Source: Candidatus Latescibacterota bacterium (GTDB taxonomy: Bacteria > Krumholzibacteriota > Krumholzibacteriia > Krumholzibacteriales > Krumholzibacteriaceae). Taken from it: a DNA stretch of 64,000 nucleotides. Positions 1 through 64,000 of this stretch are shown here, piece by piece. Position 1 is the stretch's first letter. Each line of letters begins with the position of its first letter. The notes beneath the pieces are model-generated. The model searched no databases. It was not told the DNA's origin and was given only the letters and a program-made list of their open reading frames with translations. Location of the stretch: NCBI GenBank assembly GCA_019038625.1, contig JAHOYU010000077.1, positions 3,703 through 67,702 on the forward strand, written 5' to 3'. The translations under genes were made by a program, and so were the position numbers.

Positions 1-228
1 CAGGGGAATGTGACTGCGCTCGAACAACGTCCCTACCGTCACCGTAAACGGCTTGCGACAGTGGCCGCACTTGTACAGTCCAGGGCGTGTAGACTTACCC
101 TCAAGCTTGTAAGCCTTGTCCATACCGCCGCAATGTGGGCAGACAACGCCATCAGGCCAGCGAACCTTTTCAAGGTACTCACGTGCCGCCTGTTCATCAT
201 GGAAGTATTGCGCGGAAAGTTGGCTCAT
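1..228 (-). CDS. IS1595-family (ISXO2-like) transposase, N-terminal 76 aa only; the gene runs off the left edge
   Basis: Reverse-complement translation from ATG at 228 gives MSQLSAQYFHDEQAAREYLEKVRWPDGVVCPHCGGMDKAYKLEGKSTRPGLYKCGHCRKPFTVTVGTLFERSHIPL. It has the zinc-ribbon CPHCGG...CGHC and the TVTVGT motif typical of the N-terminus of IS1595-family transposases. AAGGAG RBS at 236-241. It is absent from the ORF track because no stop codon lies within the window. Confidence 0.7.
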   Translation of the reverse strand, partial: MSQLSAQYFHDEQAAREYLEKVRWPDGVVCPHCGGMDKAYKLEGKSTRPGLYKCGHCRKPFTVTVGTLFERSHIPL

Positions 229-231
229 CGG

Positions 232-837
232 TTACTCCTTGAAAGGATTACCATCGGGTGATTTGCCTTTTAAGCATGCAACTGAATTCCAAAGATATTC
301 GCGGTCTTTATCTGAAAGATTTTGATCGCATTTCAGGGTATCAACTATCTGCCCTTGGCGATCCCAAATCTCTTTGAGTAGGGGAATTCTTCCTTCAAGT
401 ATTTTTAGTCGCTCAAGATTAAGTTGATCCAATTGGGCTTTAAGCTGTTTCTCTTGGGTTTCAAGTTGTTGGATTTGAATAGATAAATGCTTTTTATCAG
501 TTTTAAGCCGTTCTGACTTGATGGTGAGTTCATCATAGCGAATTTGCAGAGTGTCCTTTTCGGATTGAATTTGACTTAAGCGATCTTCACTTTCCTGTTT
601 GGCTTTTAAATCGAGGGCTTTATGAAATTGATGAAGGCGGATAAGAGCGGCGACAACTATGATTGTCAACGCGATGTATGCCAAAGTCGATTGGCTAAAA
701 TATATCAACGCCGCTACAATGGAATTGCCAATTCCAAGAATGAAATAAAGGCCATGTTTAAACTTGTCCGGGATGATACCGGTCTGAGCTTTTGGGCTGG
801 GGTTACTATTTGCAATCTTTTCCATGTGTTGCTCCAT
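232..837 (-). CDS. membrane-anchored coiled-coil protein (two predicted TM helices, then a long heptad-rich region)
   Basis: 201-aa ORF. Hydrophobic segments LYFILGIGNSIVAALIYF and IALTIIVVAALI are followed by a K/E/Q/L-rich coiled coil. Promoter-like element just upstream at 843-900. A diverged truncated copy lies at 57353-57652. The stop overlaps the RBS of the transposase gene. Confidence 0.55.
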   Translation of the reverse strand: MEQHMEKIANSNPSPKAQTGIIPDKFKHGLYFILGIGNSIVAALIYFSQSTLAYIALTIIVVAALIRLHQFHKALDLKAKQESEDRLSQIQSEKDTLQIRYDELTIKSERLKTDKKHLSIQIQQLETQEKQLKAQLDQLNLERLKILEGRIPLLKEIWDRQGQIVDTLKCDQNLSDKDREYLWNSVACLKGKSPDGNPFKE

Positions 838-842
838 AGCTT

Positions 843-900
843 GAAAGGTCTATTTCCAATATACATCCTTTGTATCTGGTATGTCAAGTATATAATCGCC
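843..900 (-). promoter_or_regulatory. sigma70-like promoter (TTGACA, 18-nt spacer, TATATT) reading leftward; copy 1 of a repeated element that begins GGCGATTATATACTTGAC
   Basis: The reverse complement is ggcgattatatacttgacataccagatacaaaggatgtatattggaaatagacctttcaa. It is nearly identical to 57279-57338, and its first 23 nt recur inverted at 58047-58064. Confidence 0.5.
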
Positions 901-1055
901 TTAGAAAGTGGGCTTTGAACAACGGCTATCAAGAGGGGCTTAGTCTGGACAGGATTAACCCCGATGGAAACTACGAGCCGAGTAATTGTCAATGGCTGAC
1001 TCGCGGTGAAAACACAAGCAAAATGCACCGGGAAAAACACCGAGTTCAGGTTTAA
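901..1055 (+). pseudogene. HNH homing-endonuclease C-terminal remnant; its 5' part is replaced by the repeat element
   Basis: ORF 870-1055 encodes ...NGYQEGLSLDRINPDGNYEPSNCQWLTRGENTSKMH, which resembles the C-terminal half of HNH_3 endonucleases with the catalytic His replaced. The N-terminal 10 codons of the ORF lie inside the repeated promoter element, so the gene appears to have been interrupted. Confidence 0.45.
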
Positions 1056-1101
1056 TGTAGTTTATAGCAGCAGCACTCACACTTAGCAAAAGGAGAAGCA
1101 G

Positions 1102-1845
1102 ATGGGAAAGCTGCATGAACTATTGAGTGTGGAGCCGGATGTTGTCGGCACTGCAAAAGCCATTGTTGACGAGGGCATCAGCACCCTTGGCAAGAAAGGC
1201 GAAAGGTTTACGGGACTGCGCAAGACCTACCAGCCCCTGGACGAGGAGGGCACCAGCTACCCGCCTGAGATTACTCAGGTACAGGAAACGGTATCGGGCA
1301 AGCTCGATTACGTAGCGGGAACGCTGGCCAAGGCGATTAATATCGTTTTGAGCAAAGAGGTCACGAACACGCTGACCTCGGCCAAGCTCCTGATTGGCAA
1401 AGAAGACTTCGGGGAGTTCCCGGCCACCGTCTACTTGGCTCTGGAAAAGCAGGTTAAGGAGTTCAGGCGCGTGCTTCAGGCGGTGCCTACCCTTGACCCG
1501 GCGTACACATGGAAGGCTGACCCTGGCCGCGCACATACTATGGTAACAGATACCGTTGAAACTCAGCGCACGGAGAAACAGCATCAGCCGGTGGTGATGT
1601 ACGAGGCCACCAAGGAACACCCGGCGCAGGTCGAGATGATCAGCCGGGATGTGGTAGTCGGCAACTGGAACACGATCAAAGAGAGTGGCATGATCTCCGT
1701 CAGGGCCAAGAGTGAGATGCTTGCCCGCTGCGATCAGGTCATCAGGGCCATCAAGACGGCGCGCCAGCGCGCTAACGACATCGAAGCTAGCAAGGTCACC
1801 GTGGGCATGGCGATCTTAAAATTTATAACCGAAGAAAGGAAGTAG
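1102..1845 (+). CDS. hypothetical protein (247 aa)
   Basis: Long ORF with a GGAG RBS 8 nt upstream. No motif recognised. Confidence 0.55.
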   Translation: MGKLHELLSVEPDVVGTAKAIVDEGISTLGKKGERFTGLRKTYQPLDEEGTSYPPEITQVQETVSGKLDYVAGTLAKAINIVLSKEVTNTLTSAKLLIGKEDFGEFPATVYLALEKQVKEFRRVLQAVPTLDPAYTWKADPGRAHTMVTDTVETQRTEKQHQPVVMYEATKEHPAQVEMISRDVVVGNWNTIKESGMISVRAKSEMLARCDQVIRAIKTARQRANDIEASKVTVGMAILKFITEERK

Positions 1846-1977
1846 TACCGATAGGGGTATGCGTCAGCTTTCGCCTTAGTAATGGGGAATAATCCCCTGA
1901 GCAGACGTAACAATTCAGCTTATTACCCCTCAGTCTCAAGAAGGAGCGGTGCATTGAATAACTTGCCAAGGTTACTT

Positions 1978-2014
1978 TGCCGAAACGTGGGTTCGAGTCC
2001 CACCGGGGCCGCCA
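1978..2014 (+). other. tRNA 3'-half fragment: T-arm GTGGG-TTCGAGT-CCCAC, 3' acceptor strand CGGGGCC, discriminator G, encoded CCA
   Basis: Canonical GGTTCGAGTCC T-arm. The complementary 5' acceptor strand (GG followed by pyrimidines) is not found within 100 nt upstream, so this is not a complete tRNA. Confidence 0.5.
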
Positions 2015-2026
2015 ATAAAACTCTAT

Positions 2027-2056
2027 GGCCCCGTAGTTTAGTGGCAGAACGCGGCT
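2027..2056 (+). other. tRNA 5'-half fragment: acceptor strand GGCCCCG, TA, D-arm GTTT-AGTGGCA-GAAC
   Basis: GGCCCCG is the exact complement of the 3' acceptor strand at 2004-2010, which lies 12 nt upstream. No T-arm or 3' acceptor strand follows within 90 nt. Confidence 0.45.
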
Positions 2057-2103
2057 ATAAGCAGACACCCTGGCGTGAGCGAAAGATGCAGACAGCGTTC
2101 CGA

Positions 2104-2176
2104 ATTGCTATAGCTCAATTGGTAGAGCTTCTGACTATGGATCAGACTGTTACCGGTTCAAATCCGGTTAGCGAAT
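2104..2176 (+). tRNA. tRNA gene, 73 nt, no encoded CCA; anticodon loop CUAUGGA, identity uncertain
   Basis: Cloverleaf read by hand: acceptor ATTGCTA/TAGCGAA with six of seven pairs and an A1-A72 mismatch; D-arm GCTC-AATTGGTA-GAGC; anticodon stem TCTGA/TCAGA; 5-nt variable loop; T-arm ACCGG-TTCAAAT-CCGGT. Confidence 0.5.
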
Positions 2177-2195
2177 ATTGAGAGACTTGTAATCT

Positions 2196-2238
2196 CTTGG
2201 GGGGGGGAACAGGCGAGTTCCCTCCCCCCTTTTATTTA
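2196..2238 (+). terminator. rho-independent terminator
   Basis: GGGGGGGGGAAC, loop AGGCGA, GTTCCCTCCCCCC, followed by TTTTATTT. This is a near-perfect 12-bp GC-rich hairpin with a T-tract, immediately after the tRNA region. Confidence 0.7.
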
Positions 2239-2250
2239 AACGGGGATCGA

Positions 2251-2427
2251 ATGACCTACGATGAGTCAAATCTTGAAGATGGCTGCTGCCCGTGGTGTGG
2301 GCATAAGCTTACCCTGCGTAGAATATATGGTAAGTACCACGAAGCGGAGTGCGAGAATTCCAAGTGCGTCGAGGGCTATTACTATGATAGCAGCCCACCT
2401 GAGGTTCACTTTGGACGACCGGAGTAG
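2251..2427 (+). CDS. small Cys4 zinc-ribbon protein
   Basis: An internal ATG of ORF 2197-2427 gives MTYDESNLEDGCCPWCGHKL...HEAECENSKC. The upstream part of that ORF is the terminator hairpin. Confidence 0.5.
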   Translation: MTYDESNLEDGCCPWCGHKLTLRRIYGKYHEAECENSKCVEGYYYDSSPPEVHFGRPE

Positions 2428-2730
2428 ATGATGGATTTATCAAAGCTCAATAAGCTGCTCACCCTGCCGCCGTGGGAATGGGAGGGCATGTGCTTAGTGA
2501 ATCAAGAAGGCGAAACAATTATTGAGGCGGCCCATCCGTCATACGCTACTAATCTCGAAGAATGGAAGCCGTTACTCGCCGCCGCCCCTGACCTGCTGGC
2601 AGAGGTTGAGAAGTTGCGGGAGAAGTTGGCGCAGATAAGCATCTGTGCCAGCAACGCTCAATATGGTCGGCTGGATATGAATGAGGCCATGAGCAGCATA
2701 GCCAAAGCCGCAAAACTGGAGTGTAAGTGA
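2428..2730 (+). CDS. hypothetical early protein; paralog of 63174-63488
   Basis: Shares the M(M/I)DL(S/T)K..PW N-terminus and the AAAPDLLAEVE(K/R)LR segment with the 104-aa ORF at 63174-63488. ATGATGG overlap with the upstream stop. Confidence 0.55.
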   Translation: MMDLSKLNKLLTLPPWEWEGMCLVNQEGETIIEAAHPSYATNLEEWKPLLAAAPDLLAEVEKLREKLAQISICASNAQYGRLDMNEAMSSIAKAAKLECK

Positions 2731-2960
2731 TGGCAATATGTAAGGTGTGCAAGCCGCTGATAGCCGCACTGACCAACGAGGTGTATGCTATAAAGGCCGA
2801 GAGAGATAAGCTGCGAACCGAGAAATCCGTGTATAAGGAACTGGCCGAACTGCGAAGTAGTTTGTTATGCCTCTATCGCGTTGGAGGGAGACCAAGTGAC
2901 CGGCTGCTTGATGGGCTGGATAGATTGCAAAAGAAAGCCGAAGAACTGGAGGGCAAGTGA
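2727..2960 (+). CDS. hypothetical protein (77 aa, coiled-coil-like)
   Basis: Start overlaps the upstream stop (GTGATGG), consistent with operon-style coupling. Confidence 0.45.
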   Translation: MMAICKVCKPLIAALTNEVYAIKAERDKLRTEKSVYKELAELRSSLLCLYRVGGRPSDRLLDGLDRLQKKAEELEGK

Positions 2961-3259
2961 CTGATGAACAGGCACCCTTGAACCTTGAGCCTCGCTTCAA
3001 CGGGCCGGTTTACGAGCCTGTGCAAGATCACTCACGGCTGTACAAGCAGCACGAGGTTATCAGGGGTTACATGCTGTACGCATACCGGCATGGCAGCGGC
3101 TGGCGCACCCTGGCCGAGATAGAAAAGGCCACCGGCTTTCCGCAAGCTTCTATCAGCGCACAACTCAGGCACCTGCGTAAACCGCGCTTTGGAAGCTATG
3201 CGGTAGATAAGCGCAGACGGCGCGATGCGGGCCTTTGGGAATACAGAGTATCACATTAA
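2957..3259 (+). CDS. hypothetical protein (100 aa), possible winged-helix regulator
   Basis: ORF overlapping the upstream stop; basic C-terminus. No firm motif. Confidence 0.45.
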   Translation: MTDEQAPLNLEPRFNGPVYEPVQDHSRLYKQHEVIRGYMLYAYRHGSGWRTLAEIEKATGFPQASISAQLRHLRKPRFGSYAVDKRRRRDAGLWEYRVSH

Positions 3260-3269
3260 CCGGGAGTAA

Positions 3270-3524
3270 ATGATGGCGAACTGGCGGCATAGGGTTAAGC
3301 TCAGAGACCTGTTTGAGTCATTCGACCCACAAGAAACCGCAGAGGCCGAGAAGGCCGAAGTGCTGCGGGTGGGCAAGGCTGTACTTGCAAGGGTTAAGGG
3401 CGAAGATTGCCTTAATGGGTTCCGCCTGAAACGCTTTATTGAGGCCGAAACGGAAGCGCAGTCTAATCGCGTGATCGAGAGCCTATACGATTTTTGCGAC
3501 CAACACCTTATCTGGGTTGATTAA
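3270..3524 (+). CDS. hypothetical protein (84 aa)
   Basis: ORF with a GGAG-type RBS. Confidence 0.45.
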   Translation: MMANWRHRVKLRDLFESFDPQETAEAEKAEVLRVGKAVLARVKGEDCLNGFRLKRFIEAETEAQSNRVIESLYDFCDQHLIWVD

Positions 3525-3553
3525 CCGATCCAAATCACCGAAAGGGACTACAG

Positions 3554-4870
3554 ATGAAAGGATTTAGAATAACCCTACTGATGCTCGATCATTACGGCGG
3601 AGTGAAAGCCGCCCTTGTAAGGCCGGGAGATATACCGGTGATCAAAGTCGAGGGGCCGAATGGAGCCGGGAAGACAACGGTGATCGATTCGATCTTTGCC
3701 GTTGTTGCGGCCCAGACACTGCAAGACCCCATTCGTCACGGCGCGAAAAAGGCCACTATCACGCTGGCCATGAGCAATGAGGAAAAAGATGAAATCACGG
3801 TCACCAGACACATGACCGCGAAGACATCCAGGCTGGAGGTGAGCTACAACGGCGTCCCGCAGGAAAGCCCGCAGACCCTGCTCAACAAGCTGTTCAGCAA
3901 GGTATCGATTGATCCGCTGGCCTTTGCGCGCATGAAAAAGCGGGAGCGCATTGACGTTATACTCGACCTGACCGGCAAGAAGGATGAGATAGCCAAGCTG
4001 GATGCCGAATACCAATGCGCGTACGATGAGCGCACGCTTACCAACCGCATAATCAAGACGCTTCAAGGTAAGCTGGATGGCGAGGAACGCCCGGAGAACG
4101 ATAAGCCAGAGGCCGAGATAGACACACAGGGCGTACTTGATAAACTGGCGGCGGAGCGGCAGCGGATACGGGGGGTTGAAAGCAGCAACGATCAGCGTAA
4201 GATTCTGAGCAACAAGATTCTTGAGGCCGAAGTTGATAGGGACAATAATGCCCGCCAGATAAAGCAGTACGAAGACACTATAGCCTCCCTCAGGGAAGAC
4301 GATAAGAATTTGCAGGAGGCGATAAGCGAGAGAAACAAGGCTATAGCCGATATCGATGATGGGTTGAAGGGCGAGGCACCAAGCGAAGTTGCAGCGCTTG
4401 AACAATCCCTGGTTGACGCACAGGCCCACAACGGTCGGGTGGCCGCTGAAAACGCATACTGGACGCTCATAGCCGATGCGAAGTCCGAGAAAGAAACGTC
4501 TGCGGCCTACACCCGCAAGCTGGAACAGATCGAGGTAGCAAAGCGGGATATCCTGTGCGAGAACCTCCCGTTCAAGGAGATCACCATTACCGGCGATACC
4601 ATTCTAATCGAGGGTAAGCCGTTTGATGACCTGTGCGGCATGGAAAAGATGTTTGCCAGCATGGAAATAGCCCTGCGGATGAATCCAAGCCTACGGGTGA
4701 TCAGGATTGCCGATGGCGCTGAACTGGATAAGAAAAGCTGGAAGAAGATCGAGAGCTTTGCCGTCAAGAATAACCTTCAGGTATGGACTGCCGTTGTGTC
4801 CGATGACCGACACAGTGGTAGTTTCTACATAGAGGAAGGAGTGTTATCGGCAAAAGAAGAGCAAGGGTAG
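3554..4870 (+). CDS. SMC/SbcC/RecF-like AAA ATPase (recombination or repair)
   Basis: Walker A GPNGAGKTT near the N-terminus, a long central coiled coil, and a C-terminal Walker B-like LRVIRIADGAELD. RBS GGGACTACAGATG. Confidence 0.7.
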   Translation: MKGFRITLLMLDHYGGVKAALVRPGDIPVIKVEGPNGAGKTTVIDSIFAVVAAQTLQDPIRHGAKKATITLAMSNEEKDEITVTRHMTAKTSRLEVSYNGVPQESPQTLLNKLFSKVSIDPLAFARMKKRERIDVILDLTGKKDEIAKLDAEYQCAYDERTLTNRIIKTLQGKLDGEERPENDKPEAEIDTQGVLDKLAAERQRIRGVESSNDQRKILSNKILEAEVDRDNNARQIKQYEDTIASLREDDKNLQEAISERNKAIADIDDGLKGEAPSEVAALEQSLVDAQAHNGRVAAENAYWTLIADAKSEKETSAAYTRKLEQIEVAKRDILCENLPFKEITITGDTILIEGKPFDDLCGMEKMFASMEIALRMNPSLRVIRIADGAELDKKSWKKIESFAVKNNLQVWTAVVSDDRHSGSFYIEEGVLSAKEEQG

Positions 4871-4948
4871 CGTGGAGTGATGACAAGTATGGCAAAGGCA
4901 CGGTAGCGTAGGGTTCGGTTCGGTAGAGTAAGGTAAAGGTATGGTGGA

Positions 4949-5377
4949 GTGAAGCATGGTGGAGTTATGGTGCTGGCCGTCCCATCAATAAAGGTGGCTG
5001 ACTTGAGTAAAAAGTCCAAGGGCACATACCGGGCGTGTAGCGGTAAAGGCGTAGAGTTTTTTGACAAAGAGTGGTGGGCTGATGCCGCCGCGATATTGAG
5101 TAGGAAGCTCCCGAAGTCGGTAGTAGTTCGTGGTGAAGAGGTAAGGCAGAACATAGGAGGGGGAAGGGTAAAAAGGCTGGTTGTAAAGGAGTGGATTATC
5201 AACAAGGCCTTTCTGGGCAATCGGGTAGACGATTACAGGAAATGGAACGTGATGAAGTATATCGGTGACAAGGGCGTATGCCTTCTGTACTGCCTGTACC
5301 ACCAGAAAATGACACTACAGGCGCTGGATATCATTGAGGAGGCCGAACCTCATATCCTGCACATACCTGGGGAATGA
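4949..5377 (+). CDS. hypothetical protein (142 aa; the start may be the Met 6 codons downstream)
   Basis: ORF only. Confidence 0.4.
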   Translation: MKHGGVMVLAVPSIKVADLSKKSKGTYRACSGKGVEFFDKEWWADAAAILSRKLPKSVVVRGEEVRQNIGGGRVKRLVVKEWIINKAFLGNRVDDYRKWNVMKYIGDKGVCLLYCLYHQKMTLQALDIIEEAEPHILHIPGE

Positions 5378-5484
5378 TTCTAAACATGCCGCCTGTAAGC
5401 CTCCAGGGGTCGCGCTTACCTACCTTGGCGGGGAACGGCGTGAAGCCCTTGGAGCAGGGCGGGCTTAACTTAAGGAGAATTGAC

Positions 5485-6117
5485 ATGCCTAGAGTCCATT
5501 TTGTAGCAAAGGCACGCAAGGATAACGAAGTATGTAAAAAGGGCGAAAGTTACTACTGGTGGAAGCACAAGACCGGCCCGCGTAGCAGCATAAAACGCAT
5601 GAGTAAAGCCAGACCAAGGGGCAGTGAGCTTACCCTGTCCGACAAGATTGGCCGCATGAGGGCCGCTGGCGAGGCCATAGAAGACTCGTTTGGTAATCTG
5701 GATACTGGTGATGTTGATAGCGCGGAAAGCGTCATCAGCGCCCTTGAGGAAGCTGAGAGTGAGGTGCGTGAGGTGGCCGATGAGTACCGGGAGTCGGCTG
5801 AGAACATGGAAGAGGGCTTTGGCCACTCCACCTCCCAGAGCGAGGCCATCGAAGAGCAGGCCGATGAGGCCGAGAGCTACGCCGATGAGATCGGGAACCT
5901 CAAGGATAGCATCGAGAATGTTGAGATACCCGACAGGGATGATTTCGAGACGGATGCCAAGGAAGAGATCGAAAGGCAGGTCAATGCCAACGAGCTTGAG
6001 GAAGCCGAGAGCGACAGCGCAGTAGCGCAGGTTATGGACGAAAAATACGATGAGGCCGTGAGTGGTTACATAGATGAGATAGGCGGGTACCAAGGCGAAG
6101 CACCGTGCCCCGTATAA
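5485..6117 (+). CDS. highly acidic protein (basic N-terminus, D/E-rich C-terminal 150 aa)
   Basis: Internal ATG with AAGGAG 7 nt upstream. MPRVHFVAKARKD... is followed by long runs such as EEAESEVREVADEYRESAENMEEG. Confidence 0.5.
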   Translation: MPRVHFVAKARKDNEVCKKGESYYWWKHKTGPRSSIKRMSKARPRGSELTLSDKIGRMRAAGEAIEDSFGNLDTGDVDSAESVISALEEAESEVREVADEYRESAENMEEGFGHSTSQSEAIEEQADEAESYADEIGNLKDSIENVEIPDRDDFETDAKEEIERQVNANELEEAESDSAVAQVMDEKYDEAVSGYIDEIGGYQGEAPCPV

Positions 6118-6137
6118 CCAAGCCGGAGGACAAATAG

Positions 6138-6563
6138 ATGTCAAAACTGGCCAGTGAAATGTTTACCAAAGAGCAGGACGCGGCACGGCTGGTGGTGCTG
6201 AAAGAGGTCATGGATACACAGGCCAGAAACATGGCTTCTCTGCACCAGCAGGAGCTGAAAGCCTATTGGGAGAAGGCCGCTGACCTTGTCTATCTCGACG
6301 GCGAGATCAACCTGCGGCTACGCAAGCTCATCTTTGAGGCGGTAAGCCGGCACTACAGCCCAAATATGCTGGACGCGCTTGGCGGCGACAAGTACTCCGA
6401 GGATGAAAAAAACGAGATGAAGAAGGATGTAATCAGGGCCACTATTCTAATGGCCGAACTCATTTCAGTCACTTTCTCCGCACCCAATATGCTGACCGAA
6501 CCGGAGAACAACTTACTCGATGCCCTGATAGACGCGCGGTTCTCGCACGCTCTCTCAAGGTGA
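6138..6563 (+). CDS. hypothetical protein (141 aa)
   Basis: ORF with RBS GGAGGACAAATAGATG. Confidence 0.5.
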   Translation: MSKLASEMFTKEQDAARLVVLKEVMDTQARNMASLHQQELKAYWEKAADLVYLDGEINLRLRKLIFEAVSRHYSPNMLDALGGDKYSEDEKNEMKKDVIRATILMAELISVTFSAPNMLTEPENNLLDALIDARFSHALSR

Positions 6564-6576
6564 GGAAGGATAGGAT

Positions 6577-7161
6577 ATGATGGACGAGATTACCTATATT
6601 TTTACTGTCTATGCCGCGCTTGCTATCCTCTCCTGCGCGGGGATAGCGGCTTACCTCATGTCCCGCCAGGCAAAGCGCCACCGGAAGCATGTTGGCCGCG
6701 TTAGAGCGGAAGAGATCAAGAATACAATCCACTGCTATCAGAGGTTTTGGGGCAGCGTGCGCGAAAACCGTGAGCGTATCGCGGCCATCCGCTGCGAAGA
6801 GGTGTTCCCCCTCCTGCGCATCCGCACATCCCTTGTCCACCAGCTTAAGCATTCCGCTGAGGAACGGCACCGGCTTATCGGTGAGGTGCAGCGCTACAGG
6901 AACATGGCTGGCGTGGCCGGTGATGCGTATGGCCTAATGATAAACGAATGCCGTCTGGGCCTGAGCAGCAGCAAGAGCACCATGAGGTGCCTGCGCGACA
7001 TTCAGGAGATAATCCACAACGCCAGCGCAATGCTGGCAGCACAGGAGGTAGTCAGTGACGAGGGCGCAAAACAAGCAGCTATCAAGGTTGAGAAAAAAAG
7101 GGTGGGAAGTAGTCGCAAAGCCAAAGGGAGAAGAGGAGCCGGTACTGCTAAGAAGGGCTGA
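6577..7161 (+). CDS. membrane-anchored protein with an N-terminal TM helix and a basic C-terminus
   Basis: IFTVYAALAILSCAGIAAYLM hydrophobic helix, then an R/K-rich tail. Confidence 0.5.
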   Translation: MMDEITYIFTVYAALAILSCAGIAAYLMSRQAKRHRKHVGRVRAEEIKNTIHCYQRFWGSVRENRERIAAIRCEEVFPLLRIRTSLVHQLKHSAEERHRLIGEVQRYRNMAGVAGDAYGLMINECRLGLSSSKSTMRCLRDIQEIIHNASAMLAAQEVVSDEGAKQAAIKVEKKRVGSSRKAKGRRGAGTAKKG

Positions 7162-7514
7162 AATTGATTTCAGCGGCTATTTCTACAAACAGATATTGCC
7201 AAACGGCACTGTGGAAAACATCAGTAAACCGTGAGGATGTGATGCGAGCAATACAAGGAAAATATACGGAAGCTGTTATCTATACAGGGGCGAGTGCTGT
7301 CTCGTACTGCGGCCAAGGCCATGCTGTCTATGAAAAACTTCACCTCGTCAATGGAGGGCATCTATAGTCAATCGGTGGTCGAGAGCACGATAGATGAGGC
7401 TCCTATGGCCTACAAGGATGCGTCCCTGATAGAGTCAACCATCGGCCCGGCTGCGGAGATTGTTGACCGTCTTGTTCCGCTTCATAACCTGAAAGCCTGT
7501 TAGGGGGTAGATGG

Positions 7515-7952
7515 ATGGTTCTCGAAATAATAAACCCGTCCGATAGCTACACGATGGAAACGGACGATAAGGCGGCGGCTTGCGCTGCGGTCTCTCTTCT
7601 TGGCTCAGGCCAATACGGCCTGAAAGACTTGGCAAACGGGGAAGATATTCTTCCAGTGCTAATTTTCTGCCAGGACGAAGACCATTTCAATGAGATATTC
7701 AAGAAATACGCCGGAATGGGCCTGAATGAAGTAATGGAAACAAGGCGGGAGCAGGTCGCGGAGGCTCTTGAGAGCGTTCTTATCGGCGACAGGGCCGCAT
7801 ATGAAGATGCCATTAAAGGCATAACAGATGATACCGAGAGGGCTGCGTTCGCCGAAAAATGGCATGCCGAGAAACGCACATCACTGAATGACATTGGCGG
7901 CAGAGCAAAAGATATAGCGGCTGCCCTGCGAAGAAGCTCAGAAACACCCTAA
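7515..7952 (+). CDS. hypothetical protein (145 aa)
   Basis: ORF with RBS GGGGGTAGATGGATG. Confidence 0.5.
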   Translation: MVLEIINPSDSYTMETDDKAAACAAVSLLGSGQYGLKDLANGEDILPVLIFCQDEDHFNEIFKKYAGMGLNEVMETRREQVAEALESVLIGDRAAYEDAIKGITDDTERAAFAEKWHAEKRTSLNDIGGRAKDIAAALRRSSETP

Positions 7953-8005
7953 CCATTGACTTTCGCCGGGCTATAAACTATTATTAATAACCGAAAGGAG
8001 CAACG

Positions 8006-8929
8006 ATGCCGATAATAATGACACCAGAGCAGTTAGCCAAGCGCAGGACGCATATCTGCTCATCTGAGGTGGGCAAGATATTCAACGAAAGCCCATTCGG
8101 GAATGCCTGGGATGTCTGGTGCGAAAAGGTCTGGGAGTTGGAGGATTGGCCGAGTACGCCCATGCAAGAGGCGGGTAACTACCTGGAACCGGCAATCGCC
8201 GCTTGGGCCTGCGACCAGCTTGGTATTGAATGGGAACTTGACCAAGAGAAGTTAGAGGGCATCAAGGGCTTGCACATGAGCCACCCCGACGGCGAGGATA
8301 AGGCTAACCCAAAGGTTGGCGGGGAGTGGAAGCTTGTGACCATGACAGCCGGTTGGGGTAAGGCCCAAGATGAAATACCTGGCTTTGTCGCCCTACAGGT
8401 TGCCCATCAGATGTATGTAAAGGATTATGACAAGGTTCATGTCGTGGTGTTTAAGCGCACGATGGGAGAGCCTTTCAGCTTGTACGAGATCGGCAGAACT
8501 CCGGTGGTTGAAGAGATGATCAAGACGGTGGTGGAGCATACCGAATGGTGGTGGAATGAGTACGTACTGACCAAGAAAGAGCCGGAGAACACGCCACTGC
8601 CCTCACTTGATACCCTGAACAGAGTCATCCGACTGCCGCATCCTGATAATACAACGGTTATCCCGCTGTCGCTGGTGGAAGCGTGGGATGAAGCGCGTAG
8701 ACAGCGCCTGGAAGCGGAAAAGTTTGAGAAGGAGCAGAAGAAGGCCATGCTGATGGCTCTTGGCGAGTACGAGGCGGCAAACCTTGATGATGGAAGCCTG
8801 ATCTGGTTAAAGACGGAAGGTGCTGGCAGGCGAATCGATACGAAGAGATTCAAGAAAGAAGAGCCGGAGCTTTACATCAAATTCAGTAACGAATCCACCC
8901 GGCAGATACCGCGCTGGAAGAAAGGTTGA
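8006..8929 (+). CDS. YqaJ-like (lambda-exonuclease fold) recombination exonuclease
   Basis: The N-terminal ICSSEVGKIFNESPFGNAWDVW..AGNYLE pattern matches the GxSE...G...E core of YqaJ-type viral recombinase exonucleases. It sits in a module with RecT and the ATPase. RBS AAAGGAGCAACGATG. Confidence 0.6.
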   Translation: MPIIMTPEQLAKRRTHICSSEVGKIFNESPFGNAWDVWCEKVWELEDWPSTPMQEAGNYLEPAIAAWACDQLGIEWELDQEKLEGIKGLHMSHPDGEDKANPKVGGEWKLVTMTAGWGKAQDEIPGFVALQVAHQMYVKDYDKVHVVVFKRTMGEPFSLYEIGRTPVVEEMIKTVVEHTEWWWNEYVLTKKEPENTPLPSLDTLNRVIRLPHPDNTTVIPLSLVEAWDEARRQRLEAEKFEKEQKKAMLMALGEYEAANLDDGSLIWLKTEGAGRRIDTKRFKKEEPELYIKFSNESTRQIPRWKKG

Positions 8930-8935
8930 GGGGCT

Positions 8936-9112
8936 ATGGACAATACAGCCGAAGAGCATTCAGCAGTGATCCAGGCTAAGATTGCCGACATGGCCGATAC
9001 AATTGAGATATTGCAAGATAAAGACCTTATGCGTCAGATAAAGAGCAGCGAGAAAGACATCGCGCAAGGCCGCACCATTCCAGCCTCTGTAATTAAAGCC
9101 AAATATGGTTGA
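8936..9112 (+). CDS. small hypothetical protein (58 aa, below the ORF-track cutoff)
   Basis: ATG at 8936 with GGGGCT upstream. Encodes MDNTAEEHSAVIQAKIADMADTIEILQDKDL... Confidence 0.3.
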   Translation: MDNTAEEHSAVIQAKIADMADTIEILQDKDLMRQIKSSEKDIAQGRTIPASVIKAKYG

Positions 9113-9334
9113 GGGGCTGAAACGAGAAAGCGTAAACACAACGGAAATTGCGAGGGGGTGGCGTGAAAGGCAAAGAGTTGTACCCCGAAGGTGCGTTCTT
9201 GGATGCCGCTGGTCAAAAGTATCGACCATCAAACGGTACCGATGGTGAAATGTTTCAAGCCATGTGGTGCGATAAGTGTAGGCTTGAACCTGATCAAGAT
9301 CAACGGGAGTGGAAAAGGTACTCGGAGAAATGAA

Positions 9335-9526
9335 ATGAAAAAGATACATGTCTATCGACCAGGAACCGGAAAGAGTTTCTGCGGGTTGGTTGTGGGCTTA
9401 CATTCGGGGGTGAAGATCGTGCGAGATACTACTGCCGGGAAATTAATCGGCTGGCGCGGCAAGTACACGGTTGGGGATTTCTGTGCTAAGTGCGTGAAGG
9501 CAAGTGAAATAAAGGCGGAAGTATGA
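9335..9526 (+). CDS. small hypothetical protein (63 aa)
   Basis: ATG immediately after the stop of ORF 9148-9333 (ATGAAATGA arrangement). Its end overlaps the next gene's start (ATGA). Confidence 0.35.
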   Translation: MKKIHVYRPGTGKSFCGLVVGLHSGVKIVRDTTAGKLIGWRGKYTVGDFCAKCVKASEIKAEV

Positions 9527-10200
9527 GAAAGCGCGGCCACAACGCTATTGGTTATTGCCACGAAACGCGGAATCCTATCGGCGGCTGTCTGCACGGCTGT
9601 TCCTATTGCTACGCCCACCGGATGAGCAAGCGGTTCCCAAATCTGTCAATGGAGCCGAAATTTTACCCGGAGCGGCTTGGAAAGATGGCCCGCGAACTCG
9701 CCACGACCGAGCCGAGCAGAATATTTGTCGGCAGTATGGGTGATATGTTCGGGGACTGGGTACCCCGGCATTGGATTTTGCATGTGCTTGCGGTGTGCTA
9801 CATACTTGAACGGCATAGGTTTTTGTTTTTGACGAAGAATCCTGCACGGTATGGAGAATTTCGATTACCGGAAAACTGCTGGTGTGGAACCAGTATTGAG
9901 GGCGGCAAGGATGATGAAGTCGCGCGTCGCTTGGAAATGTTGGCAATCCACGCGCCGCGAGAAAGGTCTTTTATATCTCTGGAGCCGCTATTGACAGAAC
10001 CGTCTTATTTGTTACGCAATCACCCCTACCGCTGGCTGATTATCGGCGGTCTAACGGGTAAGGGAGCGCGACCGGCTCCAGGCGGGTGGGTAAAAAATGC
10101 AATATACATGGCGAAAGTGCAGGATAGGCCCGTCTACATCAAATCCAACGCCGGGCATCCGGAAATAGTACAAGAATTCCCCGAAGGTTTATTGTTGTAA
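9523..10200 (+). CDS. DUF5131 (phage Gp37/Gp68-like) protein with a CxxxCxxC motif (radical-SAM-like)
   Basis: WNP-like start: IGYCHETRNPIGGCLHGCSYCYAHRMSKRF matches the WNPvtGC...GCdhCYA signature of the Gp37/Gp68 family. Confidence 0.55.
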   Translation: MRKRGHNAIGYCHETRNPIGGCLHGCSYCYAHRMSKRFPNLSMEPKFYPERLGKMARELATTEPSRIFVGSMGDMFGDWVPRHWILHVLAVCYILERHRFLFLTKNPARYGEFRLPENCWCGTSIEGGKDDEVARRLEMLAIHAPRERSFISLEPLLTEPSYLLRNHPYRWLIIGGLTGKGARPAPGGWVKNAIYMAKVQDRPVYIKSNAGHPEIVQEFPEGLLL

Positions 10201-10215
10201 TTAATAGGAGATGTT

Positions 10216-10416
10216 ATGCCAGATGATAAAGACCACAAGGGCATCAGGGTATCAAGTCTTATGGATTTAGATTGGGCAAGGAGTCAAAAACTGCCTGTCT
10301 TTATTCCCGCTGACAAATCTTGGGCAGCCCCCAAACCGGCAGCGGTTTTGATTAATCAGGCGGGCCATGTTCTACTGCGCCTGTTCAGGGCCGGTATGTA
10401 CGTCTACGTGAAATGA
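10216..10416 (+). CDS. hypothetical protein (66 aa)
   Basis: ORF with RBS AGGAGATGTTATG. Confidence 0.4.
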   Translation: MPDDKDHKGIRVSSLMDLDWARSQKLPVFIPADKSWAAPKPAAVLINQAGHVLLRLFRAGMYVYVK

Positions 10417-10434
10417 CCAACGCACCTGAAAGGG

Positions 10435-11583
10435 GTGAATATTATGGTGGAGAACAAAGATAATACCTCAACGGAGATGACAACGCGGGATAAGTCATTC
10501 ACAAGCCAGCTTGTTTCAACCGGTGGGACGCACATCGGCAAGCTCCTGCAAAAGCGTCATGATATTGAATACTTCATCGGGCAGGCGGTCATCAGCCTGA
10601 TGGGCAGTGAAAAGGAAAAAGAATACAATATCGCACGCCAACATCCCCACCAGCTTCTTAAGGTAATAGGCCAGCAGGCCATACTTGGCCTTCAGAGCAG
10701 CCTGGGGCTGTGCCATATCGTTGCTTTCGGGCAAACCCTACAACTTATGGTAGACTACAAGGGATATCTGGAAGTGGCGCACCGTCACCCACAGATCAAG
10801 CAGATTATTGCGAAAGCCGTCTATGAGAAAGACGAGATCGATATAGATTCTGCGCGCAAGCCGCCGGTGGCCCACCGCATAAGCCTCGATGATGACCGTG
10901 GTAAGCTCCGTGGCGCATACGCTATGGTGGAGTATACAAACGGCGGTTTTGATTTCCGCTGGTGCCCTGAGTCTGAGATTCTCGATATACGCGACAAGTA
11001 CTCTAAGGCGTGGAAAGCCAAAGGCAAGTCAAGTGTCTGGGGCCAGCGTCCGAGTGAGATGTACGTCAAGACAGCCGTTAACCTACTGTGGAAAATACTG
11101 CCGAAGACGGATGCAATGCACCAGCTTTACAAGTTTGACAACGCGGCCAGCGCCGAAATGCCGTCAGACCGGACACCCGAAGGCGAAACGACTGAAAACC
11201 TGTCAGAAAGAATGCGGGAGGAAAGCGCACGCCAGCGCGGCCAGACCACAGAAGAACCGTCCGCGCCAGCCAACATCGAAGACGCTCAGTTTGAGGAAAC
11301 GGAGCCAGCGACAGAGCCGCCACCCGAAAAACCGGAGAAAGGCAAGAAGGGGACTACGAGCAGCAAGAAGGAAAAGCCAGCAACGAACCCGGCTGCGGGG
11401 AAAAAGAATACGTTTTCTGCCAAACACCACCAGCGCCTTGCCGATCTGATTGAATTCTTCGGCAACCCGAAGGTAGTGGATGCCCGACAAACTCTTGACA
11501 TTATGAAATTTCACATTGGGGATCATACGCCAGAAGACGTAGAGCGTATCGCCCAACTGCTTGAAAACGGCTCAACTAATTAG
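10435..11583 (+). CDS. RecT-family single-strand annealing protein
   Basis: The N-terminal 230 aa follow the RecT pattern, including the C-proximal ...SVWGQRPSEMYVKTAVNLLWKILP (the M..KT....L.K.LP signature). A low-complexity acidic/basic tail follows. Adjacent to the exonuclease and ATPase. Confidence 0.6.
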   Translation: MNIMVENKDNTSTEMTTRDKSFTSQLVSTGGTHIGKLLQKRHDIEYFIGQAVISLMGSEKEKEYNIARQHPHQLLKVIGQQAILGLQSSLGLCHIVAFGQTLQLMVDYKGYLEVAHRHPQIKQIIAKAVYEKDEIDIDSARKPPVAHRISLDDDRGKLRGAYAMVEYTNGGFDFRWCPESEILDIRDKYSKAWKAKGKSSVWGQRPSEMYVKTAVNLLWKILPKTDAMHQLYKFDNAASAEMPSDRTPEGETTENLSERMREESARQRGQTTEEPSAPANIEDAQFEETEPATEPPPEKPEKGKKGTTSSKKEKPATNPAAGKKNTFSAKHHQRLADLIEFFGNPKVVDARQTLDIMKFHIGDHTPEDVERIAQLLENGSTN

Positions 11584-11663
11584 CATCTGGCCGGGCGGCG
11601 TGGTGCCAATAGGCGTTATCTGACCCTGGCCAGATATTTTAACAATCTAACTACGAGGAAGAG

Positions 11664-11912
11664 ATGGATACACAGGAGAAGAAACCCACTGCCGAAGAAG
11701 ACGATGCGCTGGTCAGGGATTGGCGTAAGGCGCTTATTGATAGGGGCATGAAGCCTCTCGACTTCTGCAAGCTCTATCCCAATGAAATACCGTCAAAGAA
11801 CGTGTTTACACAGGCCATCAACGGGCATACCAACTTGCAGGACAGGTTCAGGGATGCCATGACCGCCTTTGTGGGCGAGACAAGGGCTATGGTTGCCGAT
11901 GAGCGCAGATAA
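11664..11912 (+). CDS. hypothetical protein (82 aa)
   Basis: ORF with RBS GAGGAAGAGATG. Confidence 0.45.
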   Translation: MDTQEKKPTAEEDDALVRDWRKALIDRGMKPLDFCKLYPNEIPSKNVFTQAINGHTNLQDRFRDAMTAFVGETRAMVADERR

Positions 11913-12558
11913 GGGCGTTACTAATACACCGCCCTTCCTGCGTATGTTTCACGAATTCTGGCTGAATACTGATCTCCCAAAGCTTAATCATGGGCAGCGC
12001 GGCAGTTTGGTTTATCTGATGCTTGAAGCGTGGACGCACCACTGGCCAGAGTTCGACATACCGGAAGGCTCTGTAAACCATAAAGTATATGATGCCTTTG
12101 TGAAGTACGGTAAGCCTTACCTTGAACTGGAACGCGACTATTACCTTCGGGGAGAAAAATCAGGCACCGCCAGGGTAACGGTTGACGGGTGGTTTAAGGC
12201 CAATCCGGAACAGGATGAGCTATTCAAGCAGTTCCACAAAGCGTATCCTCGCAAGGATGGGGAGGTAGAACCAAGACGGGCATGGAAAGATGCGAAGATC
12301 AAGCCCGAATTCTTCTCCCAGCTAATGAAGGCCTTGGAAGCACAGATAAAATCAGGCCAGTTGCCAGCCGACAAAGAGCGGAAGCGGTTCTGCAAGCAGG
12401 AAAGCCGCTGGATAAGGGGTAAGCACTGGCAGGATGAAATCATTGAACGGAGTAACAATGGAGATAGAAAAGCTGGAAGCTCTCAACGGGGACTCCCTGC
12501 GGACGAAAATGCAGGATACATTGAAGGACAATCCGATTTTACAAAGCTTGATGTCTGA
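11899..12558 (+). CDS. putative replication-initiation or helicase-loader partner protein
   Basis: 219 aa from an internal ATG. Its stop overlaps the start of the DnaC-like gene (ATGTCTGA), so the two are translationally coupled. The function is inferred from position only. Confidence 0.35.
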   Translation: MSADKGVTNTPPFLRMFHEFWLNTDLPKLNHGQRGSLVYLMLEAWTHHWPEFDIPEGSVNHKVYDAFVKYGKPYLELERDYYLRGEKSGTARVTVDGWFKANPEQDELFKQFHKAYPRKDGEVEPRRAWKDAKIKPEFFSQLMKALEAQIKSGQLPADKERKRFCKQESRWIRGKHWQDEIIERSNNGDRKAGSSQRGLPADENAGYIEGQSDFTKLDV

Positions 12559-13381
12559 GCTTATAGACCTGTCGCCCGCGCAAGATGACTGTAGCATGAC
12601 TACTTGCTGCGGGGATTGCGGGCTTTCCTATATGACAACGGATATCGCCGGTAAGATTTTCATCTACATGCCGTGTCATCATTGCAAGGGAGAGATTTAC
12701 GAGAAATTCCGCACCGCCTATGCGAAGTTTCACCGGGTAGTAGAGCAAGCACAGCACTTTGAGAGCTTCGTCACCGATAACATGATTGGCCCCAGGCTTG
12801 GTGCGGCAACCTTCAAGAGCTTTGAGACTTACGGGACACCCACGGAGATAGGACGGCAGGAGCGTGCCCTTTCTACTTGTAAGGCGTATGCCCATTATTT
12901 TGATAACAGAACCGTACAGTGGATGGTTCTGGCCGGTGGATGTGGAACGGGCAAGGGTCATCTGGCCATGAGTATAATGCGTGCGATAATTGAGCGCGGG
13001 GAAGGTCCGTGCCGTTTTATCAGCATGGACAGGATGATGCTGGAGATCGGTGAAACCTACCGCAGTGACAGCCCCGTAAGCACAATGAAGTACTTGGATG
13101 CCTTGTGTGAGGTCAGGCTGTTGACAATAGACGATCTTGGGCGTAACATTAATATAAACGAGCATGTCAGGGGCAGGCTGTTCACGATAATCAATACGCG
13201 CAACCTGAACATGCTTCCCACCATCTTTACCACGAACTTGCTGCCGAAGGATGACGATAACCCGGAGCGCAGCACGCTCAAAAAGGTCTTAGGCCAAGCT
13301 AACTACGAAAGAATCTTCGATAAGACCACGGATAACCTCTATGTCCCTTTTGAATGGCGCTCTTACCGGGAAAAGAAATGA
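12551..13381 (+). CDS. DnaC/IstB-like AAA+ helicase-loader ATPase with an N-terminal Cys-rich zinc finger
   Basis: Walker A GGCGTGKGHLAMS, Walker B LLTIDDLG, sensor FTTNLL. Upstream CCGDCG...CHHC zinc-finger. The start is chosen at the ATG coupled to the upstream stop; the ORF track allows 12434. Confidence 0.65.
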   Translation: MSELIDLSPAQDDCSMTTCCGDCGLSYMTTDIAGKIFIYMPCHHCKGEIYEKFRTAYAKFHRVVEQAQHFESFVTDNMIGPRLGAATFKSFETYGTPTEIGRQERALSTCKAYAHYFDNRTVQWMVLAGGCGTGKGHLAMSIMRAIIERGEGPCRFISMDRMMLEIGETYRSDSPVSTMKYLDALCEVRLLTIDDLGRNININEHVRGRLFTIINTRNLNMLPTIFTTNLLPKDDDNPERSTLKKVLGQANYERIFDKTTDNLYVPFEWRSYREKK

Positions 13382-13394
13382 GAGAGGCAGGGCG

Positions 13395-14123
13395 ATGCAC
13401 GGAATGAAATGGCCAAAGGATTATATCAATCAGGTTATCTGTGGCGATTGTCTTGAGGTTATGAAAAGTATGCCGGATGAGTGTGTGAACATGGTGTGGA
13501 CTGACCCGCCGTATAACGCTGGCAAGGATTACGGCACATATAAAGACAAGTTATCTGACAATGAATATCTAAAAATGTGCGAGATGTGGGCGCGAGAGAT
13601 GAAGCGAGTCTCTGGAAACAGGATGGCCATATTTGTGCCGCAGAAATACAAGCTGGATTGGTGGTTGCTGCTGGGGTCGGATTACCGTGAAATTATACTT
13701 ACGTGGTCTCCAGAGGGCAGTTTGCGCGGAGGGTTTTGCAACCAGTTTTCCACGCTTCTTACAAACATGCGGCCCCTGAAATACACGAAAAACGTATGGC
13801 ACAATTGCCAAATGCCGGGATTGGGATATTTTTTCCGCGAAAACAATTACAATCACCCCGGTTATACGTCGGAAGATATTACCGCCCGTGTCATAATGGC
13901 GTTTTCAGAATTGGGGCAAAAAATCTTAGACCCCTTCGGAGGCGCGGGTACCACTGCGGCGGTGTGTAAAGTGCTGGGGCGCAATTCTGTTAGCGTTGAA
14001 GTGGACGCGGGGTGGTGTGAAATGGCTCGTAAGCGGATAGCACAAGCCGCCGAGCAACAAGACTTGTTTCGTAATCCCGTACAAGAGAGACAAGCCGAAC
14101 AGCACAAGTTGGGGTTGGCGTGA
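13395..14123 (+). CDS. DNA methyltransferase (beta-class N6-adenine or N4-cytosine), orphan
   Basis: DPPY motif (VWTDPPYNAGKDY) precedes the FxGxG AdoMet motif (ILDPFGGAGTTAAV). No restriction endonuclease partner nearby. Start at the internal ATG with RBS GAGAGGCAGGGCGATG. Confidence 0.75.
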   Translation: MHGMKWPKDYINQVICGDCLEVMKSMPDECVNMVWTDPPYNAGKDYGTYKDKLSDNEYLKMCEMWAREMKRVSGNRMAIFVPQKYKLDWWLLLGSDYREIILTWSPEGSLRGGFCNQFSTLLTNMRPLKYTKNVWHNCQMPGLGYFFRENNYNHPGYTSEDITARVIMAFSELGQKILDPFGGAGTTAAVCKVLGRNSVSVEVDAGWCEMARKRIAQAAEQQDLFRNPVQERQAEQHKLGLA

Positions 14124-14497
14124 AAAAAAAACAGCCGGAAAAGAAACTACAGGAAGCGTGTCTTGAGATCGCGGGACTGAGCGAGTGCTTCAACGCCTTT
14201 CCGGTGGACATCAACCCGGTTCCCGGTGGCGGTAAACTCGATTGGCGCATTGCCGGGTACCCTGATCTGCTTATCGTGGGGTATAGGGAAGACCGTCAGT
14301 TCCATGTTGAGCTTAAGATAGGGCGCAACGGCCTGAACAGGAAGCAAAAGACATGGCACGCGCGCTACAAGGCCGTCAACGGTTCCGCTTTCGTCTGCCG
14401 TACTACCCTGGAATTCGCTGAAGTGCTGCTTTCAAAGGCCAGAGAGTACGGCTGGCGGGATCAGCGGCTTGAACTTATCCGTGTGGGGCTGCAATGA
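14120..14497 (+). CDS. VRR-NUC domain nuclease (PD-(D/E)xK)
   Basis: GYPDLLIVGY...FHVELKIGRNGLNRKQKTWH matches the VRR-NUC pattern (PD...E.K...Q..W). GTG start overlapping the methyltransferase stop (GTGA). Confidence 0.6.
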   Translation: MKKKQPEKKLQEACLEIAGLSECFNAFPVDINPVPGGGKLDWRIAGYPDLLIVGYREDRQFHVELKIGRNGLNRKQKTWHARYKAVNGSAFVCRTTLEFAEVLLSKAREYGWRDQRLELIRVGLQ

Positions 14498-14742
14498 GTG
14501 ATTGTGCGCACCAACTCCGAGGGCAATATTGGCGGAGGATGATTGATGGCAGAGAGGCCGCACTAATCAACCTGTCGCATCTTACTCTAAACATTAGTAA
14601 GGAGTTTGGGTTCCTCGGCGCGTTTATTGCACTCCATCGGTACAAGGGTAGGTTGGAGCCGCACCTGAGTATATATCTGTGGAAGTGGCACCTATCAATT
14701 GGTTGGAGATGGATAGAAAACAACCTCAAGGAGAGCGTATGA
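14494..14742 (+). CDS. hypothetical protein (82 aa)
   Basis: ATGA overlap with the upstream stop. Confidence 0.35.
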   Translation: MSDCAHQLRGQYWRRMIDGREAALINLSHLTLNISKEFGFLGAFIALHRYKGRLEPHLSIYLWKWHLSIGWRWIENNLKESV

Positions 14743-15227
14743 AGCGCGTAGCGGTGACAAGAACCGTGGATGGGGATCAGGGCACATTCGGGAAGATCGT
14801 GGCTGGTGGACGCTCCTGGTGTTCCCTGGAGCTACCCGGAAGGGGCAATAAGCCCTACGTTTCGCGCATACCGGCGGGAATTTATACCTGTCAGTGGACG
14901 TATAGCACTGCTTTTGAGCGCGACCTGTATATCGTTCTCAACGTTCCGGGCCGTAGCGGGATAATGCTGCACTCAGCCAATTGGGCTGGCAACAGGGATA
15001 AGAACTACTATTCGCAGTTATTGGGCTGTATCGCTCCCGGCCTTGGTTATGGGCAGATGATTCCCACTGCCAACGAACAGCATTGGCAACCGCAGTGGGC
15101 CGTCACGGACAGCAGGGATGCCCTGAAAGAGTTTGAAGATTACCTTGACCGTAAAGAATTTGAGCTTCATGTTATAGATGCAATTTCAGATGTATCTTAT
15201 GAATGGGCGCTTGCGCCCGCAGCATGA
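14739..15227 (+). CDS. putative cell-wall hydrolase (candidate endolysin) with a His...Cys motif reminiscent of the YkuD/L,D-transpeptidase fold
   Basis: LHSANWAGN...(18 aa)...LLGCIAPG resembles the H...(S/T)xGC(I/V) catalytic signature. It lies directly upstream of a holin-like gene. RBS CAAGGAGAGCGTATG. Assignment is tentative. Confidence 0.3.
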   Translation: MKRVAVTRTVDGDQGTFGKIVAGGRSWCSLELPGRGNKPYVSRIPAGIYTCQWTYSTAFERDLYIVLNVPGRSGIMLHSANWAGNRDKNYYSQLLGCIAPGLGYGQMIPTANEQHWQPQWAVTDSRDALKEFEDYLDRKEFELHVIDAISDVSYEWALAPAA

Positions 15228-15238
15228 GAGGTAACATC

Positions 15239-15574
15239 ATGAGTATAGCACTGATAGTCGATTGGGCCGTAGATAATTGGGCCATGCTGGCCGCGTCCTT
15301 TCCCGTTCTCGCAGCCGCGTTGGCCTGGGTGGCCCACCGCATAGGCAAGCTGGGGCCGATCATCATGGAGCTTTACCATGTGCTCAAGGACAAAGAGGCA
15401 TCCGACAAGGAGATCGCCACCATAGTCTGGATGTTCGCCGCAGTTCTGGTAGGCTTGTTCAGTAAGCCAAGTTACAAGGTGCTGAACTACGCGCCCGATC
15501 ACCAGATAGCGTTGCTCAAGGCCAAGCAGTTTATACCGGCCTCATACCGGCCAGAAGTAAAGGCCGTAACTTAA
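15239..15574 (+). CDS. holin-like small membrane protein (two to three TM helices)
   Basis: An internal start gives MSIALIVDWAVDNWAMLAASFPVLAAALAWVAH and a second hydrophobic helix IVWMFAAVLVGLF, with a charged C-terminus. Confidence 0.45.
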   Translation: MSIALIVDWAVDNWAMLAASFPVLAAALAWVAHRIGKLGPIIMELYHVLKDKEASDKEIATIVWMFAAVLVGLFSKPSYKVLNYAPDHQIALLKAKQFIPASYRPEVKAVT

Positions 15575-15590
15575 CCCAAAGGGGTTAACC

Positions 15591-16067
15591 ATGTTTCTTC
15601 TCGATTTACTGGCGGCAATAGGCTCCGTTATGCTCAGGATGTTCAGAGGCAGAACGGGCCGTGTGGCGCGTTATCTTGAGCCGGTGGCAGAATCGATCAT
15701 CCGGCAGCTTGATAAAACCGAACTGACGGCTGAAGAGCGGTTTAAGCTGGCGTTTGAAACGCTGACCAACTTCGCCATTGGGAGCGGGGCAGAGGCCGCT
15801 GATCACGCTATCAACCTCGTTATCGAATGGGAATTAGCTGAGGGGCGTGGTAAGAACATCAAGAAGATATTCGATGAAGGTCTACAGCAGGCCCGCGAGG
15901 TCGTGGCGGAAGTGGGCAAGCTGGCCATCGAAAGCGACATGGACAAGAAGCTGGAGGCCGCAGAACAGTTGCGTATGCGACTAACTCACGACATGAAGGA
16001 ATGGTTGACCGAAACGAATACGCTTTTTTTACTTGTGGAAGCGGCGGTTGCGGAAACTAAAGAATGA
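15591..16067 (+). CDS. membrane-anchored coiled-coil protein (candidate spanin or antiholin-like lysis accessory)
   Basis: N-terminal hydrophobic MFLLDLLAAIGSVMLRMF, then predicted helical or coiled-coil sequence. Last gene of the plus-strand block. Confidence 0.4.
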   Translation: MFLLDLLAAIGSVMLRMFRGRTGRVARYLEPVAESIIRQLDKTELTAEERFKLAFETLTNFAIGSGAEAADHAINLVIEWELAEGRGKNIKKIFDEGLQQAREVVAEVGKLAIESDMDKKLEAAEQLRMRLTHDMKEWLTETNTLFLLVEAAVAETKE

Positions 16068-16072
16068 ATATA

Positions 16073-16108
16073 AACCGGCCTTGAGTATGGGAGTTCTCAA
16101 GGCCGGTT
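16073..16108. terminator. bidirectional rho-independent terminator between convergent gene blocks
   Basis: AAACCGGCCTTGAG, loop, CTCAAGGCCGGTTT forms a 14-bp perfect stem with T-runs on both flanks. It sits between the plus-strand stop at 16067 and the minus-strand stop at 16111. Confidence 0.65.
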
Positions 16109-16110
16109 TT

Positions 16111-16527
16111 CTACTCCCTCAACAGCCGTTCTATTTCTTTCAGGAGTTCGTTGTTCTCCTTCTGGCGGTCAATGAAGCCGTCCACCTTTGTTTCCAGCTT
16201 GACGATCCTGCCGTTCGTATCGTTCTTAAGATCGCCGTGCATCTTGTAGTTGGCAAAACCGGTTCCGACAACGGAAACCGCCGCTGCTGCAACGATGCCG
16301 ATAAGCCAGTAAAAAATGCGGCGTAAATTCTTGACCTCTTCTTTGCTTGCGCGAGTCTTGTATACATCTGCGATAGCTTCCCGAATGTTATTGTCCATCT
16401 GCGCTATCTCTTTGGGCATAAAGGGTGTCTGTGGTTGCCGTGGTGTCGGTTGTCTCCATTGAATCTGTCGCAATGTCGCCGGTTTCAGCCACCTCCATCC
16501 GTTCGACAAGCAGGGTGCGGATGACAA
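16111..16527 (-). CDS. single-pass membrane protein with a C-terminal coiled coil (the start is probably the internal Met near 16416)
   Basis: TM helix FYWLIGIVAAAAVSVVGTGF, then K/E-rich helical sequence. Its 5' end overlaps the 3' end of 16388-16678 in another frame. Confidence 0.4.
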   Translation of the reverse strand: MSSAPCLSNGWRWLKPATLRQIQWRQPTPRQPQTPFMPKEIAQMDNNIREAIADVYKTRASKEEVKNLRRIFYWLIGIVAAAAVSVVGTGFANYKMHGDLKNDTNGRIVKLETKVDGFIDRQKENNELLKEIERLLRE

Positions 16528-16678
16528 GCAATCGTACTTTCATACTGTCCTGCTGGGCGCGCAGGCTGTCATCCTTCTCCGCAAGCGTGTCCGCGCGGCT
16601 GCTGTCTGGCGATTTACTGGCAGCAGAGAGGGCGACAAATAGCGCCAGGCAGCATATAATCAATAGTCGAAACATCAC
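16388..16678 (-). CDS. small protein with a predicted signal peptide (acidic, Thr/Asp-rich mature part)
   Basis: MMFRLLIICCLALFVALSAASKS is a cleavable Sec-type signal peptide. The ORF overlaps the next gene out of frame. Confidence 0.45.
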   Translation of the reverse strand: MMFRLLIICCLALFVALSAASKSPDSSRADTLAEKDDSLRAQQDSMKVRLLVIRTLLVERMEVAETGDIATDSMETTDTTATTDTLYAQRDSADGQ

Positions 16679-16684
16679 TTCTCC

Positions 16685-18739
16685 CTAATTGACAGAACGA
16701 GTCCCCTGTACGCCCATGACATTCAAGGGTATTGATACTCCAGTACCTGTGCTCGGATCGAGGGTATCAAACACCGCTCCTATATAGCTCCCAGTTACGT
16801 CCGTGTGAAACGCCCGATAGGCATAGGTAGTATCCGTTGCCAAGCTATCGGTGGTTAGTACGGAGAACACGCCCTCTTCCCATGGGCCGTTGGTATCACT
16901 CGCGTCCAGAATCGTATCTGGCGTAGCGTGTCTGCCAAGTGGGAAGTATTGAAACCCACGAACTGTGATTGGGGTTGTGTTTGGCGTATACGTGAATCCG
17001 GTTGTTCCCGTAAACTGAGCGAGAACATACTTGACGGTATCTGCGTCTGTTGAGATAGTACCATCTGTTATGTCAGTTCTAACCGTGTCCGCTACATCGC
17101 TGTGTATGCGAGTGCCAGTAGTAGCCGAGAAGGCGGTTACAATATAAGCCGTGTCGATAGCAAGAGTGTCTGCTGTTATTGAAGTGTTGATGAAGAAGAC
17201 ACTATCTGTTCCAACGATAGACCATTGTACGTTGGTTGAGTCCGTGGATACGAATACCCTGGTTATCGTGTCGGCTGGAACGGCCTGCTTGTAAAAGGTA
17301 AACCCCACGCTGTCAAGAGAGCCGTCAGTCCCTACCGAGTCAACTGTTGCGCCAAGAGATAACTGAGGAGCAAGGCCGGTTACTTTGAGCGTGTCCGGGT
17401 TATTAGTTACCCCGGTAGTTACGTGTGAAAGGTTGGCAGGAGTATCATCATAATATATAACGATATGGTTATCTGTTATGCTGAACGTCAGAAGCTCGTT
17501 CGCATTTTGCGTATCACTAAACTGATCCCCCGCATCCTTTGCCATCAGCATCATTATCCGCAGGGTATCAGAATCGAGATATGACAGTAGCGTATCTTCT
17601 CCGGCAGTAGTGAAATCGAGCACCTGCCAGCCGGTTTCCTCTGACGTTGTAATCAGGGAATCAGTAAACACTACAACCCCATAAGCTCCGCCTCCGGAGC
17701 CATCGGCCCAACCTGGGAAAGAATTGTAATCATTTCTGTCAGGAACGCCAGTCCATGAACCTTCGACAAATAGCAGAGTATCGGCTTCTGTATTTGCATT
17801 AGCAGTGAGATTCATGTGCAGCTTTGCGGAATCTATGCTAACTGCGCTGGTGCTGTAGCCCGATAAATCAAAGGACATCAGGCCACGAAGAATATTCATC
17901 CGGCTGCCGTTATCATTGACGGCCTTGATTCTTAGGGTGGCGTTGGATGGATTTATAGCAAACTCAGAACCCCGGACGGAATCCCACGCCGCCTGTGTAG
18001 TGGCCCCAACCAGAAAGCCGAGTTCGGTAGTATCGCCCGCCATCATTGTATCATTGACCGAGGGGTCAACTGTAATTGGAAACACGGCCCCAGCCGTATC
18101 TACCAGCACAGTCAGGCTGTCTGCTGTGTAGTTGACGGTCAGCGGGACAGCCGAACCAGCAGCATCCCACGCCACCAATTTACCGAGTTCAGCAACTACC
18201 GCGCTTACAGCGTTCCTGACCCGACCCTTGCCCACGCCTTCATTTTCATGAGTGGACGTAAAATTAAAACCCCATGCCAAGCGATCAGGGCTGTCAGCCT
18301 CAAGATAATAATTGGCCTTCAACCCGTGAGCATGGATGTTAAACTCTATTCCGACATCAGTAGTATCGAAGGCCGGGAGAAATTCAACGAAGCCCTGTTT
18401 GCGCTCGAATCTGATCGCGCCAGTTTCGTTATAGGCAATATCAAACTTACCCGTCCGGATTACCTTGCTGAATGTGCCCGTGGTATCATCAGGCTCAAAG
18501 TTTAGATTAACCATCGTGCCGGAACTGTCACGGTGAATGGGCTGTAGGCCGATCATCGTAACGAACTTGCCGGAACCAATGCTATCAACCTCAAACGTCT
18601 TGCCGTTCAGCGTCCGTTTGCTCACCCGCTCTATTGTATTCGCTGGCTGCTGAAACTTCTCAGGCTTGTTGATCTTAAAACCCTTAGCCGACATCACTGA
18701 GGGCAATAGCATTAACAGCAATACAAGTGCGAATCTCAT
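16685..18739 (-). CDS. large protein (about 684 aa from Met16), beta-rich and Thr/Ser/Asp-rich, with a predicted N-terminal signal peptide
   Basis: AAGGAGGG RBS 7 nt before ATG. MRFALVLLLMLLPSVMSAKG signal peptide. The ORF track extends to a TTG at 18784. Confidence 0.55.
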   Translation of the reverse strand: MRFALVLLLMLLPSVMSAKGFKINKPEKFQQPANTIERVSKRTLNGKTFEVDSIGSGKFVTMIGLQPIHRDSSGTMVNLNFEPDDTTGTFSKVIRTGKFDIAYNETGAIRFERKQGFVEFLPAFDTTDVGIEFNIHAHGLKANYYLEADSPDRLAWGFNFTSTHENEGVGKGRVRNAVSAVVAELGKLVAWDAAGSAVPLTVNYTADSLTVLVDTAGAVFPITVDPSVNDTMMAGDTTELGFLVGATTQAAWDSVRGSEFAINPSNATLRIKAVNDNGSRMNILRGLMSFDLSGYSTSAVSIDSAKLHMNLTANANTEADTLLFVEGSWTGVPDRNDYNSFPGWADGSGGGAYGVVVFTDSLITTSEETGWQVLDFTTAGEDTLLSYLDSDTLRIMMLMAKDAGDQFSDTQNANELLTFSITDNHIVIYYDDTPANLSHVTTGVTNNPDTLKVTGLAPQLSLGATVDSVGTDGSLDSVGFTFYKQAVPADTITRVFVSTDSTNVQWSIVGTDSVFFINTSITADTLAIDTAYIVTAFSATTGTRIHSDVADTVRTDITDGTISTDADTVKYVLAQFTGTTGFTYTPNTTPITVRGFQYFPLGRHATPDTILDASDTNGPWEEGVFSVLTTDSLATDTTYAYRAFHTDVTGSYIGAVFDTLDPSTGTGVSIPLNVMGVQGTRSVN

Positions 18740-18752
18740 AATCATACCCTCC

Positions 18753-19631
18753 TTATTTGGATGCCCAGGGAAAGTTAACATCAAACATAATCATATCAGG
18801 ATGAATCACCCAACCAACAATTTGAGAAGCATGTCCGGCAGTAGTGTCTGCCGGGGCTTCTGTCAATCCTCCCGCCGTAGTGCTGACATATAAATAAGCG
18901 CCTATTTTAGTCCAGTTCCAAGTTGTATTATGAGCCACGCCGCGTGTCATTATGGTGCCAGAAGAGCCGTTACTTATGTTGGCCGTCGCCATGCCCATGC
19001 CGCGCTTGGCGTAAAACGATCCCGCACCGCTGCTCGTATCGGCATCCGCAAGTTTCCAAGTGCTGTCCGGGGCATAATAAAGAAGCTCGAAGGCACTGAT
19101 GGACTCTCCGGCCTTAGTCCACGAAGAAGGAGTATAGCCCTCCTTCATGTCCACATCGCCATCAGCTATGGTAAGATCGAAGAAGGGACTAACACTTATC
19201 CCGTCCACACGCAGTAGATCAGTAACCACGCTGTCAGCATTGGCAGCTAACGTACTATCACGGTTGAACGCATCATGTGCCGTTGCCGTGTCGCTTGCAA
19301 TTTCGGCAACAAGAATAGTGTCCGCACCGGAGATAATCGTGTCGCCGGAAATAGACATCGTGGTAAAGATGATCTGCCCATCTGCTCCGTAGGCAAATAC
19401 CAGTGTGCTATCAGCGCTCGCCGGTCTTGCCGCTGGCAGGTACATGGCGGAGTCAAGGTCTGCCGCCCACGACAGGGAGGTCGTAACCAGATCGGTATTC
19501 TTCCAGCCGACTCGACTGGTCTCCGTGATCTGTGCTGAGAGTGGAATAGCAAGGAGGCTGAGACCAATCAGCGCCCCCACGATACTTCTTATAAGCGCTC
19601 GTGTTCTCATGTTATTCTCCTCGGATTTCAT
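18753..19631 (-). CDS. protein (292 aa) with a predicted N-terminal signal peptide, paralog A
   Basis: Signal peptide ...RALIRSIVGALIGLSLLAIPLSAQ. Shares W(A/W)(A/E)DLDS(A/T)MYLP.ARP..ADS....YGA.GQI with 19612-20241. Confidence 0.55.
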   Translation of the reverse strand: MKSEENNMRTRALIRSIVGALIGLSLLAIPLSAQITETSRVGWKNTDLVTTSLSWAADLDSAMYLPAARPASADSTLVFAYGADGQIIFTTMSISGDTIISGADTILVAEIASDTATAHDAFNRDSTLAANADSVVTDLLRVDGISVSPFFDLTIADGDVDMKEGYTPSSWTKAGESISAFELLYYAPDSTWKLADADTSSGAGSFYAKRGMGMATANISNGSSGTIMTRGVAHNTTWNWTKIGAYLYVSTTAGGLTEAPADTTAGHASQIVGWVIHPDMIMFDVNFPWASK

Positions 19632-20241
19632 AGCTTACCCTGGTATCCCAGTAAACCGTCTTAAGATTAGCTCCGGTTATTTGCACGTCCACCGTCTGGC
19701 TATCAGTATTAGCCACTATATCGAAGTCGAAAGCTGCTCCGTCGCTATAATGGCTACTCAGTACAATCGAACTGCCCAGAATCGTCACGTCCCCGGCGGT
19801 GTCTCGGTAGAATGCGGCCTCTACTCGGTAGCTGGCTGCTTCGTCAGTCGCTGCGCGGGCTGTAGTCATCGCCAAGACAGAGATCGTCTGCTGTGCGGCC
19901 AACGGAATAGCCACGGCCACTTCCATCGTACTGGTCGTGGTGGTATCGGTAGCAATGGAAACGCTCTCGTAGTACCCTGCTCCGCCGCCACTTCCATAAG
20001 TCCAGACTATCTGCCCGCCAGCCCCATAGGTCAGTACCCATGAACTGTCGGCATCGTCCGGTCTGGCGGGCGGTAGGTACATCGTTGAATCCAAGTCCTC
20101 TGCCCACCACAGGCCAAGGGCGGTTGCATATCCATTGCTAAACCCCGGTCTCGTTCCCGTTACCTGCGCACTCGCCATTTGCGGCACCAGCAGCAGAAGA
20201 GATAGCATGATGGTAAGTCTTGTAATCCATTTTCTGTTCAT
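19612..20241 (-). CDS. protein (209 aa) with a predicted N-terminal signal peptide, paralog B
   Basis: Signal peptide MNRKWITRLTIMLSLLLLVPQMASAQ. Paralogous core with 18753-19631. Confidence 0.55.
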   Translation of the reverse strand: MNRKWITRLTIMLSLLLLVPQMASAQVTGTRPGFSNGYATALGLWWAEDLDSTMYLPPARPDDADSSWVLTYGAGGQIVWTYGSGGGAGYYESVSIATDTTTTSTMEVAVAIPLAAQQTISVLAMTTARAATDEAASYRVEAAFYRDTAGDVTILGSSIVLSSHYSDGAAFDFDIVANTDSQTVDVQITGANLKTVYWDTRVSYEIRGE

Positions 20242-20254
20242 TTGCTTATTCCTC

Positions 20255-20656
20255 TTAGCTGGCTAAGGTTCGGTAGACAAGTCGGCAAGACCACTTGACG
20301 GTTTCTCCATCCGCGCCGGTTACCGTCACCACAATGGAATTCCCGCTGGCATCCAGGGAGGCCGCGTAGGAGGCTTCGGCACTCATGTGCGAATCGAGAG
20401 AAGCATCATACCCCTCTCGCGCAAGGCTGCTCACCCGCTTGAAGGTGGCCGATAGCTTATAGACCGCTATCTTTGCCCCGGAAACGCCCCAAGCCATGCA
20501 AATAGCCTCGCAGTCAACCACCTGACCGGCAGCGACAGGCAGCGTCAGCACGGTTGTCTCGGTAGCATCAGAGGTAACAGCAGACCCCTCTATGCTGCTC
20601 GAATGCTTTGAGGCGTTGCTGCTGTTGTAAATATTACCCCATAGTCGATTGCCCAT
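20255..20656 (-). CDS. hypothetical protein (133 aa) downstream of the tail fiber
   Basis: ORF with RBS. No signal peptide. Confidence 0.45.
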   Translation of the reverse strand: MGNRLWGNIYNSSNASKHSSSIEGSAVTSDATETTVLTLPVAAGQVVDCEAICMAWGVSGAKIAVYKLSATFKRVSSLAREGYDASLDSHMSAEASYAASLDASGNSIVVTVTGADGETVKWSCRLVYRTLAS

Positions 20657-20668
20657 GATGGTCTCCGT

Positions 20669-21898
20669 TTATGCGTTTACTCCGCGATTATCCAACCAAC
20701 CCAATGTGCAAACGTCAACAGCATAAGCATCCTGGGATGGTCGTATTCTGATTTGTCCGCTGCTGTTAACCCTGACTTCTATCTGCCCGGTACTGAACCG
20801 GACACCTGTATTCAACGGCACCGCAAGCTGTGGAAACGGCGCGGTCGTGTACTCGTTGGGCGCTTCATCGTCAATGCTAAGAGAACTGAAATAAACACTT
20901 CCGGCCACCGCATTTGTACCGGCGGTCGCCGTGATTATCGCGGAAACGCTGGAATCTGGTGGAACCGTAAGCGCCTGGGTAGTAGCAGGAGAGGCATCAA
21001 TGTTACCATCACCAGCAGCATTCCTGTCCTCAACGGTTTCCTTCCACAGAAAAGTATCAGCATCCTGGCTAAAATCCTTGATCTGTGAACTGGAATCGGT
21101 TTTAATCCAGCCGATTCTACGGAAAGTGGTATATCCGGTTGGCAGTGTGGGGCTTGACGCGCTGGTGCTGATCATAATGTCAGTGGTATCGCTCTCAGGG
21201 TTATAGATCAGATGCACGGCGTACCACGTATTTACAATGATGGAAAGGCCTGATTGCAGGCTCCCGTTGCCGGTACCCACTACCCACCCGCTTAAGGTCT
21301 TTGTATAATTTGAGGCCAATGTCGGTGAGGTGCTATCCGTGCTGTCCCGGCATTTACCGGCTGACACCCCGAAGGTAGTAACAGCCGAGTAAGAAAGGGT
21401 TAGCCCGCTGAGATGTTCGGGCGGCACGCTGGCCGCAGAACCGCCAATGTTGGTAAGATTGGACCCGTCAAGTACGGGCAACTTGGCATCGTCATCGAGT
21501 AGCAGGACTTCACCGCCATCCGTGCCAGCATCCTTGGTGGCGGCTGTACCGAGGCCGAGAGATGAGCGCATTGCGGTAGCGCTTGCCTGTGCAAGCAGGT
21601 CGCGTGCATCGTCTGTGATCTGGAGGGCGAGAACGTAATCGATGGTGTCAATGAGATTATCGTCACTATCGTAAAGCTCAATCTTGTAAAGACCTTCACC
21701 AAATATAGCAGCCATCCCATAGCTGTTGAGAATAACCGGATTGGCGTTGGCGCTTGACATGCCACCGTCTTGCCATGTGACCTTGGGGGTGCTTGTTCCA
21801 GCTTCGTAGGTTCTTACCTTGCCACCGGAAAGAGGCGCTCCTGAGCTATCGAATGCCTGAAACCAGGGGTTATTCAGGGGAGGTGCGTAATCAGCCAT
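20669..21898 (-). CDS. tail fiber protein
   Basis: The N-terminal region ...DDARDLLAQASATAMRSSLGLGTAATKDAGTDGGEVLLLDDDAKLPVLDGSNLTNIG matches the conserved tail-fiber N-terminal (collar-attachment) motif common to many phages. The C-terminus is beta-rich. Confidence 0.6.
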   Translation of the reverse strand: MADYAPPLNNPWFQAFDSSGAPLSGGKVRTYEAGTSTPKVTWQDGGMSSANANPVILNSYGMAAIFGEGLYKIELYDSDDNLIDTIDYVLALQITDDARDLLAQASATAMRSSLGLGTAATKDAGTDGGEVLLLDDDAKLPVLDGSNLTNIGGSAASVPPEHLSGLTLSYSAVTTFGVSAGKCRDSTDSTSPTLASNYTKTLSGWVVGTGNGSLQSGLSIIVNTWYAVHLIYNPESDTTDIMISTSASSPTLPTGYTTFRRIGWIKTDSSSQIKDFSQDADTFLWKETVEDRNAAGDGNIDASPATTQALTVPPDSSVSAIITATAGTNAVAGSVYFSSLSIDDEAPNEYTTAPFPQLAVPLNTGVRFSTGQIEVRVNSSGQIRIRPSQDAYAVDVCTLGWLDNRGVNA

Positions 21899-21937
21899 TT
21901 TTTCAAGCGCTCCTGCAGTCGCTATCTCCCTATGCGC

Positions 21938-21983
21938 CCAATATCGCGCAGGGATTTTCTCAACTGCTTGCCAGGGTTAGGCA
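21938..21983. repeat. 46-bp direct repeat, copy 1 (intergenic, between the giant gene and the tail fiber gene)
   Basis: aatgcgcccaatatcgcgcagggattttctcaactgcttgccagg is repeated exactly at 22087-22132, where it encodes the last 15 residues of the giant protein. Confidence 0.7.
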
Positions 21984-22085
21984 TTTTGGGAACCAACGGT
22001 TGCCCGCCCTTTGGCGTGCGCTTGATTACTGCCTTATATATAACAGCTTTTGGTAGAGATTCCAAATACCAGTTCAACCAATCAT

Positions 22086-25000
22086 CTATTTCTTAATGCG
22101 CCCAATATCGCGCAGGGATTTTCTCAACTGCTTGCCAGGATCAGGAGGCTTTGGGAAAACAGGAGATTCCCGAACCGGAACCGCCTTAAGTTCGGGATTG
22201 ATTTTCCTCTGCTCCTTGATGAACCGACTCTTAACGGACTTCGCAGTTTTCTTCTCCATTGACCCATCCGCGACAGCCCTATCCACTGCACTCTTGAAAC
22301 GCTCCCGCTCTCCTGCGGTAAACACGGTGGTCGCCGCATCGTCCAACATACCGTAGACAGTTTGCTTACTCTTACCAGGATAAGGTTTACGGTAAAAACG
22401 GCGCATCACGGGTATAAACCGCGTTTCTATCTTTTCATCAGTTGCCAGTGAGATGCCGGTAGCCACCGAATTGCTGACAAACTTCCCAATTCCACCGCCC
22501 AGGAAGTTGATCGTGTGGTCAATATACTCAGGGCTGACATCCGCCGCACCGAAAGGCTTACGCTGCGTAGCGGTCTTCTCTGCCAACCAGCGAGTGAATT
22601 CCCTTGTGGATGGGCGCACGCCCTTGAAATATAACTGGTGCCGTGGCTTTTTAGGCCCATAGGCCGGTTGATCTGGTGCCACAGGGCCACCGAAAAATGT
22701 TTTATTTGTAGCCAACTGCACCGGCAGATCAAGGGCAGTCGGTGAAATGATCTGTGTCAACGGGCCACCGCCAACAGGACTTGCAGCATCGGCCACCGCG
22801 CCCACCATCCTGGCCGCGAGTTTAACTGGATCAGGGTTATTGCCTAATGCCATTTCTGCCGCCAGTCCACCGAGCGCCCAATAGACGTTAAGCCCGTAAG
22901 GCAACGGTACGCTCAATGTTCTGCCGCCGCCAAGATGCCAAGTAGCGTTCTGATCCTTTTGGAAGTCGGCCACTTCCTCCCAATCGTCAGGATCGATCAT
23001 GCGATTCTTTAACTCGTTGAGAAATGCGGTGGCTATGATAAGGCCGATCAGCGCCTGTGCCCTTACCTGTCCTGCCGTCTTAGGCTTACCGGGGATGCCG
23101 ATTGTTCTCAAATTACGGGCTATGCCCTGAATCGTAGCATTTGAGAACAGGTACAGACTGTTCAATATCCTACCGATTTCACCTTTTTTATTAAAGTTGA
23201 CGGTCACGTTTTTAGCATAACTCGCGGCCACTTCCTTTGTCGCGCCAGCACCCTTAAGGTGATGGTATACCGACAGGCGGATACCGCTCTCCACCATCTC
23301 ATTGTAATCCTGTATTAATTGCCCAAGGACTTTTATCGGTGCGACTATCCGACCTTTACCCGTGTAAGAGCGCACCTTGCGCTCAAGCTGTTTTATCCTC
23401 TGCTCCAACGGCTTGTTGTCAAACCAACCTACCTTACCGCCAGTAGCCTTCAAGTCCTCATACTCAGCAGCCCAACCTTTATCCGCATCACTTCTGATGT
23501 TACCGCGCACACCGTTGATAGCCGCAGGTAGTGAGGCAAGTGTCTTAGTCGCCAGCTTAAATCCATGATCGGAAGTGATATGGAATGTGGCCGTGGGGGT
23601 ATCCCTGATGAAGTTGAAGATCGGGAATACGGGCGAAAACGTTGTTATTACCCCGCGCTGTATGGTGTTAAACAGTTCAAGCGCACCGCCGATTATGGGC
23701 ACGGTACTCTCTGTACCTAAGCTTTTCATTGCACGGGCGAGAACCACATCCCTGATAGTCACCTCTATGGTCTTGCCCTCTTCCTTGACGGCAAATATCT
23801 CATGCGCATAATCACTCGCCGGATCACGAAACGCAATCTCTCCCTCTTCGTTTATTGTCGAAGGGTTAAAGACCTCCTTGGCATCCCAAAGCGGATGAGG
23901 ATTGTTGCGCACGAACTCAAGGAACGTACTGGCTACCTTGTTCTTTTCCTCGCGCATTACCGCCTGCTCGTAGTCTACGATGGCCTGCACGAATGGATTG
24001 TCCGCAATCGACCAGCGCCCATGTGCCCGCTTAATGGACTTCCCGCTTACCGAGAATCCCTTACCGATACCACGATAGGCTTTCTTACCCGCCTTACCCT
24101 TGAGCGGTACGTAATAATTGTACTGGTCCTTATACTTCTGGTAAGCTTCTTCTGTGATCTCACCATAGTCACGGTAACGTTCGAGCGTCACGTTGATAAT
24201 CTTCTTACGGAACTCATCGGCAAACTCTTCTATGCCCGTACCCTCGTAACGATCCAGAACAACAGCAGCCTGGTTTAATGATATACCGGCCCCGAAAGTA
24301 TCATCCCGATCCTCAAGCCTCGCACTCAGCTTCGCAAGTTCCTTTTCAGCCACCTCTGGCGTGATAACCCCAGCCTCAAGCTGTGCGTTAAGATCGTCAA
24401 TCATCTCTCCGTACTTAGCCTGACGGCGTTCGGCGGTGTGCTTCGCGTACATGAACCCACCGAGTTTGCCCACACTATATCCAGCTTGAGCCAAGCGCAC
24501 CATGAACGACTTCCTGCCCTTGGTCAGAAAATCCTCAAGTTTATCAAGCTCGTGCGACACTCTGCCGGGGAACAACTCTGCGGCCAGCCGCGTATCCTCT
24601 GTCTGCGGAACCACATCATAAGCTTTCTGGATTGTCTCTATTCTGTTCAGCTTATCGACTACCACGCGCACAAACTTCTCCCTGTTTGTCTCATCATCAA
24701 TCTGAGGAATGGTGCGCTCAAGATCAGCAGAGACATCGGTGCGGGCGAAGCGCAACCCCTGCTCTGCGGCCACCATCTGCCGCTCAAGCTCTGCGATCTT
24801 CTGCAAGTAACGCATCTGTATGTTTTCCGTGCTCACCCCGTTGCGCATCGGCGGTAGGTTAGCCAACAACTCTGATACCTGCTGTATCTCCTTCTCTATG
24901 GCAACAGGGTCAAGGGTACGGGCGAACAAAGGCTGACCAGCCTCTCTCTCCGCTCTCTTGCGCCCCATACTCGCCCTCAGAGCATCATCGAGCAACACCC

Positions 25001-28000
25001 TTAGTTCGGCTTCACTGAACGCAAATCGCACACCTATGGCCTTCAGGGTGCGCCGTATGAAGGCCATCAGCCTGTCCAACAGACTCGGTGCTACCGTTCC
25101 ATCCTCTATCTGTCCGGCAAGCATTTCCTCGGCAGCTTTTTCAAGGGGAATGTTCCACCTGTCGGCTATGCCCTGGATTTCATCTTTGTACTTCTTATGC
25201 TCGATCAACTCCTTGCGGTAGAACTCATCGATACCACTACCGAGTACCCGGCGTAGCCCGTAGTGCGCTACAACCTCATGCAATACAGTGCTAACCGCTT
25301 TCTTGCGTTGCCGCAGGCTATCGGCTATCAGATACATTTCTTCGGTAGTCGGATCGAAGAAGCCACGGATTACGCCGCCCTTTTCCATCTCAGCCTTCAC
25401 CGCATCCTGGTACTGCGCTGGCAGGTCTTCAACGGACTGCACGGTATTCACCGGCACGTCAATCTTGGCGGCCAGTGGCTTAACCGCATCCTCGATGAAC
25501 TTGACGGACTTAGGTTTTGCGGCAGGCTTGCCTTCCCGTGTTGCAAAGCGGAGCTTGCCTTCTGGCGGTTTCTCGGTGGGTTTTACTTCCTCAGCAGCGG
25601 GCTTTTTCTTTAGACGCGCCTCTCTGCTATCAATCAAATATTTAGCATCGGAGAAGGCTCGTGCGTGCATCTTAGCACCATCCTTTTCCAATCTAAAGGC
25701 ATACTTTTCCCCAAGCGGAGACATAGGATTAATTTTAACAACTCTATACCCGTGTTTTTTTGCATACTCTCGAACTTCTTTAATTTCTGACCTGCGCACA
25801 GCATAGCCATCAAATGTCTTGACGGCCTCATAATCTTCACCGAGAGACTTGGCTTTGCGCTGTGCTGCTCCCTGAGACTTAAATGGACGACCAGTGCTGG
25901 TGAATATTAGTTCTGGTTCAATCTTTACTTCCTCGCGCTGCTCAGGCGCGTCCTCAACGGGCGGAGCGGATTTCTCAAGCTCGGTCAGCTTGCGCTTGTC
26001 CTTCTCAACCTGTCGGGCAACAGCGGCCAGCGCATCCTTGCTCATCTTTTTACCGATAACATTCTTACCAGACTCAAGAATCATCTCGCCTTCGCGGATG
26101 TCGTTCTTCTTTGCCTGGATTGCGGCTGCATCAAGAACTGGCTTCACTTCCTCTTTCATTCCCGCAGCTTCGGTTACAGGCGCGGCGGGTTCGGGTTTGG
26201 CTGGGGGTGTGCTGGCATCAACAATAACAGCCGGAAATGATTTTACCCCAAGCATTGCAAGGGCATCAAATCGATGACCACCCTCAAGGATATATGGCCC
26301 CTTGTCTTCTATGGCTACAATAAGTGGATTGATTTCTTTATTGCTCTTAATTTCATCCGCAAGTTTACGGATGCGTTCATTCTCAGTAGCACTATGGGAG
26401 GGTTTGTTTACGTCTTCTGCCACTGTGAAGGCATCCATAGAAACATCCCTAACGCCCGGTAATATTTCATATTCACCTTCGTCATAGGTTGATTCTATCG
26501 AACCCATGTTAGGTACGGCTTTGCGGACAGTGTAACCGTACAGCTTATCTTTGGTCGTTGGGGCCGCCCTAACGCTTTCAATGTTCGCCTCTACCGCCTC
26601 AGCCTTTTCCTCGCCCTTTTCTTCCGCAACGACTTCAGGCTCCGGTGCGACCTCAGCTTGTGCTTCTTCTTCTTTTTCTTCCGCTTTTTCCTCGAAAACT
26701 TCACGTGCATGCTCTCTCGCGTACACATCAACTGGCTTGTCGCTCTTATATAGTTCATCTACGGCCTCCACTGTACCAAGTTTGGAAACCTTATCCTCGA
26801 TAAACTTGCGTGTATCATCGGTTATCTCTGCCTCTGCCTCAACCGCCTTCGCCAGCTTCTTTTCAATCTCTGTTGCTGGTTCTTTTTCCTCAGCCTTGCG
26901 CTTTTCCTCAGCGGCGAGGGCTGAAACTTCCTCTTTCGCTGGCTCTTCTGGCTTCTCTGCGGCTTTTTCCTCTTCCGCCACCTCTTTGACCGGCTCTTCA
27001 GCGATCACCTCTTCAGCGGCCTCTGCGGGCTTTTCGGTGGTAACTTCTTCGCCAAACATTTTATTCAGATCAGATTCAAGTTCGTCGGCTGTTTCAGCGG
27101 GCTTTTTCGCAGTGGGCTCTTCTTTGGGCTTTTCGACCTCTTTTTTAACCTTAACTTCTTTCTCTGTAACGGGTTTAGTGGGGGGCTCTTCAGCCACCGC
27201 AAGTTCTTCATCCTCTATCAGTGCTTCAGCCTCCTCCGCGCTTACCTCGGCCTCTACCTCTGGCCCCAATTCTTTCGTGAACGGCTGTTTGGCCTTGTCG
27301 CCCTCGACTGTCTTTTCTGCCTCAAGTTTCTCTTTTACGGCAGCTTGCATATCATCTCTTATCTTGCGCTCACGAATTAGTTGCTCTTCCTGCTCAAGAC
27401 CCAAATCGCCTTTCCCCTGCTCTTCCTCCAAGGCTTTTACGCGGTTCTCCTGTGCTTTCTGGATATAACCCGATACGGCACTTCCACCACCACCCATAAT
27501 CATCGCAGGGCCAATAACAGCAAGCCCGTCCTTCATCTTCTGGCGATACTCGGCACCCTCCATGCCTAAGATTTCAGCCTCAAGCGGTTCTTCGGCGTAT
27601 TCTGTTGCCCCCTCGGTTAATGCCGCCACGGTAGCCATAACAAGCTTCTTGCCCTTATACTTGGAAAATATGGCAGTAAAGCCTATTTGGTTGAGAACCG
27701 CGCTACCCACGGTCATCAACATCATATCCTTGAACGCTTCATCCGGCTCATTCCCGCGCTCACGCGATTCACCATAGGTATTTGCCCCCTCCATCATGCC
27801 CGCAGAAATACCACCAATAGCAGTCGCGGCGAGTTTCCCGAATCTTAGCGCAGCCGCGCCAGGAAGCATCGCGGCGAGAAACGATGGAGCCATATTACCA
27901 ACTCCATACAAGGTAAATCGAGGGTCAAGGATGATCTCAGGGTTATCCCAAAGGTTCTTGCCCTGTAATTCTTTCGCCATTGGGTGTTCTTCGGCCTTCT

Positions 28001-28622
28001 CCTTTAAGAAGTCCCTTACGCGCCTTGCCCCTATTTCAAGGGCACCCTCTCCTTCAACCTGTTCTGCTACCGCGTGCGTTATGGCAAACGGAATACTCGC
28101 TACGTCGAGGACACCTGCGGTCAATCCCTCGGCCAGTGATTCCATATACCCTTGTGGGTCGGCTATAGATCGTTGATCTTCTGGCATCTGCTCAACCACA
28201 CCACCGGCTTCAGGCATTACCGGGAGTTCGGACACGGTATCATACGGCTCCGGCTCCAAGCCTACGATATCCGCAATACCAGACTCTTGCGCGGCGGCAG
28301 CCAATTCCTTGTCGGCCTCTAACGAGAACCGATCCGGTTCAGCCGCTACCGCTGTTTCTGGAAATAGTGGGCGCTGCCCTTCGACCATAGCCTGATGCGC
28401 CTCGGTAAGCTGGTCACCGGCCATAGGATTAGGGAGATACTTATTAAGGAAGTGATCTTTAATGCGTGTCTGGTCTTCTGCGGCAATAGAATTAAAACGG
28501 TTATCTGCAATATTATTATCGAAATACTTCATAACTATCGCAGACTGTTGTTCGTGGGGCAACCTGATAAACCGTTCATCCCGCTGCCACTTATTGATTA
28601 ATCTGCTCAGGCGATCAGGCAT
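22086..28622 (-). CDS. giant 2178-aa protein with an internal ParB/Srx-like nuclease domain; probably an ejected internal-virion or polyvalent protein
   Basis: Single uninterrupted ORF. N-terminal region with Gly/Ala-rich hydrophobic segments; 300 aa of E/K/A-rich low complexity; ParB-like motif NPLIVAIEDKGPYILEGGHRFDALAMLG at about 26200-26360; HEVVAHYG motif; about 1000-aa C-terminal globular region. It sits in the slot occupied by large ejection proteins in podovirus-like gene orders. Confidence 0.6.
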   Translation of the reverse strand: MPDRLSRLINKWQRDERFIRLPHEQQSAIVMKYFDNNIADNRFNSIAAEDQTRIKDHFLNKYLPNPMAGDQLTEAHQAMVEGQRPLFPETAVAAEPDRFSLEADKELAAAAQESGIADIVGLEPEPYDTVSELPVMPEAGGVVEQMPEDQRSIADPQGYMESLAEGLTAGVLDVASIPFAITHAVAEQVEGEGALEIGARRVRDFLKEKAEEHPMAKELQGKNLWDNPEIILDPRFTLYGVGNMAPSFLAAMLPGAAALRFGKLAATAIGGISAGMMEGANTYGESRERGNEPDEAFKDMMLMTVGSAVLNQIGFTAIFSKYKGKKLVMATVAALTEGATEYAEEPLEAEILGMEGAEYRQKMKDGLAVIGPAMIMGGGGSAVSGYIQKAQENRVKALEEEQGKGDLGLEQEEQLIRERKIRDDMQAAVKEKLEAEKTVEGDKAKQPFTKELGPEVEAEVSAEEAEALIEDEELAVAEEPPTKPVTEKEVKVKKEVEKPKEEPTAKKPAETADELESDLNKMFGEEVTTEKPAEAAEEVIAEEPVKEVAEEEKAAEKPEEPAKEEVSALAAEEKRKAEEKEPATEIEKKLAKAVEAEAEITDDTRKFIEDKVSKLGTVEAVDELYKSDKPVDVYAREHAREVFEEKAEEKEEEAQAEVAPEPEVVAEEKGEEKAEAVEANIESVRAAPTTKDKLYGYTVRKAVPNMGSIESTYDEGEYEILPGVRDVSMDAFTVAEDVNKPSHSATENERIRKLADEIKSNKEINPLIVAIEDKGPYILEGGHRFDALAMLGVKSFPAVIVDASTPPAKPEPAAPVTEAAGMKEEVKPVLDAAAIQAKKNDIREGEMILESGKNVIGKKMSKDALAAVARQVEKDKRKLTELEKSAPPVEDAPEQREEVKIEPELIFTSTGRPFKSQGAAQRKAKSLGEDYEAVKTFDGYAVRRSEIKEVREYAKKHGYRVVKINPMSPLGEKYAFRLEKDGAKMHARAFSDAKYLIDSREARLKKKPAAEEVKPTEKPPEGKLRFATREGKPAAKPKSVKFIEDAVKPLAAKIDVPVNTVQSVEDLPAQYQDAVKAEMEKGGVIRGFFDPTTEEMYLIADSLRQRKKAVSTVLHEVVAHYGLRRVLGSGIDEFYRKELIEHKKYKDEIQGIADRWNIPLEKAAEEMLAGQIEDGTVAPSLLDRLMAFIRRTLKAIGVRFAFSEAELRVLLDDALRASMGRKRAEREAGQPLFARTLDPVAIEKEIQQVSELLANLPPMRNGVSTENIQMRYLQKIAELERQMVAAEQGLRFARTDVSADLERTIPQIDDETNREKFVRVVVDKLNRIETIQKAYDVVPQTEDTRLAAELFPGRVSHELDKLEDFLTKGRKSFMVRLAQAGYSVGKLGGFMYAKHTAERRQAKYGEMIDDLNAQLEAGVITPEVAEKELAKLSARLEDRDDTFGAGISLNQAAVVLDRYEGTGIEEFADEFRKKIINVTLERYRDYGEITEEAYQKYKDQYNYYVPLKGKAGKKAYRGIGKGFSVSGKSIKRAHGRWSIADNPFVQAIVDYEQAVMREEKNKVASTFLEFVRNNPHPLWDAKEVFNPSTINEEGEIAFRDPASDYAHEIFAVKEEGKTIEVTIRDVVLARAMKSLGTESTVPIIGGALELFNTIQRGVITTFSPVFPIFNFIRDTPTATFHITSDHGFKLATKTLASLPAAINGVRGNIRSDADKGWAAEYEDLKATGGKVGWFDNKPLEQRIKQLERKVRSYTGKGRIVAPIKVLGQLIQDYNEMVESGIRLSVYHHLKGAGATKEVAASYAKNVTVNFNKKGEIGRILNSLYLFSNATIQGIARNLRTIGIPGKPKTAGQVRAQALIGLIIATAFLNELKNRMIDPDDWEEVADFQKDQNATWHLGGGRTLSVPLPYGLNVYWALGGLAAEMALGNNPDPVKLAARMVGAVADAASPVGGGPLTQIISPTALDLPVQLATNKTFFGGPVAPDQPAYGPKKPRHQLYFKGVRPSTREFTRWLAEKTATQRKPFGAADVSPEYIDHTINFLGGGIGKFVSNSVATGISLATDEKIETRFIPVMRRFYRKPYPGKSKQTVYGMLDDAATTVFTAGERERFKSAVDRAVADGSMEKKTAKSVKSRFIKEQRKINPELKAVPVRESPVFPKPPDPGKQLRKSLRDIGRIKK
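22087..22132. repeat. 46-bp direct repeat, copy 2 (3' end of the giant ORF, encoding ...PGKQLRKSLRDIGRIKK)
   Basis: Exact duplicate of 21938-21983. Confidence 0.7.
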
Positions 28623-28917
28623 TGAACGGCCTTATTGGGGGGTGGCACGATGACTAAAAAGTACTTAAGGCAACCCACGCTGGAGAAATCAAAATAGGGG
28701 ACACCATAATCCCTTGTGCAGTTTTGGAAGATGGCACAAGGTTACTCACACAACAAGGCTTTCTTGTTGCTATTGGTCGTTCAGGACAACCCGCAAAAGG
28801 GCGCGGGTCACAACTCGAAAAGATGGCCCTTTTTTTGGATATAAAAAACATAAGACCCTACGTAGACAAAGAGTTAGAGGATTCGAGTAAACCAGTTCTT
28901 TTCCAGTTATTTCATGC

Positions 28918-29148
28918 TCAAGGAAATTCTTCAGACATGCAACCTTGCTCTACGCGAGAAAGATGCCTAATGGTTCTTATCTCGTCCTGTAGAATGTTTG
29001 CAACTTCAGGTATGTGGTGTTGCGCCTTGACCCTTGATTGAATTAGCTTATATGCTTCAATGGCTACTTCGTGAAGGTCTTCGGATTTTGGCGAAGCGTC
29101 CACAATGTCCTCCTTGTTACTCATTGGAGTAGAATGCGATTCGTTCAT
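28918..29148 (-). CDS. small hypothetical protein (76 aa)
   Basis: AAGGGGGAC RBS before ATG, directly downstream of 29184-29999. Confidence 0.45.
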   Translation of the reverse strand: MNESHSTPMSNKEDIVDASPKSEDLHEVAIEAYKLIQSRVKAQHHIPEVANILQDEIRTIRHLSRVEQGCMSEEFP

Positions 29149-29183
29149 CTTGTCCCCCTTTGGGTACGTTAATTACAATCGCC

Positions 29184-29999
29184 CTATTTTAGCTCTATCC
29201 CAACTTCTTCTGCCAAAGTATCAAGTTCCGATCCCTCGTCTCCAGAAACCTCTTCACCAAATCCAATCCTTTCATCAACCATTTCTGCAATCTTTTTCTT
29301 ATCTTCGTCAGTGAGAGGCTTTGTGCCCGTGATTTCACGGTTGCCGTTTTCATCCGGTTCCCCCCAGGTATAAAGATCGTTCTCGTACCGGTAATCGCTA
29401 ACCGCGCTACTTAAAACATCTAACCGTTGTTTTGGAGTCAGTTTTTTCCCAGACTCATCCTTTTGATTGGCAAGCTTATTTTGCAATTCCTTATCTAATA
29501 CCATCATCCGGTTTGCGGCCCGTTCGTTCTCGATCCTGATTTGATTATTCGTCTTGAATGTCTCAAACCGATATTCTGCGGATTTATCCTCTACCGCTGC
29601 CATTAGCTTGGGATGTATCTCATTCCACTGCTCATCGGACATATTGGGATCAAGCTCAGGAATTTCCTGCGGGTTTACGCCCATTTCATCTATTGCATAC
29701 TGACGAAACTCCTGATATTGTTGCGCGTTCTCAACAAGCGGTAGACTTTTCATGGCCATGTTAAGCACGCGCCGGTTCGACTGGTATTGGTATTCCTTAT
29801 CCTCGCGCCCTTCTGTTATACCGCGCCTTGCCTTGTCGGCCTTGAGCTTATCTATCTGAAGACCGCCACGTTCAAGCGCCTGCTCGGACGCTGCCTGACG
29901 GATAGACCTGCCCTGCCTGGATGTCTTGATTGCCTCTGCCTGTTGCATTGCAGGGCCAAGAACTTGTCCCGTATCAAGCTGAGGAATTGCCATGATCAC
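29184..29999 (-). CDS. virion-associated protein (271 aa), possible internal or core protein
   Basis: Charged, helical-looking ORF in the structural block. Confidence 0.5.
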   Translation of the reverse strand: MIMAIPQLDTGQVLGPAMQQAEAIKTSRQGRSIRQAASEQALERGGLQIDKLKADKARRGITEGREDKEYQYQSNRRVLNMAMKSLPLVENAQQYQEFRQYAIDEMGVNPQEIPELDPNMSDEQWNEIHPKLMAAVEDKSAEYRFETFKTNNQIRIENERAANRMMVLDKELQNKLANQKDESGKKLTPKQRLDVLSSAVSDYRYENDLYTWGEPDENGNREITGTKPLTDEDKKKIAEMVDERIGFGEEVSGDEGSELDTLAEEVGIELK

Positions 30000-30002
30000 C
30001 CC

Positions 30003-30689
30003 TTATCCATATACTTTCTGGTTCACCGGATCAACAGTATTCCGGTTAAACTGGCTTCCGGCTGGCGTGGCCGCATCCGCCACACCGGCCACGCCCGTAT
30101 CCTCTTTCGCCAAATCGCGCAGGGTCACGTCTCTTGCCGTAGAGCGGGCAACGTTGGCTACGTTGATACCTGCCCCTGCGTAAGCCTCACCCTTGGCCAT
30201 CTCAGCGGATGCAATCTGACCAGCAGCAGCAGAACCAGCCGCCACCTGACCGGCAGCCGAAGCCTGACCGACACCGGCCATCTGCCTCAGAGGCTCAAGG
30301 CTTTGGTAATACCGGGCAAGAAAACGATCACGCTCATCGGTGGCATAATCTTGGCCGTAGCGCACAAGCTCTTTCCCGAACTTCCCGCTACCAAGTTCAC
30401 CTTTGGCCGAGGCCGCGCGTCTTGCGGCCTTTTCGCCCTCTTCCATTCTAAACTGGTAGCCTGGGCTTTCGGTAAACTCGCCGGGGCCAGCCTGTATTTT
30501 TTCATCATAGAGTTTAAGCGCATCCTCACCGGCAGCACGCCACGGCTGTAGGTCTGCCCTTGACTGTGCCGCAGCGTCACGGATAGTTGCCTGCGCCTTA
30601 GAAGCAGACTTTGCCTGAATCGCGGCTGATCCAGTAGCCGCAGCCGCACTTACACCCGCTGCTATTAACGTACTTGTAGCTACGGCCAT
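30003..30689 (-). CDS. virion-associated protein (228 aa), Ala/Gly-rich
   Basis: ORF in the structural block; low-complexity A/G-rich ends. Confidence 0.5.
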   Translation of the reverse strand: MAVATSTLIAAGVSAAAATGSAAIQAKSASKAQATIRDAAAQSRADLQPWRAAGEDALKLYDEKIQAGPGEFTESPGYQFRMEEGEKAARRAASAKGELGSGKFGKELVRYGQDYATDERDRFLARYYQSLEPLRQMAGVGQASAAGQVAAGSAAAGQIASAEMAKGEAYAGAGINVANVARSTARDVTLRDLAKEDTGVAGVADAATPAGSQFNRNTVDPVNQKVYG

Positions 30690-30690
30690 C

Positions 30691-31173
30691 TCACACCTTC
30701 TTGATAAGTAGATGCTCTAATGAAGTATAACCATTTCGGGCATAGTAGCGCAATAAGACCCGCTCTCTGGGGTTGTCATGCGTTCCCATAATACAGAATT
30801 GCGCTCCTGCGGCCTTTGCCGTAGACTCAAACTGTTCCAATAGCCAGTGTTCAACGCCGCTACCTCGATGATCTTTCGCAACATACCACCAAGCTTCCTG
30901 GCAAACCGACTGCTCTCTGCACAGCAGCCACGGACTGATAGTACCGGCAATCGTACCCACCACCTCATTATTATCACCAATGGCGAGTATCAGGATGCCA
31001 AAGTCATTGTTAATCAAAAGCTTTATAGTCTCAAGCAGGCTGAACGCATTGGCATCAAGCCCCTTATCCTTCAGCGTAGTCTCATTGTAGAACGCCGCAC
31101 CAAGACCAATCAGTTGCGTCAGATACGGCTCAACCATCCCATCGCTGACGATATTTATAATCCGGTAGTTCAT
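30691..31173 (-). CDS. GNAT-family N-acetyltransferase
   Basis: Motif A-like ...AKDHRGSGVEHWLLEQFESTAKAAG (R-x-x-G-x-G) and overall GNAT pattern. Embedded between tail genes. Confidence 0.6.
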   Translation of the reverse strand: MNYRIINIVSDGMVEPYLTQLIGLGAAFYNETTLKDKGLDANAFSLLETIKLLINNDFGILILAIGDNNEVVGTIAGTISPWLLCREQSVCQEAWWYVAKDHRGSGVEHWLLEQFESTAKAAGAQFCIMGTHDNPRERVLLRYYARNGYTSLEHLLIKKV

Positions 31174-31196
31174 TTAAGTATCCACAACGATTGTCT

Positions 31197-33455
31197 TTAT
31201 GAATCAACGGCTATGGTGCCTACAAATCCATCGCCGAATTTTACTTTTAGATTGCCATCGGCGCTATTGCCGTATATTTGTATGACTCCACTTATTGTAT
31301 CCGGCTCGGTTACGCCATCGGTGACACAGATGATGTCTGTCCGAACCTTGCCCGCTTTATCCCACGAGAATTCGGTGCCAAGGGTCGTTACTTTGATTGT
31401 GCTTTCGGTCGGGGGTGTAGGCAAGGTGCCGCGCGTTCGCCTGATGCGTATCCAGTAGTAGTCCACTACATTGTCACCCGCGCCCGTAACTTCGTTGACC
31501 GTCCGCACTCCCCAGTCGGTCAGGTTGTCTTTATCAAAGGTGATAGCTCCAGAGTTCTGGAAGCCTGATGTGCTATCGTCTGGAGTGAAAGCGTGCCAAG
31601 TTCCAGCATCCTTGACATACTCAAATGTCGGGATAATGGTATGGCTTGCTGGCGTGACAAGGATCGCATTTATCTCGTCCCACTTCGCTGCCGCCGCTAT
31701 GTAGATATAGTCGTCGTCACTTGGGAAGAGCTGGACGTTTGTTCCAGAATCCCCGAAAGCAGTAGTCCGATCCGTGTAAGTATCCGTATCATAAGAAAAC
31801 GCGGCGGTTATGGAAGCCAGCGTCCCAAGATGCTGGTGAATAACATCAACATTGCCGTTAGAGCCAACGGCAGCTACGTTCATATCGGTGTTGGCCGTGT
31901 CTGTTACACTCACGCTAAGGCCATGAACATCACCTGCCGTGGCTCCCGCGTTATCTACCAGGACGCAGTTAGCGTGTCCTACCTTGGCAGCATCATCAAA
32001 GGCTGTAGCATCGAAGTTTACGCTATTCCCACATATTCCAGAGTAAATATCCGCGTCCACTTCCAGAAAAACGGCGCGATGATTGTCCTTCCCGGCGGTT
32101 ATGAGATAGTGAAGTGCGTGATCGTTATTGGCTTCATCACAATGCACCTTGAATGAAGCCCCGGCATTTACACCAATATGAAAATGCACATCCCCATTAT
32201 CAAGCACGAACATAAGAGGATGGTTAATTACCACGAAGTCCACGCCAGTCAGGTCATCTGGAGAAGCCGCTCCGGTCGAGTCTAAAGAGATAGTAATCGT
32301 AGTCTCTTCTACTGCGATAATCTCTCCGGTTGCCCCAATATAAGAAGCATCGCTTGCATCCGTTATTCTAAGCACATCTCCTACTACCACACCGTCAGTT
32401 ACAAATGTTTCTCCGGCTTTAAGAAACGTGAATGTAGCGGCAGTGAAAGTAGCGGCTATATCATACCATAAGGTTTTCGTCTTGGCATACTCCCGCATCA
32501 GGAGAGAGGGTCCATACTTATTGGCAATCGCGTACATCCCGTTACCCCAGTAACAACCGCCATCATTTGAGAATAGATCACCCTCGCTCCCAAAGAATCC
32601 AGTGGAATCGGCATCGTCCCCCAATTGCACGTTCTCGTGGAATGTCACTTTCTTAGCAGCATCCACGGTCATCACGACCACCCACGCCCCTGTAGCATAC
32701 GACTCAAGAGTGAACCCGGCAGCCGTCTTGCTGGCCACCAAGCGCCACTTGTCGGCGTTATCGTCACCTTCGTCGGCACTCAGGTAGATAATCCCGTCCG
32801 TATCCTCGGCACCCTTGACCGTCAGATCATCGCTCGTTACAAGCGTACCGCCCACGGTAGCATTGCCCGCAATTGTCGCCGTGGCACCGCCTACGTCTCC
32901 TACTACATCAAGATCACCACCAACGTCAGCATTGCCGGTAATATTGGCGGTTGCGCTCTCCATTTCCCCTGTTACATCAAGAGACGCGCCAGTTATGGCC
33001 CCAGCTATCGTCGCCGTAGCTCCAGCAACGTCGCCGGTCACATCAAGGTCTCCTCCTACATCCGCATCGCCAGTGACATTCAGGGTCGCGCTCTCCACCT
33101 CGCCAGTAACATCAAGCGAATCACCGGTTATCGCGGCACCTGAAATATCACCGTCAATACTCGCATCACCATCGGCTTCAATATTACGGCCCGCCAGAAC
33201 GTCCCGTTCCGCGATCACATCCTTGCCAGACTTGATGTCGCCCAGATCAGAGGTAGTAATATCATTCTTAACCTCAAGGCTATTGAGCGACAGATCACTA
33301 TCAATACCGGTTGCGGTTTCAACCGCTTCAGTGGTATCAGATAACTCTCTTACTATGGCCCCAAACCACTCCTGCCACGCCACGGACATAATGGTCTTTT
33401 CTTCATCCTCGAAGAAGGGCGTTTCAATCGGTGGCTCTATGAACTGGTTGGCCAT
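31197..33455 (-). CDS. large tail or structural protein (752 aa) with tandem 45-aa repeats
   Basis: Repeats AITG(D/A)SLDVTGE.ESAT.N.TG.ADVGGDLDV.GDV.GATATIAG occur twice, then a beta-rich body. Confidence 0.55.
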   Translation of the reverse strand: MANQFIEPPIETPFFEDEEKTIMSVAWQEWFGAIVRELSDTTEAVETATGIDSDLSLNSLEVKNDITTSDLGDIKSGKDVIAERDVLAGRNIEADGDASIDGDISGAAITGDSLDVTGEVESATLNVTGDADVGGDLDVTGDVAGATATIAGAITGASLDVTGEMESATANITGNADVGGDLDVVGDVGGATATIAGNATVGGTLVTSDDLTVKGAEDTDGIIYLSADEGDDNADKWRLVASKTAAGFTLESYATGAWVVVMTVDAAKKVTFHENVQLGDDADSTGFFGSEGDLFSNDGGCYWGNGMYAIANKYGPSLLMREYAKTKTLWYDIAATFTAATFTFLKAGETFVTDGVVVGDVLRITDASDASYIGATGEIIAVEETTITISLDSTGAASPDDLTGVDFVVINHPLMFVLDNGDVHFHIGVNAGASFKVHCDEANNDHALHYLITAGKDNHRAVFLEVDADIYSGICGNSVNFDATAFDDAAKVGHANCVLVDNAGATAGDVHGLSVSVTDTANTDMNVAAVGSNGNVDVIHQHLGTLASITAAFSYDTDTYTDRTTAFGDSGTNVQLFPSDDDYIYIAAAAKWDEINAILVTPASHTIIPTFEYVKDAGTWHAFTPDDSTSGFQNSGAITFDKDNLTDWGVRTVNEVTGAGDNVVDYYWIRIRRTRGTLPTPPTESTIKVTTLGTEFSWDKAGKVRTDIICVTDGVTEPDTISGVIQIYGNSADGNLKVKFGDGFVGTIAVDS
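32865..33134 (-). repeat. tandem 135-bp coding repeat (two units) inside the 752-aa gene
   Basis: Two consecutive 45-aa units are near-identical at protein and DNA level. Confidence 0.55.
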
Positions 33456-35296
33456 CAGTGATACCCGCCTTCATAGCCAATAAATCCGGCCACCATTACA
33501 GTTTTGATTGGGTCGGATATAGTAAACCTTAACCCGATTGTTCGCGCACTGCCAAGTTGGAACCAACGTGCCCTTGCCTCATATTCGCCAAGAGCGCCAA
33601 TATCGGTTATCCGTGGAGGGTTCCAGCTTTTACCACCGTTATATGATAGCTCCACCATTGCCTCTGGAGAACTACCCTGGCCACTTACCGCACCAGTACC
33701 AGGCTCCATCTCAAGTTCTACCTCTTTGACGATTATCCTGTACCTGTCATTAATCACATTAGGCACTGTCCTTTGCCTGATGACAGTATTGCCATCCTCG
33801 GTATAAACATCCGGGTCAAGGTAGTAAATCTTGTTATTCCGGTAATCGCCTACGAGATGATAATTCTCGAACAGGGCATAAGTGTTTCCGCGATGCCTGC
33901 CGTACCCGTCTATGTTGTCCTTCCAGCTTTTACGCTCATGCCATTCCTCTTCGGTGAAATCATAGCTGAATGTAACATCGTCTGTCGGGAAGCTTATCAC
34001 GTAGAATTCGTGGCCGCCTTGGCCGTAGGAGAACGACACTGCATCATCCACCTTACTCAACGCTTCCATTCTCGCAACCGTCTGGGGCGTAGATATATCA
34101 ACTGCGCTCATCCCTATGGCGGAATAGACATGCTTGTTATGGCCAAGCCACGTAAGTCTTTCTTGAAGGGCAGACACAGACCACTTCGCACCAAGTCCTA
34201 TTTCGAGATTACCGCCAGAACGGCGCTTGAACACAAGTTCAGCATCTCCGCTATTATAAAATACTTCCGTGCTTTTCTTCTTCCACACCCACAGGTTGCG
34301 CTTGTGGCTCAATATGCGTAGCGTATCAGTCGGCTTGACCTCTGCCCTGGCCACATCGAGAGCATTCCAGATGAGGCCGTTGTTTACCGCACTATGGAAA
34401 AAGTCGGGGCTATTCGGCCTGCCGGATATAAAAAAACCGTCCTGCGCGGTGCCACTCAGGCCACCCAAGAAGCTATAGTCGCTTTCATCAAGGCGCGTAA
34501 ACGAACCGCTTGAATCATCATACACGTATCCCGCGATAGTCCCGTCACAGATGAATAACTGCCTCCCCCCCACTAAGTTCCAGATGGAAGACATATCAAC
34601 AAGCCCGGCCTTCGTGGCCATAGGAGTATTGGCATTAATGGTGGTCACCGTGAAGTCGCTGTCTATTCTCTTCAGCAACGGCCCATGCACAACATACAGG
34701 TAATCGCCCATTATGTGCATACCGCGCATACTATAGTTTAGATTGATAACCTGGGTAAGGCTCACATCGCCCATTACGAGGGCTAAACTTGCAGTTGCAG
34801 TAAACTTAACACCACCAGAAGCACCGGCCACTATGTCCATCGTATACGTACCGGGACTCACCACAGGATCGCCATCCGTACCCGCAACAGATGGGACAAG
34901 AACCCCGCCGCTGATAGTAACTACGGTGAATGTCAGACGATGAGTTTCATCTTCTTCTGGCGCGGTCGCACCAACCATTTGGGCAACAGTTTGTTCGGTA
35001 TTATCCGCACTACCGCCTGCCGCCCTTCTGAGCTTATCACTTGAGATAGTCCATTGACCAGAACCTTTTGTCCAATCGGAATCGGCAGAAAAATCACCAC
35101 TTGTAATCTGGTCAGACTGTAGGTCGGTTTCTGTAAGATCGAGTTTTTCCACAAGGCCGGGAGTATTAATAAGCGCATCACGACCCCGCCCACGATCACG
35201 CTCAAGAAACATATTGACCGTGCGCTGTGGGTCGGCGTATACGCTTATACCCTCGCGGCTTCCGCCAACGAGAGGGATTTCTTTTCTCTGCGTCAT
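33455..35296 (-). CDS. large tail or structural protein (613 aa)
   Basis: Shares the domain FTV.(T/S)ISGG.(L/T).PS.AGT.G..VS..G....DIVAGASGGV.F with the 494-aa protein at 37526-39010. Confidence 0.5.
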   Translation of the reverse strand: MTQRKEIPLVGGSREGISVYADPQRTVNMFLERDRGRGRDALINTPGLVEKLDLTETDLQSDQITSGDFSADSDWTKGSGQWTISSDKLRRAAGGSADNTEQTVAQMVGATAPEEDETHRLTFTVVTISGGVLVPSVAGTDGDPVVSPGTYTMDIVAGASGGVKFTATASLALVMGDVSLTQVINLNYSMRGMHIMGDYLYVVHGPLLKRIDSDFTVTTINANTPMATKAGLVDMSSIWNLVGGRQLFICDGTIAGYVYDDSSGSFTRLDESDYSFLGGLSGTAQDGFFISGRPNSPDFFHSAVNNGLIWNALDVARAEVKPTDTLRILSHKRNLWVWKKKSTEVFYNSGDAELVFKRRSGGNLEIGLGAKWSVSALQERLTWLGHNKHVYSAIGMSAVDISTPQTVARMEALSKVDDAVSFSYGQGGHEFYVISFPTDDVTFSYDFTEEEWHERKSWKDNIDGYGRHRGNTYALFENYHLVGDYRNNKIYYLDPDVYTEDGNTVIRQRTVPNVINDRYRIIVKEVELEMEPGTGAVSGQGSSPEAMVELSYNGGKSWNPPRITDIGALGEYEARARWFQLGSARTIGLRFTISDPIKTVMVAGFIGYEGGYH

Positions 35297-35307
35297 ATAG
35301 ATAGTCT

Positions 35308-36315
35308 TTAGTTGGTGTTGTCAGCAACCTGCTCGTTAACAACTGCCTTTGGAGAAGCCTGTGAATCGCTTGCCACGCTGCTGCTATTAAGCGCTCTTAA
35401 GAACGCCCGACTCTCCGAAGCCCTACTCGCAAGCCACTCTGGAACGGGAGCGCCGTATTCCGGGGCAAGTTCAATCGCAAGATTATACTTTAGCGCACGG
35501 AGAAATTCTTTAGGCAATAGGATGTCTGTAGAGCGCTCACTAACCAGGTAAGTTCTGAACGGCTGCCACAAATCAAGTTTTATCAAATCCGTGGCATCGG
35601 GGATATTGTCAAACCAAAGTGATCCGCTGTTTATCCCACGGTTATAATACATATTCTCCGGGGCGGCAGTGGACGCAAGGCCAGTAAGCTCTCTCATTCT
35701 TGTTCTGGCAATTATGCCAAGAGGGTCTTCTGCGCTACTTGTTTTAATGTTCGCCCACATGATCCTGTTAGGTCGTTGCATATTAAGCACTGTTGCGCTA
35801 CCTGCCGTCACGGCATCCGCAATGGCGGTCATGGTTATACTCGTAACGGTTTTGAACAGGAGATCGCTGTAGGCGTTACCAGCATTTGCACCCGTTACGT
35901 GATCTACCTGACCCTTGCCCTTCTCATTTGTGCCGGTAATGATGAAGGTGTTCCCGCTCTCATCGCCATCTGAAACCAAAATAACCTGTCTGGCAATATC
36001 CATTGTAGCAACGCTATCAGCAGCCAGGGCACCATCTATTGTAATACTCTCAGCAGCGGCGGCCTCAGTGCCTATGCCGTCAGCATCACCGCTGGCAACA
36101 TCGCTCTCCCCGATTGTATAGACCCTGCGGCCTACAACGAGAGGGAAATAGAACTCATCAAAATCATTCATTGCCAGCCGGTCGGCAGACCAGCTATCCA
36201 ACATATTATTAAGAGTCTCAATCCCATCATTGACCTTATTGGCCGGAGGCGGTTGTTCGGCATCATAAACTCCCAACTGCTGGAAGCTGGCCCTGACTAA
36301 TTCATATACAGTCAT
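35308..36315 (-). CDS. structural protein (335 aa), paralog of 36357-37334, carrying one copy of the FKTVTS module
   Basis: N-terminal similarity to the 325-aa neighbour. Contains TFIITGTNEKGKGQVDHVTGANAGNAYSDLLFKTVTSITM. Confidence 0.5.
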   Translation of the reverse strand: MTVYELVRASFQQLGVYDAEQPPPANKVNDGIETLNNMLDSWSADRLAMNDFDEFYFPLVVGRRVYTIGESDVASGDADGIGTEAAAAESITIDGALAADSVATMDIARQVILVSDGDESGNTFIITGTNEKGKGQVDHVTGANAGNAYSDLLFKTVTSITMTAIADAVTAGSATVLNMQRPNRIMWANIKTSSAEDPLGIIARTRMRELTGLASTAAPENMYYNRGINSGSLWFDNIPDATDLIKLDLWQPFRTYLVSERSTDILLPKEFLRALKYNLAIELAPEYGAPVPEWLASRASESRAFLRALNSSSVASDSQASPKAVVNEQVADNTN

Positions 36316-36356
36316 ATTTCTACCCTCGATAATGGGGATTTGAGTTAATAATTCCT

Positions 36357-37334
36357 TTAACGATTGTAGTTATCATAGTACCTGTCCCTGCTCTTGCGGC
36401 GCAGAACCATACTACGATGGCCGCTATCAAAGTTGTTCAGCATCTTAAGCTTCTTTTCAGCTTCTGAAATAACCCAGGCATAAACCGCTGAGGGCACTGC
36501 GTTCCTGTTCTCCGCGCCCCATTCCTTAGCGAGATTCCAGCGGATACAGGACATCCACTCATCAGGCAGATCAGGAGTATCGCTGCGATTAACAAACGTT
36601 TCTATGGGCATGAGTGCGCTGAACATGATACGCCCGTCAACGTCACTGAGCGGTGGCCAGATATAAAGCCTGCTATTGGTCAGCCTGGGCTGGAAGAAGC
36701 CAACAGACGGGGCAGCAGACGCTTGGCTACGTTGATTGATTGCGAAGAAGCGCTGCCTGGGCCACAGCAGAATAGGTTGTTCGTCTCCACTATTGTTCCG
36801 ATACCGAACATTATCGCGGTCAATATCTATCGGACGCACGATCTTGGTAGTGTAGTTCACAACCGTGTTGTTCTCACTGGCAGCGCCTGTAAGCACATCG
36901 GTTAGCGTAACAACGTTTGCAGATGGTACGCCATCGACAGTCGTGTACTGCATAAACCCTGTATCGAGTTCCACGCCGATATAGTCACCATTGGTTATAT
37001 CATCGTCATCATCGACAGTAATAGTACCGGCGGCTGCCGCTGCATCTGCGGCAAGTTCAGTGCCATACGGAGTGAAAGTAGCGTTGTCGCCACTTGGCCC
37101 CAAAGCATAATACTGGCTATCTTTCTGCGGAAAAAGCGCAATATCTTCTTTCGTCCATATCCCAACGCCCTGCGTCTGCCACTCGCGCATCATCTCATTA
37201 AGCGCACTAAGGGCATCGTTAAACTTCTCAGGCGGTATTCCTTCGCCCGTCTGGTATAAATGCAACAGGCGTGCCGCTCCGCGAATCAAGCCATCCGCAG
37301 TCTGTGTGATTGTCACTACGCCCGACGTTGCCAT
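36357..37334 (-). CDS. structural protein (325 aa), paralog of 35308-36315
   Basis: N-terminus LIRGAARLLHLYQTGEGIPPEKFNDALSALNEMMREW aligns with ELVRASFQQLGVYDAEQPPPANKVNDGIETLNNMLDSW of the neighbour. Confidence 0.5.
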   Translation of the reverse strand: MATSGVVTITQTADGLIRGAARLLHLYQTGEGIPPEKFNDALSALNEMMREWQTQGVGIWTKEDIALFPQKDSQYYALGPSGDNATFTPYGTELAADAAAAAGTITVDDDDDITNGDYIGVELDTGFMQYTTVDGVPSANVVTLTDVLTGAASENNTVVNYTTKIVRPIDIDRDNVRYRNNSGDEQPILLWPRQRFFAINQRSQASAAPSVGFFQPRLTNSRLYIWPPLSDVDGRIMFSALMPIETFVNRSDTPDLPDEWMSCIRWNLAKEWGAENRNAVPSAVYAWVISEAEKKLKMLNNFDSGHRSMVLRRKSRDRYYDNYNR

Positions 37335-37525
37335 AATCAGTAACCTCCGCGCTCCCTGTTCAGCCCGGAATTCATAGACTGAGGATTAGCCACAGAAGCT
37401 TCGCGGATAGTCATACGGCGTTTCTGATTGCTATCCTTTTTAGCGGGCTTCTTCTTACCCTTTGATCTCATGCCTTGAGCGTCCTTCATTTGCTTTTCGC
37501 CTCACTGCAAATAGTTGTGCCCTTA

Positions 37526-39010
37526 TCACAGATCGTCCTGGGTAGGGCTTTCATCGATAAACTCCCAATCGTATTCCGGCCTTGCGATTATATCAACGGC
37601 ATCATCAACCTTAGCCCGTACAAAGTCCTGCGCGTGTCGTGCCTCGTAACAGTTACCGGCTGGCGGCTTGCACACCCACTGGTTCTTCCAGTTCTTACGA
37701 ACTTCGTAGTAGTGAAAATGAAACCCGCAGATTTCGCATGTTACCTTATAGTCGTAGTCTATCGATCCTTGCCCTTCACCAGCATCCACGCCACTTAACT
37801 TCAAACTCGCATCATCCATCTGGATCGTAAGCCCTGAAACCAACTCCAACACGCTTATATCGTCCATCTGAATCGTCAGACTTGTAGAGCCGCTAAAAAT
37901 CACTCCGCCAGAAGCACCGGCCACTATATCCTGCTCATGGTCACCGGCTGCGCTCACGGCAGTTCCAGAAGTCCCAGCCAGAGAGGGCGTAACCGTTCCC
38001 CCGCTAATGCTATCGACCGTAAAGTATAGCCGGTAGGTCTTGCCTTCCACAAAAGCTACTGCCAGATCGCCAGCAACTTGAGAGGCCGTGTCTGGGCCAG
38101 TGGGACTGTAGCCAGTCACCTCTTTGAGTGACGCATTGTCCAGATAGCATGATTGGGTAATGCCAGCCGTGGTATCCTTACGGATACGCAGGACTGGCCC
38201 TTCTCCGACAACCGTGACAGCCGATATGGCAGTAGAATAGGTGCCATTTGCCGACACGTTGGAAAACGATGGCCCGTAGGTGGCCGCGCCCACAATATCC
38301 ATGCGCATTGGCATGGTGCCAGAAAGATTGGATACTTCGATTGTCGCTCTGTAGGTAGTATTGTCCTTGAGTACCGCACTAAAATCAGTGTCTGCTATGC
38401 CCCAGCCGCCAGCACTTGTCGTTTCCTTGATCCACAAAACGCCGGTAGCAGTGGAGAAGTAACCGGTAGTCGGCACCCAATTGCCAGCACCACCAGTGAA
38501 GGTAATGTCGCCGCCAACAAGAAGCTCTGAGCCAAGTATTTCATCACCTGTTCCGGGTGTTCTCGTAAGCTTTCCACCGGCAATAGCCCATTGGCTTTCC
38601 AGCGTCCAACCAGTATCACCTCCCGAAAAGTCTCCGTTAGAAATATGCTCTACTGCCAATGGCGTATCTATAGACCTGGGGCCATCAGATTGGAATCTTA
38701 GGCCATCAGTCACGTCTGTCGGCGTAAAATAAATGGTGTACGTGCCAACTTCGCTCAGTTTTGGCCCTTGGACATTGCCTAACCACGGCCTTACGGTGCC
38801 ACCGGTAATGCTGTCGATGGTAATCACCAAGACGTAGGTTGTACCTATAAGCAGATCATCGGTCAGATCAGCTTCAAGCTGTTCGGCACTATCCTCGCCC
38901 ACGCCGGAAGATGTACGTGTAAGCTTTCCACCGGCAATCCCCCACTGATCTCCGAGAGTCCAGCCGGTAGAAGATGCAAAATCCCCATTCTGTAGCAGTT
39001 CAGCGGCCAC
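37526..39010 (-). CDS. structural protein (494 aa) with an internal duplication and a C-terminal Cys4 zinc-ribbon
   Basis: LQNGDFASSTGWTLGDQWGIAGGKLTRT repeated as ISNGDFSGGDTGWTLESQWAIAGGKLTRT. C-terminal CEICGFH...CKPPAGNC. Shares a domain with the 613-aa protein. Confidence 0.5.
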   Translation of the reverse strand: MAAELLQNGDFASSTGWTLGDQWGIAGGKLTRTSSGVGEDSAEQLEADLTDDLLIGTTYVLVITIDSITGGTVRPWLGNVQGPKLSEVGTYTIYFTPTDVTDGLRFQSDGPRSIDTPLAVEHISNGDFSGGDTGWTLESQWAIAGGKLTRTPGTGDEILGSELLVGGDITFTGGAGNWVPTTGYFSTATGVLWIKETTSAGGWGIADTDFSAVLKDNTTYRATIEVSNLSGTMPMRMDIVGAATYGPSFSNVSANGTYSTAISAVTVVGEGPVLRIRKDTTAGITQSCYLDNASLKEVTGYSPTGPDTASQVAGDLAVAFVEGKTYRLYFTVDSISGGTVTPSLAGTSGTAVSAAGDHEQDIVAGASGGVIFSGSTSLTIQMDDISVLELVSGLTIQMDDASLKLSGVDAGEGQGSIDYDYKVTCEICGFHFHYYEVRKNWKNQWVCKPPAGNCYEARHAQDFVRAKVDDAVDIIARPEYDWEFIDESPTQDDL

Positions 39011-39175
39011 TGGACCAACCCCGGACCCATGCGGTCCAACCCAAAATTTATTAAATCACCGCAACACAATAAGCGCCATAGAGATACGTGGATATCAATT
39101 GAAAATGGCAATAATTTGCATAACAGCTAAATGATTATAACATAGACTGTTGGCCGCCGGACCAACCCGGTCCCG

Positions 39176-40423
39176 TTAATAATCACTGATAGGCGGTAGG
39201 ATTATCATATCCACGCTACCGGCCACGAAGTTTGTAATCTCTGCCCTGACCGCTGCCACCGCACCAACGGAACTACCCCGCTCACTGGCAACCTGCGGGC
39301 CATCAGTCTCAAACCAGCGTGCAGTATCCTCGTTACGCTCACCGTCTATAAGCCGGTCAAGGGTAGATACGAAGTTGTGGGTAAGATCACCATCCGAAGA
39401 ATGCTCGATGGCAAAGGTTATCCCGCTGTCGAAACGTTCCAGCGGTATGGGCGGGCCGTCCATTGAATCCGCGCTGCCAATCTCCACATTATCAGTAACC
39501 GCACCAGAGGCCCGTATGCTGGTTATCGTCCTGAAGTTCTTGGCAGAGGTGGCCGTGCCCGCGTTTGAGCCTGTGACAGCCTCTGAGAGCGCGTTACCGC
39601 GCCGGTCAGTGCCTTCAATGGTCAACGTTATACCACTGTTATCACCCGTACCCTCGATAGTGATATGTCTTGCGGTCAACTCGCAGAGTTCTCCGTTGAA
39701 CACAACGTCACCGGCACCGGACATCACCTGGGATATCGCTATGCCATCGAGTTTATCCACGGTACCGACTGTAAACCCTGAAGCATGGGTAGCGCCATCA
39801 ACAGCAACGCGGTTTACCGTCTTGAACAGCAGTGAACCTGTAACAGTTGCATCGTTCCCACCCGTAATGGCCTCGCTGATCTCGACATCATTGGCATCAC
39901 GGCCATAGACCGTGAACGTATCGCCCGAATCATCACCAGCGTTTGCAATCGCAACTATCTGGGCAACACCAAGATCGCCCACCCCGTACATATTGGCAAC
40001 CTTGGCCGCAGCACCATCGATAGCCAGGTTACGTGCATTAGCCGGAGTCTGCGCCTCACAGGCACCGTCATCATTGGCAACCTGTCCGACTTCCACTTCA
40101 CCAGAGGCTGCGCCATCGATTGAAACACGGGTAACGCTCTTGAACGTCTGGGTTGTATCGCCGGTAGTAGCTGCGGGGCCGGTCATTGATTCTTGAATTG
40201 GACTGCCGTTACTCCCCTCGCCGTAGACAACAAACGTGCGTGCCGACTCGTCTGCCGCGCAGGTAATGCGGATAGCAGCCGCTACGCCGAAGTTTGCTTT
40301 AACGTCAGTGACTACCAGGGCACCGTTAAGCAGCAAATCTGCGGCAGCACCGGTTGTCTGATCCGCGCAAACTCCGTTTGCATCCAGCGAGGACAGGGCA
40401 AGTGTAATCTTCTTCTGACGCAT
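39176..40423 (-). CDS. structural protein (415 aa) built from about four copies of a 50-aa module
   Basis: The module TF.VYG...G..I.E..TG.....T...FKTV..V..DGA recurs about four times. The same module appears once in 35308-36315 and once in 41483-42781. Confidence 0.5.
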   Translation of the reverse strand: MRQKKITLALSSLDANGVCADQTTGAAADLLLNGALVVTDVKANFGVAAAIRITCAADESARTFVVYGEGSNGSPIQESMTGPAATTGDTTQTFKSVTRVSIDGAASGEVEVGQVANDDGACEAQTPANARNLAIDGAAAKVANMYGVGDLGVAQIVAIANAGDDSGDTFTVYGRDANDVEISEAITGGNDATVTGSLLFKTVNRVAVDGATHASGFTVGTVDKLDGIAISQVMSGAGDVVFNGELCELTARHITIEGTGDNSGITLTIEGTDRRGNALSEAVTGSNAGTATSAKNFRTITSIRASGAVTDNVEIGSADSMDGPPIPLERFDSGITFAIEHSSDGDLTHNFVSTLDRLIDGERNEDTARWFETDGPQVASERGSSVGAVAAVRAEITNFVAGSVDMIILPPISDY

Positions 40424-40533
40424 TGCATGTTCTCCTCATTTTACAGAAATATCCTTAATCATTGTGTTTTCTCCACACGAGTTTAGAAAAGCCGGGGCTA
40501 TAAAAGCCCCCGGCCACAGAGAATAAATTACGA

Positions 40534-41439
40534 TCAAGGAACTGCGCCAGCAGCAGGATTAAGCACACCGCTAAGATTGATCACATGAGAGGCGAAGTTC
40601 TGACACACGAAAAAATCATTCGTGGCCGCAAGTGGTGCAGCGGTGTTCAAAGGACATTGTAAGTAGTTGTCGTAAATCGCTCCAGTTGCAGAGCTATCCG
40701 ACTTGATGCCCAGTACCAGACCGGCATCCAAATCGATATTTACGATGCGGTTGTTGTGTATCCGAATATTGGTCGAGTTGCCTGTAAGATGATCGATGAC
40801 CGATGCCGAGCAATCAACATGCCACTTGTTGTTTCTGATAATGCAGGTGTCGCTGGTTCCGGTAAAAAAGATCGAACTGGTCATCGCACCAGCGCCAGTA
40901 ATAAAGTCACAGCCCTCGATAATCACATTGGCGATAGTGGTAGCGATATCGACATGCTTCTTAAAGTCCAAAGCCGCCGTATCCCTGAACACACAGTTAC
41001 GGATAACCGTTCCATCAGCAGCGGCAGCAAGATCAATTGCCTGCACGCAGTCCGCAATACCAGACGCGAACTTCAGGTTCTCAAGCACCGTATTAGCCAC
41101 GGTAATCATCACCGCGCCAGCGGTGGCAGTCGATGTAAATGTGGGAACCCTGTTGCCCTGGCCAAGACCCCTGATGGTCAAATTGGCAACATCAACGGCA
41201 AAGATAGCCGCAGTAGACAGGTTCTCGGTATGGCCAGCCGCAATCAGAATCGTATCACCAGCCGTAGCCTTGCCGATAGCAATGTCGATTGTAGCATAGG
41301 GGTTGTCTTTCGTACCCCTTCGGGTAGTACCGCTATTCGCATCAACCCAGATCACCTTATTCCCAGAGCCGGGTATTTGATTCATGGGAAGCTCTTTTAC
41401 CGCAGCATCCCCGCTTATTACACTTGGGAAACTACTCAT
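40534..41439 (-). CDS. right-handed beta-helix (pectate-lyase-like) protein, candidate spike or depolymerase (301 aa)
   Basis: NLTIRGLG...TVIRNCVFRDTAALDFKKHVDIATTIANVIIEGCDF... shows typical parallel beta-helix rungs. The C-terminal about 250 aa are paralogous to 41483-42781. Confidence 0.55.
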   Translation of the reverse strand: MSSFPSVISGDAAVKELPMNQIPGSGNKVIWVDANSGTTRRGTKDNPYATIDIAIGKATAGDTILIAAGHTENLSTAAIFAVDVANLTIRGLGQGNRVPTFTSTATAGAVMITVANTVLENLKFASGIADCVQAIDLAAAADGTVIRNCVFRDTAALDFKKHVDIATTIANVIIEGCDFITGAGAMTSSIFFTGTSDTCIIRNNKWHVDCSASVIDHLTGNSTNIRIHNNRIVNIDLDAGLVLGIKSDSSATGAIYDNYLQCPLNTAAPLAATNDFFVCQNFASHVINLSGVLNPAAGAVP

Positions 41440-41482
41440 TTTTCACATCTCCCTTAGGCTTAGTAGCCTAAACTGCGATAAG

Positions 41483-42781
41483 TTAGATAGTATCAGCGCC
41501 AGGCTCTAACACACCACTGACATTGATAGTGTTGGAGGCATAGTTCTCGGACGTATAGTAATCAGCCGTAACGGCAATAGGTTCGGCATCAGTTTTGGGC
41601 GACAAGCAGTAGTTATCGTAGACCAATCCCGTTCCGTCACCGGAAGAATCAAGGCCAAGTACCAGGCCGGCCCCAGTGTCGATATTAATTATTCGATTAC
41701 CGTAAATCGCAATATCGAGCGGATCGTCAGCCAAGTGGTCAATGACACCAGCCGAACAGTCAACATGCCAGAAGTTATTACGGATAATGCAGTAAGAACT
41801 CGTCCCGGCGAAATCAACAGATTCTGTCATCCCACCGGCAGCGGTAGTAAAATCACAGCCCTCAATAATGAGATCGGTAACAGTTGTGGCGATATCAATG
41901 TGTTGCAAAAAGTCCAGGGCCGCACTTGAATCTCTGAACACACAGTTACGGATAACAGTACCGTCTGCGGCGGCGGAAAGATCAATCGCGTTTGCGCAAT
42001 CAGTGATGTTGGACACGAACTTCAAGTTCTGAAGTGTCGTATTCGCGGCTGTAATCATCACCGCGCTAAGTTGTGCGGTGGTGGTAAATGTCGGTATCCT
42101 CTGGTTTTCACCCATACCTTTGATGGTCAACCCTGCGGTACTCACGTTAAAACCTACCGCAGTGACATACGCACCGTTCATCGGTATGTAAAGTGTGCTC
42201 GGAGTGGCGGCAGTAGTGCAGATGCCGTCAGGATCAGCGACCGTCCCGATAGTAATATTGCCAGAAGTCGCGCTGCCAACATAGACCGATGTAACGGTCT
42301 TGAATTTTTGGGTGGTATAGACGGTGCCAGAGGACGCGGGGCCAACTCGCGCCTCGCTAACAGGTTGGCCCCTGCCATTCGTACCGGTGATGGTAAAGGT
42401 GTCGCCAGAATCGTTTTGATCACTTGTGATCCCTACGACACATTCAGTCGCCAGCGTTGCCACTACCGTAAGATTCTCGGTATGCCCGGCTGCAATCATT
42501 ATCGTATCGCCGGTCTTGGCCGCAGCGATGGCCGCAGCTACAGTAGCATACGGTCTAACGTATGTCCCGTCACCGCCCTTAGCAGCGTTAACGTCAACCC
42601 ATAGAACTTTCTCTACCGGGCCGACAAGAGGCTGAATGGGCATGTTCAGAATCGACACGCCGTCACTAAAGCCTTCTGGGTAATTTGAACTATACATTAT
42701 TTCTCCTACGGACGCTCGTAGCGCCCCTTCGGGATAACCCGTAGTTCGTGATTGAAAGCTAATGGTACGGCAGCCGGTCAA
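41483..42781 (-). CDS. right-handed beta-helix protein, paralog of 40534-41439, with an extra N-terminal module (432 aa)
   Basis: The C-terminal domain aligns with the 301-aa neighbour (TVIRNCVFRDSSAALDFLQHIDIATTVTDLIIEGCDF). The N-terminal part carries the FKTVTSV module. Confidence 0.55.
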   Translation of the reverse strand: MTGCRTISFQSRTTGYPEGALRASVGEIMYSSNYPEGFSDGVSILNMPIQPLVGPVEKVLWVDVNAAKGGDGTYVRPYATVAAAIAAAKTGDTIMIAAGHTENLTVVATLATECVVGITSDQNDSGDTFTITGTNGRGQPVSEARVGPASSGTVYTTQKFKTVTSVYVGSATSGNITIGTVADPDGICTTAATPSTLYIPMNGAYVTAVGFNVSTAGLTIKGMGENQRIPTFTTTAQLSAVMITAANTTLQNLKFVSNITDCANAIDLSAAADGTVIRNCVFRDSSAALDFLQHIDIATTVTDLIIEGCDFTTAAGGMTESVDFAGTSSYCIIRNNFWHVDCSAGVIDHLADDPLDIAIYGNRIINIDTGAGLVLGLDSSGDGTGLVYDNYCLSPKTDAEPIAVTADYYTSENYASNTINVSGVLEPGADTI

Positions 42782-42862
42782 TGACCGACCACCGTACCCG
42801 TAGCAAAATATTTATCGCCCGTTATCGGACGGCTAAACCGCGTAAGTCCTTATTGGGTAGGC

Positions 42863-43792
42863 TCATCCCCCTTCAGAGCCAAAAACGCCTTTTGCGTCCG
42901 TCCAGCCAAAAGAGCAACGGAAATATCCGCTGAACTTGGCGTTTTTGGTATCGAAATCGTCGTCTTGCTCGAACTTGTCAGGGTCACGATCAAAATACTT
43001 CAGACCGTCCGGGCAGTCGGTGATGATAAACCACGCATCGGCATCGGTGAAGTAATGGTTGATAGTGTACCCTTCGGGGAACGTGCCCAGGTTACGCAGA
43101 GCGTTAATGTCGTTATTGGCCGTACCAACACGCAGCGGAGATTTAAGAATCCTCTCCGCCTCGTACTTCAATTGGCGCGGGATGGCCAGCTTGCGCGGCA
43201 TAACCTTGATCTTCAGCCCACGGTCATTAGTCCAGCCAGCAATGTCGATATCTGCCTGTTCCAATGCCTTTTCGCTGAGATCGGATGGGGTTTCGAGTTC
43301 GTTCCGGTATGTCCCGCCGTAACCACCTTGGTTCGGGTGAACAGACGAGAACATTTCCAGGCCGTCAGCGCCGGTGTACGCAGAGTTGAAGCCACGGTTG
43401 AAGACATTTGCGGCCACATGCTCTTTCGTCTGGCGAAGACTGTAGGCCAGAGCACGCGGTTTGCGCAGCATCTGGTTGGTGATGCGGTACTGGCTGTCAC
43501 GCCACATCTCCCAGGAGACAATAAATCCGAGGGCGTATGCAATGTGCGCGTACCGCTGGACAAAACCCTGACTCATTGAGTCGTAGGTAATGCCCTTGTT
43601 CTCAGGCTTGATCGGAGCGAGTCCGAGAGATGTCAGGCCGACATCTTCCTCGTAAGCCTTATCCGAGGAGTTGTAGGAAAAGAGTTCGGTGTATTCCTCC
43701 GGGTATTTCTTGTACTCCGCTGCATAAGTGGAGTTCATTCCCGGCCACAGGAATTTACCGAACCCTCCGCGAGTTATTACGCCTGCTGCCAT
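42863..43792 (-). CDS. putative major capsid protein (309 aa)
   Basis: Assigned by position (after scaffold-like proteins, before the spike and tail genes) and size. No diagnostic motif recognised. Confidence 0.4.
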   Translation of the reverse strand: MAAGVITRGGFGKFLWPGMNSTYAAEYKKYPEEYTELFSYNSSDKAYEEDVGLTSLGLAPIKPENKGITYDSMSQGFVQRYAHIAYALGFIVSWEMWRDSQYRITNQMLRKPRALAYSLRQTKEHVAANVFNRGFNSAYTGADGLEMFSSVHPNQGGYGGTYRNELETPSDLSEKALEQADIDIAGWTNDRGLKIKVMPRKLAIPRQLKYEAERILKSPLRVGTANNDINALRNLGTFPEGYTINHYFTDADAWFIITDCPDGLKYFDRDPDKFEQDDDFDTKNAKFSGYFRCSFGWTDAKGVFGSEGG

Positions 43793-43849
43793 GTTGGTAA
43801 CCTCGTTTTGGTTTCGTTAAAAGCAAACGCTAATAGCATACTGTCGCTA

Positions 43850-44446
43850 TCAGGCATGCACTCCTGTCGAACCGGTTGACCCGGTAGTGTCCGCACCATG
43901 ACCGTACTGGTGGATGTTAAATCCGACAAGAAGATCGGCGTTTGCACCGAGTTCATTGTCGGCCCTGTCCTCTACTTCCAAGATGAAGAAAATCAGGGTG
44001 TTGGTGGTATTGACCGTACTCTGGTCGATTTCCATGCCAGATGCGCCGGAATCGGTATCGACTCCAGCCGCTACCAAATCCGCATTGGCCCCCACATCTC
44101 CATCTTCTACTGTTCCGCTTGACTGAACCCGCATAACCAAATTCGGGTCCATGCAAACAAGCACGTATGCGCCTGTCGAAGCAGGCAGATACGTTGGATC
44201 GAGAATGCCGTCTTCCCATCGTTCAATACTGGTGATAACCCCGCAAGGGCAATCACCAGCATCCGAATCGGTGACATTGGGGACATTCTTGCTGGCCCCA
44301 TTGGCAAGCAGTTTGACAATATCGCCAACTGCCAGTGCCTTGTCCTGCCCGGACGGCACATAGCACCGCCTGGACTCACCGTTGTAGGATGCTCCACTGA
44401 GAAAACCGACAGGCTCGAAACCGCGAACCCTGTCTACGTTAGCCAT
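43850..44446 (-). CDS. head-associated protein (198 aa), possible decoration or minor capsid protein
   Basis: Gly/Asp-rich ORF between the scaffold-like genes and the putative capsid gene. Confidence 0.4.
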   Translation of the reverse strand: MANVDRVRGFEPVGFLSGASYNGESRRCYVPSGQDKALAVGDIVKLLANGASKNVPNVTDSDAGDCPCGVITSIERWEDGILDPTYLPASTGAYVLVCMDPNLVMRVQSSGTVEDGDVGANADLVAAGVDTDSGASGMEIDQSTVNTTNTLIFFILEVEDRADNELGANADLLVGFNIHQYGHGADTTGSTGSTGVHA

Positions 44447-44470
44447 TGTAAGAAACTCCCGTTACAAACA

Positions 44471-45484
44471 TTAACGGTAAGCCTCGGCCTCTTGTTTGCC
44501 TACACTCAGGCCAGCGGGTGTTCCTGGCGCACCAGGGAGATTAACCGCAGCCCCCAGACCTTCCGGGGGAGTGGCCAGCATCTGCTCCAGCCTGTTAATC
44601 TCTTCCTGTTTCTGCGCCTTGCGTTCAAGGAACATTGCTTCAGGAATCTCCACCAGATAACCGCGCGTGGAAGCACCACCCTCATCAGTACCTACATGAC
44701 GACTAACGGCGCTACCCATTTGCGAAGCCGAACTCGCATCTCCGTCTGATTCGACTTTTGAACCATCGGCAACCAAGTTCCAGCCATCTTCGATGAAGCT
44801 CTTGATTCGTTCCCCGCCCGCAATATCACTAACACACCGCCTCCGATAGCCGGGGCGTTGTGGAAACGTCAGTACACCGCGAGTAGTAAGGCTTTTTCTT
44901 ACCGGCCTGTTGCCGGGAAGCCCTTCCCTGCGCACATGCTGACGTTCCGTTGATTGATCGCCACCTTCCTGTAACCTGGCAAGCTCATCACGCGCTGCGG
45001 CAAGCCTACGCTCTACCGCAAGGCGCTTCTCTACCCGTCCAAGTTCTGCTTCAGCCGTTGCCAATTCATCGTCTTCTGACGATAAGGCAGCCGACTGTCG
45101 CATGGTCTGAGGTGGCTGTTCCCCGCCGTTGTTGGTAGGTGATTGCTTTTGTTCCCCGCCGTTATCGGCAGGCAATTGCTCTTGTTCGGCATGTCCGGTA
45201 GCAGGATTGGGATTGCTCTCAGGCTGCCCGGAAGTGTCATCGGCTTGCGCGCCAGGGCCGTCATCGCCCAGAATTTTCAGCGCCCATAGCCCGTCACCAA
45301 CCTGGACGGCTACAGTATCAATCCCATCATTTGCTTTCAACATCTTCCTGCGTGTCCCGGTTGCAGACTGTTTGGTGTAAGGCTTGCCATCCGGCCTGTA
45401 AAACACGCCCTGCTTCTCATCGTACCCTTTTGGGTACACTTTTTTAACGACACTTTTGGTCGCACCTTCTCTGATACTCGTCAT
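44471..45484 (-). CDS. head morphogenesis protein (337 aa) with a disordered central region and a coiled coil
   Basis: Low-complexity Q/E/P/G-rich middle and a coiled-coil segment; location within the head module. Confidence 0.4.
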   Translation of the reverse strand: MTSIREGATKSVVKKVYPKGYDEKQGVFYRPDGKPYTKQSATGTRRKMLKANDGIDTVAVQVGDGLWALKILGDDGPGAQADDTSGQPESNPNPATGHAEQEQLPADNGGEQKQSPTNNGGEQPPQTMRQSAALSSEDDELATAEAELGRVEKRLAVERRLAAARDELARLQEGGDQSTERQHVRREGLPGNRPVRKSLTTRGVLTFPQRPGYRRRCVSDIAGGERIKSFIEDGWNLVADGSKVESDGDASSASQMGSAVSRHVGTDEGGASTRGYLVEIPEAMFLERKAQKQEEINRLEQMLATPPEGLGAAVNLPGAPGTPAGLSVGKQEAEAYR

Positions 45485-45513
45485 TGTATTGTCACTCCAT
45501 AAAGGAATTCGTT

Positions 45514-46326
45514 TTAGTAACCAACGTCAGAATACTCTTCTTCCTGCTGCTGCATCGACTTCAGGTAATCGGCCTGCGTACCCATCTTGGCCGCTACAAA
45601 ACTATCGCAGGCGGATTTACCAGCAGGCGGAAGATTTGCGTAAGTAAGTTTCCCACCGCCACCTCCAACACCACCGCCACCTCCGGCCTCGGCATCAGAA
45701 ATTTGTTCTTGCTCGTTCCCACCGCCCTTGGACTTGTAGTAATCGGGATACGCGCCTCTCATGTGCGTATCCACGAAGGCAAGCTTCTCGGCCAATGAAA
45801 GATCGTCATTGAGGCTTTGGTGAAATCTATCCGCTTCGGCTGTCATCTCCGGGTTTGTCTCATACCAATCCTTGTTATTCTCATGCCAGCCCAGAAAGAC
45901 AGGGCTTTCCGTGCCACCACTGCCCTCTGCCGTCTTTGCTACTTCACGGTGCTTCTCTTCCAGGCCGTCAAGTTCCTTGCTTATCTGATCGTACTTGTCG
46001 GTATCACCGTCTTCAACCGCTGTGCGCTGCTGCTCTTTCAGCCTGTCCTTGAGCGCGGTTATCTCGGCCATAGTCTCCTGCTGGTGGCGAAGCTCCATAC
46101 TGTCGAACTTCTTGTTAAGCTTCGACAACTGGCCTTCAAGCGACCTGTTGGCGACCTTCTGGTTGTTGATCACCTTTTTACTATCCCGCATGTATTCAGC
46201 CGCAGGTTTGTGCTTTCCGGCATCGCCTTTCCATTGGTCTTCAGGAACCCACCCTGCATCCGAGGCGAGTTTCTCAACGACCTCTGTTTGTTCTGCCGTT
46301 AGATTATCGAAATCAACTGGACTCAT
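45514..46326 (-). CDS. scaffolding-like protein (270 aa, acidic, coiled-coil, Gly-rich C-terminus)
   Basis: Composition and position downstream of the portal gene. Confidence 0.45.
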   Translation of the reverse strand: MSPVDFDNLTAEQTEVVEKLASDAGWVPEDQWKGDAGKHKPAAEYMRDSKKVINNQKVANRSLEGQLSKLNKKFDSMELRHQQETMAEITALKDRLKEQQRTAVEDGDTDKYDQISKELDGLEEKHREVAKTAEGSGGTESPVFLGWHENNKDWYETNPEMTAEADRFHQSLNDDLSLAEKLAFVDTHMRGAYPDYYKSKGGGNEQEQISDAEAGGGGGVGGGGGKLTYANLPPAGKSACDSFVAAKMGTQADYLKSMQQQEEEYSDVGY

Positions 46327-46351
46327 CGTCTTGTAACCCCTCTTAGGTTAG

Positions 46352-46795
46352 TTAGAACTGCTTCCCATGATTGTAGTAAATATCTACATCGTTTACCACG
46401 CGCCATTTGCACTTTTCGTCAAGCTGTACTTCAACTCCTGAATGGCGCACGAAATCAACCAAATCTCCAATCTCCGCCCACGGAGTGCCGCCCGGCTGGT
46501 CGGCCCAGGCACAGGCTCCTATTTCCCTGATAATGCCTTTCTCGCAAGCCTGCTGGTGTGCGTCTTTGACGGTATCGGGAATCTCGATCAGACTCTTTGA
46601 CCTGTCCATACCCATTGACTTATACAGAAAAGTCTTAAAATCAACGGGTTCGATCAGCACCCTTGTACCGGCTGGCCCCTTGTACTGGCTTACGGGCTTC
46701 TGGGCCGTCTTTATGCGCGGCCCAAGGGCGGCAGGGGGGTAATCTCCAACAAATCCATCAGCTATAATATTCTTCTCCGTTGCACCCATCTTCAA
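46352..46795 (-). CDS. hypothetical head-module protein (147 aa)
   Basis: ORF with RBS. Confidence 0.4.
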   Translation of the reverse strand: MKMGATEKNIIADGFVGDYPPAALGPRIKTAQKPVSQYKGPAGTRVLIEPVDFKTFLYKSMGMDRSKSLIEIPDTVKDAHQQACEKGIIREIGACAWADQPGGTPWAEIGDLVDFVRHSGVEVQLDEKCKWRVVNDVDIYYNHGKQF

Positions 46796-47106
46796 ACCCC
46801 TTGTGGGTTAGTTAATAAAAAAGCCCGCGCCTACCACTTTCACGGTGGTAAGTTCGGGCTTATGGATAAAACCGGCGTTGCCGGGTATTCATAGAGGCAT
46901 GTTATTTATCAAGATTGTCTGGCCCACTGGCTACTGTTCCTCTGGTTATCCCACCTTCATTCAGGTGGAAACCAAAGTTGATCAGTCCGGTGGTTCGCTT
47001 CGCCTTTACATCGTATAATACCTTTCTCATCAGAGTTAGATATTTTTCTATTTTCGCGTCATCAGCCATCTCATATACCTTAGTATGCGCCTTTAGCCGC
47101 TATTTG

Positions 47107-47406
47107 TCAATATAGAGGCTTGTCCGTAGCCGGTGTCCGCGTTGCGCCCGCCTTTTTCTTCTTTGCCACTCGTTCAGGCTTTACTGCCAGCGCCTGTTCC
47201 ACGGCCCTGCAGTAGCCATTCGAGTCCGCTACTTTCCCATGGGTCAGATCGGGCCTGTCCATGTCAATGACCTTATTCTGACTCAATCTCCTGCGCTCAT
47301 CTTCCAGCGCGGCACTAAGCGCTCTCCTGAAATGTTGGGTAACAGGATGATTGAACCATTGCTGAAATACATCATCATTTACCGGTAGATTTCTTATTCT
47401 TGCCAT
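47107..47406 (-). CDS. hypothetical protein (99 aa)
   Basis: The ORF overlaps the portal gene's stop by 32 nt. Confidence 0.35.
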   Translation of the reverse strand: MARIRNLPVNDDVFQQWFNHPVTQHFRRALSAALEDERRRLSQNKVIDMDRPDLTHGKVADSNGYCRAVEQALAVKPERVAKKKKAGATRTPATDKPLY

Positions 47407-49423
47407 CTGCCTTCCCCTTCTTGGTCGGCTGCTTATCAGCCGGTTTGTCAGGTTTGTTGGCCTGTTTTATCCTCGCGGCGGCTTCCATCTTCTTGATATC
47501 TATTTCCTTCAGCGCTATCTCATGCTTCTGATCAAGCTCCTGTTTCTTAAGCTTCAACTCGCCTTCTTTAAGCTTCAACTCTTCCATCTTAAGCTTGAAC
47601 TCAGCGCCAGCGGCTTCCTTTTCCGCGAGTATCTCCAGCACTTTCGGGTCTGGCGGCGGCTTGTAATCCTCTGGTATCTTGAATCTTTCCTTGTCCTCTA
47701 TCTGCATCGCATCAAGCCAATACTCGAAAATAGCTTGGGCTACCGGCGGGACTACCGTTTGCCTCATCTCCATAAGCTTGTCGGCCTTGAGCATCTTCTG
47801 GATGTGCATCACATCTTCGGGCAGCGCGGAAAGCGTTATATCAACACTCTCTGAGTTAAAGTCTCTGGCAAAGACTTCCTGCTGCTCGTTTACATCCATT
47901 ACGTTGTAATATTCCGCCCGGCCAAGATGCTCCATGTCCAGACGGTAAATCTTTTTGAGTTCCTCGCCAATGCCACGGTGGACACGGCCCATAACCGCAG
48001 TATGCAGCTTAAGCCCCTGTTCTATCAGGGCAAGCGTAGTAGTGGCCGGTTGATTTGAGCCGGAGGCTTGACCGCCCAACACATCTACGCTCATACCCAG
48101 ACGCTGATAGGCTTCCATCAGCAGCCCAAGTGTATGGAACAGGGTCATGCTCGGCTCACGCGCGGGCAGCATCATAAACTTCTTGCGCAGATCGTCTACA
48201 TCCGATGCTTCCTTGAACTCGTTCGGCTCAAACTCAAGGTTGCCGGACTCGTTGGATGCCATCAGCAGATCAGAGGTATACAGGCCAGCGTTGGTATTAT
48301 ACCAGATGCCGGAATCAATTATCTCTCTGATTATCGCGTTAATGGCATCATTGGGGTGGGAAAGCAACTGGCCGAATCCGAAGCCGTAAACCGACTTATC
48401 GATTGCGGGCATAAACAGGATGCGGGTAAACATCTCACGCGCTTCTATCTTTGCGATCTCTTTCCCGTCGGGTGTCAGCCAGATATCGTCTTCCTTGTAT
48501 CTGGCCTTTATCCTCGCAACAGTATCTGTTTCCTTGTGAACGGTCACTATGTAAGGCTCTGCATAGCCATCACCGTCCAAGTCCCACCATCTATGCTGCT
48601 CCAGAAAGATATAATTACCTTCATCTTCTCCCTGTGAGGTCTGCTTCGCCTCCTGATCACCCTCGCCTATCTTCTCCAAGATATCTGACCATGCACCGCT
48701 ATTAATGCGCTCCTTAACAGTATTCCGGGTCAACTCAAGGTAATGGGTAGCGCGTTTGGCGGTCTTCAGGTCGGTAACTTCGGGGTGGATCACTAAGTCC
48801 ATCGCAGATACATACTCACTGTAATTGCGCTTCTCTTCCACGTAGCGGTATGTTTTCTTGAAGGCGCAGCCGAATACTGGCAGGCCGAACAGGGCAGCGT
48901 CAGTCTCAGGCATCCATTCAGGCATTTCCTCTGTAAGCTGGTAGTTCACAAAGTCGGCAACGCGCTGTGCGCTACTGGCCTTCTGGCCGTCCGGGTCTTG
49001 GCCGATTACCTTGCCCTTTACTATTCTATTGCTGAATATCGCTCCTGTCGCCCTGGAACTGAACTGGACACACGATTGGGCCAGCAAAGGCATTATAACA
49101 GAACATGCTCCTGCGAATGGCGTGTCCTTTTCCTCCACATTCATCTTAACGAACTTGATGGCCATCGCCATAGTCCGTTCCCAATCTTTGCGCGCGTCCT
49201 TATCGTACTTATACTCCTGAGTGACCTTCACGCCAATCCGGCGTACAACCTCGTCTTTCAGCGCGGGTACGATATTCGCCATCTTGCTCCACTTCACAAG
49301 CTGCTTCGGGTCAGTGCCCTTGGCGTTGTTGCCCGTAGCGTCCTTCAGACCCCGTGAAGCATAGTACTTTCTGTTCTTCGTCACGTATTTCGGCATTTCA
49401 CCGCCCCTTTTTCTTCCATTCAA
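47375..49423 (-). CDS. portal protein (682 aa)
   Basis: Size, position (after the terminase and before the scaffold and capsid genes), and a K/E-rich helical tail. Overall pattern typical of podovirus-type portal or connector proteins. Confidence 0.6.
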   Translation of the reverse strand: MNGRKRGGEMPKYVTKNRKYYASRGLKDATGNNAKGTDPKQLVKWSKMANIVPALKDEVVRRIGVKVTQEYKYDKDARKDWERTMAMAIKFVKMNVEEKDTPFAGACSVIMPLLAQSCVQFSSRATGAIFSNRIVKGKVIGQDPDGQKASSAQRVADFVNYQLTEEMPEWMPETDAALFGLPVFGCAFKKTYRYVEEKRNYSEYVSAMDLVIHPEVTDLKTAKRATHYLELTRNTVKERINSGAWSDILEKIGEGDQEAKQTSQGEDEGNYIFLEQHRWWDLDGDGYAEPYIVTVHKETDTVARIKARYKEDDIWLTPDGKEIAKIEAREMFTRILFMPAIDKSVYGFGFGQLLSHPNDAINAIIREIIDSGIWYNTNAGLYTSDLLMASNESGNLEFEPNEFKEASDVDDLRKKFMMLPAREPSMTLFHTLGLLMEAYQRLGMSVDVLGGQASGSNQPATTTLALIEQGLKLHTAVMGRVHRGIGEELKKIYRLDMEHLGRAEYYNVMDVNEQQEVFARDFNSESVDITLSALPEDVMHIQKMLKADKLMEMRQTVVPPVAQAIFEYWLDAMQIEDKERFKIPEDYKPPPDPKVLEILAEKEAAGAEFKLKMEELKLKEGELKLKKQELDQKHEIALKEIDIKKMEAAARIKQANKPDKPADKQPTKKGKADGKNKKSTGK

Positions 49424-49706
49424 CCATGATTAAACGCTCACGTTCCTTAAGCGCGGCAATGGCATCTGCGAATGACCGGTGTATGTGATCCTCATGTATG
49501 CGTAAACCACGATTGTTGCAGCCATCCAGGCGCAACATAATCGCATCAAAGATTTGAGTTGGAATATCAAGCGTTTTTGTCCAACGTATTTTAGCAGCAT
49601 CTATTTTAAGTTCTATGGGCCGACCTGCCCTTTGTAAGCCTTGCCCGCTTATTCCTACTATTTCATTGTAACTGCCCTTGGGCCATCCATCATCGTATTT
49701 CGGCAT
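49398..49706 (-). CDS. hypothetical protein (102 aa)
   Basis: ORF between the terminase and portal genes. Confidence 0.4.
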   Translation of the reverse strand: MPKYDDGWPKGSYNEIVGISGQGLQRAGRPIELKIDAAKIRWTKTLDIPTQIFDAIMLRLDGCNNRGLRIHEDHIHRSFADAIAALKERERLIMVEWKKKGR

Positions 49707-49710
49707 CTTT

Positions 49711-49998
49711 TCAGCCTTTCTGAGTTAGCAGCTTTTGTGCGATCTCGTTGGCTGGTACGGTTAAGTCACCGTCTCTTAGTATCTTATCTAAAAGTATACC
49801 GGGTAGGCTACCGCACATTTCTACCGTACCAACATTGGGGCTATTCTTTTTGAGAGTCGTCTTATAAAACACCACCGCCACACTATCACCTGCAAGATGT
49901 ATCTTAAAATCCCCACTTGCGTAACTGGCGAATGGCTTTATTGTATGCTGCGAATTTGGTAATCTAAACGCTTCTGGTTTAATCTTCTTCCAGGCCAT
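49711..49998 (-). CDS. hypothetical protein (95 aa)
   Basis: ORF. Confidence 0.4.
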   Translation of the reverse strand: MAWKKIKPEAFRLPNSQHTIKPFASYASGDFKIHLAGDSVAVVFYKTTLKKNSPNVGTVEMCGSLPGILLDKILRDGDLTVPANEIAQKLLTQKG

Positions 49999-50065
49999 CG
50001 TCTAACTCTCCTTCACGATTTCAAGCCAGTCTTTGAACTTAAACAGCAGTTGGCGGCTGCAAGCA

Positions 50066-50383
50066 TTAGACGGTTATCTTGTCAACGGTCTTTCCCTGTT
50101 CGTTCATCACGTAGACTGTTGCCGGTGGTTCGATGATAAACGACTTCATGCTATCCAGATCAAGTCTAAGCGCGAAACTCGGCTTTACCTTAACATCACC
50201 ACAAAAGGTTGTAGCCCCCGCTTCTTCTGGGGTACTGGCCCTAACGTAGTTTTGTATATTCTGGTGATTCACACAAGTTGCTTCTCGCATTTTAGTCTCC
50301 ACCAGTTTCTGAGCCGGTGGATTACTACCAGCTTCTGCTGTGTTCTCCACTTCTTGATACAACTCGATCTTGATCGTAAACAT
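50066..50383 (-). CDS. hypothetical protein (105 aa)
   Basis: AAGGAG RBS before ATG at 50383. Confidence 0.45.
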   Translation of the reverse strand: MFTIKIELYQEVENTAEAGSNPPAQKLVETKMREATCVNHQNIQNYVRASTPEEAGATTFCGDVKVKPSFALRLDLDSMKSFIIEPPATVYVMNEQGKTVDKITV

Positions 50384-50568
50384 CGCGCTACTCCTTCTTC
50401 TTCTGGATACTGCGTTGTGCTTCCGCCAACTGCTGCTTCTTCTTCAAATATATATCACGCATATCCTTATGGTCAACCTGTCTCGCTCCCATGTTGATCG
50501 CCGCGTCAATCTTGCTGTTCATGGCATCAAAATGAACGCTGTTTTTACCCGTGTTTTGGAGCCAAGTC

Positions 50569-50724
50569 TGACGCAGACCTATCTTAAGGCCGAACTCAAT
50601 TTGTGTCTATCGCCACGCCTCTGTCCGACATGCTCACTCGGTTTGACCTTTACCCATTTGAGATAGCATTGCATGGTTGACATCGGGCAACCTATGAGTT
50701 TAGCAACTTGTCCTGTAGTATATG
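50569..50724 (-). CDS. small helix-turn-helix protein (52 aa, Xis/AlpA/MerR-like)
   Basis: MLETYTTGQVAKLIGCPMSTMQCYLKWVKVKP... with an AGGAGAAAGG RBS. Below the ORF-track size cutoff. Confidence 0.4.
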
Positions 50725-50933
50725 TTTCAAGCATTTGCCTTTCTCCTGCGCCTCTCGCGCCTTCTCAATGTCCTGCGCCACTTTCGGGAACTCCGCTCTT
50801 CCTCTTCCCCGCTTGACAAAGCCAATAGAATGCTGTATTATTAAACTCAACGGATGCAAAGCCCGTTCGCAAGCGGCTGACACAGGGTCTCGATCCGGCA
50901 AGCGCTCCACTCAAAAGGTGGGGCGTTTTGCTT

Positions 50934-51164
50934 TTAGCCTTTTCCCACACAATCCTCTTTCTCTGCATTCTTGATTATCTCCATCGTGCAGGCCAAGCAG
51001 AATTTCCTGACAAGTTCATTTGATAACCGCGCCGGTTGCCCGCAATCGCATACGCCTATGATTGGAAAGGAAGTCTGGTATTCAATGCTCATCTTGTTAC
51101 CCTCTTTATCAATGCCCATGACCACTATTCGGTTCTGATGACAACTCTCTTTGTTCTCCGCCAT
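50934..51164 (-). CDS. small Cys-rich (zinc-ribbon-like) protein
   Basis: ...CDCGQPARLSNELVRKFCLAC... Confidence 0.35.
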   Translation of the reverse strand: MAENKESCHQNRIVVMGIDKEGNKMSIEYQTSFPIIGVCDCGQPARLSNELVRKFCLACTMEIIKNAEKEDCVGKG

Positions 51165-51493
51165 AGGTAGGTAGCCAAGTCACGCCAATATGGGCACGCC
51201 CCCTCTGGAATGCACTCATCGGCTGGCTTAAATCCATAGGGCTTCCATGCTCCGCGCCGATCTTTGTAGCACTTAAACCAGCGCCACGCTACGCTGGTTC
51301 TAAAAATATGATTCCACCACCCTACACGATACCATAACCAGAATAGCGGAACAACAGGAGCTATTGCATATCTTAAGTCGGGCCAATTGCCCAGAGTCGC
51401 CCATCCTACGTTTACCCACGGGAATCTCATCGGCCCTAAATCGTCAACATACTCACGGCTCACCGTTATCGTGCTCTGAAATGCTGGAAACAT
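51125..51493 (-). CDS. Trp-rich hypothetical protein (122 aa)
   Basis: ORF immediately downstream of the terminase gene. Confidence 0.4.
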   Translation of the reverse strand: MFPAFQSTITVSREYVDDLGPMRFPWVNVGWATLGNWPDLRYAIAPVVPLFWLWYRVGWWNHIFRTSVAWRWFKCYKDRRGAWKPYGFKPADECIPEGACPYWRDLATYLWRRTKRVVIRTE

Positions 51494-51673
51494 CAGAACC
51501 CCCTTAGTGTTCCGGATGAACGTAACCGCAGATCAAACCCTTTACCTGAATGTATTTCCATCTCCACGGATGTTCTCGCTGCCATTTCGCAAAACGCATT
51601 TCAGCAAGTCCAATCTCAAAGGCTTGCTTGTCGCACATCTCCCGAAAGCTACCCATATAGTTATTGCTCATAA

Positions 51674-54229
51674 TCAGTACCCACTTATAGGGCTTTTGCC
51701 CTTGTCGCGTTGACGGTGGAGTGCCGCATGTCGCCTGTGTTGCAGGCTATCCTTGTAAGTTTTGTTCTCGCGCCTCTGGTATTCAACCGGCTTTATCCTG
51801 AAAGCAAAGGTCTGGGCCAGCGCATCTCCAAAGTCCGGGCTGTCAAGTTCACGCGCCTTCATATGCTCCTTGCGCTCCAACTGTATCTTATCCGCAACGC
51901 TAAAGCCATACTCGATAGATGTCAGGTCTGTTTCAAGGTAATCGTACTCGCGCTGCTCCAGGCCACTCAGGTCTGCGGTCTTCAGCCATTCGCGCATGTT
52001 TCCCCACATCTCGGCCCGCTTATTGAAGTATTTCTTCTTGCTTGACCGGCTACCCGCCACAACGGAGAACCAGCGGCACTTAAGCTGCCTGCCACGATCA
52101 ATGACACCTGTCCCCGGCCCTGTCTCATCGATAAACACGGCATCGGCACCGTATTCGTCTTCAGCGTCCTGCACCAAGCTAACAATTGTCATGTTATCAA
52201 GCTCTCGATACTCGCGTATCTCCAGTATTCTAAGTCCCTGCCTTATAACAATAACAGTCCTGTCGTCACCGAAACGGGCTACATCAACGCCTATCACAAT
52301 AGGCGAATCCTTGTAGAGATCGTAATCAAGCTTCCGCTTACGGGCCTCTTCCACCCAATCAAGGGCAATAAACTGCATTGAACTTGCGCGCGGAAACTCA
52401 CCCTTCACCCTGACCCTCACAAAATCGCTGTCTTCTCCGTAATCGTCTATCCACTCCTGGATAAGCTGTTTCTCGGCCTTTTTCGCCGTCCTGCTGTCCA
52501 CCTTGAAAGTCACCCAACGCTTGCGGAACTTCGTCCAGCAGGCTCTAAAGCGGCCCACGTTTCTTGTCGGGTTGCCGAAACATATCCAGATAGAGCCGGT
52601 TGTGGTCATGGCACCGCTGGCCACCTCCCATATCTTGTCATCGATAGCACTCGCCTCATCGAAGATCATCAGCACGTTTTCTTCGTGTGTACCGGCAAAC
52701 GCCTCTGTATTCTGCTTGCTCCAGGGTGCGGCGGTCATAAAGTGCGTGGTAGGGTGTTCGATTGCGCGGAACTTGGTGGCAGTCCATTCAAACCAATGCT
52801 GGTTGATAACCATCTGGTGCCACTTCGATAGCTCCATCCATGTCTTGTCGGTCAACTGCATCTTGGTATTGGCGGTCACAACGGCCTTGATCGGTGTCCG
52901 CGTGGACATGAACCAGAGGATAATCCAGGCTACAAGGGCCGTGTTGTGTGTGACGATGAAATCATTTGCCAGATATAATTGATCCTCAGCCTCAACAGTT
53001 ATACACATGCATTCTGCTTCACCGGCAAGCTCCACGCGATCAATAAACCTTTCCAGATATCGCTTCTGTGATGTCGGCCTTATTCTCTCTGCCTTGCGCT
53101 TAATGTAGCACGGAGTAAATCCGTCTGGAAACGTCAAGGAACACAAGTAGGCTCCGTTATGCGTCTTACTATGCAGTCTTGCCTTCCCGCCGATGGAACG
53201 AGTTAGCCATATCACGTCTTCGATGAGCAACTTAGATACAGAGCAATATTGAGCACATCCAGTATCAGAAACATATCCATCGGTGTCCATCAGGCCACGT
53301 AGCACCTCTTCGCGCACCTCACGGAGATTATACTTATAAATATCGGGCACATGTTTTTCTCGCGCACCACACTTGTCAACGCCGAGTCGCTCCAACGCTG
53401 GTCGCAAATGTCCCACATTAAATACCTTTGCCTTCGTCTCTCGCTTGCTTTGCCCCTCGGTGAGCCTATAGCGCGCCGAAGCGATGCGCTCAAACACCTC
53501 AGCGTCCATATTTGTAATACGGCTTGTATTTCGGCAACCATCCCCCAGCCATGCGCCCAGTGTATACGGATCAACATTGACCCACTGATATGGATATTCT
53601 ACCGCACCATGACGCGGTATTTGGAATCTTCGTGCGCGCCCCTGCCCGTTTTTCCGCCGCGGCCCAGTTTCGGCGATCTCAGCAGTGCTCTTTGTTTCCC
53701 AATCTTTTCTGCGCTCTTTCACAAGCCATAAGTGCTCGGCGCACGTTAAGGTGCTGCTTTCATCGTCAAATATCACTCGATATATTGGCTTGATGCCCTG
53801 TGGGTGAATTTGTGCAATTCTTGTAGGCTTTCCGTCCCTACCAAAGACGGTATCTCCGGGCTTCAAATCTCCCCAGCGCCGTACACCGGTTGGCGTGTCC
53901 AGCTTCATATCAGTTGGATGCGCTTTTCCTGCCCCGTGGCCGCTGCTGACGGCCATCTGGATAGCGCGTGTTATGTTCCCATCTTTGCGCTTGAGCAGTT
54001 CTTCACGCAGCAGTCCAAGAAACTTGGTCTGCCAGATATCCGGCCCTGTCTCTTTTTCGAGAATAGTGCCCGATCTGCCCCAGGGAAGCGCCCACATGAC
54101 AAAGCCGTAAGGGTCATCCTTGAAGCTCATTATCTTCAAGGTCAACTCTTTCTCGTTCAACTCCGCCTTTGCCGCGCCATCGTGGTGCGATCTGCCTGTA
54201 GATTGGGCATGTGCTGTGGCCTCACTCAT
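51674..54229 (-). CDS. terL: terminase large subunit interrupted by a 327-aa intein
   Basis: Walker A is split: ...VSSGHGAGK | intein | TALVAWIILWF..., which reconstitutes GHGAGKT. Downstream terminase ATPase and nuclease pattern (...TTTGSIWICFGNPTRNVGRFRACW...). The extein is about 524 aa. Confidence 0.8.
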   Translation of the reverse strand: MSEATAHAQSTGRSHHDGAAKAELNEKELTLKIMSFKDDPYGFVMWALPWGRSGTILEKETGPDIWQTKFLGLLREELLKRKDGNITRAIQMAVSSGHGAGKAHPTDMKLDTPTGVRRWGDLKPGDTVFGRDGKPTRIAQIHPQGIKPIYRVIFDDESSTLTCAEHLWLVKERRKDWETKSTAEIAETGPRRKNGQGRARRFQIPRHGAVEYPYQWVNVDPYTLGAWLGDGCRNTSRITNMDAEVFERIASARYRLTEGQSKRETKAKVFNVGHLRPALERLGVDKCGAREKHVPDIYKYNLREVREEVLRGLMDTDGYVSDTGCAQYCSVSKLLIEDVIWLTRSIGGKARLHSKTHNGAYLCSLTFPDGFTPCYIKRKAERIRPTSQKRYLERFIDRVELAGEAECMCITVEAEDQLYLANDFIVTHNTALVAWIILWFMSTRTPIKAVVTANTKMQLTDKTWMELSKWHQMVINQHWFEWTATKFRAIEHPTTHFMTAAPWSKQNTEAFAGTHEENVLMIFDEASAIDDKIWEVASGAMTTTGSIWICFGNPTRNVGRFRACWTKFRKRWVTFKVDSRTAKKAEKQLIQEWIDDYGEDSDFVRVRVKGEFPRASSMQFIALDWVEEARKRKLDYDLYKDSPIVIGVDVARFGDDRTVIVIRQGLRILEIREYRELDNMTIVSLVQDAEDEYGADAVFIDETGPGTGVIDRGRQLKCRWFSVVAGSRSSKKKYFNKRAEMWGNMREWLKTADLSGLEQREYDYLETDLTSIEYGFSVADKIQLERKEHMKARELDSPDFGDALAQTFAFRIKPVEYQRRENKTYKDSLQHRRHAALHRQRDKGKSPISGY
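52943..53923 (-). mobile_element. intein with a LAGLIDADG homing-endonuclease domain, inserted after the Walker A lysine of the terminase
   Basis: Begins AHPTDMKLDTPTG... (Ala at position 1). Block B-like TCAEHLW. Two LAGLIDADG motifs, LGAWLGDGC and LRGLMDTDGYV. Ends ...FIVTHN, followed by the +1 Thr of the extein. Confidence 0.7.
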
Positions 54230-54278
54230 TTTAGCTCATCCTTCCACCTTAATGGTTAACATTCCGAAATCTTTCATG

Positions 54279-54623
54279 TCACACCTTCGCAGTCTGGGTT
54301 AGTTGCTCCATCAGCGCAAAGAACGTATCGGCTGCTTCCGTACCACTCTTAACCAACTGCTGTTGCCGGGGTGGAACGCCCCACATACCGCTGAACTTGC
54401 AGATGAACAGCACCCCCTGGCGCTGGCAGGAGAACGTACCCCGTGAGGCCATAATCTCCATGCTCTTGAATATTTCGCTCTCGCCCTTACTCATCGGCTT
54501 CTCCATTTCATAAACTACTCCCGTAGTGATTTGATGAATCCGCAAAGCGCAAAGATGGACTACAGCAATGAGTTGATATTGGGATGCTTTCCAGGGCTTA
54601 AAAATTCCTCTATTGCATAGCAC
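54279..54623 (-). CDS. hypothetical protein (the start is probably the internal MEKPMSKGESEIFK)
   Basis: Shares the KGSEIFK N-terminal motif with 54560-55036. Confidence 0.4.
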   Translation of the reverse strand: MLCNRGIFKPWKASQYQLIAVVHLCALRIHQITTGVVYEMEKPMSKGESEIFKSMEIMASRGTFSCQRQGVLFICKFSGMWGVPPRQQQLVKSGTEAADTFFALMEQLTQTAKV

Positions 54624-55036
54624 ACCATTAATTCGCTTCGCTTGCGCGTGTTGAGCATGTCGGAAAATATTGCATCACCATCCCCGCCAATTCGTATAGC
54701 CTCTCTCGTAGCCATCCACCTCTTAGCCAAAATTTCAAGGGCCAGCGCATAAACCATATCGACATAGGACTTACTAACGCCCTTGTCTATTGGGATCAAC
54801 AGCATCTCCGACACTGGAAGGGGAATATTTAGACCATTAGTAAACCGAATTCGCTCATTTTTACCAACAACATCTCCCTTTAAGCAGTCGCCACGAGTGA
54901 TTTCCACGAAACTATCTTTAGTCCAGTTGTCATCCTTGATGTCCTCTGGCTTGAATATCTCTGACCCTTTATCAGACATTTTTCTTCCTCTCTGCAAGCA
55001 TCGCATCGGCAAGTCTGTAACTCGCTTCTGCGGCAT
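54560..55036 (-). CDS. hypothetical protein (158 aa)
   Basis: MSDKGSEIFKPEDIK... is paralogous at the N-terminus to the downstream gene. Confidence 0.45.
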   Translation of the reverse strand: MPQKRVTDLPMRCLQRGRKMSDKGSEIFKPEDIKDDNWTKDSFVEITRGDCLKGDVVGKNERIRFTNGLNIPLPVSEMLLIPIDKGVSKSYVDMVYALALEILAKRWMATREAIRIGGDGDAIFSDMLNTRKRSELMVCYAIEEFLSPGKHPNINSLL

Positions 55037-55232
55037 TTCCTGGCCTAATTGCTACACCGGCTTTCTTTGCATCTTTATACAGCGAATCCATAACCCCAGC
55101 CAGAGCCTGTCCCGCAAACCAATCGCGGAGAGACATACCCTCTGGTACAAGGCTACGATTACCGTCTTTGTCGAGAGCGCACATAGGATGATTACTTGGG
55201 AACGCTGGCCCTCCATCTATTTTATCACTCAT
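54972..55232 (-). CDS. hypothetical protein (86 aa) with a GMSLRDWFAGQALAG motif
   Basis: ORF only. Confidence 0.4.
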   Translation of the reverse strand: MSDKIDGGPAFPSNHPMCALDKDGNRSLVPEGMSLRDWFAGQALAGVMDSLYKDAKKAGVAIRPGNAAEASYRLADAMLAERKKNV

Positions 55233-55729
55233 TAGTCTTCCTCCGGTATCTTGACATTGGCCAGCTTGCAGACGGCTTCAAAGACAGCCGCGCTGAGGTT
55301 AGCATCAAGTGCGAGTTGGTCCTTCCGCTTGATGCTAACCTCCTTCTCGTGCGGTTTCGATGTCCAGATGCAATGCCCATATTCGGAGATGCTTACCTGA
55401 ACATGGTTGCCGCTCTTGACCGCCAATATCTTCAGCACGTCGAAAAGAAAAGCAAGATCGGCATTTGGGTACATAAATTCACGCGGCTCTCCATCCCTCT
55501 TGCGGCTAACGCAGAAAACCGCTCCACCCCACGGCTGCATCCAGTCGCCATCTTCATTCGGTTTAGCACCCATCGCCTTCCAGAAAATCTCCCTCCAGCC
55601 TTGATCTGACCTCTTTTCTTCACTCATCAGGGTTTGCCTCCCGGCCATAATTCGCAACCAGCGGGCCATGTCTGTATCAGGTCTACCAACGGAAAAAATA
55701 CAATCACAATAAGGGCTACAACCAGCCAA
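55232..55729 (-). CDS. hypothetical protein (the start is probably the internal MSEEKRSDQGW)
   Basis: ORF only. Confidence 0.4.
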   Translation of the reverse strand: MAGCSPYCDCIFSVGRPDTDMARWLRIMAGRQTLMSEEKRSDQGWREIFWKAMGAKPNEDGDWMQPWGGAVFCVSRKRDGEPREFMYPNADLAFLFDVLKILAVKSGNHVQVSISEYGHCIWTSKPHEKEVSIKRKDQLALDANLSAAVFEAVCKLANVKIPEED

Positions 55730-55802
55730 AACATATATCTCTTCTCGCCTTGCGTCATTGGGCGCTTGAATCGCGCCGGGTTCCCATTTTTATCGAGTAT
55801 CA

Positions 55803-56078
55803 TCACCCACCCCGTAACGAGTCGAGTTGATGGTTTGTCCCGTTAGGATCGGCAAGTAGTGCAATAGCCTTATTCATCCCTATGTGGTGCATGTGAACAT
55901 TGCGATTGAAGTGCTGAAGGAGGGTGGCAATGCTCAGGAACTCCACAAAAATAACTTCATTTGTCTCCTCATCGTCCTCCACCTCCCCGGATATGTGTTC
56001 ACGCCACCGCTTAAAGGCGCTATCCATTGCTTTAAGATTCACGGTTGTCTCCTTAAAAAACTCTTTCCGACTAATCAC
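55803..56078 (-). CDS. hypothetical protein (91 aa)
   Basis: ORF only. Confidence 0.35.
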   Translation of the reverse strand: MISRKEFFKETTVNLKAMDSAFKRWREHISGEVEDDEETNEVIFVEFLSIATLLQHFNRNVHMHHIGMNKAIALLADPNGTNHQLDSLRGG

Positions 56079-56616
56079 AATTCACCCCCCGCTCAAGAGC
56101 CTCACGCCAGCAGCTAATGAAGTAGGCCGCTGCCTTCCGGTTCTTCATCGCCTCAAGGATATCGTTCTCACTCCCACCAGGCGGTATGTACGAGTTTTGC
56201 CCGCTGATTTCATTGTGGTTGCCGTACAGGGCGGCGGCAAGGCCGAAGCTGGTGAAAGCATAGTAACCGGGGCCGACATTGACGTTCATATCCATGCGCA
56301 TCAGGTCGTAGCAGCGCAGCAGAACGTCTATCCATACCTTCTTCAACTCCGGTAGCCTTCTGTATTGCTCGTAGGGAATGAGGATAAGCGCCTCAAGATC
56401 GGTGAGAAACTGGCTGACGCGGCCAAGGGCTTCCGCTCCCATACCCTTGTGTGCGTCATCAGGGAGATCAAACGCGGCCTTCACGCCATCAAGGGTTTCT
56501 GAACGCCACCAAAATTCGGCGGCATCTCTGGGTATCGTGCCTATCTGGCTTGTATATCGATCTACAACCTCTATCGCTTGCTCACGTGATGTTTCTGGTG
56601 CTCCTACGATTTCCAT
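56071..56616 (-). CDS. hypothetical protein (181 aa)
   Basis: ORF only. Confidence 0.45.
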   Translation of the reverse strand: MEIVGAPETSREQAIEVVDRYTSQIGTIPRDAAEFWWRSETLDGVKAAFDLPDDAHKGMGAEALGRVSQFLTDLEALILIPYEQYRRLPELKKVWIDVLLRCYDLMRMDMNVNVGPGYYAFTSFGLAAALYGNHNEISGQNSYIPPGGSENDILEAMKNRKAAAYFISCWREALERGVNCD

Positions 56617-56641
56617 TGTCTGTTCTCCCCTTTAGGAGTGT

Positions 56642-56851
56642 TTAGCCTATCAGAACCTTCCAGATCAGCAGCACAAGGCAATAGCCGACACAGGCTACCG
56701 CCACCACGGCGAGAATGAACTTCGCCAGCACCCACCAGAGGACATCCATGACCAGCCGCTTGAGGTCAAAGTGAATGGGGTACATCATGCTCACCGCCTC
56801 TTCCTGAATAGCGCCCGTATCTGGTTGGCACTTTCGGCGGCAACGAGACAA
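56642..56851 (-). CDS. small membrane protein (69 aa)
   Basis: VLWWVLAKFILAVVAVACVGYCLVLLIWKV transmembrane helix. Confidence 0.4.
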   Translation of the reverse strand: MSRCRRKCQPDTGAIQEEAVSMMYPIHFDLKRLVMDVLWWVLAKFILAVVAVACVGYCLVLLIWKVLIG

Positions 56852-57144
56852 AATCCGGCATCCTGTAGCCGGTATTGTACCGTCCGCAGTACATTATCCC
56901 GGTTGAAGTAGACCTCAGTCCTGAGTTCCATAATATCGTTGCGAAGTTTCAGGATATCGACTTGGTTTGCATCGGGCTGAAGAGAACCGCCACAGGAGAG
57001 AAGCGCAGCCCAGCCAACGAACACTCCGGCCAGAATCCAGACGCAGACAGCGGTGGTTATCAAGCCTGACTTTATATTGGCGGTCACAACAGCCTCCCAA
57101 GGAAGATACCCACCATAATGCAGACAACCCAGATTGCGGGCCAT
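56791..57144 (-). CDS. membrane protein (117 aa)
   Basis: LITTAVCVWILAGVFVGWAALLS transmembrane helix. Confidence 0.4.
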   Translation of the reverse strand: MARNLGCLHYGGYLPWEAVVTANIKSGLITTAVCVWILAGVFVGWAALLSCGGSLQPDANQVDILKLRNDIMELRTEVYFNRDNVLRTVQYRLQDAGFCLVAAESANQIRALFRKRR

Positions 57145-57278
57145 ATCCAGAACGGAACCCTTCTTACTTCTCGGTATTCTTTCACATCAACCTCCCTCTG
57201 GGGTTATTTGTAGTGCCTGTAACCATCACAAGCGCCGTTGTTGTGCATAGACCGTTAATCTACGCACCGCTAAATATG

Positions 57279-57338
57279 GCGATTATATACTTGACATACC
57301 CGCCGCAAAGGATGTATATTGGAAATAGACCTTTCAAG
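57279..57338 (+). promoter_or_regulatory. promoter, copy 2 of the repeated element (TTGACA 57291-57296, 18-nt spacer, TATATT 57315-57320)
   Basis: 57 of 60 nt identical to the reverse complement of 843-900. Confidence 0.5.
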
Positions 57339-57352
57339 CTACGGAGTATCAA

Positions 57353-57652
57353 ATGAATGACAGTGGCAAAAAAACCACCGAGAAAGAAACCAAGAAGGCC
57401 ATCCCCCCGGATAGATTTAAATATAGCCTCTTTTTTGTTTTTGGGATAGGCCAGGTTGCTATTACAATACTTCTTAGCAATGGGAATCTCTTGTTGGGCT
57501 ACATTGTCGCCGTGATTGTTATCGCCGGAGCAATTATCCTTTTCAATGGGCATGGTAACGCACTCCTAATAAAAGTAAAACAGGAAGCCGAAGATCGTTT
57601 AAGACAAATCCAATCCGAAAAGGACACTCTGCAAATTCGCTATAAGGTTTTT
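57353..57652 (+). pseudogene. truncated, diverged copy of the 232-837 membrane coiled-coil protein gene
   Basis: Protein and DNA similarity (for example caatccgaaaaggacactctgcaaattcgctat) runs to ...EKDTLQIRY and then is lost. The ORF continues as unrelated sequence to 57862. Confidence 0.5.
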
Positions 57653-57726
57653 TTACAAGTCCCAATCCAACCCATTTCATCACATGCCCTTACTGCAAGG
57701 GCGAAGGCTGTAAAGACTGTGAAAAT

Positions 57727-58011
57727 TCAGGATTGTTTTATGATCCCCGTAAGGATTTTGAATAATCTGTCTGCAACGCGCCAAGCGGCTGCATGTTCCA
57801 AATGTAGAATTAAATTGCCGTCTTCTCTGTCATCTGGTGCTTGTAAAACACCACAGGTATGATTTGTTCGATAGGCAACGAGTTCGCCCAATTGCCATGC
57901 CCGCGCATCACCCTCATTGTCATTATGTTCATCTTGTATCAGTTCACCGTTAGCCTTAACATGCTGGAATATCTCAATTACTTGCTCAATCTCGTTCTTC
58001 TTGCCTTTCAT
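57727..58011 (-). CDS. hypothetical protein (94 aa) inside the MITE-like element, driven by the inverted repeat copy at 58047-58064
   Basis: RBS GGGGGATAAAACGATG. Overlaps the 3' end of the truncated plus-strand ORF convergently. Confidence 0.4.
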   Translation of the reverse strand: MKGKKNEIEQVIEIFQHVKANGELIQDEHNDNEGDARAWQLGELVAYRTNHTCGVLQAPDDREDGNLILHLEHAAAWRVADRLFKILTGIIKQS

Positions 58012-58075
58012 CGTTTTATCCCCCTGTAGCGTTGAAGGCGAGGTACGTCAAGTATATAATCGCCATTAATTTTGA

Positions 58076-58492
58076 CTACTCCCCAAGGTGCGCCCTGATC
58101 TCTGCCTGCATCTTGGCCTTGCTGGTAGCGCCCTTGCTCAACTCGCAGCCAACTTCCACGGCCCTGGCCTTGAGTCTCTTGCCCGTTGTCTCTGTGGGAT
58201 CAACGTCTTCAGGCTGTACTTCTACCGGCTCCGCCTTCACCGCATAGATTTCAGCGGCGGCAAGCACAACCTCCACCGGCCAGCCGTTCAGGCGGTGATA
58301 CCGCGTTTCCCGGCCCTCTGCGAGTGTTGACCGCTCAACATGCAGACACTGCACGGCGTTGTCCATGAAAACCAGATGACAGAGTACGCCAGGGCACCCC
58401 ACGCGCTCAAACGAGGCATCGGGGGTCACGATATCACTATCGTGGAACGGCCTGAAGTCTACGGGTTCATCCAATCGCTTAAACATCTTCAA
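58076..58492 (-). CDS. hypothetical protein (138 aa)
   Basis: ORF only. Confidence 0.4.
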   Translation of the reverse strand: MKMFKRLDEPVDFRPFHDSDIVTPDASFERVGCPGVLCHLVFMDNAVQCLHVERSTLAEGRETRYHRLNGWPVEVVLAAAEIYAVKAEPVEVQPEDVDPTETTGKRLKARAVEVGCELSKGATSKAKMQAEIRAHLGE

Positions 58493-58516
58493 GCTCCTGT
58501 TAAGGTAATGGGTTAG

Positions 58517-58837
58517 TTAGGGCAGGGTATAGCCGAGCGTTGTGCTCTTACTGCGCGTATTGGCTATCTTTCGTATCCGACCATTAATACCAACCACGTG
58601 ATACTCCCGCCAGATTACGCCAGAGGTGGTTACAGTAGAACCCAGAGGCTTCACCTCGACCAACCGTCCGATAATCCTTTCGCTCTCACCAATGGGCCAG
58701 TTCTTTCCGCGATTGACCGCGTATAGCTTCCCGCTTCGGAGACCGGCAAAGAACGGCTGATGCATTACCTCATGCCCACTGCGTACCCTCGTTTCCCACC
58801 AGACACGCAAGCGCTGTAGCGGTATCGAGATTGTCAT
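58517..58837 (-). CDS. hypothetical protein (106 aa)
   Basis: ORF only. Confidence 0.4.
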   Translation of the reverse strand: MTISIPLQRLRVWWETRVRSGHEVMHQPFFAGLRSGKLYAVNRGKNWPIGESERIIGRLVEVKPLGSTVTTSGVIWREYHVVGINGRIRKIANTRSKSTTLGYTLP

Positions 58838-59097
58838 TTAATGCGCTCCCATTCCATATGAATCGTTCTGATTCTTTGGAGGGTAAGCTGGCAGTTGTCG
58901 CCCCATGTACCAACTGCTACCGGCTGCTCATTGGGATATATTGTATCACAAACGACAAGGCCGTACACTTTGCCGTTGGCTGTCGTGTCGCACGCCAGAT
59001 ACCTCTCTATCGAACGACTTGACAGCTTGGTGGTGGTGATAACGCACCACAATATAATTATGGCGACAATCGTTAATGGTACAACACAATTTTTCAT
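58834..59097 (-). CDS. small membrane-anchored or secreted protein (87 aa)
   Basis: N-terminal hydrophobic VVPLTIVAIIILWCVITTT. Confidence 0.4.
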   Translation of the reverse strand: MKNCVVPLTIVAIIILWCVITTTKLSSRSIERYLACDTTANGKVYGLVVCDTIYPNEQPVAVGTWGDNCQLTLQRIRTIHMEWERIK

Positions 59098-59137
59098 AAT
59101 CCCTCCAATGCTATATTATCGGCAATTATAAACTATT

Positions 59138-59178
59138 TGTCAATTGCCCTTGACATCCTGTAATAAATTGTTTATAGT
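59138..59178 (+). promoter_or_regulatory. sigma70 promoter (TTGACA, 17-nt spacer, TATAGT) with an overlapping palindrome TGTCAATTGCCCTTGACA (candidate operator)
   Basis: -35 at 59150-59155, -10 at 59173-59178. Divergent intergenic region between the minus-strand block and the plus-strand small genes. Confidence 0.5.
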
Positions 59179-59220
59179 AAGGGTAAGAAGTTCACTTTCA
59201 CTCCCGGCAGGAGGACGGCA

Positions 59221-59376
59221 ATGAGCACCAATAGAAATAAAACGCTTGATAAGCTTGCCAGAATAAGGAGCCTGCTGCTGCTTGTTTTAGCCAGCGGAGA
59301 TTCCGGTATCACAACGGATGAGGCATATAGGCTACAGGACTGTCGTGACACAATCGCACGGATAATCGGCAGCTAA
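59221..59376 (+). CDS. small protein (51 aa), possible regulator
   Basis: GGCAGGAGGACGGCAATG RBS. Below the ORF-track cutoff. Confidence 0.4.
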   Translation: MSTNRNKTLDKLARIRSLLLLVLASGDSGITTDEAYRLQDCRDTIARIIGS

Positions 59377-59445
59377 CCACCCCTGCCGGGCGGCGCTTGT
59401 ACAGGCCGCCCGGCTTTCTCTTCACCCTACGCCAAGGAGCAGCAA

Positions 59446-59577
59446 ATGAACAGCAACCAGCGCCCCGGCATCACGCTTTGCTTCCCCCCTGAAGAGCCGG
59501 TCGAAGAGCTTGACTTCTCTGACGCTGCCGAGTACAGGCGGGTGGACGCATTAGAACTCGACCCGGACGAGGATTAA
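59446..59577 (+). CDS. small acidic protein (43 aa)
   Basis: AAGGAG RBS 7 nt before ATG. Confidence 0.35.
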   Translation: MNSNQRPGITLCFPPEEPVEELDFSDAAEYRRVDALELDPDED

Positions 59578-59578
59578 C

Positions 59579-59809
59579 GTGGCCGCCTGTAAACATAAGC
59601 GCCAGAAGTTTCTTGGCATCCAGGACTTCGGGCCTGACCTCCCCAAGCTCCGGCTCTACAACTGCCTTGATTGCAAGACAACGCTGGCAAGGCCCACAAG
59701 GAGAAAAACTATCGTGCATTACCCTGACGCTCAATTCTTCTTCACAATTCTATCCTGGTTTGCTATGGCCCTCGCCGTAGGCTGGCTGATAGAAACGTTC
59801 CGCAAATGA
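59579..59809 (+). CDS. small protein with a CxxC...CxxC zinc finger and a C-terminal TM helix (76 aa)
   Basis: GTG start directly after the upstream stop. CKHKRQ...CLDCKTT and FFFTILSWFAMALAVGWLI. Confidence 0.4.
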   Translation: MAACKHKRQKFLGIQDFGPDLPKLRLYNCLDCKTTLARPTRRKTIVHYPDAQFFFTILSWFAMALAVGWLIETFRK

Positions 59810-59811
59810 TG

Positions 59812-59838
59812 GACGGCCCGCCCCGGCGGGCCTTTTTA
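59812..59838 (+). terminator. rho-independent terminator
   Basis: GGCCCGCC, loop CCGG, CGGGCC, followed by TTTTTATT. Confidence 0.6.
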
Positions 59839-60091
59839 TTGCTATCAACGACCCACTTGCCCTCGAAAAAGAATCGACTTGGCTTGTATAAAAGCCTTTC
59901 TCTGCGTCCACAATCAGCGCAGACTCTGACCGGGGTAACGGGGTGCGGCGAGGGGAGTTTATCGTATGGCCCCCAATTATGCCACCTGATTTTACACAAC
60001 AATGGCTTTTTTCTCTCCGTGTCCATATTTCCTCCTTACCCTACTATCTAAAGTTCACGATCTCCCCGCACAGAGCGGCTATGGAAGCCGT

Positions 60092-60721
60092 TTAAGGCCC
60101 GTCAGCGGAATTGTCGTTTAATAGCTCTATACTGCCCTTACCACGTATTTCTTCCAGTTTCTCGTCAGCCTCCTTCATCCTCTCGACCAAGTCTGAAGTT
60201 GTCCGGATTTCCCGCTTATCAACATACATGGCAAAGTAGCGGCCCAGGAGTTCCAAGCACTTCTCCTTCGAGATGAACGTTAGCTCCATCCGGCTTCTTG
60301 TGATGTCTGAGCCGTCTTTCTGTGATATTGTTGTCACGGTCTGCTTAATCGACTTAACAGCGCTCTTGGATTCCCTGCTGATCTCAGAGCTTGGCCTGAT
60401 CGTTACGTTACCCTCGCCATCCCAGATAGCAAAGTCCTCGATGTTGAACGTGGCTCCCCTGGCAAGTTCTTGCACAACGTCAGCGGCCTCGATGTGCATC
60501 TCTTTCATCTTGGCGGCGAGAATCATCTCTACTCTGGCGACTATAATAGGATTGGTTAGCAACTTGGAGGCTTCTACGCCAGCGGATTTACGAGCAAGGG
60601 CGGGCTTAAGATCAATGACAGACTGCCTGCCGTTGAATTGGTTAATAACGTACTGATGGCAGAACTGTTCCTGATAGGCGTTTAAGCCGTATTTGTTGAC
60701 TATGGATTTTTTACCCGCCAT
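60092..60721 (-). CDS. terS: terminase small subunit
   Basis: N-terminal ...YGLNAYQEQFCHQYVINQFNGRQSVIDLKPALARKSAGVEASKLLTNPIIVARVEMIL matches the phage TerS HTH pattern (L...QE.FC..Y...N...A...AGY...A..LL..P.I..RI). It lies 6 kb away from the large terminase gene on the same strand. Confidence 0.65.
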   Translation of the reverse strand: MAGKKSIVNKYGLNAYQEQFCHQYVINQFNGRQSVIDLKPALARKSAGVEASKLLTNPIIVARVEMILAAKMKEMHIEAADVVQELARGATFNIEDFAIWDGEGNVTIRPSSEISRESKSAVKSIKQTVTTISQKDGSDITRSRMELTFISKEKCLELLGRYFAMYVDKREIRTTSDLVERMKEADEKLEEIRGKGSIELLNDNSADGP

Positions 60722-60879
60722 CGTTAGTAATCCTCTTCGTCATCATCTACGAAATTGGAGATAGGCATCTTGTTAGTCTATTGCTAATTTGGTCAGCATC
60801 CGTGAGTTGTTGTTATCCATCTTTAAGTGTTTTATGTGCCTCTGATACGGCGCGCATAAAAATCTCAACGGGTTTGCTA

Positions 60880-61374
60880 TTATTGGTCTTCATCTCGCCC
60901 TCCTTTGGAGTACTTGTGTTCAACGATTAATCGGCTAATCTCTTTCTCGTCTTCTTCTTGATCGCTGGGTGGCTTTATTACTATGGCCAGTCTGTCGTGG
61001 CTATACAAATACGCTCTGGCGTACAACATTGCCGTTTCTCCCATCCCGTACTTTTCCCACTCCCCCTCGGAGAACCTCTCCCTGATAAATTGAGCACTCT
61101 TTTTGTCAAACACTGACACCACTAACCCCGGAGTCGCACAGGCCACAACATAAACCTTAAGGGACGAAACCATGTTAATTGCGCATTCTCCCATAGCGCG
61201 CTGCTGGGTAATTGCAAGCCGTAAAGCCCTTTCCCTTTTATGGGTTCTGATCACAAGCCCTACTATTATCAACGCCAGAACCACCACCACCCATTGTTGT
61301 TCCATTCTACCATCCTCCTTCAACGTGTTGTAGCTGTTTGCCCTTGAATGAGGCCACATAGGCAACGATATCAT
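60880..61374 (-). CDS. membrane protein (the start is probably the internal MEQQWVVVVLALIIVGLVI)
   Basis: Single TM helix, then a soluble domain. Confidence 0.4.
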   Translation of the reverse strand: MISLPMWPHSRANSYNTLKEDGRMEQQWVVVVLALIIVGLVIRTHKRERALRLAITQQRAMGECAINMVSSLKVYVVACATPGLVVSVFDKKSAQFIRERFSEGEWEKYGMGETAMLYARAYLYSHDRLAIVIKPPSDQEEDEKEISRLIVEHKYSKGGRDEDQ

Positions 61375-62200
61375 CCTTGGGTTGCTTGCTATCGAGTATT
61401 TGTTTCTTGAGCTTCCTGTTTACTTCCCTGATATTCACATGCCAGTGTTCAAGCCATGTGATATAGGCAAGTCGTTTCTGCTCTGGACTAATATCGTAGG
61501 GCCAGAGATCACAGAAGAGTTCGTAGTGGTATTCATACTCGTCAGATTTGTGTGCTTTGTTGGCAGCCCTTTCTATGTGTGAGATGAGGGGAATAACATT
61601 ATCATCCTCACCGATCTGTCGTGAGCCTTCAGGGTCACAAGGAGGCGAAGCCGATATGCTTTTGCCGTTTGTCTTTTTCTTTGAGGGTTTCTTTTTAGTC
61701 TTTAAGTCTTTTTCTTCTTCTACCTTCTTACTTCTCGCGCGAGGGGAATTAAGTAACTTCGTATCGACTTCTTTTTTACTTCGTAGTAGTGTCTGTGTGT
61801 AGTTATCACATAACTTGGCAAACTTAGGACAGTTAAGGGTTAAATGCCTTCCCTCTTCAGTTACAAAAAGACGGCCTTTTTTATCACAAAATTTTAAGAT
61901 TTTGAGTAAAAGTTGGCGAGAAAGTGCCGTTTTTTTGCGGAAAAAGGCGCAACTTATTGTCGTTTCCCCCGGAGAATCAACATCAAAGTTGTCTGCTATT
62001 ATCTCCATTGCCACAAAATATACCATGTAACCGTCACCGCCGAATAGTTCTATCAACTCGGAAATAAACGGGCTGTCCGCCGACTGTGATTTATGCTGGA
62101 ACCAAAGCAATTTTGTCTCCTTTAGAACGATTACAGCTACGACACGTCTGGCTTGTTCTTCCTGGACACGTTCCAATACGCCGTCTTGCAGTGAGGGCAC
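61307..62200 (-). CDS. hypothetical protein (297 aa) with a Lys-rich central linker; possible replication or regulatory protein
   Basis: N-terminal WFQHK...GGDGYMVYFVAMEI resembles replisome-organizer or DnaD-like N-terminal domains. This is weak. Confidence 0.35.
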   Translation of the reverse strand: MPSLQDGVLERVQEEQARRVVAVIVLKETKLLWFQHKSQSADSPFISELIELFGGDGYMVYFVAMEIIADNFDVDSPGETTISCAFFRKKTALSRQLLLKILKFCDKKGRLFVTEEGRHLTLNCPKFAKLCDNYTQTLLRSKKEVDTKLLNSPRARSKKVEEEKDLKTKKKPSKKKTNGKSISASPPCDPEGSRQIGEDDNVIPLISHIERAANKAHKSDEYEYHYELFCDLWPYDISPEQKRLAYITWLEHWHVNIREVNRKLKKQILDSKQPKDDIVAYVASFKGKQLQHVEGGW

Positions 62201-62394
62201 TGGCGCACATCTTCTTTCCTGCTATTCTAACCATGAACACCATTCATAGTGAATGGGGATAGGGACGGAGTAATTCTTTATCACTACCGGGAATCTCCCT
62301 GGCAACGTCCGCCTTGTGGACACAATTAACCCCTTGCGCTCAAGTGCATCCAATGTTGCAGGATCCAGAACGCCTCACGTTTAGCCTGGTTCAT

Positions 62395-62553
62395 TCATCA
62401 GCCTCCTTGTCGGCAAGAGTCTTGCTCGTTAGCTTTTCCCGTTCGTACTCAGACTTAAAAGATACGGTCGCAGCCGCTTCTGGGTTTGTCTTTGCCAAGT
62501 CTCTACGCATTTGATGCTGTGCCATAAGTATCTTATCGTGGTCGGCCATCACT
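62395..62553 (-). CDS. small hypothetical protein (52 aa)
   Basis: ATG overlapping the upstream stop (ATGGCCGACCACGATAAG...). Below the ORF-track cutoff. Confidence 0.3.
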
Positions 62554-63181
62554 CACTCCTTTCCAGCAGAGCGGCACGTCTGCATTTCCACACATCGGCT
62601 GAAGCCATATTAGAACCGTCCACGCTAAATATTTCATCGACTATAGTGAGTAAATACCGCACCTCTTGCGTTGGTGTCATTCCCCAAATATTCTTCTCTG
62701 CGCTCGGCCCGGCGGGCTGGCCCTTTGTAGTATATGTTGCCTCAAAAATATCCCTCTTGCAGGGGTACAATTCGCCTTTAATCCCTCGGATTAAAACGTC
62801 CTTGTCGGGATCATACTTATGAGTACCCTCAAGTGTATTAATCTCAAGGGGCGCTGACGGGACGGCAAATTCAACCTGCACGGGCCGCTTCACACACTTT
62901 AACCATTCAGCAGATTCTACGGCCTCACGAACCTCAGCTTCTCTTGCGGCCATGTAGTCGGAATATCCGTCACTCATTGTCATCCCCTTTAGGTAAGCGG
63001 CAACATCCCTCCTGTACCAGTTACACTCTTGGCGCATCAGCTCCCGCAGCAGGGCGTTGGCAAGGCGTTCAACCCCAGCCTCAAGCTCTTTGATGCGGGC
63101 ACGGCCAGCGAATAGCTCACAGTACGGACAACCTTCAAATATTACTCCATCGTACCTGCCATGCTTATCACATTTAGCCAT
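62549..63181 (-). CDS. hypothetical protein (210 aa) with an N-terminal zinc-ribbon (CDKHG...CPYC)
   Basis: ORF only. Confidence 0.45.
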   Translation of the reverse strand: MAKCDKHGRYDGVIFEGCPYCELFAGRARIKELEAGVERLANALLRELMRQECNWYRRDVAAYLKGMTMSDGYSDYMAAREAEVREAVESAEWLKCVKRPVQVEFAVPSAPLEINTLEGTHKYDPDKDVLIRGIKGELYPCKRDIFEATYTTKGQPAGPSAEKNIWGMTPTQEVRYLLTIVDEIFSVDGSNMASADVWKCRRAALLERSE

Positions 63182-63488
63182 CTTCGCCCTCCAGTTCTGC
63201 GGCAGCTAACTGTTGCGCTTTCTCCAGTACAAGCAATGGAACCATGCCCTTGAGGTTGGCTATCCCTTGAAGTGTAGCTCGTAGCCGTTCAACCTCTGCC
63301 AGCAGGTCAGGGGCGGCGGCGATGAGGCGGGCGTTAGCAACACTTTCTGTTGCCCCCGATACACAAGCCAATTCCTTGAATATTATCTCTCCTTTTGAGT
63401 AAGCATCAATAGCGTAGCTTCTGCCCAAACACATCTCAGCCTTCCACGGCCCTGGCGTGTGGCCCTCAAACTTTGTCAGGTCAATCAT
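63174..63488 (-). CDS. hypothetical protein (104 aa), paralog of 2428-2730
   Basis: MIDLTKFEGHTPGPW...AAAPDLLAEVERLR shared with the plus-strand gene at 2428. Confidence 0.5.
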   Translation of the reverse strand: MIDLTKFEGHTPGPWKAEMCLGRSYAIDAYSKGEIIFKELACVSGATESVANARLIAAAPDLLAEVERLRATLQGIANLKGMVPLLVLEKAQQLAAAELEGEDG

Positions 63489-63918
63489 CTTCGCCCTCCA
63501 ATCTGGACAACCTCTGCAATTTCCCTCTCGCCTTGACCAGCTTCAACTGATCGCGCTTGAGGATTTTCATCAAGACATCCAGTCGGTTCCAGTTCTTGGC
63601 CTCCAAGTTATACAGGATTAGTTGTTTGGCCTTTGCTACCCGCGCTCGGAGGGCAGCGACTTCAAGCCGCGCTTCAAGGTGGAGGGAGTCGATGTTCACC
63701 CGCGCCTTCACCTGCTCAGCCGTGGTGTCAGTTGCAGTATAGACACCAGCGTCAAGTACATCGTCGATTGGGGCGGCGCTCAGGCAGGCCGCGCAGGTCA
63801 TTGCAAGTAGTAGGTTAATCATTGGTTGCCTCCGTAAGTATCGGGCGACACTTCTTGATAATCTCGTTAGCCATCCGCCTGCCCTCACACCTTGCACATA
63901 GCCCACTTTCCGTTTCAA
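63481..63918 (-). CDS. exported or membrane-anchored coiled-coil protein (the start is probably the internal MINLLLAMTCAACLSAAP)
   Basis: Signal-peptide-like N-terminus, then a heptad-rich C-terminus. Confidence 0.4.
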   Translation of the reverse strand: MKRKVGYVQGVRAGGWLTRLSRSVARYLRRQPMINLLLAMTCAACLSAAPIDDVLDAGVYTATDTTAEQVKARVNIDSLHLEARLEVAALRARVAKAKQLILYNLEAKNWNRLDVLMKILKRDQLKLVKARGKLQRLSRLEGEDD

Positions 63919-64000
63919 CTTTCTTGCCGCACTTGCATCTATCTGAGTATGGGAGCCAATTATTCATCCCTCACCTTCCTTTCGGCCAGCCAGAGCAGGG

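What the first reader, a model, noticed from the sequence alone, without database searches (positions are those of the whole stretch)
16388..20241. Run of proteins with predicted N-terminal signal peptides immediately after the tail fiber gene
The 209-aa, 292-aa and 699-aa proteins downstream of the fiber all have a positively charged N-terminus, a 15-20-residue hydrophobic core and an A-x-A-like cleavage site. The 209-aa and 292-aa proteins are paralogs sharing DLDS(A/T)MYLP.ARP and YGA.GQI. The large one is Thr/Ser/Asp-rich and beta-rich. They are followed by an overlapping pair: a 96-aa acidic protein that also has a predicted signal peptide (16388-16678), and a TM coiled-coil protein. Cleavable Sec signals are unusual for virion proteins, so this looks like a cassette of exported proteins in the late operon. 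It could be surface or receptor modification for superinfection exclusion, exported effectors, or a novel spanin-like set.
Basis: partly seen in the sequence, partly recalled or inferred. Interest (0 to 1): 0.7.

Follow-up and report, generated by a model that had tools for sequence, protein, structure and literature searches.

The report
Exported, glycosylation-motif-rich fibre-like phage proteins
Right after its tail-fibre gene, an uncultivated phage encodes a conserved set of proteins built from fibre and sugar-binding modules that carry export signals and are packed with a bacterial sugar-attachment motif, so they probably work outside the cytoplasm as host-glycosylated proteins, which is unusual for a tailed phage.

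Summary
On the minus strand, the 209-, 292- (true start probably M8) and 699-aa (true start probably M14) ORFs and the 96-aa ORF all begin with a Sec/SPI-type signal peptide. These N-termini are conserved in every homologue recovered from six related uncultivated phage loci with the same gene order.

New findings:
- **Sequon enrichment.** The mature parts hold 46 copies of D-(S/T)-(A/I/L/V/M/T), the acceptor motif of Bacteroidota periplasmic O-glycosylation, against 10.4 expected (z 12). Control motifs, all other window proteins and signal-less homologues show no enrichment.

The proteins are therefore most likely exported late and O-glycosylated by the host. Their role is unresolved: masking of surface glycans, decoration of virions after lysis, or help with lysis. 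The closest precedent is XepA of PBSX. A spanin reading fails because there is no lipobox. The host is uncertain, since frequent Shine-Dalgarno sites argue against a typical Bacteroidia host.

The parts
20669..21898 (-). Tail-fibre protein (409 aa), no signal peptide. It is the gene that the cassette always follows.
   Evidence: PHROG tail-fibre and N-terminal hits. tblastn matches to tail-fibre regions of cultured phages. Sequon count 4 vs 3.1 expected, not enriched.
20255..20656 (-). 133-aa stand-alone copy of a tail-fibre C-terminal jelly-roll domain. It has no signal peptide and no sequons. It is a paralogue of the 209-aa C-domain.
   Evidence: BLASTP against the 209-aa protein gives E 2e-7. 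The domain family usually sits at the extreme C-terminus of tail-fibre or minor-tail proteins. Sequon count 0.
20167..20241 (-). Signal peptide of the 209-aa protein (residues 1-25, ASA|Q).
   Evidence: Q at +1 is invariant in all four family members.
19987..20166 (-). N-domain shared by the 209- and 292-aa families (QxTxxxRPGFxNG ... DLDSxMYLPxARPxxADS ... GQI). It is modelled poorly.
   Evidence: 54% identity to the 292-aa protein over 67 aa. Also found in P0028 and P0012. pLDDT about 50-60.
19615..19974 (-). C-terminal jelly-roll domain of the 209-aa protein (residues ~90-209), of tail-fibre-tip type.
18753..19610 (-). The '292-aa' protein, probably 285 aa from M8. Signal peptide at residues 1-26 (nt 19533-19610), then the shared N-domain, a sequon-rich spacer, and a cement/neck-fibre-bead-like C-domain (nt about 18756-19049).
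   Evidence: Pfam Phage_cement_2 hits in 5 of 8 family members, best E 1.6e-4. Profile hit to A-1(L) neck-fibre gp82 residues 134-237, E 0.0026. 9 sequons vs 2.4 expected.
18680..18745 (-). Signal peptide of the '699-aa' protein, counted from M14. The predicted cleavage is A-K-G|F, and the mature N-terminus FK(V/I)NKPEKF is conserved.
17441..18640 (-). Two conserved beta-sandwich domains of the large protein (residues ~36-435): an N-terminal beta-sandwich followed by a CBM96/DNRLRE-like module.
16688..17440 (-). Variable Thr/Ser/Asp-rich C-terminal region of the large protein (residues ~436-686). It holds 14 sequons and its fold is unresolved.
   Evidence: pLDDT below 35. Length varies or the region is absent in homologues.
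16388..16675 (-). 95-aa acidic protein with a signal peptide, an amphipathic helix, 7 sequons and no lipobox.
   Evidence: 7 sequons vs 1.1 expected. Homologues in L001, L002 and L004 are also enriched.
16111..16398 (-). 95-aa bitopic membrane protein (N-in, one TM segment, about 45 aa of periplasmic coiled coil). It is the last gene of the late operon, has a weak XhlA-like match, and is linked to lysis genes in relatives.
   Evidence: Pfam XhlA at 24 bits, below the gathering score of 34.7. In L004 the homologous pair sits directly upstream of a Peptidase_M15_3 gene and a 77-aa TM protein.
16070..16110 (.). GC-rich hairpin between the convergent late and lysis/early transcription units. It is probably a bidirectional terminator.
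   Evidence: Read directly from the sequence.
14679..16067 (+). Convergent probable lysis genes: a DUF5675 protein (candidate C82-like peptidase endolysin, 14679-15227), a 123-aa TM holin-like protein (15203-15574) and a 158-aa protein with an N-terminal TM segment (15591-16067).
   Evidence: Pfam DUF5675 E 2.7e-20. DUF5675 is described as a candidate lysin in bioRxiv 10.64898/2026.04.11.717860. The (W)xVDNW N-terminal motif is shared with the 77-aa proteins of L001 and L004.

Best explanation
This is a conserved module of the late operon, placed between the tail-fibre gene and the lysis genes. It encodes three large proteins and one small protein that leave the cytoplasm by the Sec pathway with cleavable type-I signal peptides.

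The mature parts are assembled from modules otherwise found on phage fibres:
- a tail-fibre-tip jelly-roll;
- a cement/neck-fibre bead domain;
- a beta-sandwich plus a CBM96/DNRLRE-like glycan-binding fold.

The mature parts are also densely and specifically studded with D-(S/T)-(A/I/L/V/M/T). This is the acceptor motif of the general O-glycosylation system that acts on the periplasmic side in Bacteroidota.

Proposed course of events. Late in infection the proteins are co-expressed with the fibre. They are exported to the periplasm, where the host machinery O-glycosylates them (and pyroglutamylates the Q+1 members). They accumulate there and are set free when the cell lyses. Their job is therefore extracytoplasmic binding of glycans or of the envelope, not cytoplasmic virion assembly.

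The role I commit to as most likely is binding of the same surface polysaccharide that the fibre recognises, either to mask receptors on the infected cell and its debris or to act as released lectins. The small SP protein and the TM protein at the end of the operon belong functionally to the neighbouring lysis genes.

Shown: the ORFs, the SP-like N-termini and their conservation, the synteny, the domain similarities, and the motif statistics.
Inferred: actual export, actual glycosylation, late timing, and the role.
For: **Export.**
- SP-like N-termini in four consecutive genes.
- They are conserved in homologues at 30-50% identity in L001, L002, L004, L005, L006 and L085.
- A lipobox variant exists in P0017.
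- Q at +1 is found throughout the 209 family and in most of the 292 family, matching the Bacteroidetes Q-rule (PMC5837995).

**Glycosylation motif.**
- 699 aa: 27 vs 5.2 expected (z 10). 292 aa: 9 vs 2.4 (z 4.7). 96 aa: 7 vs 1.1 (z 6.3). These are the three highest densities among 74 window proteins.
- Pooled mature parts: 46 vs 10.4 (z 12.1).
- Controls are flat: D[ST][other] 11 vs 13, E[ST]phi 3 vs 3.9, reversed 13 vs 10.5, [ST]D 26 vs 23.4.
- The residues following D[ST] (L, T, A, V, I, S, M = 88%) match the published glycoproteomic preference (PMC12871550).
- The same enrichment appears only in the SP proteins of every related locus and in P0028 (20 vs 2.7).
- Many sequon columns are conserved, for example 9 of 11 sequences at reference positions 210, 217, 233 and 394.
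- Signal-less homologues are not enriched. The L086 418-aa protein has 3 vs 2.2, and 4 of 5 conserved sequon columns are lost there. 138 signal-less members of the jelly-roll family have a mean z of -0.25 and a maximum of 2.0.
- Positive control: in Bacteroides phage B40-8, a TM/SP protein next to the putative peptidase has 5 vs 0.7.

**Fibre and lectin modules:**

**One transcription unit with the fibre:** gaps of 13 nt or less, or overlaps, and no excess of promoter or terminator sites.

**Precedents.** XepA of PBSX is exported, absent from particles, and encoded between tail genes and xhlA-xhlB-xlyA (PMC6834076). P. gingivalis phages encode Q-rule signal-peptide proteins of unknown function (PMC10367356).
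Against: - No dedicated signal-peptide predictor could be run.
- The host is unknown. The contig's proteins carry conflicting labels, Bacteroidales and Candidatus Latescibacterota.
- Shine-Dalgarno motifs precede 58% of genes (32% strong), against 11% in Bacteroides phage B40-8. The Bacteroidota promoter motif TAnnTTTG is not enriched (21 vs 32 expected). A typical Bacteroidia host is therefore unlikely, and the O-glycosylation system has been described only for Bacteroidota.
- The 209-aa protein itself is not sequon-enriched (3 vs 1.6).
- The large protein and the 96-aa protein do not follow the Q-rule.
- No T9SS C-terminal domain was detected, so reaching the cell surface before lysis is unexplained.
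- The CBM96/DNRLRE assignment rests on fold only; NCBIfam and Pfam HMMs gave no hit.
- The conserved-N / variable-C architecture is what one expects of virion-attached receptor-binding proteins. This favours the rival reading of post-lysis attachment.
Confidence: 0.5

Rival explanations
1. Virion decoration after lysis. The proteins are true fibre or adhesin components. They are routed through the periplasm to be folded and O-glycosylated. They dock onto cytoplasmically assembled particles only when holin and endolysin action mixes the two compartments. The result is glycan-coated fibres.
For: - All three large proteins are made of virion-fibre modules.
- Both the RPGF family and the large family have a conserved mature N-terminus and a variable C-terminus, as virion-anchored receptor-binding proteins do.
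- The cassette is always linked to the fibre gene but not always to lysis genes, as L005 and L006 show.
- A signal-less homologue sits in a tail module in L086.
- Dense, conserved sequons suggest selection for a long-lived extracellular protein.
- Fibres are known to self-assemble and attach separately, as the A-1(L) neck fibre does (PMC10966104).
Against: - I know of no precedent for a tailed phage assembling structural parts from the periplasm (my own knowledge, plus null literature searches).
- XepA, the closest precedent, is absent from particles.
- No docking partner was identified.
Confidence: 0.2
2. Lysis accessory proteins of the XepA type. The exported proteins act on the envelope (membrane, wall or outer layers) to help the holin and endolysin release the progeny.
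For: - The position matches PBSX: tail genes, then the exported protein, then an XhlA-like TM protein, then holin and lysin.
- In L004 the small SP/TM pair directly precedes a Peptidase_M15_3 gene and a holin-like gene.
- The lysis-cassette protein of B40-8 is also sequon-rich.
Against: - No catalytic or membrane-active domain was found in the large proteins.
- In L005 and L006 the cassette is not followed by lysis genes.
- In L004 an IS element separates the large proteins from the lysis genes without loss of either.
- The XhlA match is below threshold and absent in homologues.
Confidence: 0.15
3. A two-component spanin or novel spanin set. The 96-aa SP protein and the TM coiled-coil protein (or the whole cassette) bridge and fuse the inner and outer membranes at lysis.
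For: - The genes are adjacent and slightly overlapping at the end of the late operon, next to lysis genes.
- The TM protein has a periplasmic coiled coil.
- The pair is conserved in L001, L002 and L004.
Against: - The 96-aa family has no lipobox or Cys at the cleavage site, and the mature proteins have no Cys at all.
- The gene order is the reverse of the usual i-spanin then o-spanin.
- The overlap is only 11 nt.
- The periplasmic part of the TM protein is only about 45 aa.
Confidence: 0.07
4. Ordinary cytoplasmic virion proteins. On this reading the hydrophobic N-termini and the D[ST]phi excess are compositional or structural quirks of beta-rich fibre proteins.
For: - The domains are of fibre type.
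- Three apparent enrichments in distant bacterial homologues turned out to be tandem-repeat artefacts (L052, L026 and L011). This shows the statistic can mislead.
Against: - The enrichment is not periodic here.
- It spans four unrelated families.
- It is absent from the beta-rich fibre and other structural proteins of the same genome and from signal-less homologues of the same folds.
- It always co-occurs with an N-terminal n/h/c-type signal.
Confidence: 0.08

Closest known systems
XepA (XkdY), the 'PBSX exported protein' of the Bacillus subtilis prophage PBSX, with its neighbours xhlA-xhlB-xlyA (PMC6834076)
   Same: It is a late-operon gene placed between the tail/fibre genes and an XhlA-type membrane protein, holin and endolysin. 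The protein leaves the cytoplasm during phage development. It is built of beta-sandwich/jelly-roll domains that resemble cement proteins. Its function is still unresolved.
   Different: - PBSX has a monoderm host.
- XepA is a single protein, not a set of 3-4.
- XepA has no glycan-binding CBM-like module, no shared N-terminal adaptor domain and no glycosylation-motif enrichment.
- The XhlA match here is below Pfam's threshold.
Signal-peptide proteins of unknown function that obey the Bacteroidetes Q-rule in Porphyromonas gingivalis phages (PMC10367356)
   Same: They are phage-encoded Sec/SPI substrates with Gln at +1. They are interpreted as adaptation to the host's export machinery and as possible envelope modifiers.
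   Different: - Those phages are temperate siphophages of a cultured Bacteroidota host.
- No link to the fibre gene, no fibre-type domains and no glycosylation-motif enrichment were reported.
- Here only two of the four families follow the Q-rule.
Substrates of the general O-glycosylation system of Bacteroidota (motif D-(S/T)-(A/I/L/V/M/T); PMC12871550, PMC8550257, PMC8729774)
   Same: The proteins are non-cytoplasmic (carry a signal peptide). They carry the exact three-residue motif with the published preference at the third position.
   Different: - These proteins are phage-encoded.
- The motif density (3-7 per 100 aa) is very high; the only heavily glycosylated host proteins I can compare it with are S-layer proteins, and that comparison rests on my recollection.
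- The host phylum is unconfirmed, and translation signals do not look like Bacteroidia.
- The glycan itself was not observed.
Receptor-blocking proteins encoded next to receptor-binding genes (T5 Llp, Cor of phi80/T1/N15); from my own knowledge
   Same: They are exported phage proteins encoded beside the receptor-binding protein gene. Their logic is to mask the receptor on the infected cell and its debris.
   Different: Llp and Cor are small outer-membrane lipoproteins unrelated to fibre modules. Here there is no lipobox, the proteins are large, they are made of lectin/fibre modules, and they are co-transcribed with late genes.
CBM96 / DNRLRE carbohydrate-binding modules (8wab, 7vbo; PMC9971899), and the bead-chain neck fibre of cyanophage A-1(L) (gp82C/gp81/gp80; PMC10966104)
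   Different: CBM96 modules sit in polysaccharide lyases, and no lyase domain is present here. The A-1(L) fibre proteins have no signal peptides and assemble in the cytoplasm.

Membership tests
Sec/SPI (type I) signal peptide | Positively charged n-region, a hydrophobic h-region of 7-15 or more residues, and small residues at -3 and -1 | tested here: met
   Met by a heuristic scan and by reading the sequences, for all four proteins and all homologues. SignalP and DeepTMHMM were not available.
Sec/SPI (type I) signal peptide | Actual translocation and cleavage | not testable with these tools
   Needs PhoA or Bla fusions, or N-terminal sequencing.
Substrates of Bacteroidota general O-glycosylation | Non-cytoplasmic protein carrying D-(S/T)-(A/I/L/V/M/T) | tested here: met
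   46 motifs vs 10.4 expected in the mature parts. Control motifs are flat, and only the SP proteins are enriched.
Substrates of Bacteroidota general O-glycosylation | The host belongs to Bacteroidota, or otherwise has the O-glycosylation machinery | tested here: inconclusive
   - MAG labels conflict: Bacteroidales vs Latescibacterota.
- The Q-rule holds in 2 of 4 families.
- SD use is high, unlike Bacteroides phage B40-8.
- TAnnTTTG is not enriched.
Substrates of Bacteroidota general O-glycosylation | Glycan attached to the Ser/Thr of the motif | not testable with these tools
   Needs glycoproteomics or a gel shift in glycosylation mutants.
Two-component spanin (i-spanin + o-spanin) | The o-spanin is an outer-membrane lipoprotein with a lipobox and a Cys at +1 | tested here: not met
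   No lipobox in the 96-aa family, and no Cys in any mature protein.
Two-component spanin (i-spanin + o-spanin) | The i-spanin has an N-terminal TM segment and a periplasmic coiled coil; the genes are adjacent, overlapping or embedded, with the i-spanin first | tested here: inconclusive
   The TM protein has a cytoplasmic N-terminus of about 29 aa, one TM segment and a coiled coil of about 45 aa. It lies downstream of the SP protein, with an 11-nt overlap.
XhlA (PF10779) | Score above Pfam's gathering threshold | tested here: not met
   24.0 bits against a threshold of 34.7. Only the TM stretch aligns, and the three homologues give no hit.
XepA-like exported lytic-cassette protein | Sequence or clear structural homology to XepA or YomS | tested here: not met
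   [not shown]
XepA-like exported lytic-cassette protein | An exported late protein encoded between tail genes and the membrane-protein/holin/lysin genes | tested here: met
   Gene order in the window, L001 and L004, compared with PBSX.
CBM96 / DNRLRE domain | Fold of the module | tested here: met
   [not shown]
CBM96 / DNRLRE domain | Sequence-profile membership and ligand-binding residues | tested here: not met
   No Pfam or NCBIfam hit even at E <= 1. Binding residues were not examined.
Phage cement protein (PF09956) / A-1(L) gp82C bead domain | Profile match | tested here: inconclusive
   22.1 bits against a threshold of 24, but the hit recurs in 5 of 8 family members. Profile against PDB 8keg: E 0.0026.
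T9SS cargo | C-terminal sorting domain (type A or type B CTD) | tested here: not met
   No NCBIfam hit at E <= 1 for any of the proteins.
Receptor-blocking lipoproteins (Llp, Cor) | A small outer-membrane lipoprotein encoded next to the receptor-binding gene | tested here: not met
   Adjacency to the fibre gene is met, but there is no lipobox and the proteins are large lectin/fibre-type proteins.

The most novel reading that the evidence does not exclude
A lineage of tailed phages sends fibre-type adhesins through the Sec pathway so that the host's periplasmic general O-glycosylation system coats them with host glycans. The glycoproteins then join the virions, or act alongside them as free lectins, only at lysis. 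This would be the first case of a tailed phage using a host periplasmic protein-glycosylation pathway, and an extracytoplasmic assembly step, for its receptor-binding apparatus.
Probability: 0.2. Interest if true: 0.9.

Novelty: new variant of a known kind. Interest (0 to 1): 0.68.

Why it matters
Late phage proteins that leave the cytoplasm are known (XepA, Q-rule proteins of P. gingivalis phages). Their roles remain open.

This cassette gives that question a sharper form. The exported proteins are recognisably fibre and lectin modules. They are always tied to the fibre gene. They also carry a dense, conserved, export-specific glycosylation motif.

If confirmed, this would show that phages exploit a host protein-glycosylation pathway for their own extracellular proteins. 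It would supply a simple sequence signature (signal peptide plus D-S/T-hydrophobic excess) for finding such proteins in viromes. It might also extend the known range of this glycosylation system beyond classical Bacteroidia hosts. Finally, it bears on how such phages handle glycan receptors, debris and superinfection.

Tried and rejected
- **Cultured-phage searches.** DNA (10 kb) and tblastn searches of the 699-, 209- and 292-aa proteins against 50,697 phage records gave no match. The cassette is known only from uncultivated phages.
- **Direct family hits for the large protein.** Pfam, PHROGs and NCBIfam gave nothing for the 699-aa protein. My recollection that it contains a DNRLRE-like stretch was confirmed only by fold, not by HMM.
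- **GTDB genome scan with the 699-family alignment.** It returned only short matches to the '(Y/F)P(I/V)T(V/I)DP' end of the first beta-sandwich, in many phyla. It gave no host information.
- **Those loci as a control for the sequon statistic.** Most were flat. Three apparent enrichments (L052, L026, L011) were periodic tandem-repeat artefacts, and Bacteroidota-labelled loci were not enriched. That control is therefore weak.
- **Exact look-up of the 285-aa protein's contig.** Nothing was on record.
- **Bacteroidota-type promoter motifs.** Not enriched.
- **Campylobacter-type N-glycosylation sequon.** 0 found vs 1.1 expected.
- **Canonical spanin.** Rejected, because there is no lipobox.
- **XhlA membership.** Rejected, because the match is below threshold and absent in homologues.
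- **T9SS C-terminal domain.** Not found.
- **Literature on phage-encoded substrates of Bacteroidota O-glycosylation.** The searches found nothing relevant.

Full report
**What the window is.** The 64-kb window is most of a novel tailed-phage genome. Early and replication genes lie on the plus strand: RecT, a YqaJ-like exonuclease, a DnaC-like loader and a methylase. A long late operon lies on the minus strand. It encodes an SU10-type portal, adaptors, a head-closure protein, a DNA-ejection protein and a 2178-aa polyvalent protein with an LPD38 domain. No cultured phage is similar at the DNA level. The portal is 26-35% identical to portals of mostly podovirus-type phages of Proteobacteria. Identical proteins are on record from a 70,917-nt contig of a metagenome-assembled genome (MBU8921255-58). 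Its submitter labelled it 'Bacteroidales bacterium', and nr labels it 'Candidatus Latescibacterota bacterium'.

**Check of the observation.** The late operon ends with these genes:
- fibre, 409 aa, 20669-21898;
- 133 aa, 20255-20656;
- 209 aa, 19612-20241;
- 292 aa, 18753-19631;
- 699 aa, 16685-18784;
- 96 aa, 16388-16678;
- a TM protein inside the 138-aa ORF, 16111-16527.

A hairpin follows, and then the convergent plus-strand genes. Intergenic gaps are 13 nt or less, or the genes overlap. Promoter-like and terminator-like sites are no more frequent than in shuffled sequence. The genes therefore belong to the fibre's transcription unit.

The four N-termini have a basic n-region, a hydrophobic core of 12-17 residues and small residues at -3 and -1. 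The three large proteins rank among the best signal-like N-termini of 104 window ORFs; only a few small hydrophobic ORFs near the window end score as high. The likely true starts are M8 for the 292-aa ORF (NCBI also aa) and M14 for the 699-aa ORF. The TM protein most likely starts at ATG 16398.

The 209- and 292-aa proteins share 54% identity over their first ~65 mature residues (E 7e-16) and nothing beyond that.

**Conservation.** The large protein has only ten relatives among 5.8 billion clustered proteins. The contigs that carry them show the same order: polyvalent protein, fibre of ~405 aa, one or two small or medium SP proteins, the large SP protein, and often a small SP protein plus a TM protein. 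This holds for L001, L002, L004, L005 and L006 and for L085 from IMG/VR. Every homologue keeps a signal-peptide-like N-terminus although identities fall to 30-50%. One distant member of the 292 family, P0017, has a lipoprotein signal instead. That variant also points to an extracytoplasmic location.

**What the proteins are made of.**
- *292 aa.* The conserved C-domain gives sub-threshold but recurrent hits to Pfam Phage_cement_2 (5 of 8 members). It also gives a profile hit to residues 134-237 of the neck-fibre protein gp82 of cyanophage A-1(L) (E 0.0026). According to PMC10966104, that region is the trimeric 'bead' domain gp82C of a self-assembling bead-chain fibre.

All three large proteins are thus built from the module repertoire of phage fibres and receptor-binding proteins.

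**The glycosylation motif.** The composition suggested testing for D-(S/T)-(A/I/L/V/M/T). This is the acceptor motif of the general O-glycosylation system of Bacteroidota, which modifies only non-cytoplasmic proteins (PMC12871550, PMC8550257). Counts were compared with shuffles of each protein, which control for composition.
- The 699-aa protein has 27 motifs against 5.2 expected (z 10). The 292-aa protein has 9 against 2.4 (z 4.7). The 96-aa protein has 7 against 1.1 (z 6.3). These are the three highest densities among 74 window proteins.
- The fibre (4 vs 3.1), the 133-aa protein (0) and all other structural proteins are not enriched. The 209-aa protein is not enriched either (3 vs 1.6).
- The pooled mature parts give 46 against 10.4 (z 12.1).
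- The signal is specific. D[ST] followed by other residues gives 11 vs 13. E or N in place of D gives 3 vs ~4. The reversed motif gives 13 vs 10.5, and [ST]D gives 26 vs 23.4.
- The residues that follow D[ST] (L, T, A, V, I, S, M = 88%) match the published preference.
- The positions are not periodic, so internal repeats are not the cause.
- The pattern repeats in every related locus and only in the SP proteins. P0028, which has the same signal peptide and N-domain, has 20 against 2.7.
- Many motif columns are conserved across the large-protein family, for example in 9 of 11 sequences.
- Homologues of the same folds without signal peptides are flat. The 418-aa L086 protein has 3 vs 2.2 and lacks the motif at four of five conserved columns. 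The 138 signal-less jelly-roll proteins reach a maximum z of 2.0.
- As a positive control, Bacteroides phage B40-8 has one strongly enriched protein with an N-terminal hydrophobic segment, encoded next to its putative peptidase (5 vs 0.7).
- Gln follows the predicted cleavage site in all 209-family members and most 292-family members. This fits the Bacteroidetes Q-rule (PMC5837995).

**Caveats on the host.**
- Shine-Dalgarno-like motifs precede 58% of the window's genes (32% strong), against a background of 17% and 5%. In B40-8 the figure is 11%, with no enrichment.
- The Bacteroidota promoter motif TAnnTTTG is, if anything, depleted (21 vs 32 expected).
- The two MAG labels disagree.

A typical Bacteroidia host is therefore unlikely. 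A member of another lineage of the Fibrobacterota-Chlorobiota-Bacteroidota group is plausible but unproven. It is not known to me whether such hosts have the same glycosylation system. A non-periodic enrichment in a KSB1 homologue (L045) is a hint and no more.

**Mechanism.**
- *Shown:* conserved SP-type N-termini, fibre and lectin modules, one operon with the fibre, and a motif excess specific to the exported proteins.
- *Inferred:* the proteins are made late, cross the inner membrane by Sec, and are cleaved. They are O-glycosylated (and, for the Q+1 members, pyroglutamylated) in the periplasm. They stay there, since no T9SS domain or lipobox was found, until lysis releases them.

Three roles fit.
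1. *Glycan or receptor binding outside the cell.* The proteins would mask receptors on the infected cell and on debris, or act as soluble lectins. This matches the adjacency to the fibre gene, the CBM-like fold, and the fact that the 209-aa protein is an exported paralogue of a fibre-tip-type domain.
2. *Attachment to virions after lysis.* This matches the conserved mature N-termini with variable C-termini, the invariable link to the fibre gene even where no lysis genes follow (L005, L006), and the dense conserved glycosylation sites expected of a long-lived extracellular protein. It has no precedent known to me.
3. *A lysis accessory role like that proposed for XepA of PBSX.* XepA is exported, is absent from particles and is encoded between tail genes and xhlA-xhlB-xlyA (PMC6834076).

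I rank role 1 slightly ahead, but the three cannot be separated by computation.

**The small SP protein and the TM protein.** This pair is the part most clearly tied to lysis. In L004 the pair directly precedes a Peptidase_M15_3 gene and a 77-aa holin-like gene. In the window, the convergent neighbours are a DUF5675 protein (a candidate C82-like peptidase lysin according to a 2026 preprint) and a homologous holin-like protein. The pair is not a canonical spanin. It has no lipobox, the gene order is reversed and the overlap is 11 nt. The XhlA match is below threshold and absent from homologues.

**Comparison and novelty.** Exported late phage proteins of unknown role are known. Examples are XepA and the Q-rule proteins of P. 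gingivalis phages (PMC10367356). Receptor-blocking exported proteins encoded next to receptor-binding genes are also known (Llp, Cor; my own knowledge).

What is new here is the combination of four features:
- a multi-gene cassette of fibre and lectin modules;
- a shared N-terminal adaptor domain;
- a conserved position after the fibre gene in a whole lineage of uncultivated phages;
- a dense, conserved O-glycosylation motif specific to the exported proteins.

I found no report of phage-encoded substrates of this glycosylation system. That search covers only the open-access library. I file the finding as a new variant of a known kind, with a minority reading (periplasmic glycosylation of virion adhesins) that would be categorically new.

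Noticed in passing
window 21922-21981 and 22086-22145: A 60-nt direct repeat at 90% identity. One copy is the 3' end of the 2178-aa polyvalent-protein gene (last ~19 codons). The other lies in the spacer upstream of the fibre gene. It looks like a recombination or module-exchange scar at the boundary of the fibre cassette.
   Followed up: partly
window 2103-2177 (+): ARAGORN reports a tRNA-His gene with anticodon 'atg' rather than the usual GTG.
   Followed up: no
window 14679-16067 (+): A probable lysis cassette made of a DUF5675 protein, a 123-aa TM protein and a 158-aa protein with an N-terminal TM segment. In the relative L004, a Peptidase_M15_3 gene takes the place of DUF5675 beside a homologous 77-aa TM protein. 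This supports the recent proposal that DUF5675 is a peptidase-type endolysin.
   Followed up: partly
window 51674-54229 (-): An 851-aa ORF with weak LAGLIDADG and Hom_end hits in its middle (residues ~298-379). It may be an intein or homing endonuclease inside a large late gene, perhaps the terminase.
   Followed up: no
L004 9464-10879: In a related phage, an IS1595-family transposase gene and a SocA_Panacea gene are inserted between the large exported protein and the small SP/TM pair with the endolysin.
   Followed up: no
L086 9941-11197 (IMGVR_UViG_3300029288_000217): A signal-less 418-aa homologue of the two N-terminal domains of the large protein sits inside a tail module of an unrelated phage and lacks the glycosylation-motif excess. 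It is useful as a natural control, and it indicates that the exported proteins derive from tail proteins.
   Followed up: yes
L089 15801-16406 (Bacteroides phage B40-8): A 201-aa protein with an N-terminal hydrophobic segment, encoded directly after the putative peptidase, has 5 D[ST]phi motifs against 0.7 expected. Cultured Bacteroides phages may therefore also encode substrates of the host O-glycosylation system.
   Followed up: partly
L005 8316-15606: In this locus the cassette is followed by bacterial genes: a TPR/DUF5107 protein, two cyclophilins (one with a signal peptide and Q at +1) and the start of gyrA. The cassette therefore also exists in an integrated prophage or a remnant.
   Followed up: partly
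window 19612-20241 (NCBI protein MBU8921256.1): The public annotation calls this gene as 156 aa, starting at M54. That cuts off the signal peptide and half of the conserved N-domain. Homologues support the 209-aa form.
   Followed up: yes

Follow-up and report, generated by a model that had tools for sequence, protein, structure and literature searches.

A Cys-free giant protein of the phage-type polyvalent class, with predicted ParB/Srx-superfamily and metallopeptidase domains, in a podovirus-like gene cluster

What kind of product is encoded by the very long ORF that fills the ejection-protein position of a phage gene cluster in the 64,000-nucleotide stretch of contig JAHOYU010000077.1 analysed here (the window), and would it be carried into the host? 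A sequence-only reading had placed a 2178-aa protein there, between putative internal-virion genes and a tail fibre gene, and had likened it to the polyvalent proteins that phages co-inject with their DNA. The ORF was confirmed as real, and every motif lies where that reading put it (Table 1). NCBI holds an identical protein, P0001, under the name 'MAG: ParB N-terminal domain-containing protein [Bacteroidales bacterium]', as a 2148-aa model that starts 30 codons downstream of the ATG at 28622. This ATG is preferred as the start because P0006, P0007 and P0008 have N-termini that align with the 30 additional residues (local MAFFT).

Table 1. Features of the giant ORF and its neighbours (aa, residues of the 2178-aa protein; positions are those of the window)
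Feature	Residues (aa)	Window positions	Strand	Basis or remark
Ejection protein, 228 aa, no Cys		30003..30689	-	PHROG 598 'DNA ejection', E=6e-26; upstream neighbour
Upstream neighbour, 271 aa, no Cys		29184..29999	-	No family match; candidate ejection protein by position only
Giant ORF, 2178 aa plus stop	1-2178	22086..28622	-	ATG start
N-terminal leader	1-154	28161..28622	-	Weakly conserved; first ~60 aa align with P0006, P0007, P0008 (MAFFT)
N-module, Gly/Ala-rich, moderately hydrophobic	155-400	27423..28160	-	ELQGKNLWDNPEIILDPRF...MEGANTY...DGLAVIGPAMIMGGGGS
Acidic E/K/A-rich low-complexity linker	401-695	26538..27422	-	Composition
Minimal ParB/Srx-superfamily domain (predicted)	~696-806	26205..26537	-	Profile matches; E780-G-G-H783-R784 motif
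ILEGGHRFDALAMLG	778-792	26247-26291	-
Middle region: P/A/E linker and small basic segments (FTSTGRPFKSQGAAQRKAKSLG...)	807-1023	25554..26204	-
Motif copy 1, LRFAT	1024-1028	25539..25553	-	14 residues upstream of peptidase domain
Zincin-like metallopeptidase (MPTase) domain	1042-1227	24942..25499	-	HEVVAH and downstream Glu
HEVVAH	1115-1120	25263-25280	-
Motif copy 2, PLFAR	1231-1235	24918..24932	-	Directly after peptidase domain
Motif copy 3, LRFAR	1290-1294	24741..24755	-	At C-module start
All-alpha C-module, family-defining	1300-2100	22323..24725	-	PHROGs, phage homologues
LPD38 (Pfam PF18857), within C-module	1879-2072	22407..22988	-	E=9.5e-32
Basic C-terminal tail, net charge +12	2101-2178	22089..22322	-	Composition
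Tailspike/tail fibre, P22-type head-binding N-domain		20669..21898	-	Downstream; PDB 9vyg, 7eeq, E=4e-5 to 2e-3; PHROG 26190

The window is that of a phage, with TerL, portal, major capsid protein, adaptor and Hc3 nozzle genes all on one strand with the giant ORF. The gene order is as had been claimed, with an ejection protein gene upstream and a tailspike-type gene downstream. This place between nozzle/needle genes and tailspike is also that of P22 gp7, gp20 and gp16 and of T7 gp14, gp15 and gp16, and, as for those ejection proteins, exit from the capsid via the tail is presumed. BLASTP found no similarity between the flanking genes and the genes of JC1 or 933W. Profile searches across the whole protein returned ParB-superfamily and LPD38 matches and none to any transglycosylase or lysozyme family, as the sequence-only reading had it.

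The class of the protein is set by its C-terminal part. This conserved module is ~880 aa (2.6 kb) in length, not about 1 kb as first estimated, and includes a full-length LPD38 match, which covers 2-188 of the 189 profile positions and scores 111 bits, where the cut-off is 27. The module also matches PHROG 14770 (E=1e-119) as well as PHROGs 616 and 10691, and is common to 933W L0134 (28% identity, E=4e-88), Burkholderia phage JC1 gp69 (25% identity, E=1e-51), BcepIL02, Ralstonia GP4 and ~100 Vibrio podophages, with tblastn matches in 345 phage records. It is shared by 42 homologues that are themselves giants (1563-3803 aa), and among which ART, DdrB-ParB, InPase, zeta toxin, GH108, SNF2 and Sno helicase, and HATPase modules are exchanged. 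Judged by this domain content, the product is a member of the phage-type LPD38 polyvalent proteins described by Iyer, Burroughs, Anand, de Souza and Aravind (2017), and the proposed likeness to co-injected proteins is upheld.

Packaging is supported by the presence of C-module homologues in virions. Mass spectrometry of purified JC1 virions yielded 51 unique peptides of gp69 (PMC9144972), and phi24B gp47, for which 933W L0134 is taken as the counterpart from domain sets and sizes rather than by direct comparison, is abundant in purified virions by mass spectrometry and invisible in cryo-EM (bioRxiv 10.64898/2026.04.10.717836). An AF2 model of the C-module (pLDDT 77, pTM 0.77) is all-alpha, with low pLDDT in the C-terminal tail. 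It has 78 matches in BFVD (best TM ~0.7), including 'large polyvalent protein associated domain' proteins, and no fold relative in the PDB. Because no structural relative has been solved, it is the universality of the module that suggests a role in packaging or translocation.

The LPD38 group includes 933W L0134, phi24B gp47, Bcep22 gp75, BcepIL02, JC1 gp69 and the Ralstonia phage GP4 'DarB-like' protein. Shared with this group are the giant single polypeptide, the podovirus late operon with an Hc3-type nozzle, the ~800-aa C-terminal module including LPD38, the effector domains on low-complexity linkers, the zincin-like peptidase and the lack of Cys; a GNAT gene lies nearby, as in JC1. However, LPD5, LPD1 and MuF-C (933W) and the helicase, methylase and lysozyme of Bcep22-like phages are missing, the flanking genes are without detectable homology, and the minimal ParB/Srx domain and the N-module are both absent from deposited phage genomes. 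Like the proteins of the P1 Dar system, which protect incoming DNA, the product would be capsid-packaged and injected. P1 DdrB combines a ParB-superfamily domain (DdrB-like) with a C-terminal zincin MPTase and is proteolytically processed (Iyer 2017), but the ParB domain here matches PF02195 and not DdrB-ParB PF18763, there is no DarB methyltransferase/helicase, and P1 belongs to the myoviruses. The label 'DarB-like antirestriction', as used for the JC1 and BcepIL02 relatives, is not transferable to this protein. The class, the pairing of ParB with a metallopeptidase and virion packaging are all already in print, contrary to the novelty that the earlier reading implied; what is new here is the absence of Cys and the L-R-F-A-R/T motif around the peptidase domain.

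The N-module is 40-64% identical to P0002-P0008 and is always in the N-terminal part of these relatives (residues ~1-450; ~158-590 in P0003). It has no Pfam, PHROG or PDB match, and tblastn did not find it in any of the 50,697 deposited phage genomes. Its Gly/Ala-rich segments (aa 163-185, 241-266, 301-319 and 366-384) have Kyte-Doolittle values of 1.3-1.5, below the typical transmembrane cut-off. The E/K/A-rich stretch that follows (aa ~400-700) contains 46-66% E+K+A per 100 aa, with a net charge of ~-44. The middle region has no Pfam or PDB match and is partly common to P0003, P0005 and P0008.

The ParB-like segment itself scores just below the gathering score of Pfam ParB_N (23.8-24.3 bits against 26.3; E=3.2e-5 to 4.6e-5) and matches Spo0J (PDB 1vz0) at E=0.002. 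The family profile A1 matches ParB 7o0n (E=3.4e-7) and picks up Noc, SbnI and sulfiredoxin as well. On these profile matches, the ParB/Srx-like motif that had been noticed is part of a genuine minimal ParB/Srx-superfamily domain, with its nucleotide/phosphate-binding motif intact. It resembles the (D/E)GxHR-type enzymes of the superfamily (sulfiredoxin, the ParB domain of the ParB-methyltransferase Bce_0392, Osa, GmrS/DUF262 and DndB) in its ~110-aa alpha+beta domain and in the acidic-Gly-x-His/Gln-Arg sequence on a strand-helix turn, which binds nucleotide phosphate and metal. It differs from them in a family-specific N-terminal extension, VDGRxVRxxIPNxxSIxASL, and in having neither a fused HNH or methylase nor any Cys, and is therefore not a sulfiredoxin. 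Since Gly occupies the Glu/Cys position of GERR/GCHR and the CTP-binding boxes are absent, its chemistry is not readable from known ParB enzymes. The sub-family (705 clusters at E<=1e-30) occurs in none of the 50,697 deposited phage genomes. Of 80 IMG/VR loci, 45 have it within an ORF of 1000 aa or more, and these giants carry LPD38, ART, InPase, helicases and PBECR5. One stand-alone copy (L006) shares an operon with ART-PolyVal and GNAT genes that likewise stand alone.

An unlikely alternative is that the protein is a structural ejection or conduit protein, forming a trans-envelope channel or a 'ruler', with its ParB-like and HEXXXH segments surviving as inactive relics devoid of effector function. 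A trans-periplasmic conduit role has been proposed for gp47 by the phi24B authors (bioRxiv 10.64898/2026.04.10.717836), and the all-alpha C-module, in which aa 1850-1871 form a hydrophobic helix, the four moderately hydrophobic segments of the N-module and the Gly at the ParB catalytic position would all fit such a role. However, EGGHR and ~13 other positions are kept in 55 sequences at 40-55% identity (E, G and R are invariant, and H is kept in at least 90%), and all of these positions are retained as well in stand-alone proteins of 110-230 aa, which cannot be structural relics. Similarly, no A2 member, even at 21-25% identity, departs from HEXXXH/HEXXH or lacks the downstream Glu, and the shuffling of modules between giants is cargo-like. 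Structural and effector roles are, moreover, mutually compatible.

HEVVAH is an HEXXXH rather than an HEXXH motif, and the invariant downstream Glu residues of the peptidase domain lie in the motif AAEEmlAgqiE. The L-R-F-A-R/T motif is present in three copies in the protein, against 0.07 expected from shuffles, and 18 times in the MPTase-positive giants, against 2.7 expected, although this enrichment comes mainly from a few close relatives (P0001, P0002, P0004 and P0006). In six proteins the distance from the motif to the peptidase downstream of it is 15-30 aa. The motifs flanking the peptidase domain may mark processing sites, or the motif may instead be a conserved structural element.

No Cys is found in the 2178 aa, against 0.72% in the other proteins of the window (P ~1e-7). 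JC1 gp69 has none in 4515 residues, the virion proteins JC1 gp64, gp67 and gp68 and 933W L0130-L0133 also have none, and 53 of 105 related giants are Cys-free. This observation bears on the quite improbable reading that the protein is a late cytoplasmic multi-enzyme that is never packaged, acting for example in phage DNA modification or processing before packaging, with its location in a structural operon being incidental. Phage ParB-methylase fusions do work in the cytoplasm. For P1 DdrB, cleavage precedes packaging (Iyer 2017). Against this, C-module homologues are present in two independent virion proteomes, LPD38 is confined to phage-type polyvalent proteins with predicted packaging, and the extreme avoidance of Cys is common to the adjoining ejection proteins but not to the capsid, portal, terminase or GNAT proteins. 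Finally, the NCBI name and the top PDB sequence matches (chromosomal ParB, Spo0J and Noc) would fit a ParB-like domain that serves in partition or segregation, or as a CTP-dependent DNA clamp of the Noc/KorB kind, on the phage genome (e.g. for plasmid-prophage maintenance). This is very improbable, and by its sequence the domain is no partition ParB: it ends ~20 residues after the GGHR helix with no HTH or dimerisation domain, GGHRFD replaces GERRxR, the QPR and ENLQR boxes are absent in alignments to ParB structures, no ParA is encoded among the 42 other window ORFs scanned, and ParB domains of polyvalent proteins have no ParA partner (Iyer 2017).

The best explanation, with a probability of roughly three in four, is that the protein is a giant phage-type polyvalent protein that is packed in the capsid and ejected into the host as a chain of ParB/Srx and peptidase effectors. 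An uncultivated podovirus-like phage would pack the giant polypeptide into its capsid, from which it would leave via the tail and enter the host with the DNA or just before it. The all-alpha C-module, possibly with the hydrophobic N-module, would be needed for encapsidation and passage through the envelope, the variable middle part would be cargo, and the complete lack of Cys may reflect a need for unfolded travel through the tail channel and periplasm. The metallopeptidase may cut the chain during or after delivery, possibly at the three bracketing L-R-F-A-R/T motifs, which would release an N-terminal fragment bearing the ParB/Srx domain. Once released, this domain may serve as an NTPase or an NTP-dependent nicking nuclease whose target is DNA or a component of host defence, with its action timed to the very start of infection.

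The giant gene is an uninterrupted open reading frame (ORF) on the minus strand with a product of 2178 aa, in which all of the segments named by the sequence-only reading were recovered: the ParB-like motif, the HEVVAH motif, the E/K/A-rich stretch and the Gly/Ala-rich hydrophobic segments. Clear transmembrane helices were rejected for the last of these, where Kyte-Doolittle values do not exceed 1.5. An identical NCBI protein (P0001, 2148 aa), located on a 70.9-kb contig, is annotated as 'MAG: ParB N-terminal domain-containing protein [Bacteroidales bacterium]', and its gene model begins 30 codons after the first ATG, omitting window positions 28533-28622. Because the 30 omitted residues align with the N-termini of the homologues P0006, P0007 and P0008, the deposited gene model is probably truncated at its start, and the longer ORF is preferable. 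A megablast search of 50,697 phage genomes with the giant gene gave no match, and a search of IMG/VR with the whole protein gave no close relative.

The window is a phage genome. Its plus-strand part includes RecE/RecT-like genes, a DnaC-like loader and a DNA methyltransferase, and its late block lies on the minus strand, ordered from high to low coordinates. The giant gene is thereby encoded on the same strand as the terminase, portal, capsid, adaptor, nozzle, ejection protein and tailspike genes of a portal-terminase phage, and the earlier placement of this ORF at the position of the ejection proteins in a podovirus-like gene order is borne out by the neighboring PHROG 598, nozzle and tailspike-type genes. 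Immediately upstream of the giant ORF there is a gap of about 560 bp (28623-29183), with only short ORFs (65 and 76 aa) on the coding strand and no Rfam family at the gathering threshold; it may be a promoter or regulatory region, or may contain a small unannotated gene. TerL is unusually long at 851 aa, and its N-terminal P-loop region also matches, more weakly, PHROG families of DnaC-like loaders and primases. The sole tRNA gene of the window (2103-2177, plus strand; Rfam tRNA, 58 bits) is called by ARAGORN as tRNA-His, with the anticodon ATG rather than the usual GTG.

Features of the giant protein and of the late block that encodes it
Feature	Residues (aa)	Window position	Strand	Remark
TerL		51674-54229	-	late block
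Portal		47375-49423	-	late block
Major capsid protein		42863-43792	-	late block
Two Ad3 adaptors			-	late block
Hc3 nozzle		33455-35296	-	late block
752-aa protein			-	late block, listed between Hc3 nozzle and GNAT
GNAT acetyltransferase		30691-31173	-	within nozzle/ejection-protein block
'DNA ejection' protein		30003-30689	-	PHROG 598
271-aa protein			-	listed after PHROG 598 protein, before giant ORF
Giant ORF	1-2178	22086-28622	-	polyvalent protein
Four Gly/Ala-rich, moderately hydrophobic segments	between 163 and 384		-	hydropathy
Acidic E/K/A-rich stretch	~400-700		-	composition
ILEGGHRFDALAMLG motif	778-792	26247-26291	-	ParB-like segment
LRFAT	1024-1028	25539-25553	-	motif copy, flanks peptidase
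HEVVAH	1115-1120	25263-25280	-	peptidase segment
PLFAR	1231-1235	24918-24932	-	motif copy, flanks peptidase
LRFAR	1290-1294	24741-24755	-	motif copy, start of C-module
409-aa protein			-	after giant ORF; N-terminus matches P22-type tailspike head-binding domains

The class of the protein is set by its C-terminal part. The 'large polyvalent protein-associated domain' LPD38 (PF18857) matches over its full length at aa 1879-2072 (E=9.5E-32, 111 bits against a cut-off of 27), and this domain is restricted to phage-type polyvalent proteins (Iyer et al. 2017, PMC5512222). The region from about aa 1086 to 2139 matches PHROGs 14770, 616 and 10691, with E-values down to 1E-119, all of which are giant proteins of unknown function. 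A homologue search detected 42 other proteins of 1563-3803 aa, and by local BLAST the only part common to nearly all of them corresponds to aa ~1300-2100 (the C-module). Their other modules vary, and include ART-PolyVal, DdrB-ParB, InPase, MuF-C, zeta toxin, GH108, SNF2 and Sno helicase modules, and HATPase. Several unrelated effector or enzymatic domains share one polypeptide here (a ParB/Srx domain, a zincin peptidase and the LPD38 module) and are shuffled among homologues; such domain swapping around a constant C-module with LPD38 is the signature of polyvalent proteins (Iyer et al. 2017), so that the likeness to co-injected polyvalent proteins suggested earlier holds. The C-module is present in 345 deposited phages (tblastn), including about 100 Vibrio podophages, Stx phages, Ralstonia phages, Bcep22-like Burkholderia phages and Bacillus megaterium podophages, and has no structural match in the PDB. 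In this module, L0134 of the Stx phage 933W is 28% identical (E=4E-88), and gp69 of the Bcep22-like Burkholderia phage JC1 is 25% identical (E=1E-51). Since BLASTP of 22 window ORFs against the neighboring genes in JC1 and 933W gave no hits, the synteny with these two phages is functional only. The GNAT gene in the nozzle/ejection block parallels the N-acetyltransferase gp63 of JC1, with no BLASTP similarity and three cysteines in each protein.

Two other identities were considered for the protein as a whole. A T7 gp16-type transglycosylase internal virion protein or a tape measure protein is rejected: across the giant protein there is no Pfam or PHROG match to a lysozyme, transglycosylase or other peptidoglycan-hydrolase (SLT) domain or to a TMP family, in agreement with the lack of transglycosylase signatures read from the sequence. 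The label 'DarB-like antirestriction protein', carried by relatives in JC1, BcepIL02 and GP4, does not apply either, as P1 DarB is defined by N6-adenine methyltransferase and DExH helicase domains and no methylase or helicase family matches this protein.

The ParB-like segment is, by itself, a marginal match to known families. It scores 23.8-24.3 bits against Pfam ParB_N (E about 4E-5), under the cut-off of 26.3, and reaches E=0.002 against Spo0J in the PDB (1vz0). A homologue search with aa 690-830 detected 83 proteins, 40-57% identical, and a profile built from 55 of them matches a solved ParB (7o0n) at E=3.4E-7, along with Noc, Spo0J, SbnI and sulfiredoxin; PF02195 is matched by 35 of the 55. 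On the strength of these profile matches, membership in the ParB/Srx superfamily is secure, and what had been noticed as a motif is a true superfamily domain. The stretch E780-G-G-H783-R784 aligns with the GERR turn of ParB (Spo0J) and the GCHR turn of Srx; its E, G and R are invariant, and its H is kept in at least 90% of the 55 sequences. In type the motif is close to the acidic-Gly-x-His/Gln-Arg kind present in ParB-like nucleases and NTPases such as DndB and GmrS. It is unlike that of the CTP-clamp ParB proteins, and the position of the catalytic Glu or Cys is occupied by Gly.

A DNA-partitioning clamp of the ParB, Noc or KorB kind is a poor description of this domain. Of the CTP-binding boxes, box II (GERRxR) is replaced by GGHRFD, and boxes I (QPR) and III (ENLQR) have no counterpart in the alignments. 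The domain ends about 20 residues past the helix, near aa 805, where a Pro/Ala/Glu linker begins, and neither a helix-turn-helix nor a ParB-C dimerisation family is matched after it in Pfam. A role in partition is very unlikely on these grounds. The DdrB-like ParB family (PF18763) is likewise rejected, with no hit to the segment at E ≤10, in contrast to the homologue P0031, which matches at 2E-25. Given the altered box II, the missing QPR and ENLQR boxes, the early end, and the lack of helix-turn-helix and DdrB-ParB matches, the segment is best described, as judged from its alignments, as a ParB domain of minimal, Srx-like size that is extended at its N-terminus in a way specific to the family.

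The apparent distribution of this sub-family depends on how it is searched. A word-indexed search with aa 690-830 returned only proteins of 77-234 aa, and the stand-alone homologues are 110-230 aa long. An exhaustive profile search detected 1593 cluster representatives at E ≤1E-3, 705 of them at E ≤1E-30 (clusters at 50% identity), and about 59 of the best 150 matches are at least 1000 aa long. Among 16 such giants compared with Pfam, LPD38 is present in five, ART-PolyVal in three, a Sno-type helicase in three and InPase in two, with PBECR5 and N6-methylase also represented. In IMG/VR, 80 loci encode the sub-family, in ORFs of at least 1000 aa (45 loci), 300-999 aa (21) or less than 300 aa (14); three of the 45 giants contain the C-module of this protein, and three contain its Gly/Ala-rich N-module. 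A ParB module embedded in a giant protein is thus not unusual, and is common cargo in uncultivated phages. A tblastn search of the 50,697 deposited phage genomes with the N-module and ParB region (aa 155-806, window 26205-28160) gave no match, and both are so far confined to uncultivated phages; the cargo combination of this protein is not seen in cultured ones. PDB searches with the N-module and with aa 830-1040 returned nothing.

In one related locus (L006:6001-9836, a Logan SRR12088348 contig), the ParB homologue is a stand-alone product of 149 aa, and its gene overlaps the beginning of an ART-PolyVal gene that also stands alone; a 556-aa GNAT and then an AAA_33 P-loop kinase-like gene come next. 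The arrangement resembles an 'unbundled' effector set, with effector types known as fused parts of polyvalent proteins encoded here by separate adjacent genes. Other stand-alone ParB genes have no fixed partner in the contexts inspected.

The HEVVAH segment belongs to a second domain. In an alignment of 11 homologous segments, the motif has the form HEXXXH in most and HEXXH in a few, and its two histidines are invariant, as are two downstream glutamates within an AAEExxAxxxE motif. A profile of these segments gave only chance-level hits against Pfam and PDB sequences. The AF2 model (pLDDT 87.8, pTM 0.76) contains H2-12, E17-20, E46-49, E54-58 and H65-80, the last of which carries the HEXXXH motif, followed by further helices. 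The metallopeptidases of polyvalent proteins, which include an HEXXXH clade, have a core consisting of an N-terminal helix, a three-stranded sheet and two C-terminal helices (Iyer et al. 2017, PMC5512222). With the same motif and core fold in the model, the segment is a predicted zincin-like metallopeptidase of this kind. It is not Pfam MuF_C, which forms a separate adjoining domain in the homologues P0031 and P0043 and in L0134. A word-indexed homologue search with aa 1000-1300 was empty, though the homologue P0002 is 75% identical there, and this is taken as a candidate-selection artefact arising from low-complexity words.

A short motif, [LIP][RKQL][FY][AS][RT], occurs in three copies on either side of the peptidase domain, the last of them at the start of the C-module; shuffled sequences predict 0.07 copies. 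Giants with the same peptidase clade contain 18 copies against 2.7 expected, and giants without it contain 21 against 10.8, with most of the enrichment stemming from close relatives. Six proteins have a copy 15-30 residues before the peptidase domain. These copies are candidate autoprocessing sites, but they may instead be a structural element, and they are offered as a lead rather than a finding.

The giant protein is homologous to proteins that have been detected in virions. The phi24B protein gp47, with LPD5, LPD1, LPD38 and MuF-C domains, is abundant in virions and invisible by cryo-EM, and is proposed by its authors to be an encapsidated ejection protein (bioRxiv 10.64898/2026.04.10.717836). 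In CsCl-purified JC1 virions, gp69 ranked second by score, with 51 unique peptides (PMC9144972). The JC1 proteins gp64, gp67 and gp68 are also virion-associated by mass spectrometry. Virion presence was likewise reportedly described for Bcep22 and BcepIL02 by Gill et al. in 2011.

An independent signal comes from amino-acid composition. The giant protein has no cysteine in 2178 residues, where about 16 would be expected at the 0.72% of the other ORFs in the window (P ~1E-7). JC1 gp69 has none in 4515 residues, and 53 of 105 related giants have none, with a mean of 0.09% over all. The small proteins whose genes directly precede the giant gene are likewise free of cysteine, both here (29184-29999 and 30003-30689) and in JC1 (gp64, gp67 and gp68) and 933W (L0130-L0133), as are further small ORFs near the giant gene (16685-18784, 18753-19631 and 19612-20241); cysteine is present in the capsid, portal, nozzle, terminase and GNAT proteins. 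The cysteine-free block is repeated in JC1 (gp64, gp67, gp68 and gp69) and 933W (L0130-L0134), so that near-total avoidance sets the giant protein and its small neighbors apart as a block in three unrelated phages. We infer selection on proteins that cross the tail and periplasm unfolded, and such a block may be a hallmark by which ejected proteins can be recognized from sequence. Together with the virion-detected homologues JC1 gp69 and phi24B gp47, the shared signature suggests that this particular protein is packaged as well.

In the proposed course of events, the giant protein would be a late product that is packed into the capsid and ejected once the needle is released. The constant C-module, perhaps with the hydrophobic N-module, would provide for encapsidation and passage through the envelope, the peptidase would cut the polypeptide chain, and the ParB/Srx fragment would act early in infection, either as an NTP-dependent nuclease or NTPase or against a component of host defence. 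Processing and any enzymatic activity are presumed in this scheme. A more far-reaching reading, which we consider improbable (roughly one chance in seven), is that the ParB/Srx module represents a large family of injected effectors, released inside the host by the HEXXXH peptidase at the L-R-F-A-R/T motifs and having an activity new for the superfamily. Its starting points are the 705 clusters, the position of over half of the IMG/VR copies within giant proteins free of cysteine, and the absence from cultured phages. Mixed NTP-dependent dimers might then poison defence NTPases of the same fold (GmrS/DUF262, DndB, and BREX- or Dnd-associated ParB-like proteins), or the module might destroy a nucleotide needed for immunity; either activity would differ from plain DNA nicking.

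The sequence-only reading of an injected polyvalent protein with a ParB-like nuclease domain is confirmed in what it observed, with ORF and motifs present, and supported in its interpretation by the agreement of domains, gene order and virion-detected homologues. The class, its virion location and the combination of ParB with peptidase are already in the literature, where the metallopeptidase is described as a hub domain whose fusion partners include 'a distinct ParB domain' (Iyer et al. 2017, PMC5512222). Polyvalent proteins account for 10-20% of the coding capacity in many podoviruses, Shiga-toxin phages included. We know of no function for the C-terminal module that they all share, nor for the majority of their cargo domains, and to our knowledge no member of this ParB sub-family has been studied. 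The three leads obtained here, namely the ParB cargo, the cysteine avoidance and the motif, refine the current picture of these proteins rather than change it: the ParB/Srx cargo forms a well-defined sub-family, frequent in metagenomes and missing from cultured phages, and the short motif flanking the metallopeptidase domain provides a concrete hypothesis as to where such proteins may be cut.

What the first reader, a model, noticed from the sequence alone, without database searches (positions are those of the whole stretch)
35308..42781. A 50-aa module (TFxVYG...FKTVTSV..DGA) reiterated about four times in one protein and once each in two others; a second module is shared by the 494-aa and 613-aa proteins
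39176-40423 is essentially four tandem copies of the module. Single copies sit in 35308-36315 and at the N-terminus of the beta-helix protein 41483-42781. Separately, 37526-39010 and 33455-35296 share the block FTV.SISGG...AGT.G...DIVAGASGGV.F. The 494-aa protein also has an internal 30-aa duplication and ends in a Cys4 zinc ribbon. Such domain shuffling among structural proteins points to small Ig-like or adhesin-like domains, possibly for surface binding, not described from sequence alone.
Basis: seen in the sequence. Interest (0 to 1): 0.5.

Follow-up and report, generated by a model that had tools for sequence, protein, structure and literature searches.

The report
Two shuffled beta-sandwich modules on phage virion proteins
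A podophage's head-, neck- and tail-associated proteins carry copies of two small beta-sandwich domains; one belongs to a large, un-annotated family also found in bacterial flagellar proteins. This is an ordinary kind of domain shuffling carried out with an undescribed domain.

Summary
The repeats are real, but the anatomy needs correcting. Module A is about 103 aa, not 50. Protein 39176-40423 has three tandem copies plus an unrelated C-terminal domain, not four copies. One copy sits in adaptor 35308-36315. One copy is inserted, circularly permuted, in a loop of beta-helix protein 41483-42781; its paralog 40534-41439 lacks it.

Module B ("NGDF..GW") occurs three times in 37526-39010, fused to a small Zn-ribbon protein that stands alone in related phages. 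It occurs once in the P22-gp10-like protein 33455-35296.

Best reading: an outward-facing accessory domain, probably for weak surface adhesion. That function is inferred, not shown. I rate it a new member of a known kind, of moderate interest.

The parts
39176..40423 (-). g415: stand-alone module-A protein. It has an 11-aa N-terminal strand, three modules A, and a conserved C-terminal domain of about 98 aa.
   Evidence: ORF. Three HMM domains with E 1e-41 to 5e-49. AlphaFold pLDDT 90.1 and pTM 0.85, all-beta. Orthologs lie at the same position in L003 and L004.
40082..40390 (-). Module A copy 1 (g415 residues 12-114)
39761..40081 (-). Module A copy 2 (g415 residues 115-221)
39473..39760 (-). 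Module A copy 3 (g415 residues 222-317)
39179..39472 (-). Conserved C-terminal domain of the stand-alone family (g415 residues 318-415). It is not a fourth module by sequence.
   Evidence: The C-terminal-domain HMM scores E 2e-25 here and nowhere else in the window. hhalign against module A gives probability 2.6%. The domain is present in 129 of 202 fetched module-A proteins.
35308..36315 (-). g335: P22-gp4/SU10-type head-to-tail adaptor, paralog class 2, with module A inserted
   Evidence: phrog_12985 E 1.4e-36 and phrog_637 Ad3 E 6e-9. The adaptor family profile hits P22/Sf6 gp4 at E 3e-5. Alignment A9.
35797..36093 (-). Module A copy in adaptor g335 (residues 75-173)
   Evidence: HMM E 2.9e-26. 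It occupies the same insertion site at which paralog g325 carries a different small insert.
36357..37334 (-). g325: adaptor paralog class 1, without module A. It has a different small insert at the same site.
   Evidence: 24% identity to g335 over 319 aa, E 5e-12. Weak SU10_adaptor and P22_Tail-4 hits. Alignment A9.
41483..42781 (-). g432: right-handed beta-helix-like protein encoded directly after the capsid gene, carrying a module A insertion. The true start is probably the ATG at 42697.
   Evidence: 51% identical to g301, E 5e-96. Alignment A4 with four homologs. Weak beta-helix family hits. The L004 ortholog has a weak Pel9A-like_beta_helix hit.
42140..42445 (-). Circularly permuted module A inserted in g432 (residues 113-214)
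   Evidence: The insert is absent from g301 and from the L001, L003 and L004 orthologs. The native order splits into HMM positions 40-105 followed by 2-28. The re-permuted sequence aligns to positions 2-105 in one piece at 92.3 bits.
40534..41439 (-). g301: beta-helix paralog without the module
37526..39010 (-). g494: three modules B fused to a C-terminal Zn-ribbon domain
38645..39010 (-). Module B copy 1 (g494 residues 1-122)
38117..38644 (-). Module B copy 2, with internal expansions (g494 residues 123-298)
37835..38116 (-). Module B copy 3 (g494 residues 299-392)
   Evidence: 39% identical to the g613 copy, E 3e-18
37529..37795 (-). Zn-ribbon domain (g494 residues 406-494; C425, C428, C447, C454). 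It is homologous to stand-alone proteins of about 100 aa in related phages.
33455..35296 (-). g613: P22-gp10-like tail hub (head closure Hc3 / Phage_stabilise) with module B inserted near the N terminus
   Evidence: phrog_578 E 2.7e-82 over residues 188-610. The L004 ortholog carries Pfam Phage_stabilise.
34742..35122 (-). Module B copy in g613 (residues 59-185)
   Evidence: The L004 ortholog has module B at the same place.

Best explanation
The region is the head-proximal, neck and tail gene block of a podophage of about 70 kb. It has an SU10-type portal, a Mu-gpT-like capsid protein, P22-gp4-type adaptors and a P22-gp10-type hub. Two unrelated, independently folding beta-sandwich modules have been distributed among its virion proteins by duplication, insertion and fusion.

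Module A is about 103 aa, with consensus DxDGIC..QT..GAG.LTLNG...R.V.I.S.GDDSG.TFTV.GTD..G...E.ITGPNA.TV....F.TVT.I..SG...G.V.VG. It is predicted to be a small jelly-roll. It belongs to a large, un-annotated domain family that behaves as a mobile, outward-facing accessory domain in four settings:
- It is strung 1-3 times on a small anchor domain, in a protein encoded between the capsid and adaptor genes (here g415).
- It is inserted at the variable site of neck adaptors (g335).
- It is inserted in loops of beta-helix enzymes (g432, here circularly permuted).
- In bacteria it occurs between the conserved terminal domains of flagellins and of the hook-associated protein FlgK.

Module B is about 110-175 aa, starts with 'NGDF..GW', and is probably a CBM-like jelly-roll. 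It is used in the same way in g494 and g613.

Shown here: the repeats, their boundaries, the family size, the architectures, the synteny, the permutation and the predicted all-beta fold. Inferred: the modules are exposed on the virion surface and mediate weak, multivalent attachment to host-surface polymers, with copy number setting reach and avidity. My sub-confidences are 0.9 for a mobile accessory beta-sandwich family, 0.7 for an exposed position on the virion, and about 0.35-0.4 for adhesion as the function.
For: - Five copies, with strong statistics.
- The exhaustive profile search finds 2,974 representatives at E<=1e-3 and 1,591 at E<=1e-10.
- Among 202 fetched members, 129 have the g415-type C-terminal domain. 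Of these, 62 have one module (median 212 aa), 51 have two (318 aa) and 16 have three (417 aa).
- Other hosts are adaptors (P0108, P0030), nozzle-sized proteins of 713-717 aa encoded next to the adaptor gene (P0007 and relatives), tailspike-like beta-helix proteins (P0042, P0047, P0055), flagellins (P0201, P0065) and FlgK with 7 copies (P0023). The FlgK case was confirmed on a complete Candidatus Levibacter chromosome.
- The insertion in g432 is absent from its paralog and from three orthologs. It tolerates circular permutation.
- The adaptors carry the module at a hot-spot where paralogs carry a different insert or extra modules. Against P22 gp4, the whole stretch between the two matched helical segments, module included, is additional; the SU10 paper notes that P22/Sf6 adaptors lack the fibre-dock domain that T7/SU10 adaptors have (PMC9509320).
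- Related phages redistribute both modules. L004 has a third adaptor paralog with one A and two B, and L003 has a 764-aa protein with two B.
- The stand-alone protein always lies between the capsid and adaptor genes.
Against: - No binding, localisation or proteomic data exist for any member.
- The most conserved positions are mainly Gly, Ala, Ser and Thr plus a few polar residues. There is no conserved surface aromatic residue of the kind typical of sugar-binding sites.
- pTM 0.85 for g415 suggests a rigid body rather than flexible beads, which fits a structural role equally well.
- Model coordinates could not be inspected, so exposure and domain register are not verified.
- For module B, the fold assignment rests only on a motif and two marginal hits: CBM_4_9 at E 0.19 and a GH101 endo-alpha-N-acetylgalactosaminidase chain at E 0.013.
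Confidence: 0.55

Rival explanations
1. Module A is purely architectural. The g415 family would be a capsid cement, decoration or head-fibre protein, and the modules would be rigid spacers or stabilisers with no ligand. Copy number (1, 2 or 3) would only set the height of a protrusion.
For: - The gene lies directly downstream of the capsid gene, or of capsid plus beta-helix genes, in every locus examined.
- SU10 has at that position gp10, a predicted minor capsid protein (PMC9509320).
- The related phage DSL-LC04 has an annotated 'cement protein' after its capsid gene.
- pTM 0.85 suggests a rigid multi-domain body.
Against: - The same module is inserted in adaptors, nozzle-sized proteins, tailspike beta-helices, flagellins and FlgK, where capsid cementing is irrelevant.
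- There is no detectable sequence relation to the cement-like proteins of cultured relatives.
- Several polar positions (Q11, D49, S51, E69, N75) are conserved across 244 instances.
Confidence: 0.25
2. Module A is an assembly or docking interface. The copy on the adaptor ring would recruit g415 or the module-bearing beta-helix protein g432 by module-module contacts, taking the role that the fibre-dock domain plays in T7/SU10 adaptors.
For: - In the adaptor the module lies in the stretch that is extra relative to P22 gp4, which lacks the fibre-dock domain that T7/SU10 adaptors have (PMC9509320).
- Three different virion proteins of one phage carry the same module.
Against: - The five copies are only 28-37% identical to each other, with no sign of co-evolution.
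- Close relatives have beta-helix proteins without the module.
- The tandem arrays in FlgK and flagellins, and the tailspikes with their own N-terminal anchors, do not need such docking.
Confidence: 0.1
3. The modules are members of a well-known Ig-like or adhesin family (Big_2, FN3, He_PIG, I-set) that the first reader could not recognise.
For: Only sub-threshold He_PIG hits in the module-B region (E 0.49 in g613; E 0.06 in one module-B copy) and an IPT/TIG chain at E 0.15 for module A.
Against: - No Pfam family is matched by more than 1 of 20 module-A copies.
- There are no hits in PHROGs or NCBIfam.
- Structure searches return jelly-rolls, not Ig folds.
Confidence: 0.03
4. The similarity is a compositional artefact of Ala/Gly/Thr/Val-rich structural proteins.
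For: The proteins are low in aromatic residues and rich in small residues. Many weak BLAST hits link g752, g415 and others.
Against: - HMM E-values reach 1e-49 with in-register conserved motifs.
- The family recurs in thousands of proteins with sharp domain boundaries.
- The predicted fold is confident.
Confidence: 0.01

Closest known systems
Ig-like accessory domains on tailed-phage virion proteins (Big_2, I-set, FN3; T4 Hoc and the 'adherence to mucus' idea). This comparison is from established knowledge, not tested here.
   Same: Small beta-sandwich domains of about 100 aa, appended to or inserted in capsid, neck and tail proteins. They are variable in number, spread by shuffling, and thought to give weak surface adhesion.
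   Different: Module A has no sequence match to any of these families. Its predicted fold is a jelly-roll rather than Ig-like. It also occurs in bacterial flagellar proteins.
Jelly-roll carbohydrate-binding modules (CBM32, CBM6/35, CBM_E1, F5/8 type C)
   Different: Only 5-14% identity, no family-level sequence match, and no conserved aromatic platform. Sugar binding is untested.
Jelly-roll phage cement and decoration proteins (KHP40 gp16 7dou, BPP-1 cement 3j4u_H, Carin1 8cjz_B, VP1 SHP 9in6_c) and SU10 gp10
   Same: Similar fold class. For g415, the same genomic position just after the capsid gene.
   Different: Those are single-domain proteins of about 110-140 aa. g415 has three modules plus a separate C-terminal domain, and the module is also used outside the head context.
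Insertion domains in tailspike beta-helices (for example the P22 tailspike 'dorsal fin'). This comparison is from established knowledge.
   Same: A compact domain is inserted in a loop between turns of a right-handed beta-helix (g432, and P0042/P0047-type tailspikes).
   Different: Here the insert is a member of a mobile family used in many other proteins. In g432 it is circularly permuted.
Flagellin and hook-associated protein outer (variable) domains
   Same: Module A sits between the conserved N- and C-terminal helical regions of flagellins and FlgK, the region that forms the filament's outer surface.
   Different: It is not Flagellin_IN or another annotated flagellin insert. The phage copies lie in unrelated host proteins.
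P22 gp4 / T7 gp11 / SU10 gp11 head-to-tail adaptors (the host protein of one copy)
   Same: The N-terminal and C-terminal helical segments match P22/Sf6 gp4 (E 3e-5), and there are weak SU10_adaptor Pfam hits.
   Different: About 245 extra profile positions, module A included, lie between the two helical segments that match gp4. There are two paralogs per genome here and three in L004.

Membership tests
Pfam Ig-like / adhesin domains (Big_2, FN3, He_PIG, TIG) | Match to the family HMM at or above its gathering score | tested here: not met
   No hit for module A in 20 copies or in whole proteins. He_PIG only at E 0.49 and 0.06, well below cut-off, and only in module B. IPT/TIG PDB chain at E 0.15.
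Ig-like fold | Greek-key 7-9 strand Ig topology recovered by structure search | tested here: not met
Jelly-roll CBM / galactose-binding-like superfamily (module A) | Fold similarity to solved CBMs | tested here: inconclusive
Jelly-roll CBM / galactose-binding-like superfamily (module A) | Demonstrated or conserved carbohydrate-binding site | not testable with these tools
   No conserved aromatic surface residues in 244 instances.
CBM_4_9 (module B) | Match to PF02018 at its gathering score | tested here: not met
   Best E 0.19, in 1 of 4 copies. The only other lead is a GH101 endo-alpha-N-acetylgalactosaminidase chain at E 0.013. The 'NGDF..GW' start is a resemblance recalled from CBM4/9-type domains.
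Phage jelly-roll cement/decoration proteins | Sequence or profile relation to a characterised cement protein | tested here: not met
   The module and C-terminal-domain HMMs do not hit the DSL-LC04 'cement protein', HTVC023P gp41 or Alcaligenes phage gp08. No PDB sequence match.
Phage jelly-roll cement/decoration proteins | Location on the capsid exterior at 3-fold or quasi-3-fold sites | not testable with these tools
   Only the gene position after the capsid gene supports it.
P22 gp4-type head-to-tail adaptor (g335, g325) | Homology of the helical core to solved adaptors | tested here: met
   Profile of 9 family members against PDB: P22/Sf6 gp4 at E 2.7e-5, with two helical segments aligned. 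phrog_637 'head-tail adaptor Ad3' at E 6e-9.
P22 gp10-type hub / head closure Hc3 (g613) | Match to the family profile over the core | tested here: met
   phrog_578 E 2.7e-82 over residues 188-610. The L004 ortholog carries Pfam Phage_stabilise.
Right-handed parallel beta-helix (pectate-lyase-like) (g432, g301) | Match to a beta-helix family model at threshold | tested here: inconclusive
   NosD E 0.007, DUF1565 E 0.018 and TIGR03805 E 8.6e-4 are all below cut-off. The ortholog has a weak Pel9A-like_beta_helix hit.
Zinc ribbon (C terminus of g494) | Two CxxC-type knuckles, conserved in homologs | tested here: met
   C425-x2-C428-x18-C447-x6-C454. All four Cys are conserved in the L003 and L004 stand-alone homologs and lost in the Alcaligenes phage homolog. 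No Pfam model matches at threshold (Zn_ribbon_10 at E 0.06).

The most novel reading that the evidence does not exclude
Module A may be a shared phage and flagellum surface domain that self-associates. Phages displaying it on head, neck and tail enzymes could then latch onto flagellar filaments or hook junctions that display the same domain, for example the 7-copy FlgK of SAR116-type Alphaproteobacteria. That would be a homotypic, receptor-mimicking route to flagellotropic adsorption. It would also be direct evidence of domain exchange between virion and flagellar surface proteins.
Probability: 0.06. Interest if true: 0.75.

Novelty: new member of a known kind. Interest (0 to 1): 0.4.

Why it matters
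Accessory beta-sandwich domains on virions are thought to tune host range and adsorption. This one is abundant: at least 2,974 50%-identity clusters, including a cultured pelagiphage of the globally abundant HTVC023P type. It is nevertheless absent from Pfam, PHROGs and NCBIfam, so thousands of virion proteins stay 'hypothetical'. Defining it gives four things:
- a marker for virion-exposed proteins in uncultured podophages;
- a clear case of in-loop insertion with circular permutation;
- a concrete link between phage virion and bacterial flagellar surface architecture;
- a testable candidate for adhesion modules in marine and environmental phages.

Tried and rejected
- tblastn of g415, g494 and the one-module relative P0079 against 50,697 GenBank phage records: no match. 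Only a local HMM scan of neighbours of related capsid genes found HTVC023P gp42.
- The search for related loci with the module alignment failed because no conserved 7-10-column stretch exists. With g415 itself nothing was confirmed in IMG/VR.
- The profile query in the search for homologous proteins returned only short fragments.
- PDB sequence searches with the module A, C-terminal-domain and module B profiles gave nothing significant. g494 alone gave nothing.
- The afdb50 fold library was unavailable. BFVD returned only uncharacterised uncultured-phage proteins.
- A fourth, degenerate module in g415 residues 318-415 is rejected: HMM i-E 650 and hhalign probability 2.6%.
- A relation between modules A and B is rejected: hhalign probability 0.1%.
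- Recent DNA-level duplication is rejected.
- The C-terminal domain of HTVC023P gp42 is homologous to a 100-aa stand-alone protein of phage DSL-LC04 (E 1e-12), but that protein is not detectably related to the g415-type C-terminal domain. Module A is therefore attached to at least two different small domains.
- PHROGs gave no informative label for those neighbours.

Full report
**Context.** All genes in 30-50 kb lie on the minus strand and form a podophage structural block.
- The portal is 47375-49423, with Pfam SU10_portal at E 1.9e-10.
- The capsid protein is 42863-43792, with Phage_capsid_4 and Mu gpT-like hits.
- Next come two beta-helix-like paralogs, g432 (41483-42781) and g301 (40534-41439).
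- They are followed by g415 (39176-40423) and g494 (37526-39010).
- Two adaptor paralogs follow, g325 (36357-37334) and g335 (35308-36315), which hit phrog_12985 and Ad3.
- g613 (33455-35296) is the P22-gp10-like hub (phrog_578, E 2.7e-82).
- Downstream lie a 752-aa protein, a GNAT acetyltransferase, a DNA-ejection protein and a 2178-aa giant protein.

g415 is identical to a protein of a 70.9-kb contig deposited as a 'Bacteroidales bacterium' MAG. Related contigs L003 and L004 share the gene order capsid, beta-helix, module protein, Zn-ribbon protein, adaptors, hub.

**Observation: module A.** An HMM built from the three repeats of g415 alone detects the copies in g432 (E 5.7e-16) and g335 (E 6.1e-15). 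A six-frame scan of the 64-kb window finds exactly these five copies.
- The unit is about 103 aa.
- g415 consists of an 11-residue N-terminal strand, three units (12-114, 115-221, 222-317) and a 98-residue C-terminal domain.
- That C-terminal domain is conserved in the family but is unrelated to the module by profile-profile comparison.
- The copies are 28-37% identical and there is no DNA tandem repeat, so the duplications are ancient.
- Orthologous copies in other phages are closer to each other than the copies within one protein are. Copy 1 is 64% identical to copy 1 of P0003.

**The insertion in g432.** Alignment with g301 (51% identical overall) and with orthologs from L001, L003 and L004 shows a clean insertion of about 100 residues after the motif AGHTENL. 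Its order is HMM positions 40-105 followed by 2-28. When the two pieces are swapped in silico, the sequence aligns end to end in one domain at 92.3 bits. The insert is therefore a circular permutant, as if it had been cut out of register from a tandem array. The breakpoint lies in the length-variable stretch at roughly HMM positions 25-40. The TTG start listed for g432 is probably too far upstream. Homolog N termini align with the ATG at 42697.

**The adaptors.** Alignment of nine family members defines two orthologous classes.
- Class 1 (g325 and its orthologs) carries a small insert of about 60-70 aa.
- Class 2 (g335, P0108, the L003 353-aa and L004 345-aa proteins) carries module A at the same site.
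- P0030 carries both the small insert and two modules.
- L004 has a third paralog of 622 aa with one module A and two modules B.

The family profile matches P22/Sf6 gp4 in two helical segments (E 2.7e-5). About 245 extra positions lie between those segments. The SU10 paper states that P22/Sf6 adaptors lack the fibre-dock domain that T7/SU10 adaptors have (PMC9509320). I infer that the module projects from the outside of the neck, but I could not test the exact structural equivalence.

**Module B and the Zn ribbon.**
- g613 residues 59-185 match g494 at three places: E 3e-18, 4e-9 and 3e-4.
- g494 holds three copies (1-122, 123-298 with expansions, 299-392).
- Residues 406-494 of g494 contain C425-x2-C428-x18-C447-x6-C454 and an (E/D)xRHxQ motif. 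They are homologous to stand-alone proteins of about 100 aa at the same genomic position in L003 and L004, and to a cysteine-less homolog in an Alcaligenes phage.
- g494 is therefore a small conserved protein that has acquired three N-terminal modules.
- In L003 and L004, module B sits in the hub ortholog, in long adaptor paralogs and in a 764-aa protein.
- Its fold is not established. There is only a faint CBM_4_9 hit (E 0.19), a marginal match to a GH101 endo-alpha-N-acetylgalactosaminidase chain (E 0.013) and phrog_30593 of unknown function.

**What module A is.**
- No Pfam, PHROGs or NCBIfam model and no PDB sequence matches it.
- The single-module AlphaFold model is moderate: pLDDT 73.7, with the weakest region in the first 30 residues.
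- The full g415 model, built from 14 orthologs, is confident: pLDDT 90.1, pTM 0.85, all-beta.
- BFVD returns uncharacterised proteins of uncultured phages.
- Fold class is therefore assigned, but no homolog of known function exists.

**Distribution.** An exhaustive HMMER search of 1.84 billion representatives gives 2,974 hits at E<=1e-3 and 1,591 at E<=1e-10.
- Of 202 fetched members, 129 share the g415-type C-terminal domain. Their sizes are quantised: one module (62 proteins, median 212 aa), two (51, median 318 aa), three (16, median 417 aa).
- Other hosts are adaptors, nozzle-sized proteins of 713-717 aa encoded next to the adaptor gene, and tailspike-like proteins with a tail-fibre-type N terminus and pectate-lyase beta-helix.
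- Bacterial hosts are flagellins (P0201, P0065) and a 2125-aa FlgK with seven copies.
- The FlgK case was verified on the complete chromosome of a Candidatus Levibacter (Puniceispirillales).
- The only cultured-phage member found is pelagiphage HTVC023P gp42, the second gene after the capsid gene (HMM E 4e-13).
- The C-terminal domain of gp42 matches a 100-aa stand-alone protein of phage DSL-LC04 (E 1e-12). That protein shows no detectable relation to the g415-type C-terminal domain.

**Mechanism.**
- Shown: a mobile, independently folding beta domain that tolerates tandem arrays, loop insertion and circular permutation, and that is found in proteins building the outside of virions and flagella.
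- Inferred: it is solvent-exposed and provides weak, multivalent adhesion to host-surface polymers. This is analogous to Ig-like domains on other phages and to insertion domains in tailspikes (established knowledge, not tested here).
- The main rival is a purely architectural role as cement, decoration or spacer. It is supported by the gene position (compare SU10 gp10), the annotated cement gene in DSL-LC04, the jelly-roll cement hits and the rigid model.
- That rival is weakened by the module's use in neck, tail and flagellar proteins.
- A docking role is possible but unsupported.

**Verdict.** The interpretation, shuffled small surface domains not yet described, is broadly right apart from the fold. 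The kind of feature is familiar and the domain family appears to be un-annotated. Interest is moderate.

Noticed in passing
window 51674-54229 (-): The large terminase is unusually long at 851 aa. Between its ATPase and nuclease parts it has weak LAGLIDADG / homing-endonuclease hits around residues 298-379 (E about 8e-4), which suggests an intein or an inserted endonuclease.
   Followed up: partly
window 35308-37334 (-); L004 11651-15507: There are two paralogous head-to-tail adaptor genes in tandem (g325 and g335, 24% identical), and three in the related phage L004. They differ in what is inserted at one site. This raises the question of a mixed or stacked adaptor ring.
   Followed up: partly
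window 41483-42781 (-): The mechanical ORF starts at a TTG at 42781. Homolog N termini align with the ATG at 42697 (residue 29, 'MYSSNYPEGFSD'), so the real protein is probably 404 aa.
   Followed up: yes
window about 32885-33170 (-), residues about 95-190 of the 752-aa protein 31197-33455: The N-terminal part of the 752-aa protein contains two near-identical units of about 44 aa ('ITG.SLDVTGE.ESAT.N.TG.ADVGGDLDV.GDV.GATATIAG'). This was seen by eye in the translation. No DNA tandem repeat was reported there.
   Followed up: partly
window 22086-28622 (-): A 2178-aa protein matches the C-terminal parts of giant phage proteins of 2800-3900 aa and unknown function (phrog_14770, E 1e-119). The L004 counterpart (2842 aa) carries the LPD38 'large polyvalent protein' domain.
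   Followed up: no
window 30691-31173 (-): A GNAT acetyltransferase (Acetyltransf_1, E 3.5e-8) is embedded among tail and ejection genes. A GNAT gene sits in a similar place in Alcaligenes phage vB_Af_QDWS535.
   Followed up: no
whole window; P0001: The source contig (70,917 nt) is deposited as a 'Bacteroidales bacterium' MAG, but the whole structural region is phage. The nearest capsid relatives infect Alcaligenes, Roseobacter, cyanobacteria, Pelagibacter and Caulobacter, so the bin label is weak evidence of host.
   Followed up: partly
L009 (Candidatus Levibacter chromosome NZ_CP159808.1, 1547294-1562614); L008: A giant flagellar hook-associated protein FlgK of 2128 aa carries seven copies of module A between its conserved N- and C-terminal regions. 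Its 90% cluster has 62 members in marine metagenomes.
   Followed up: partly
L007 15640-16239 (HTVC023P gp42); L006 15498-15800 (DSL-LC04): In pelagiphage HTVC023P, module A is fused to a different C-terminal domain. That domain exists as a stand-alone 100-aa protein just after the annotated 'cement protein' of phage DSL-LC04 (BLASTP E 1e-12).
   Followed up: partly
L005 7623-7907 (Alcaligenes phage vB_Af_QDWS535 gp10): This homolog of the Zn-ribbon protein keeps the 'WEPRHPQ' motif but has lost all four cysteines. The conserved function therefore may not depend on zinc.
   Followed up: partly
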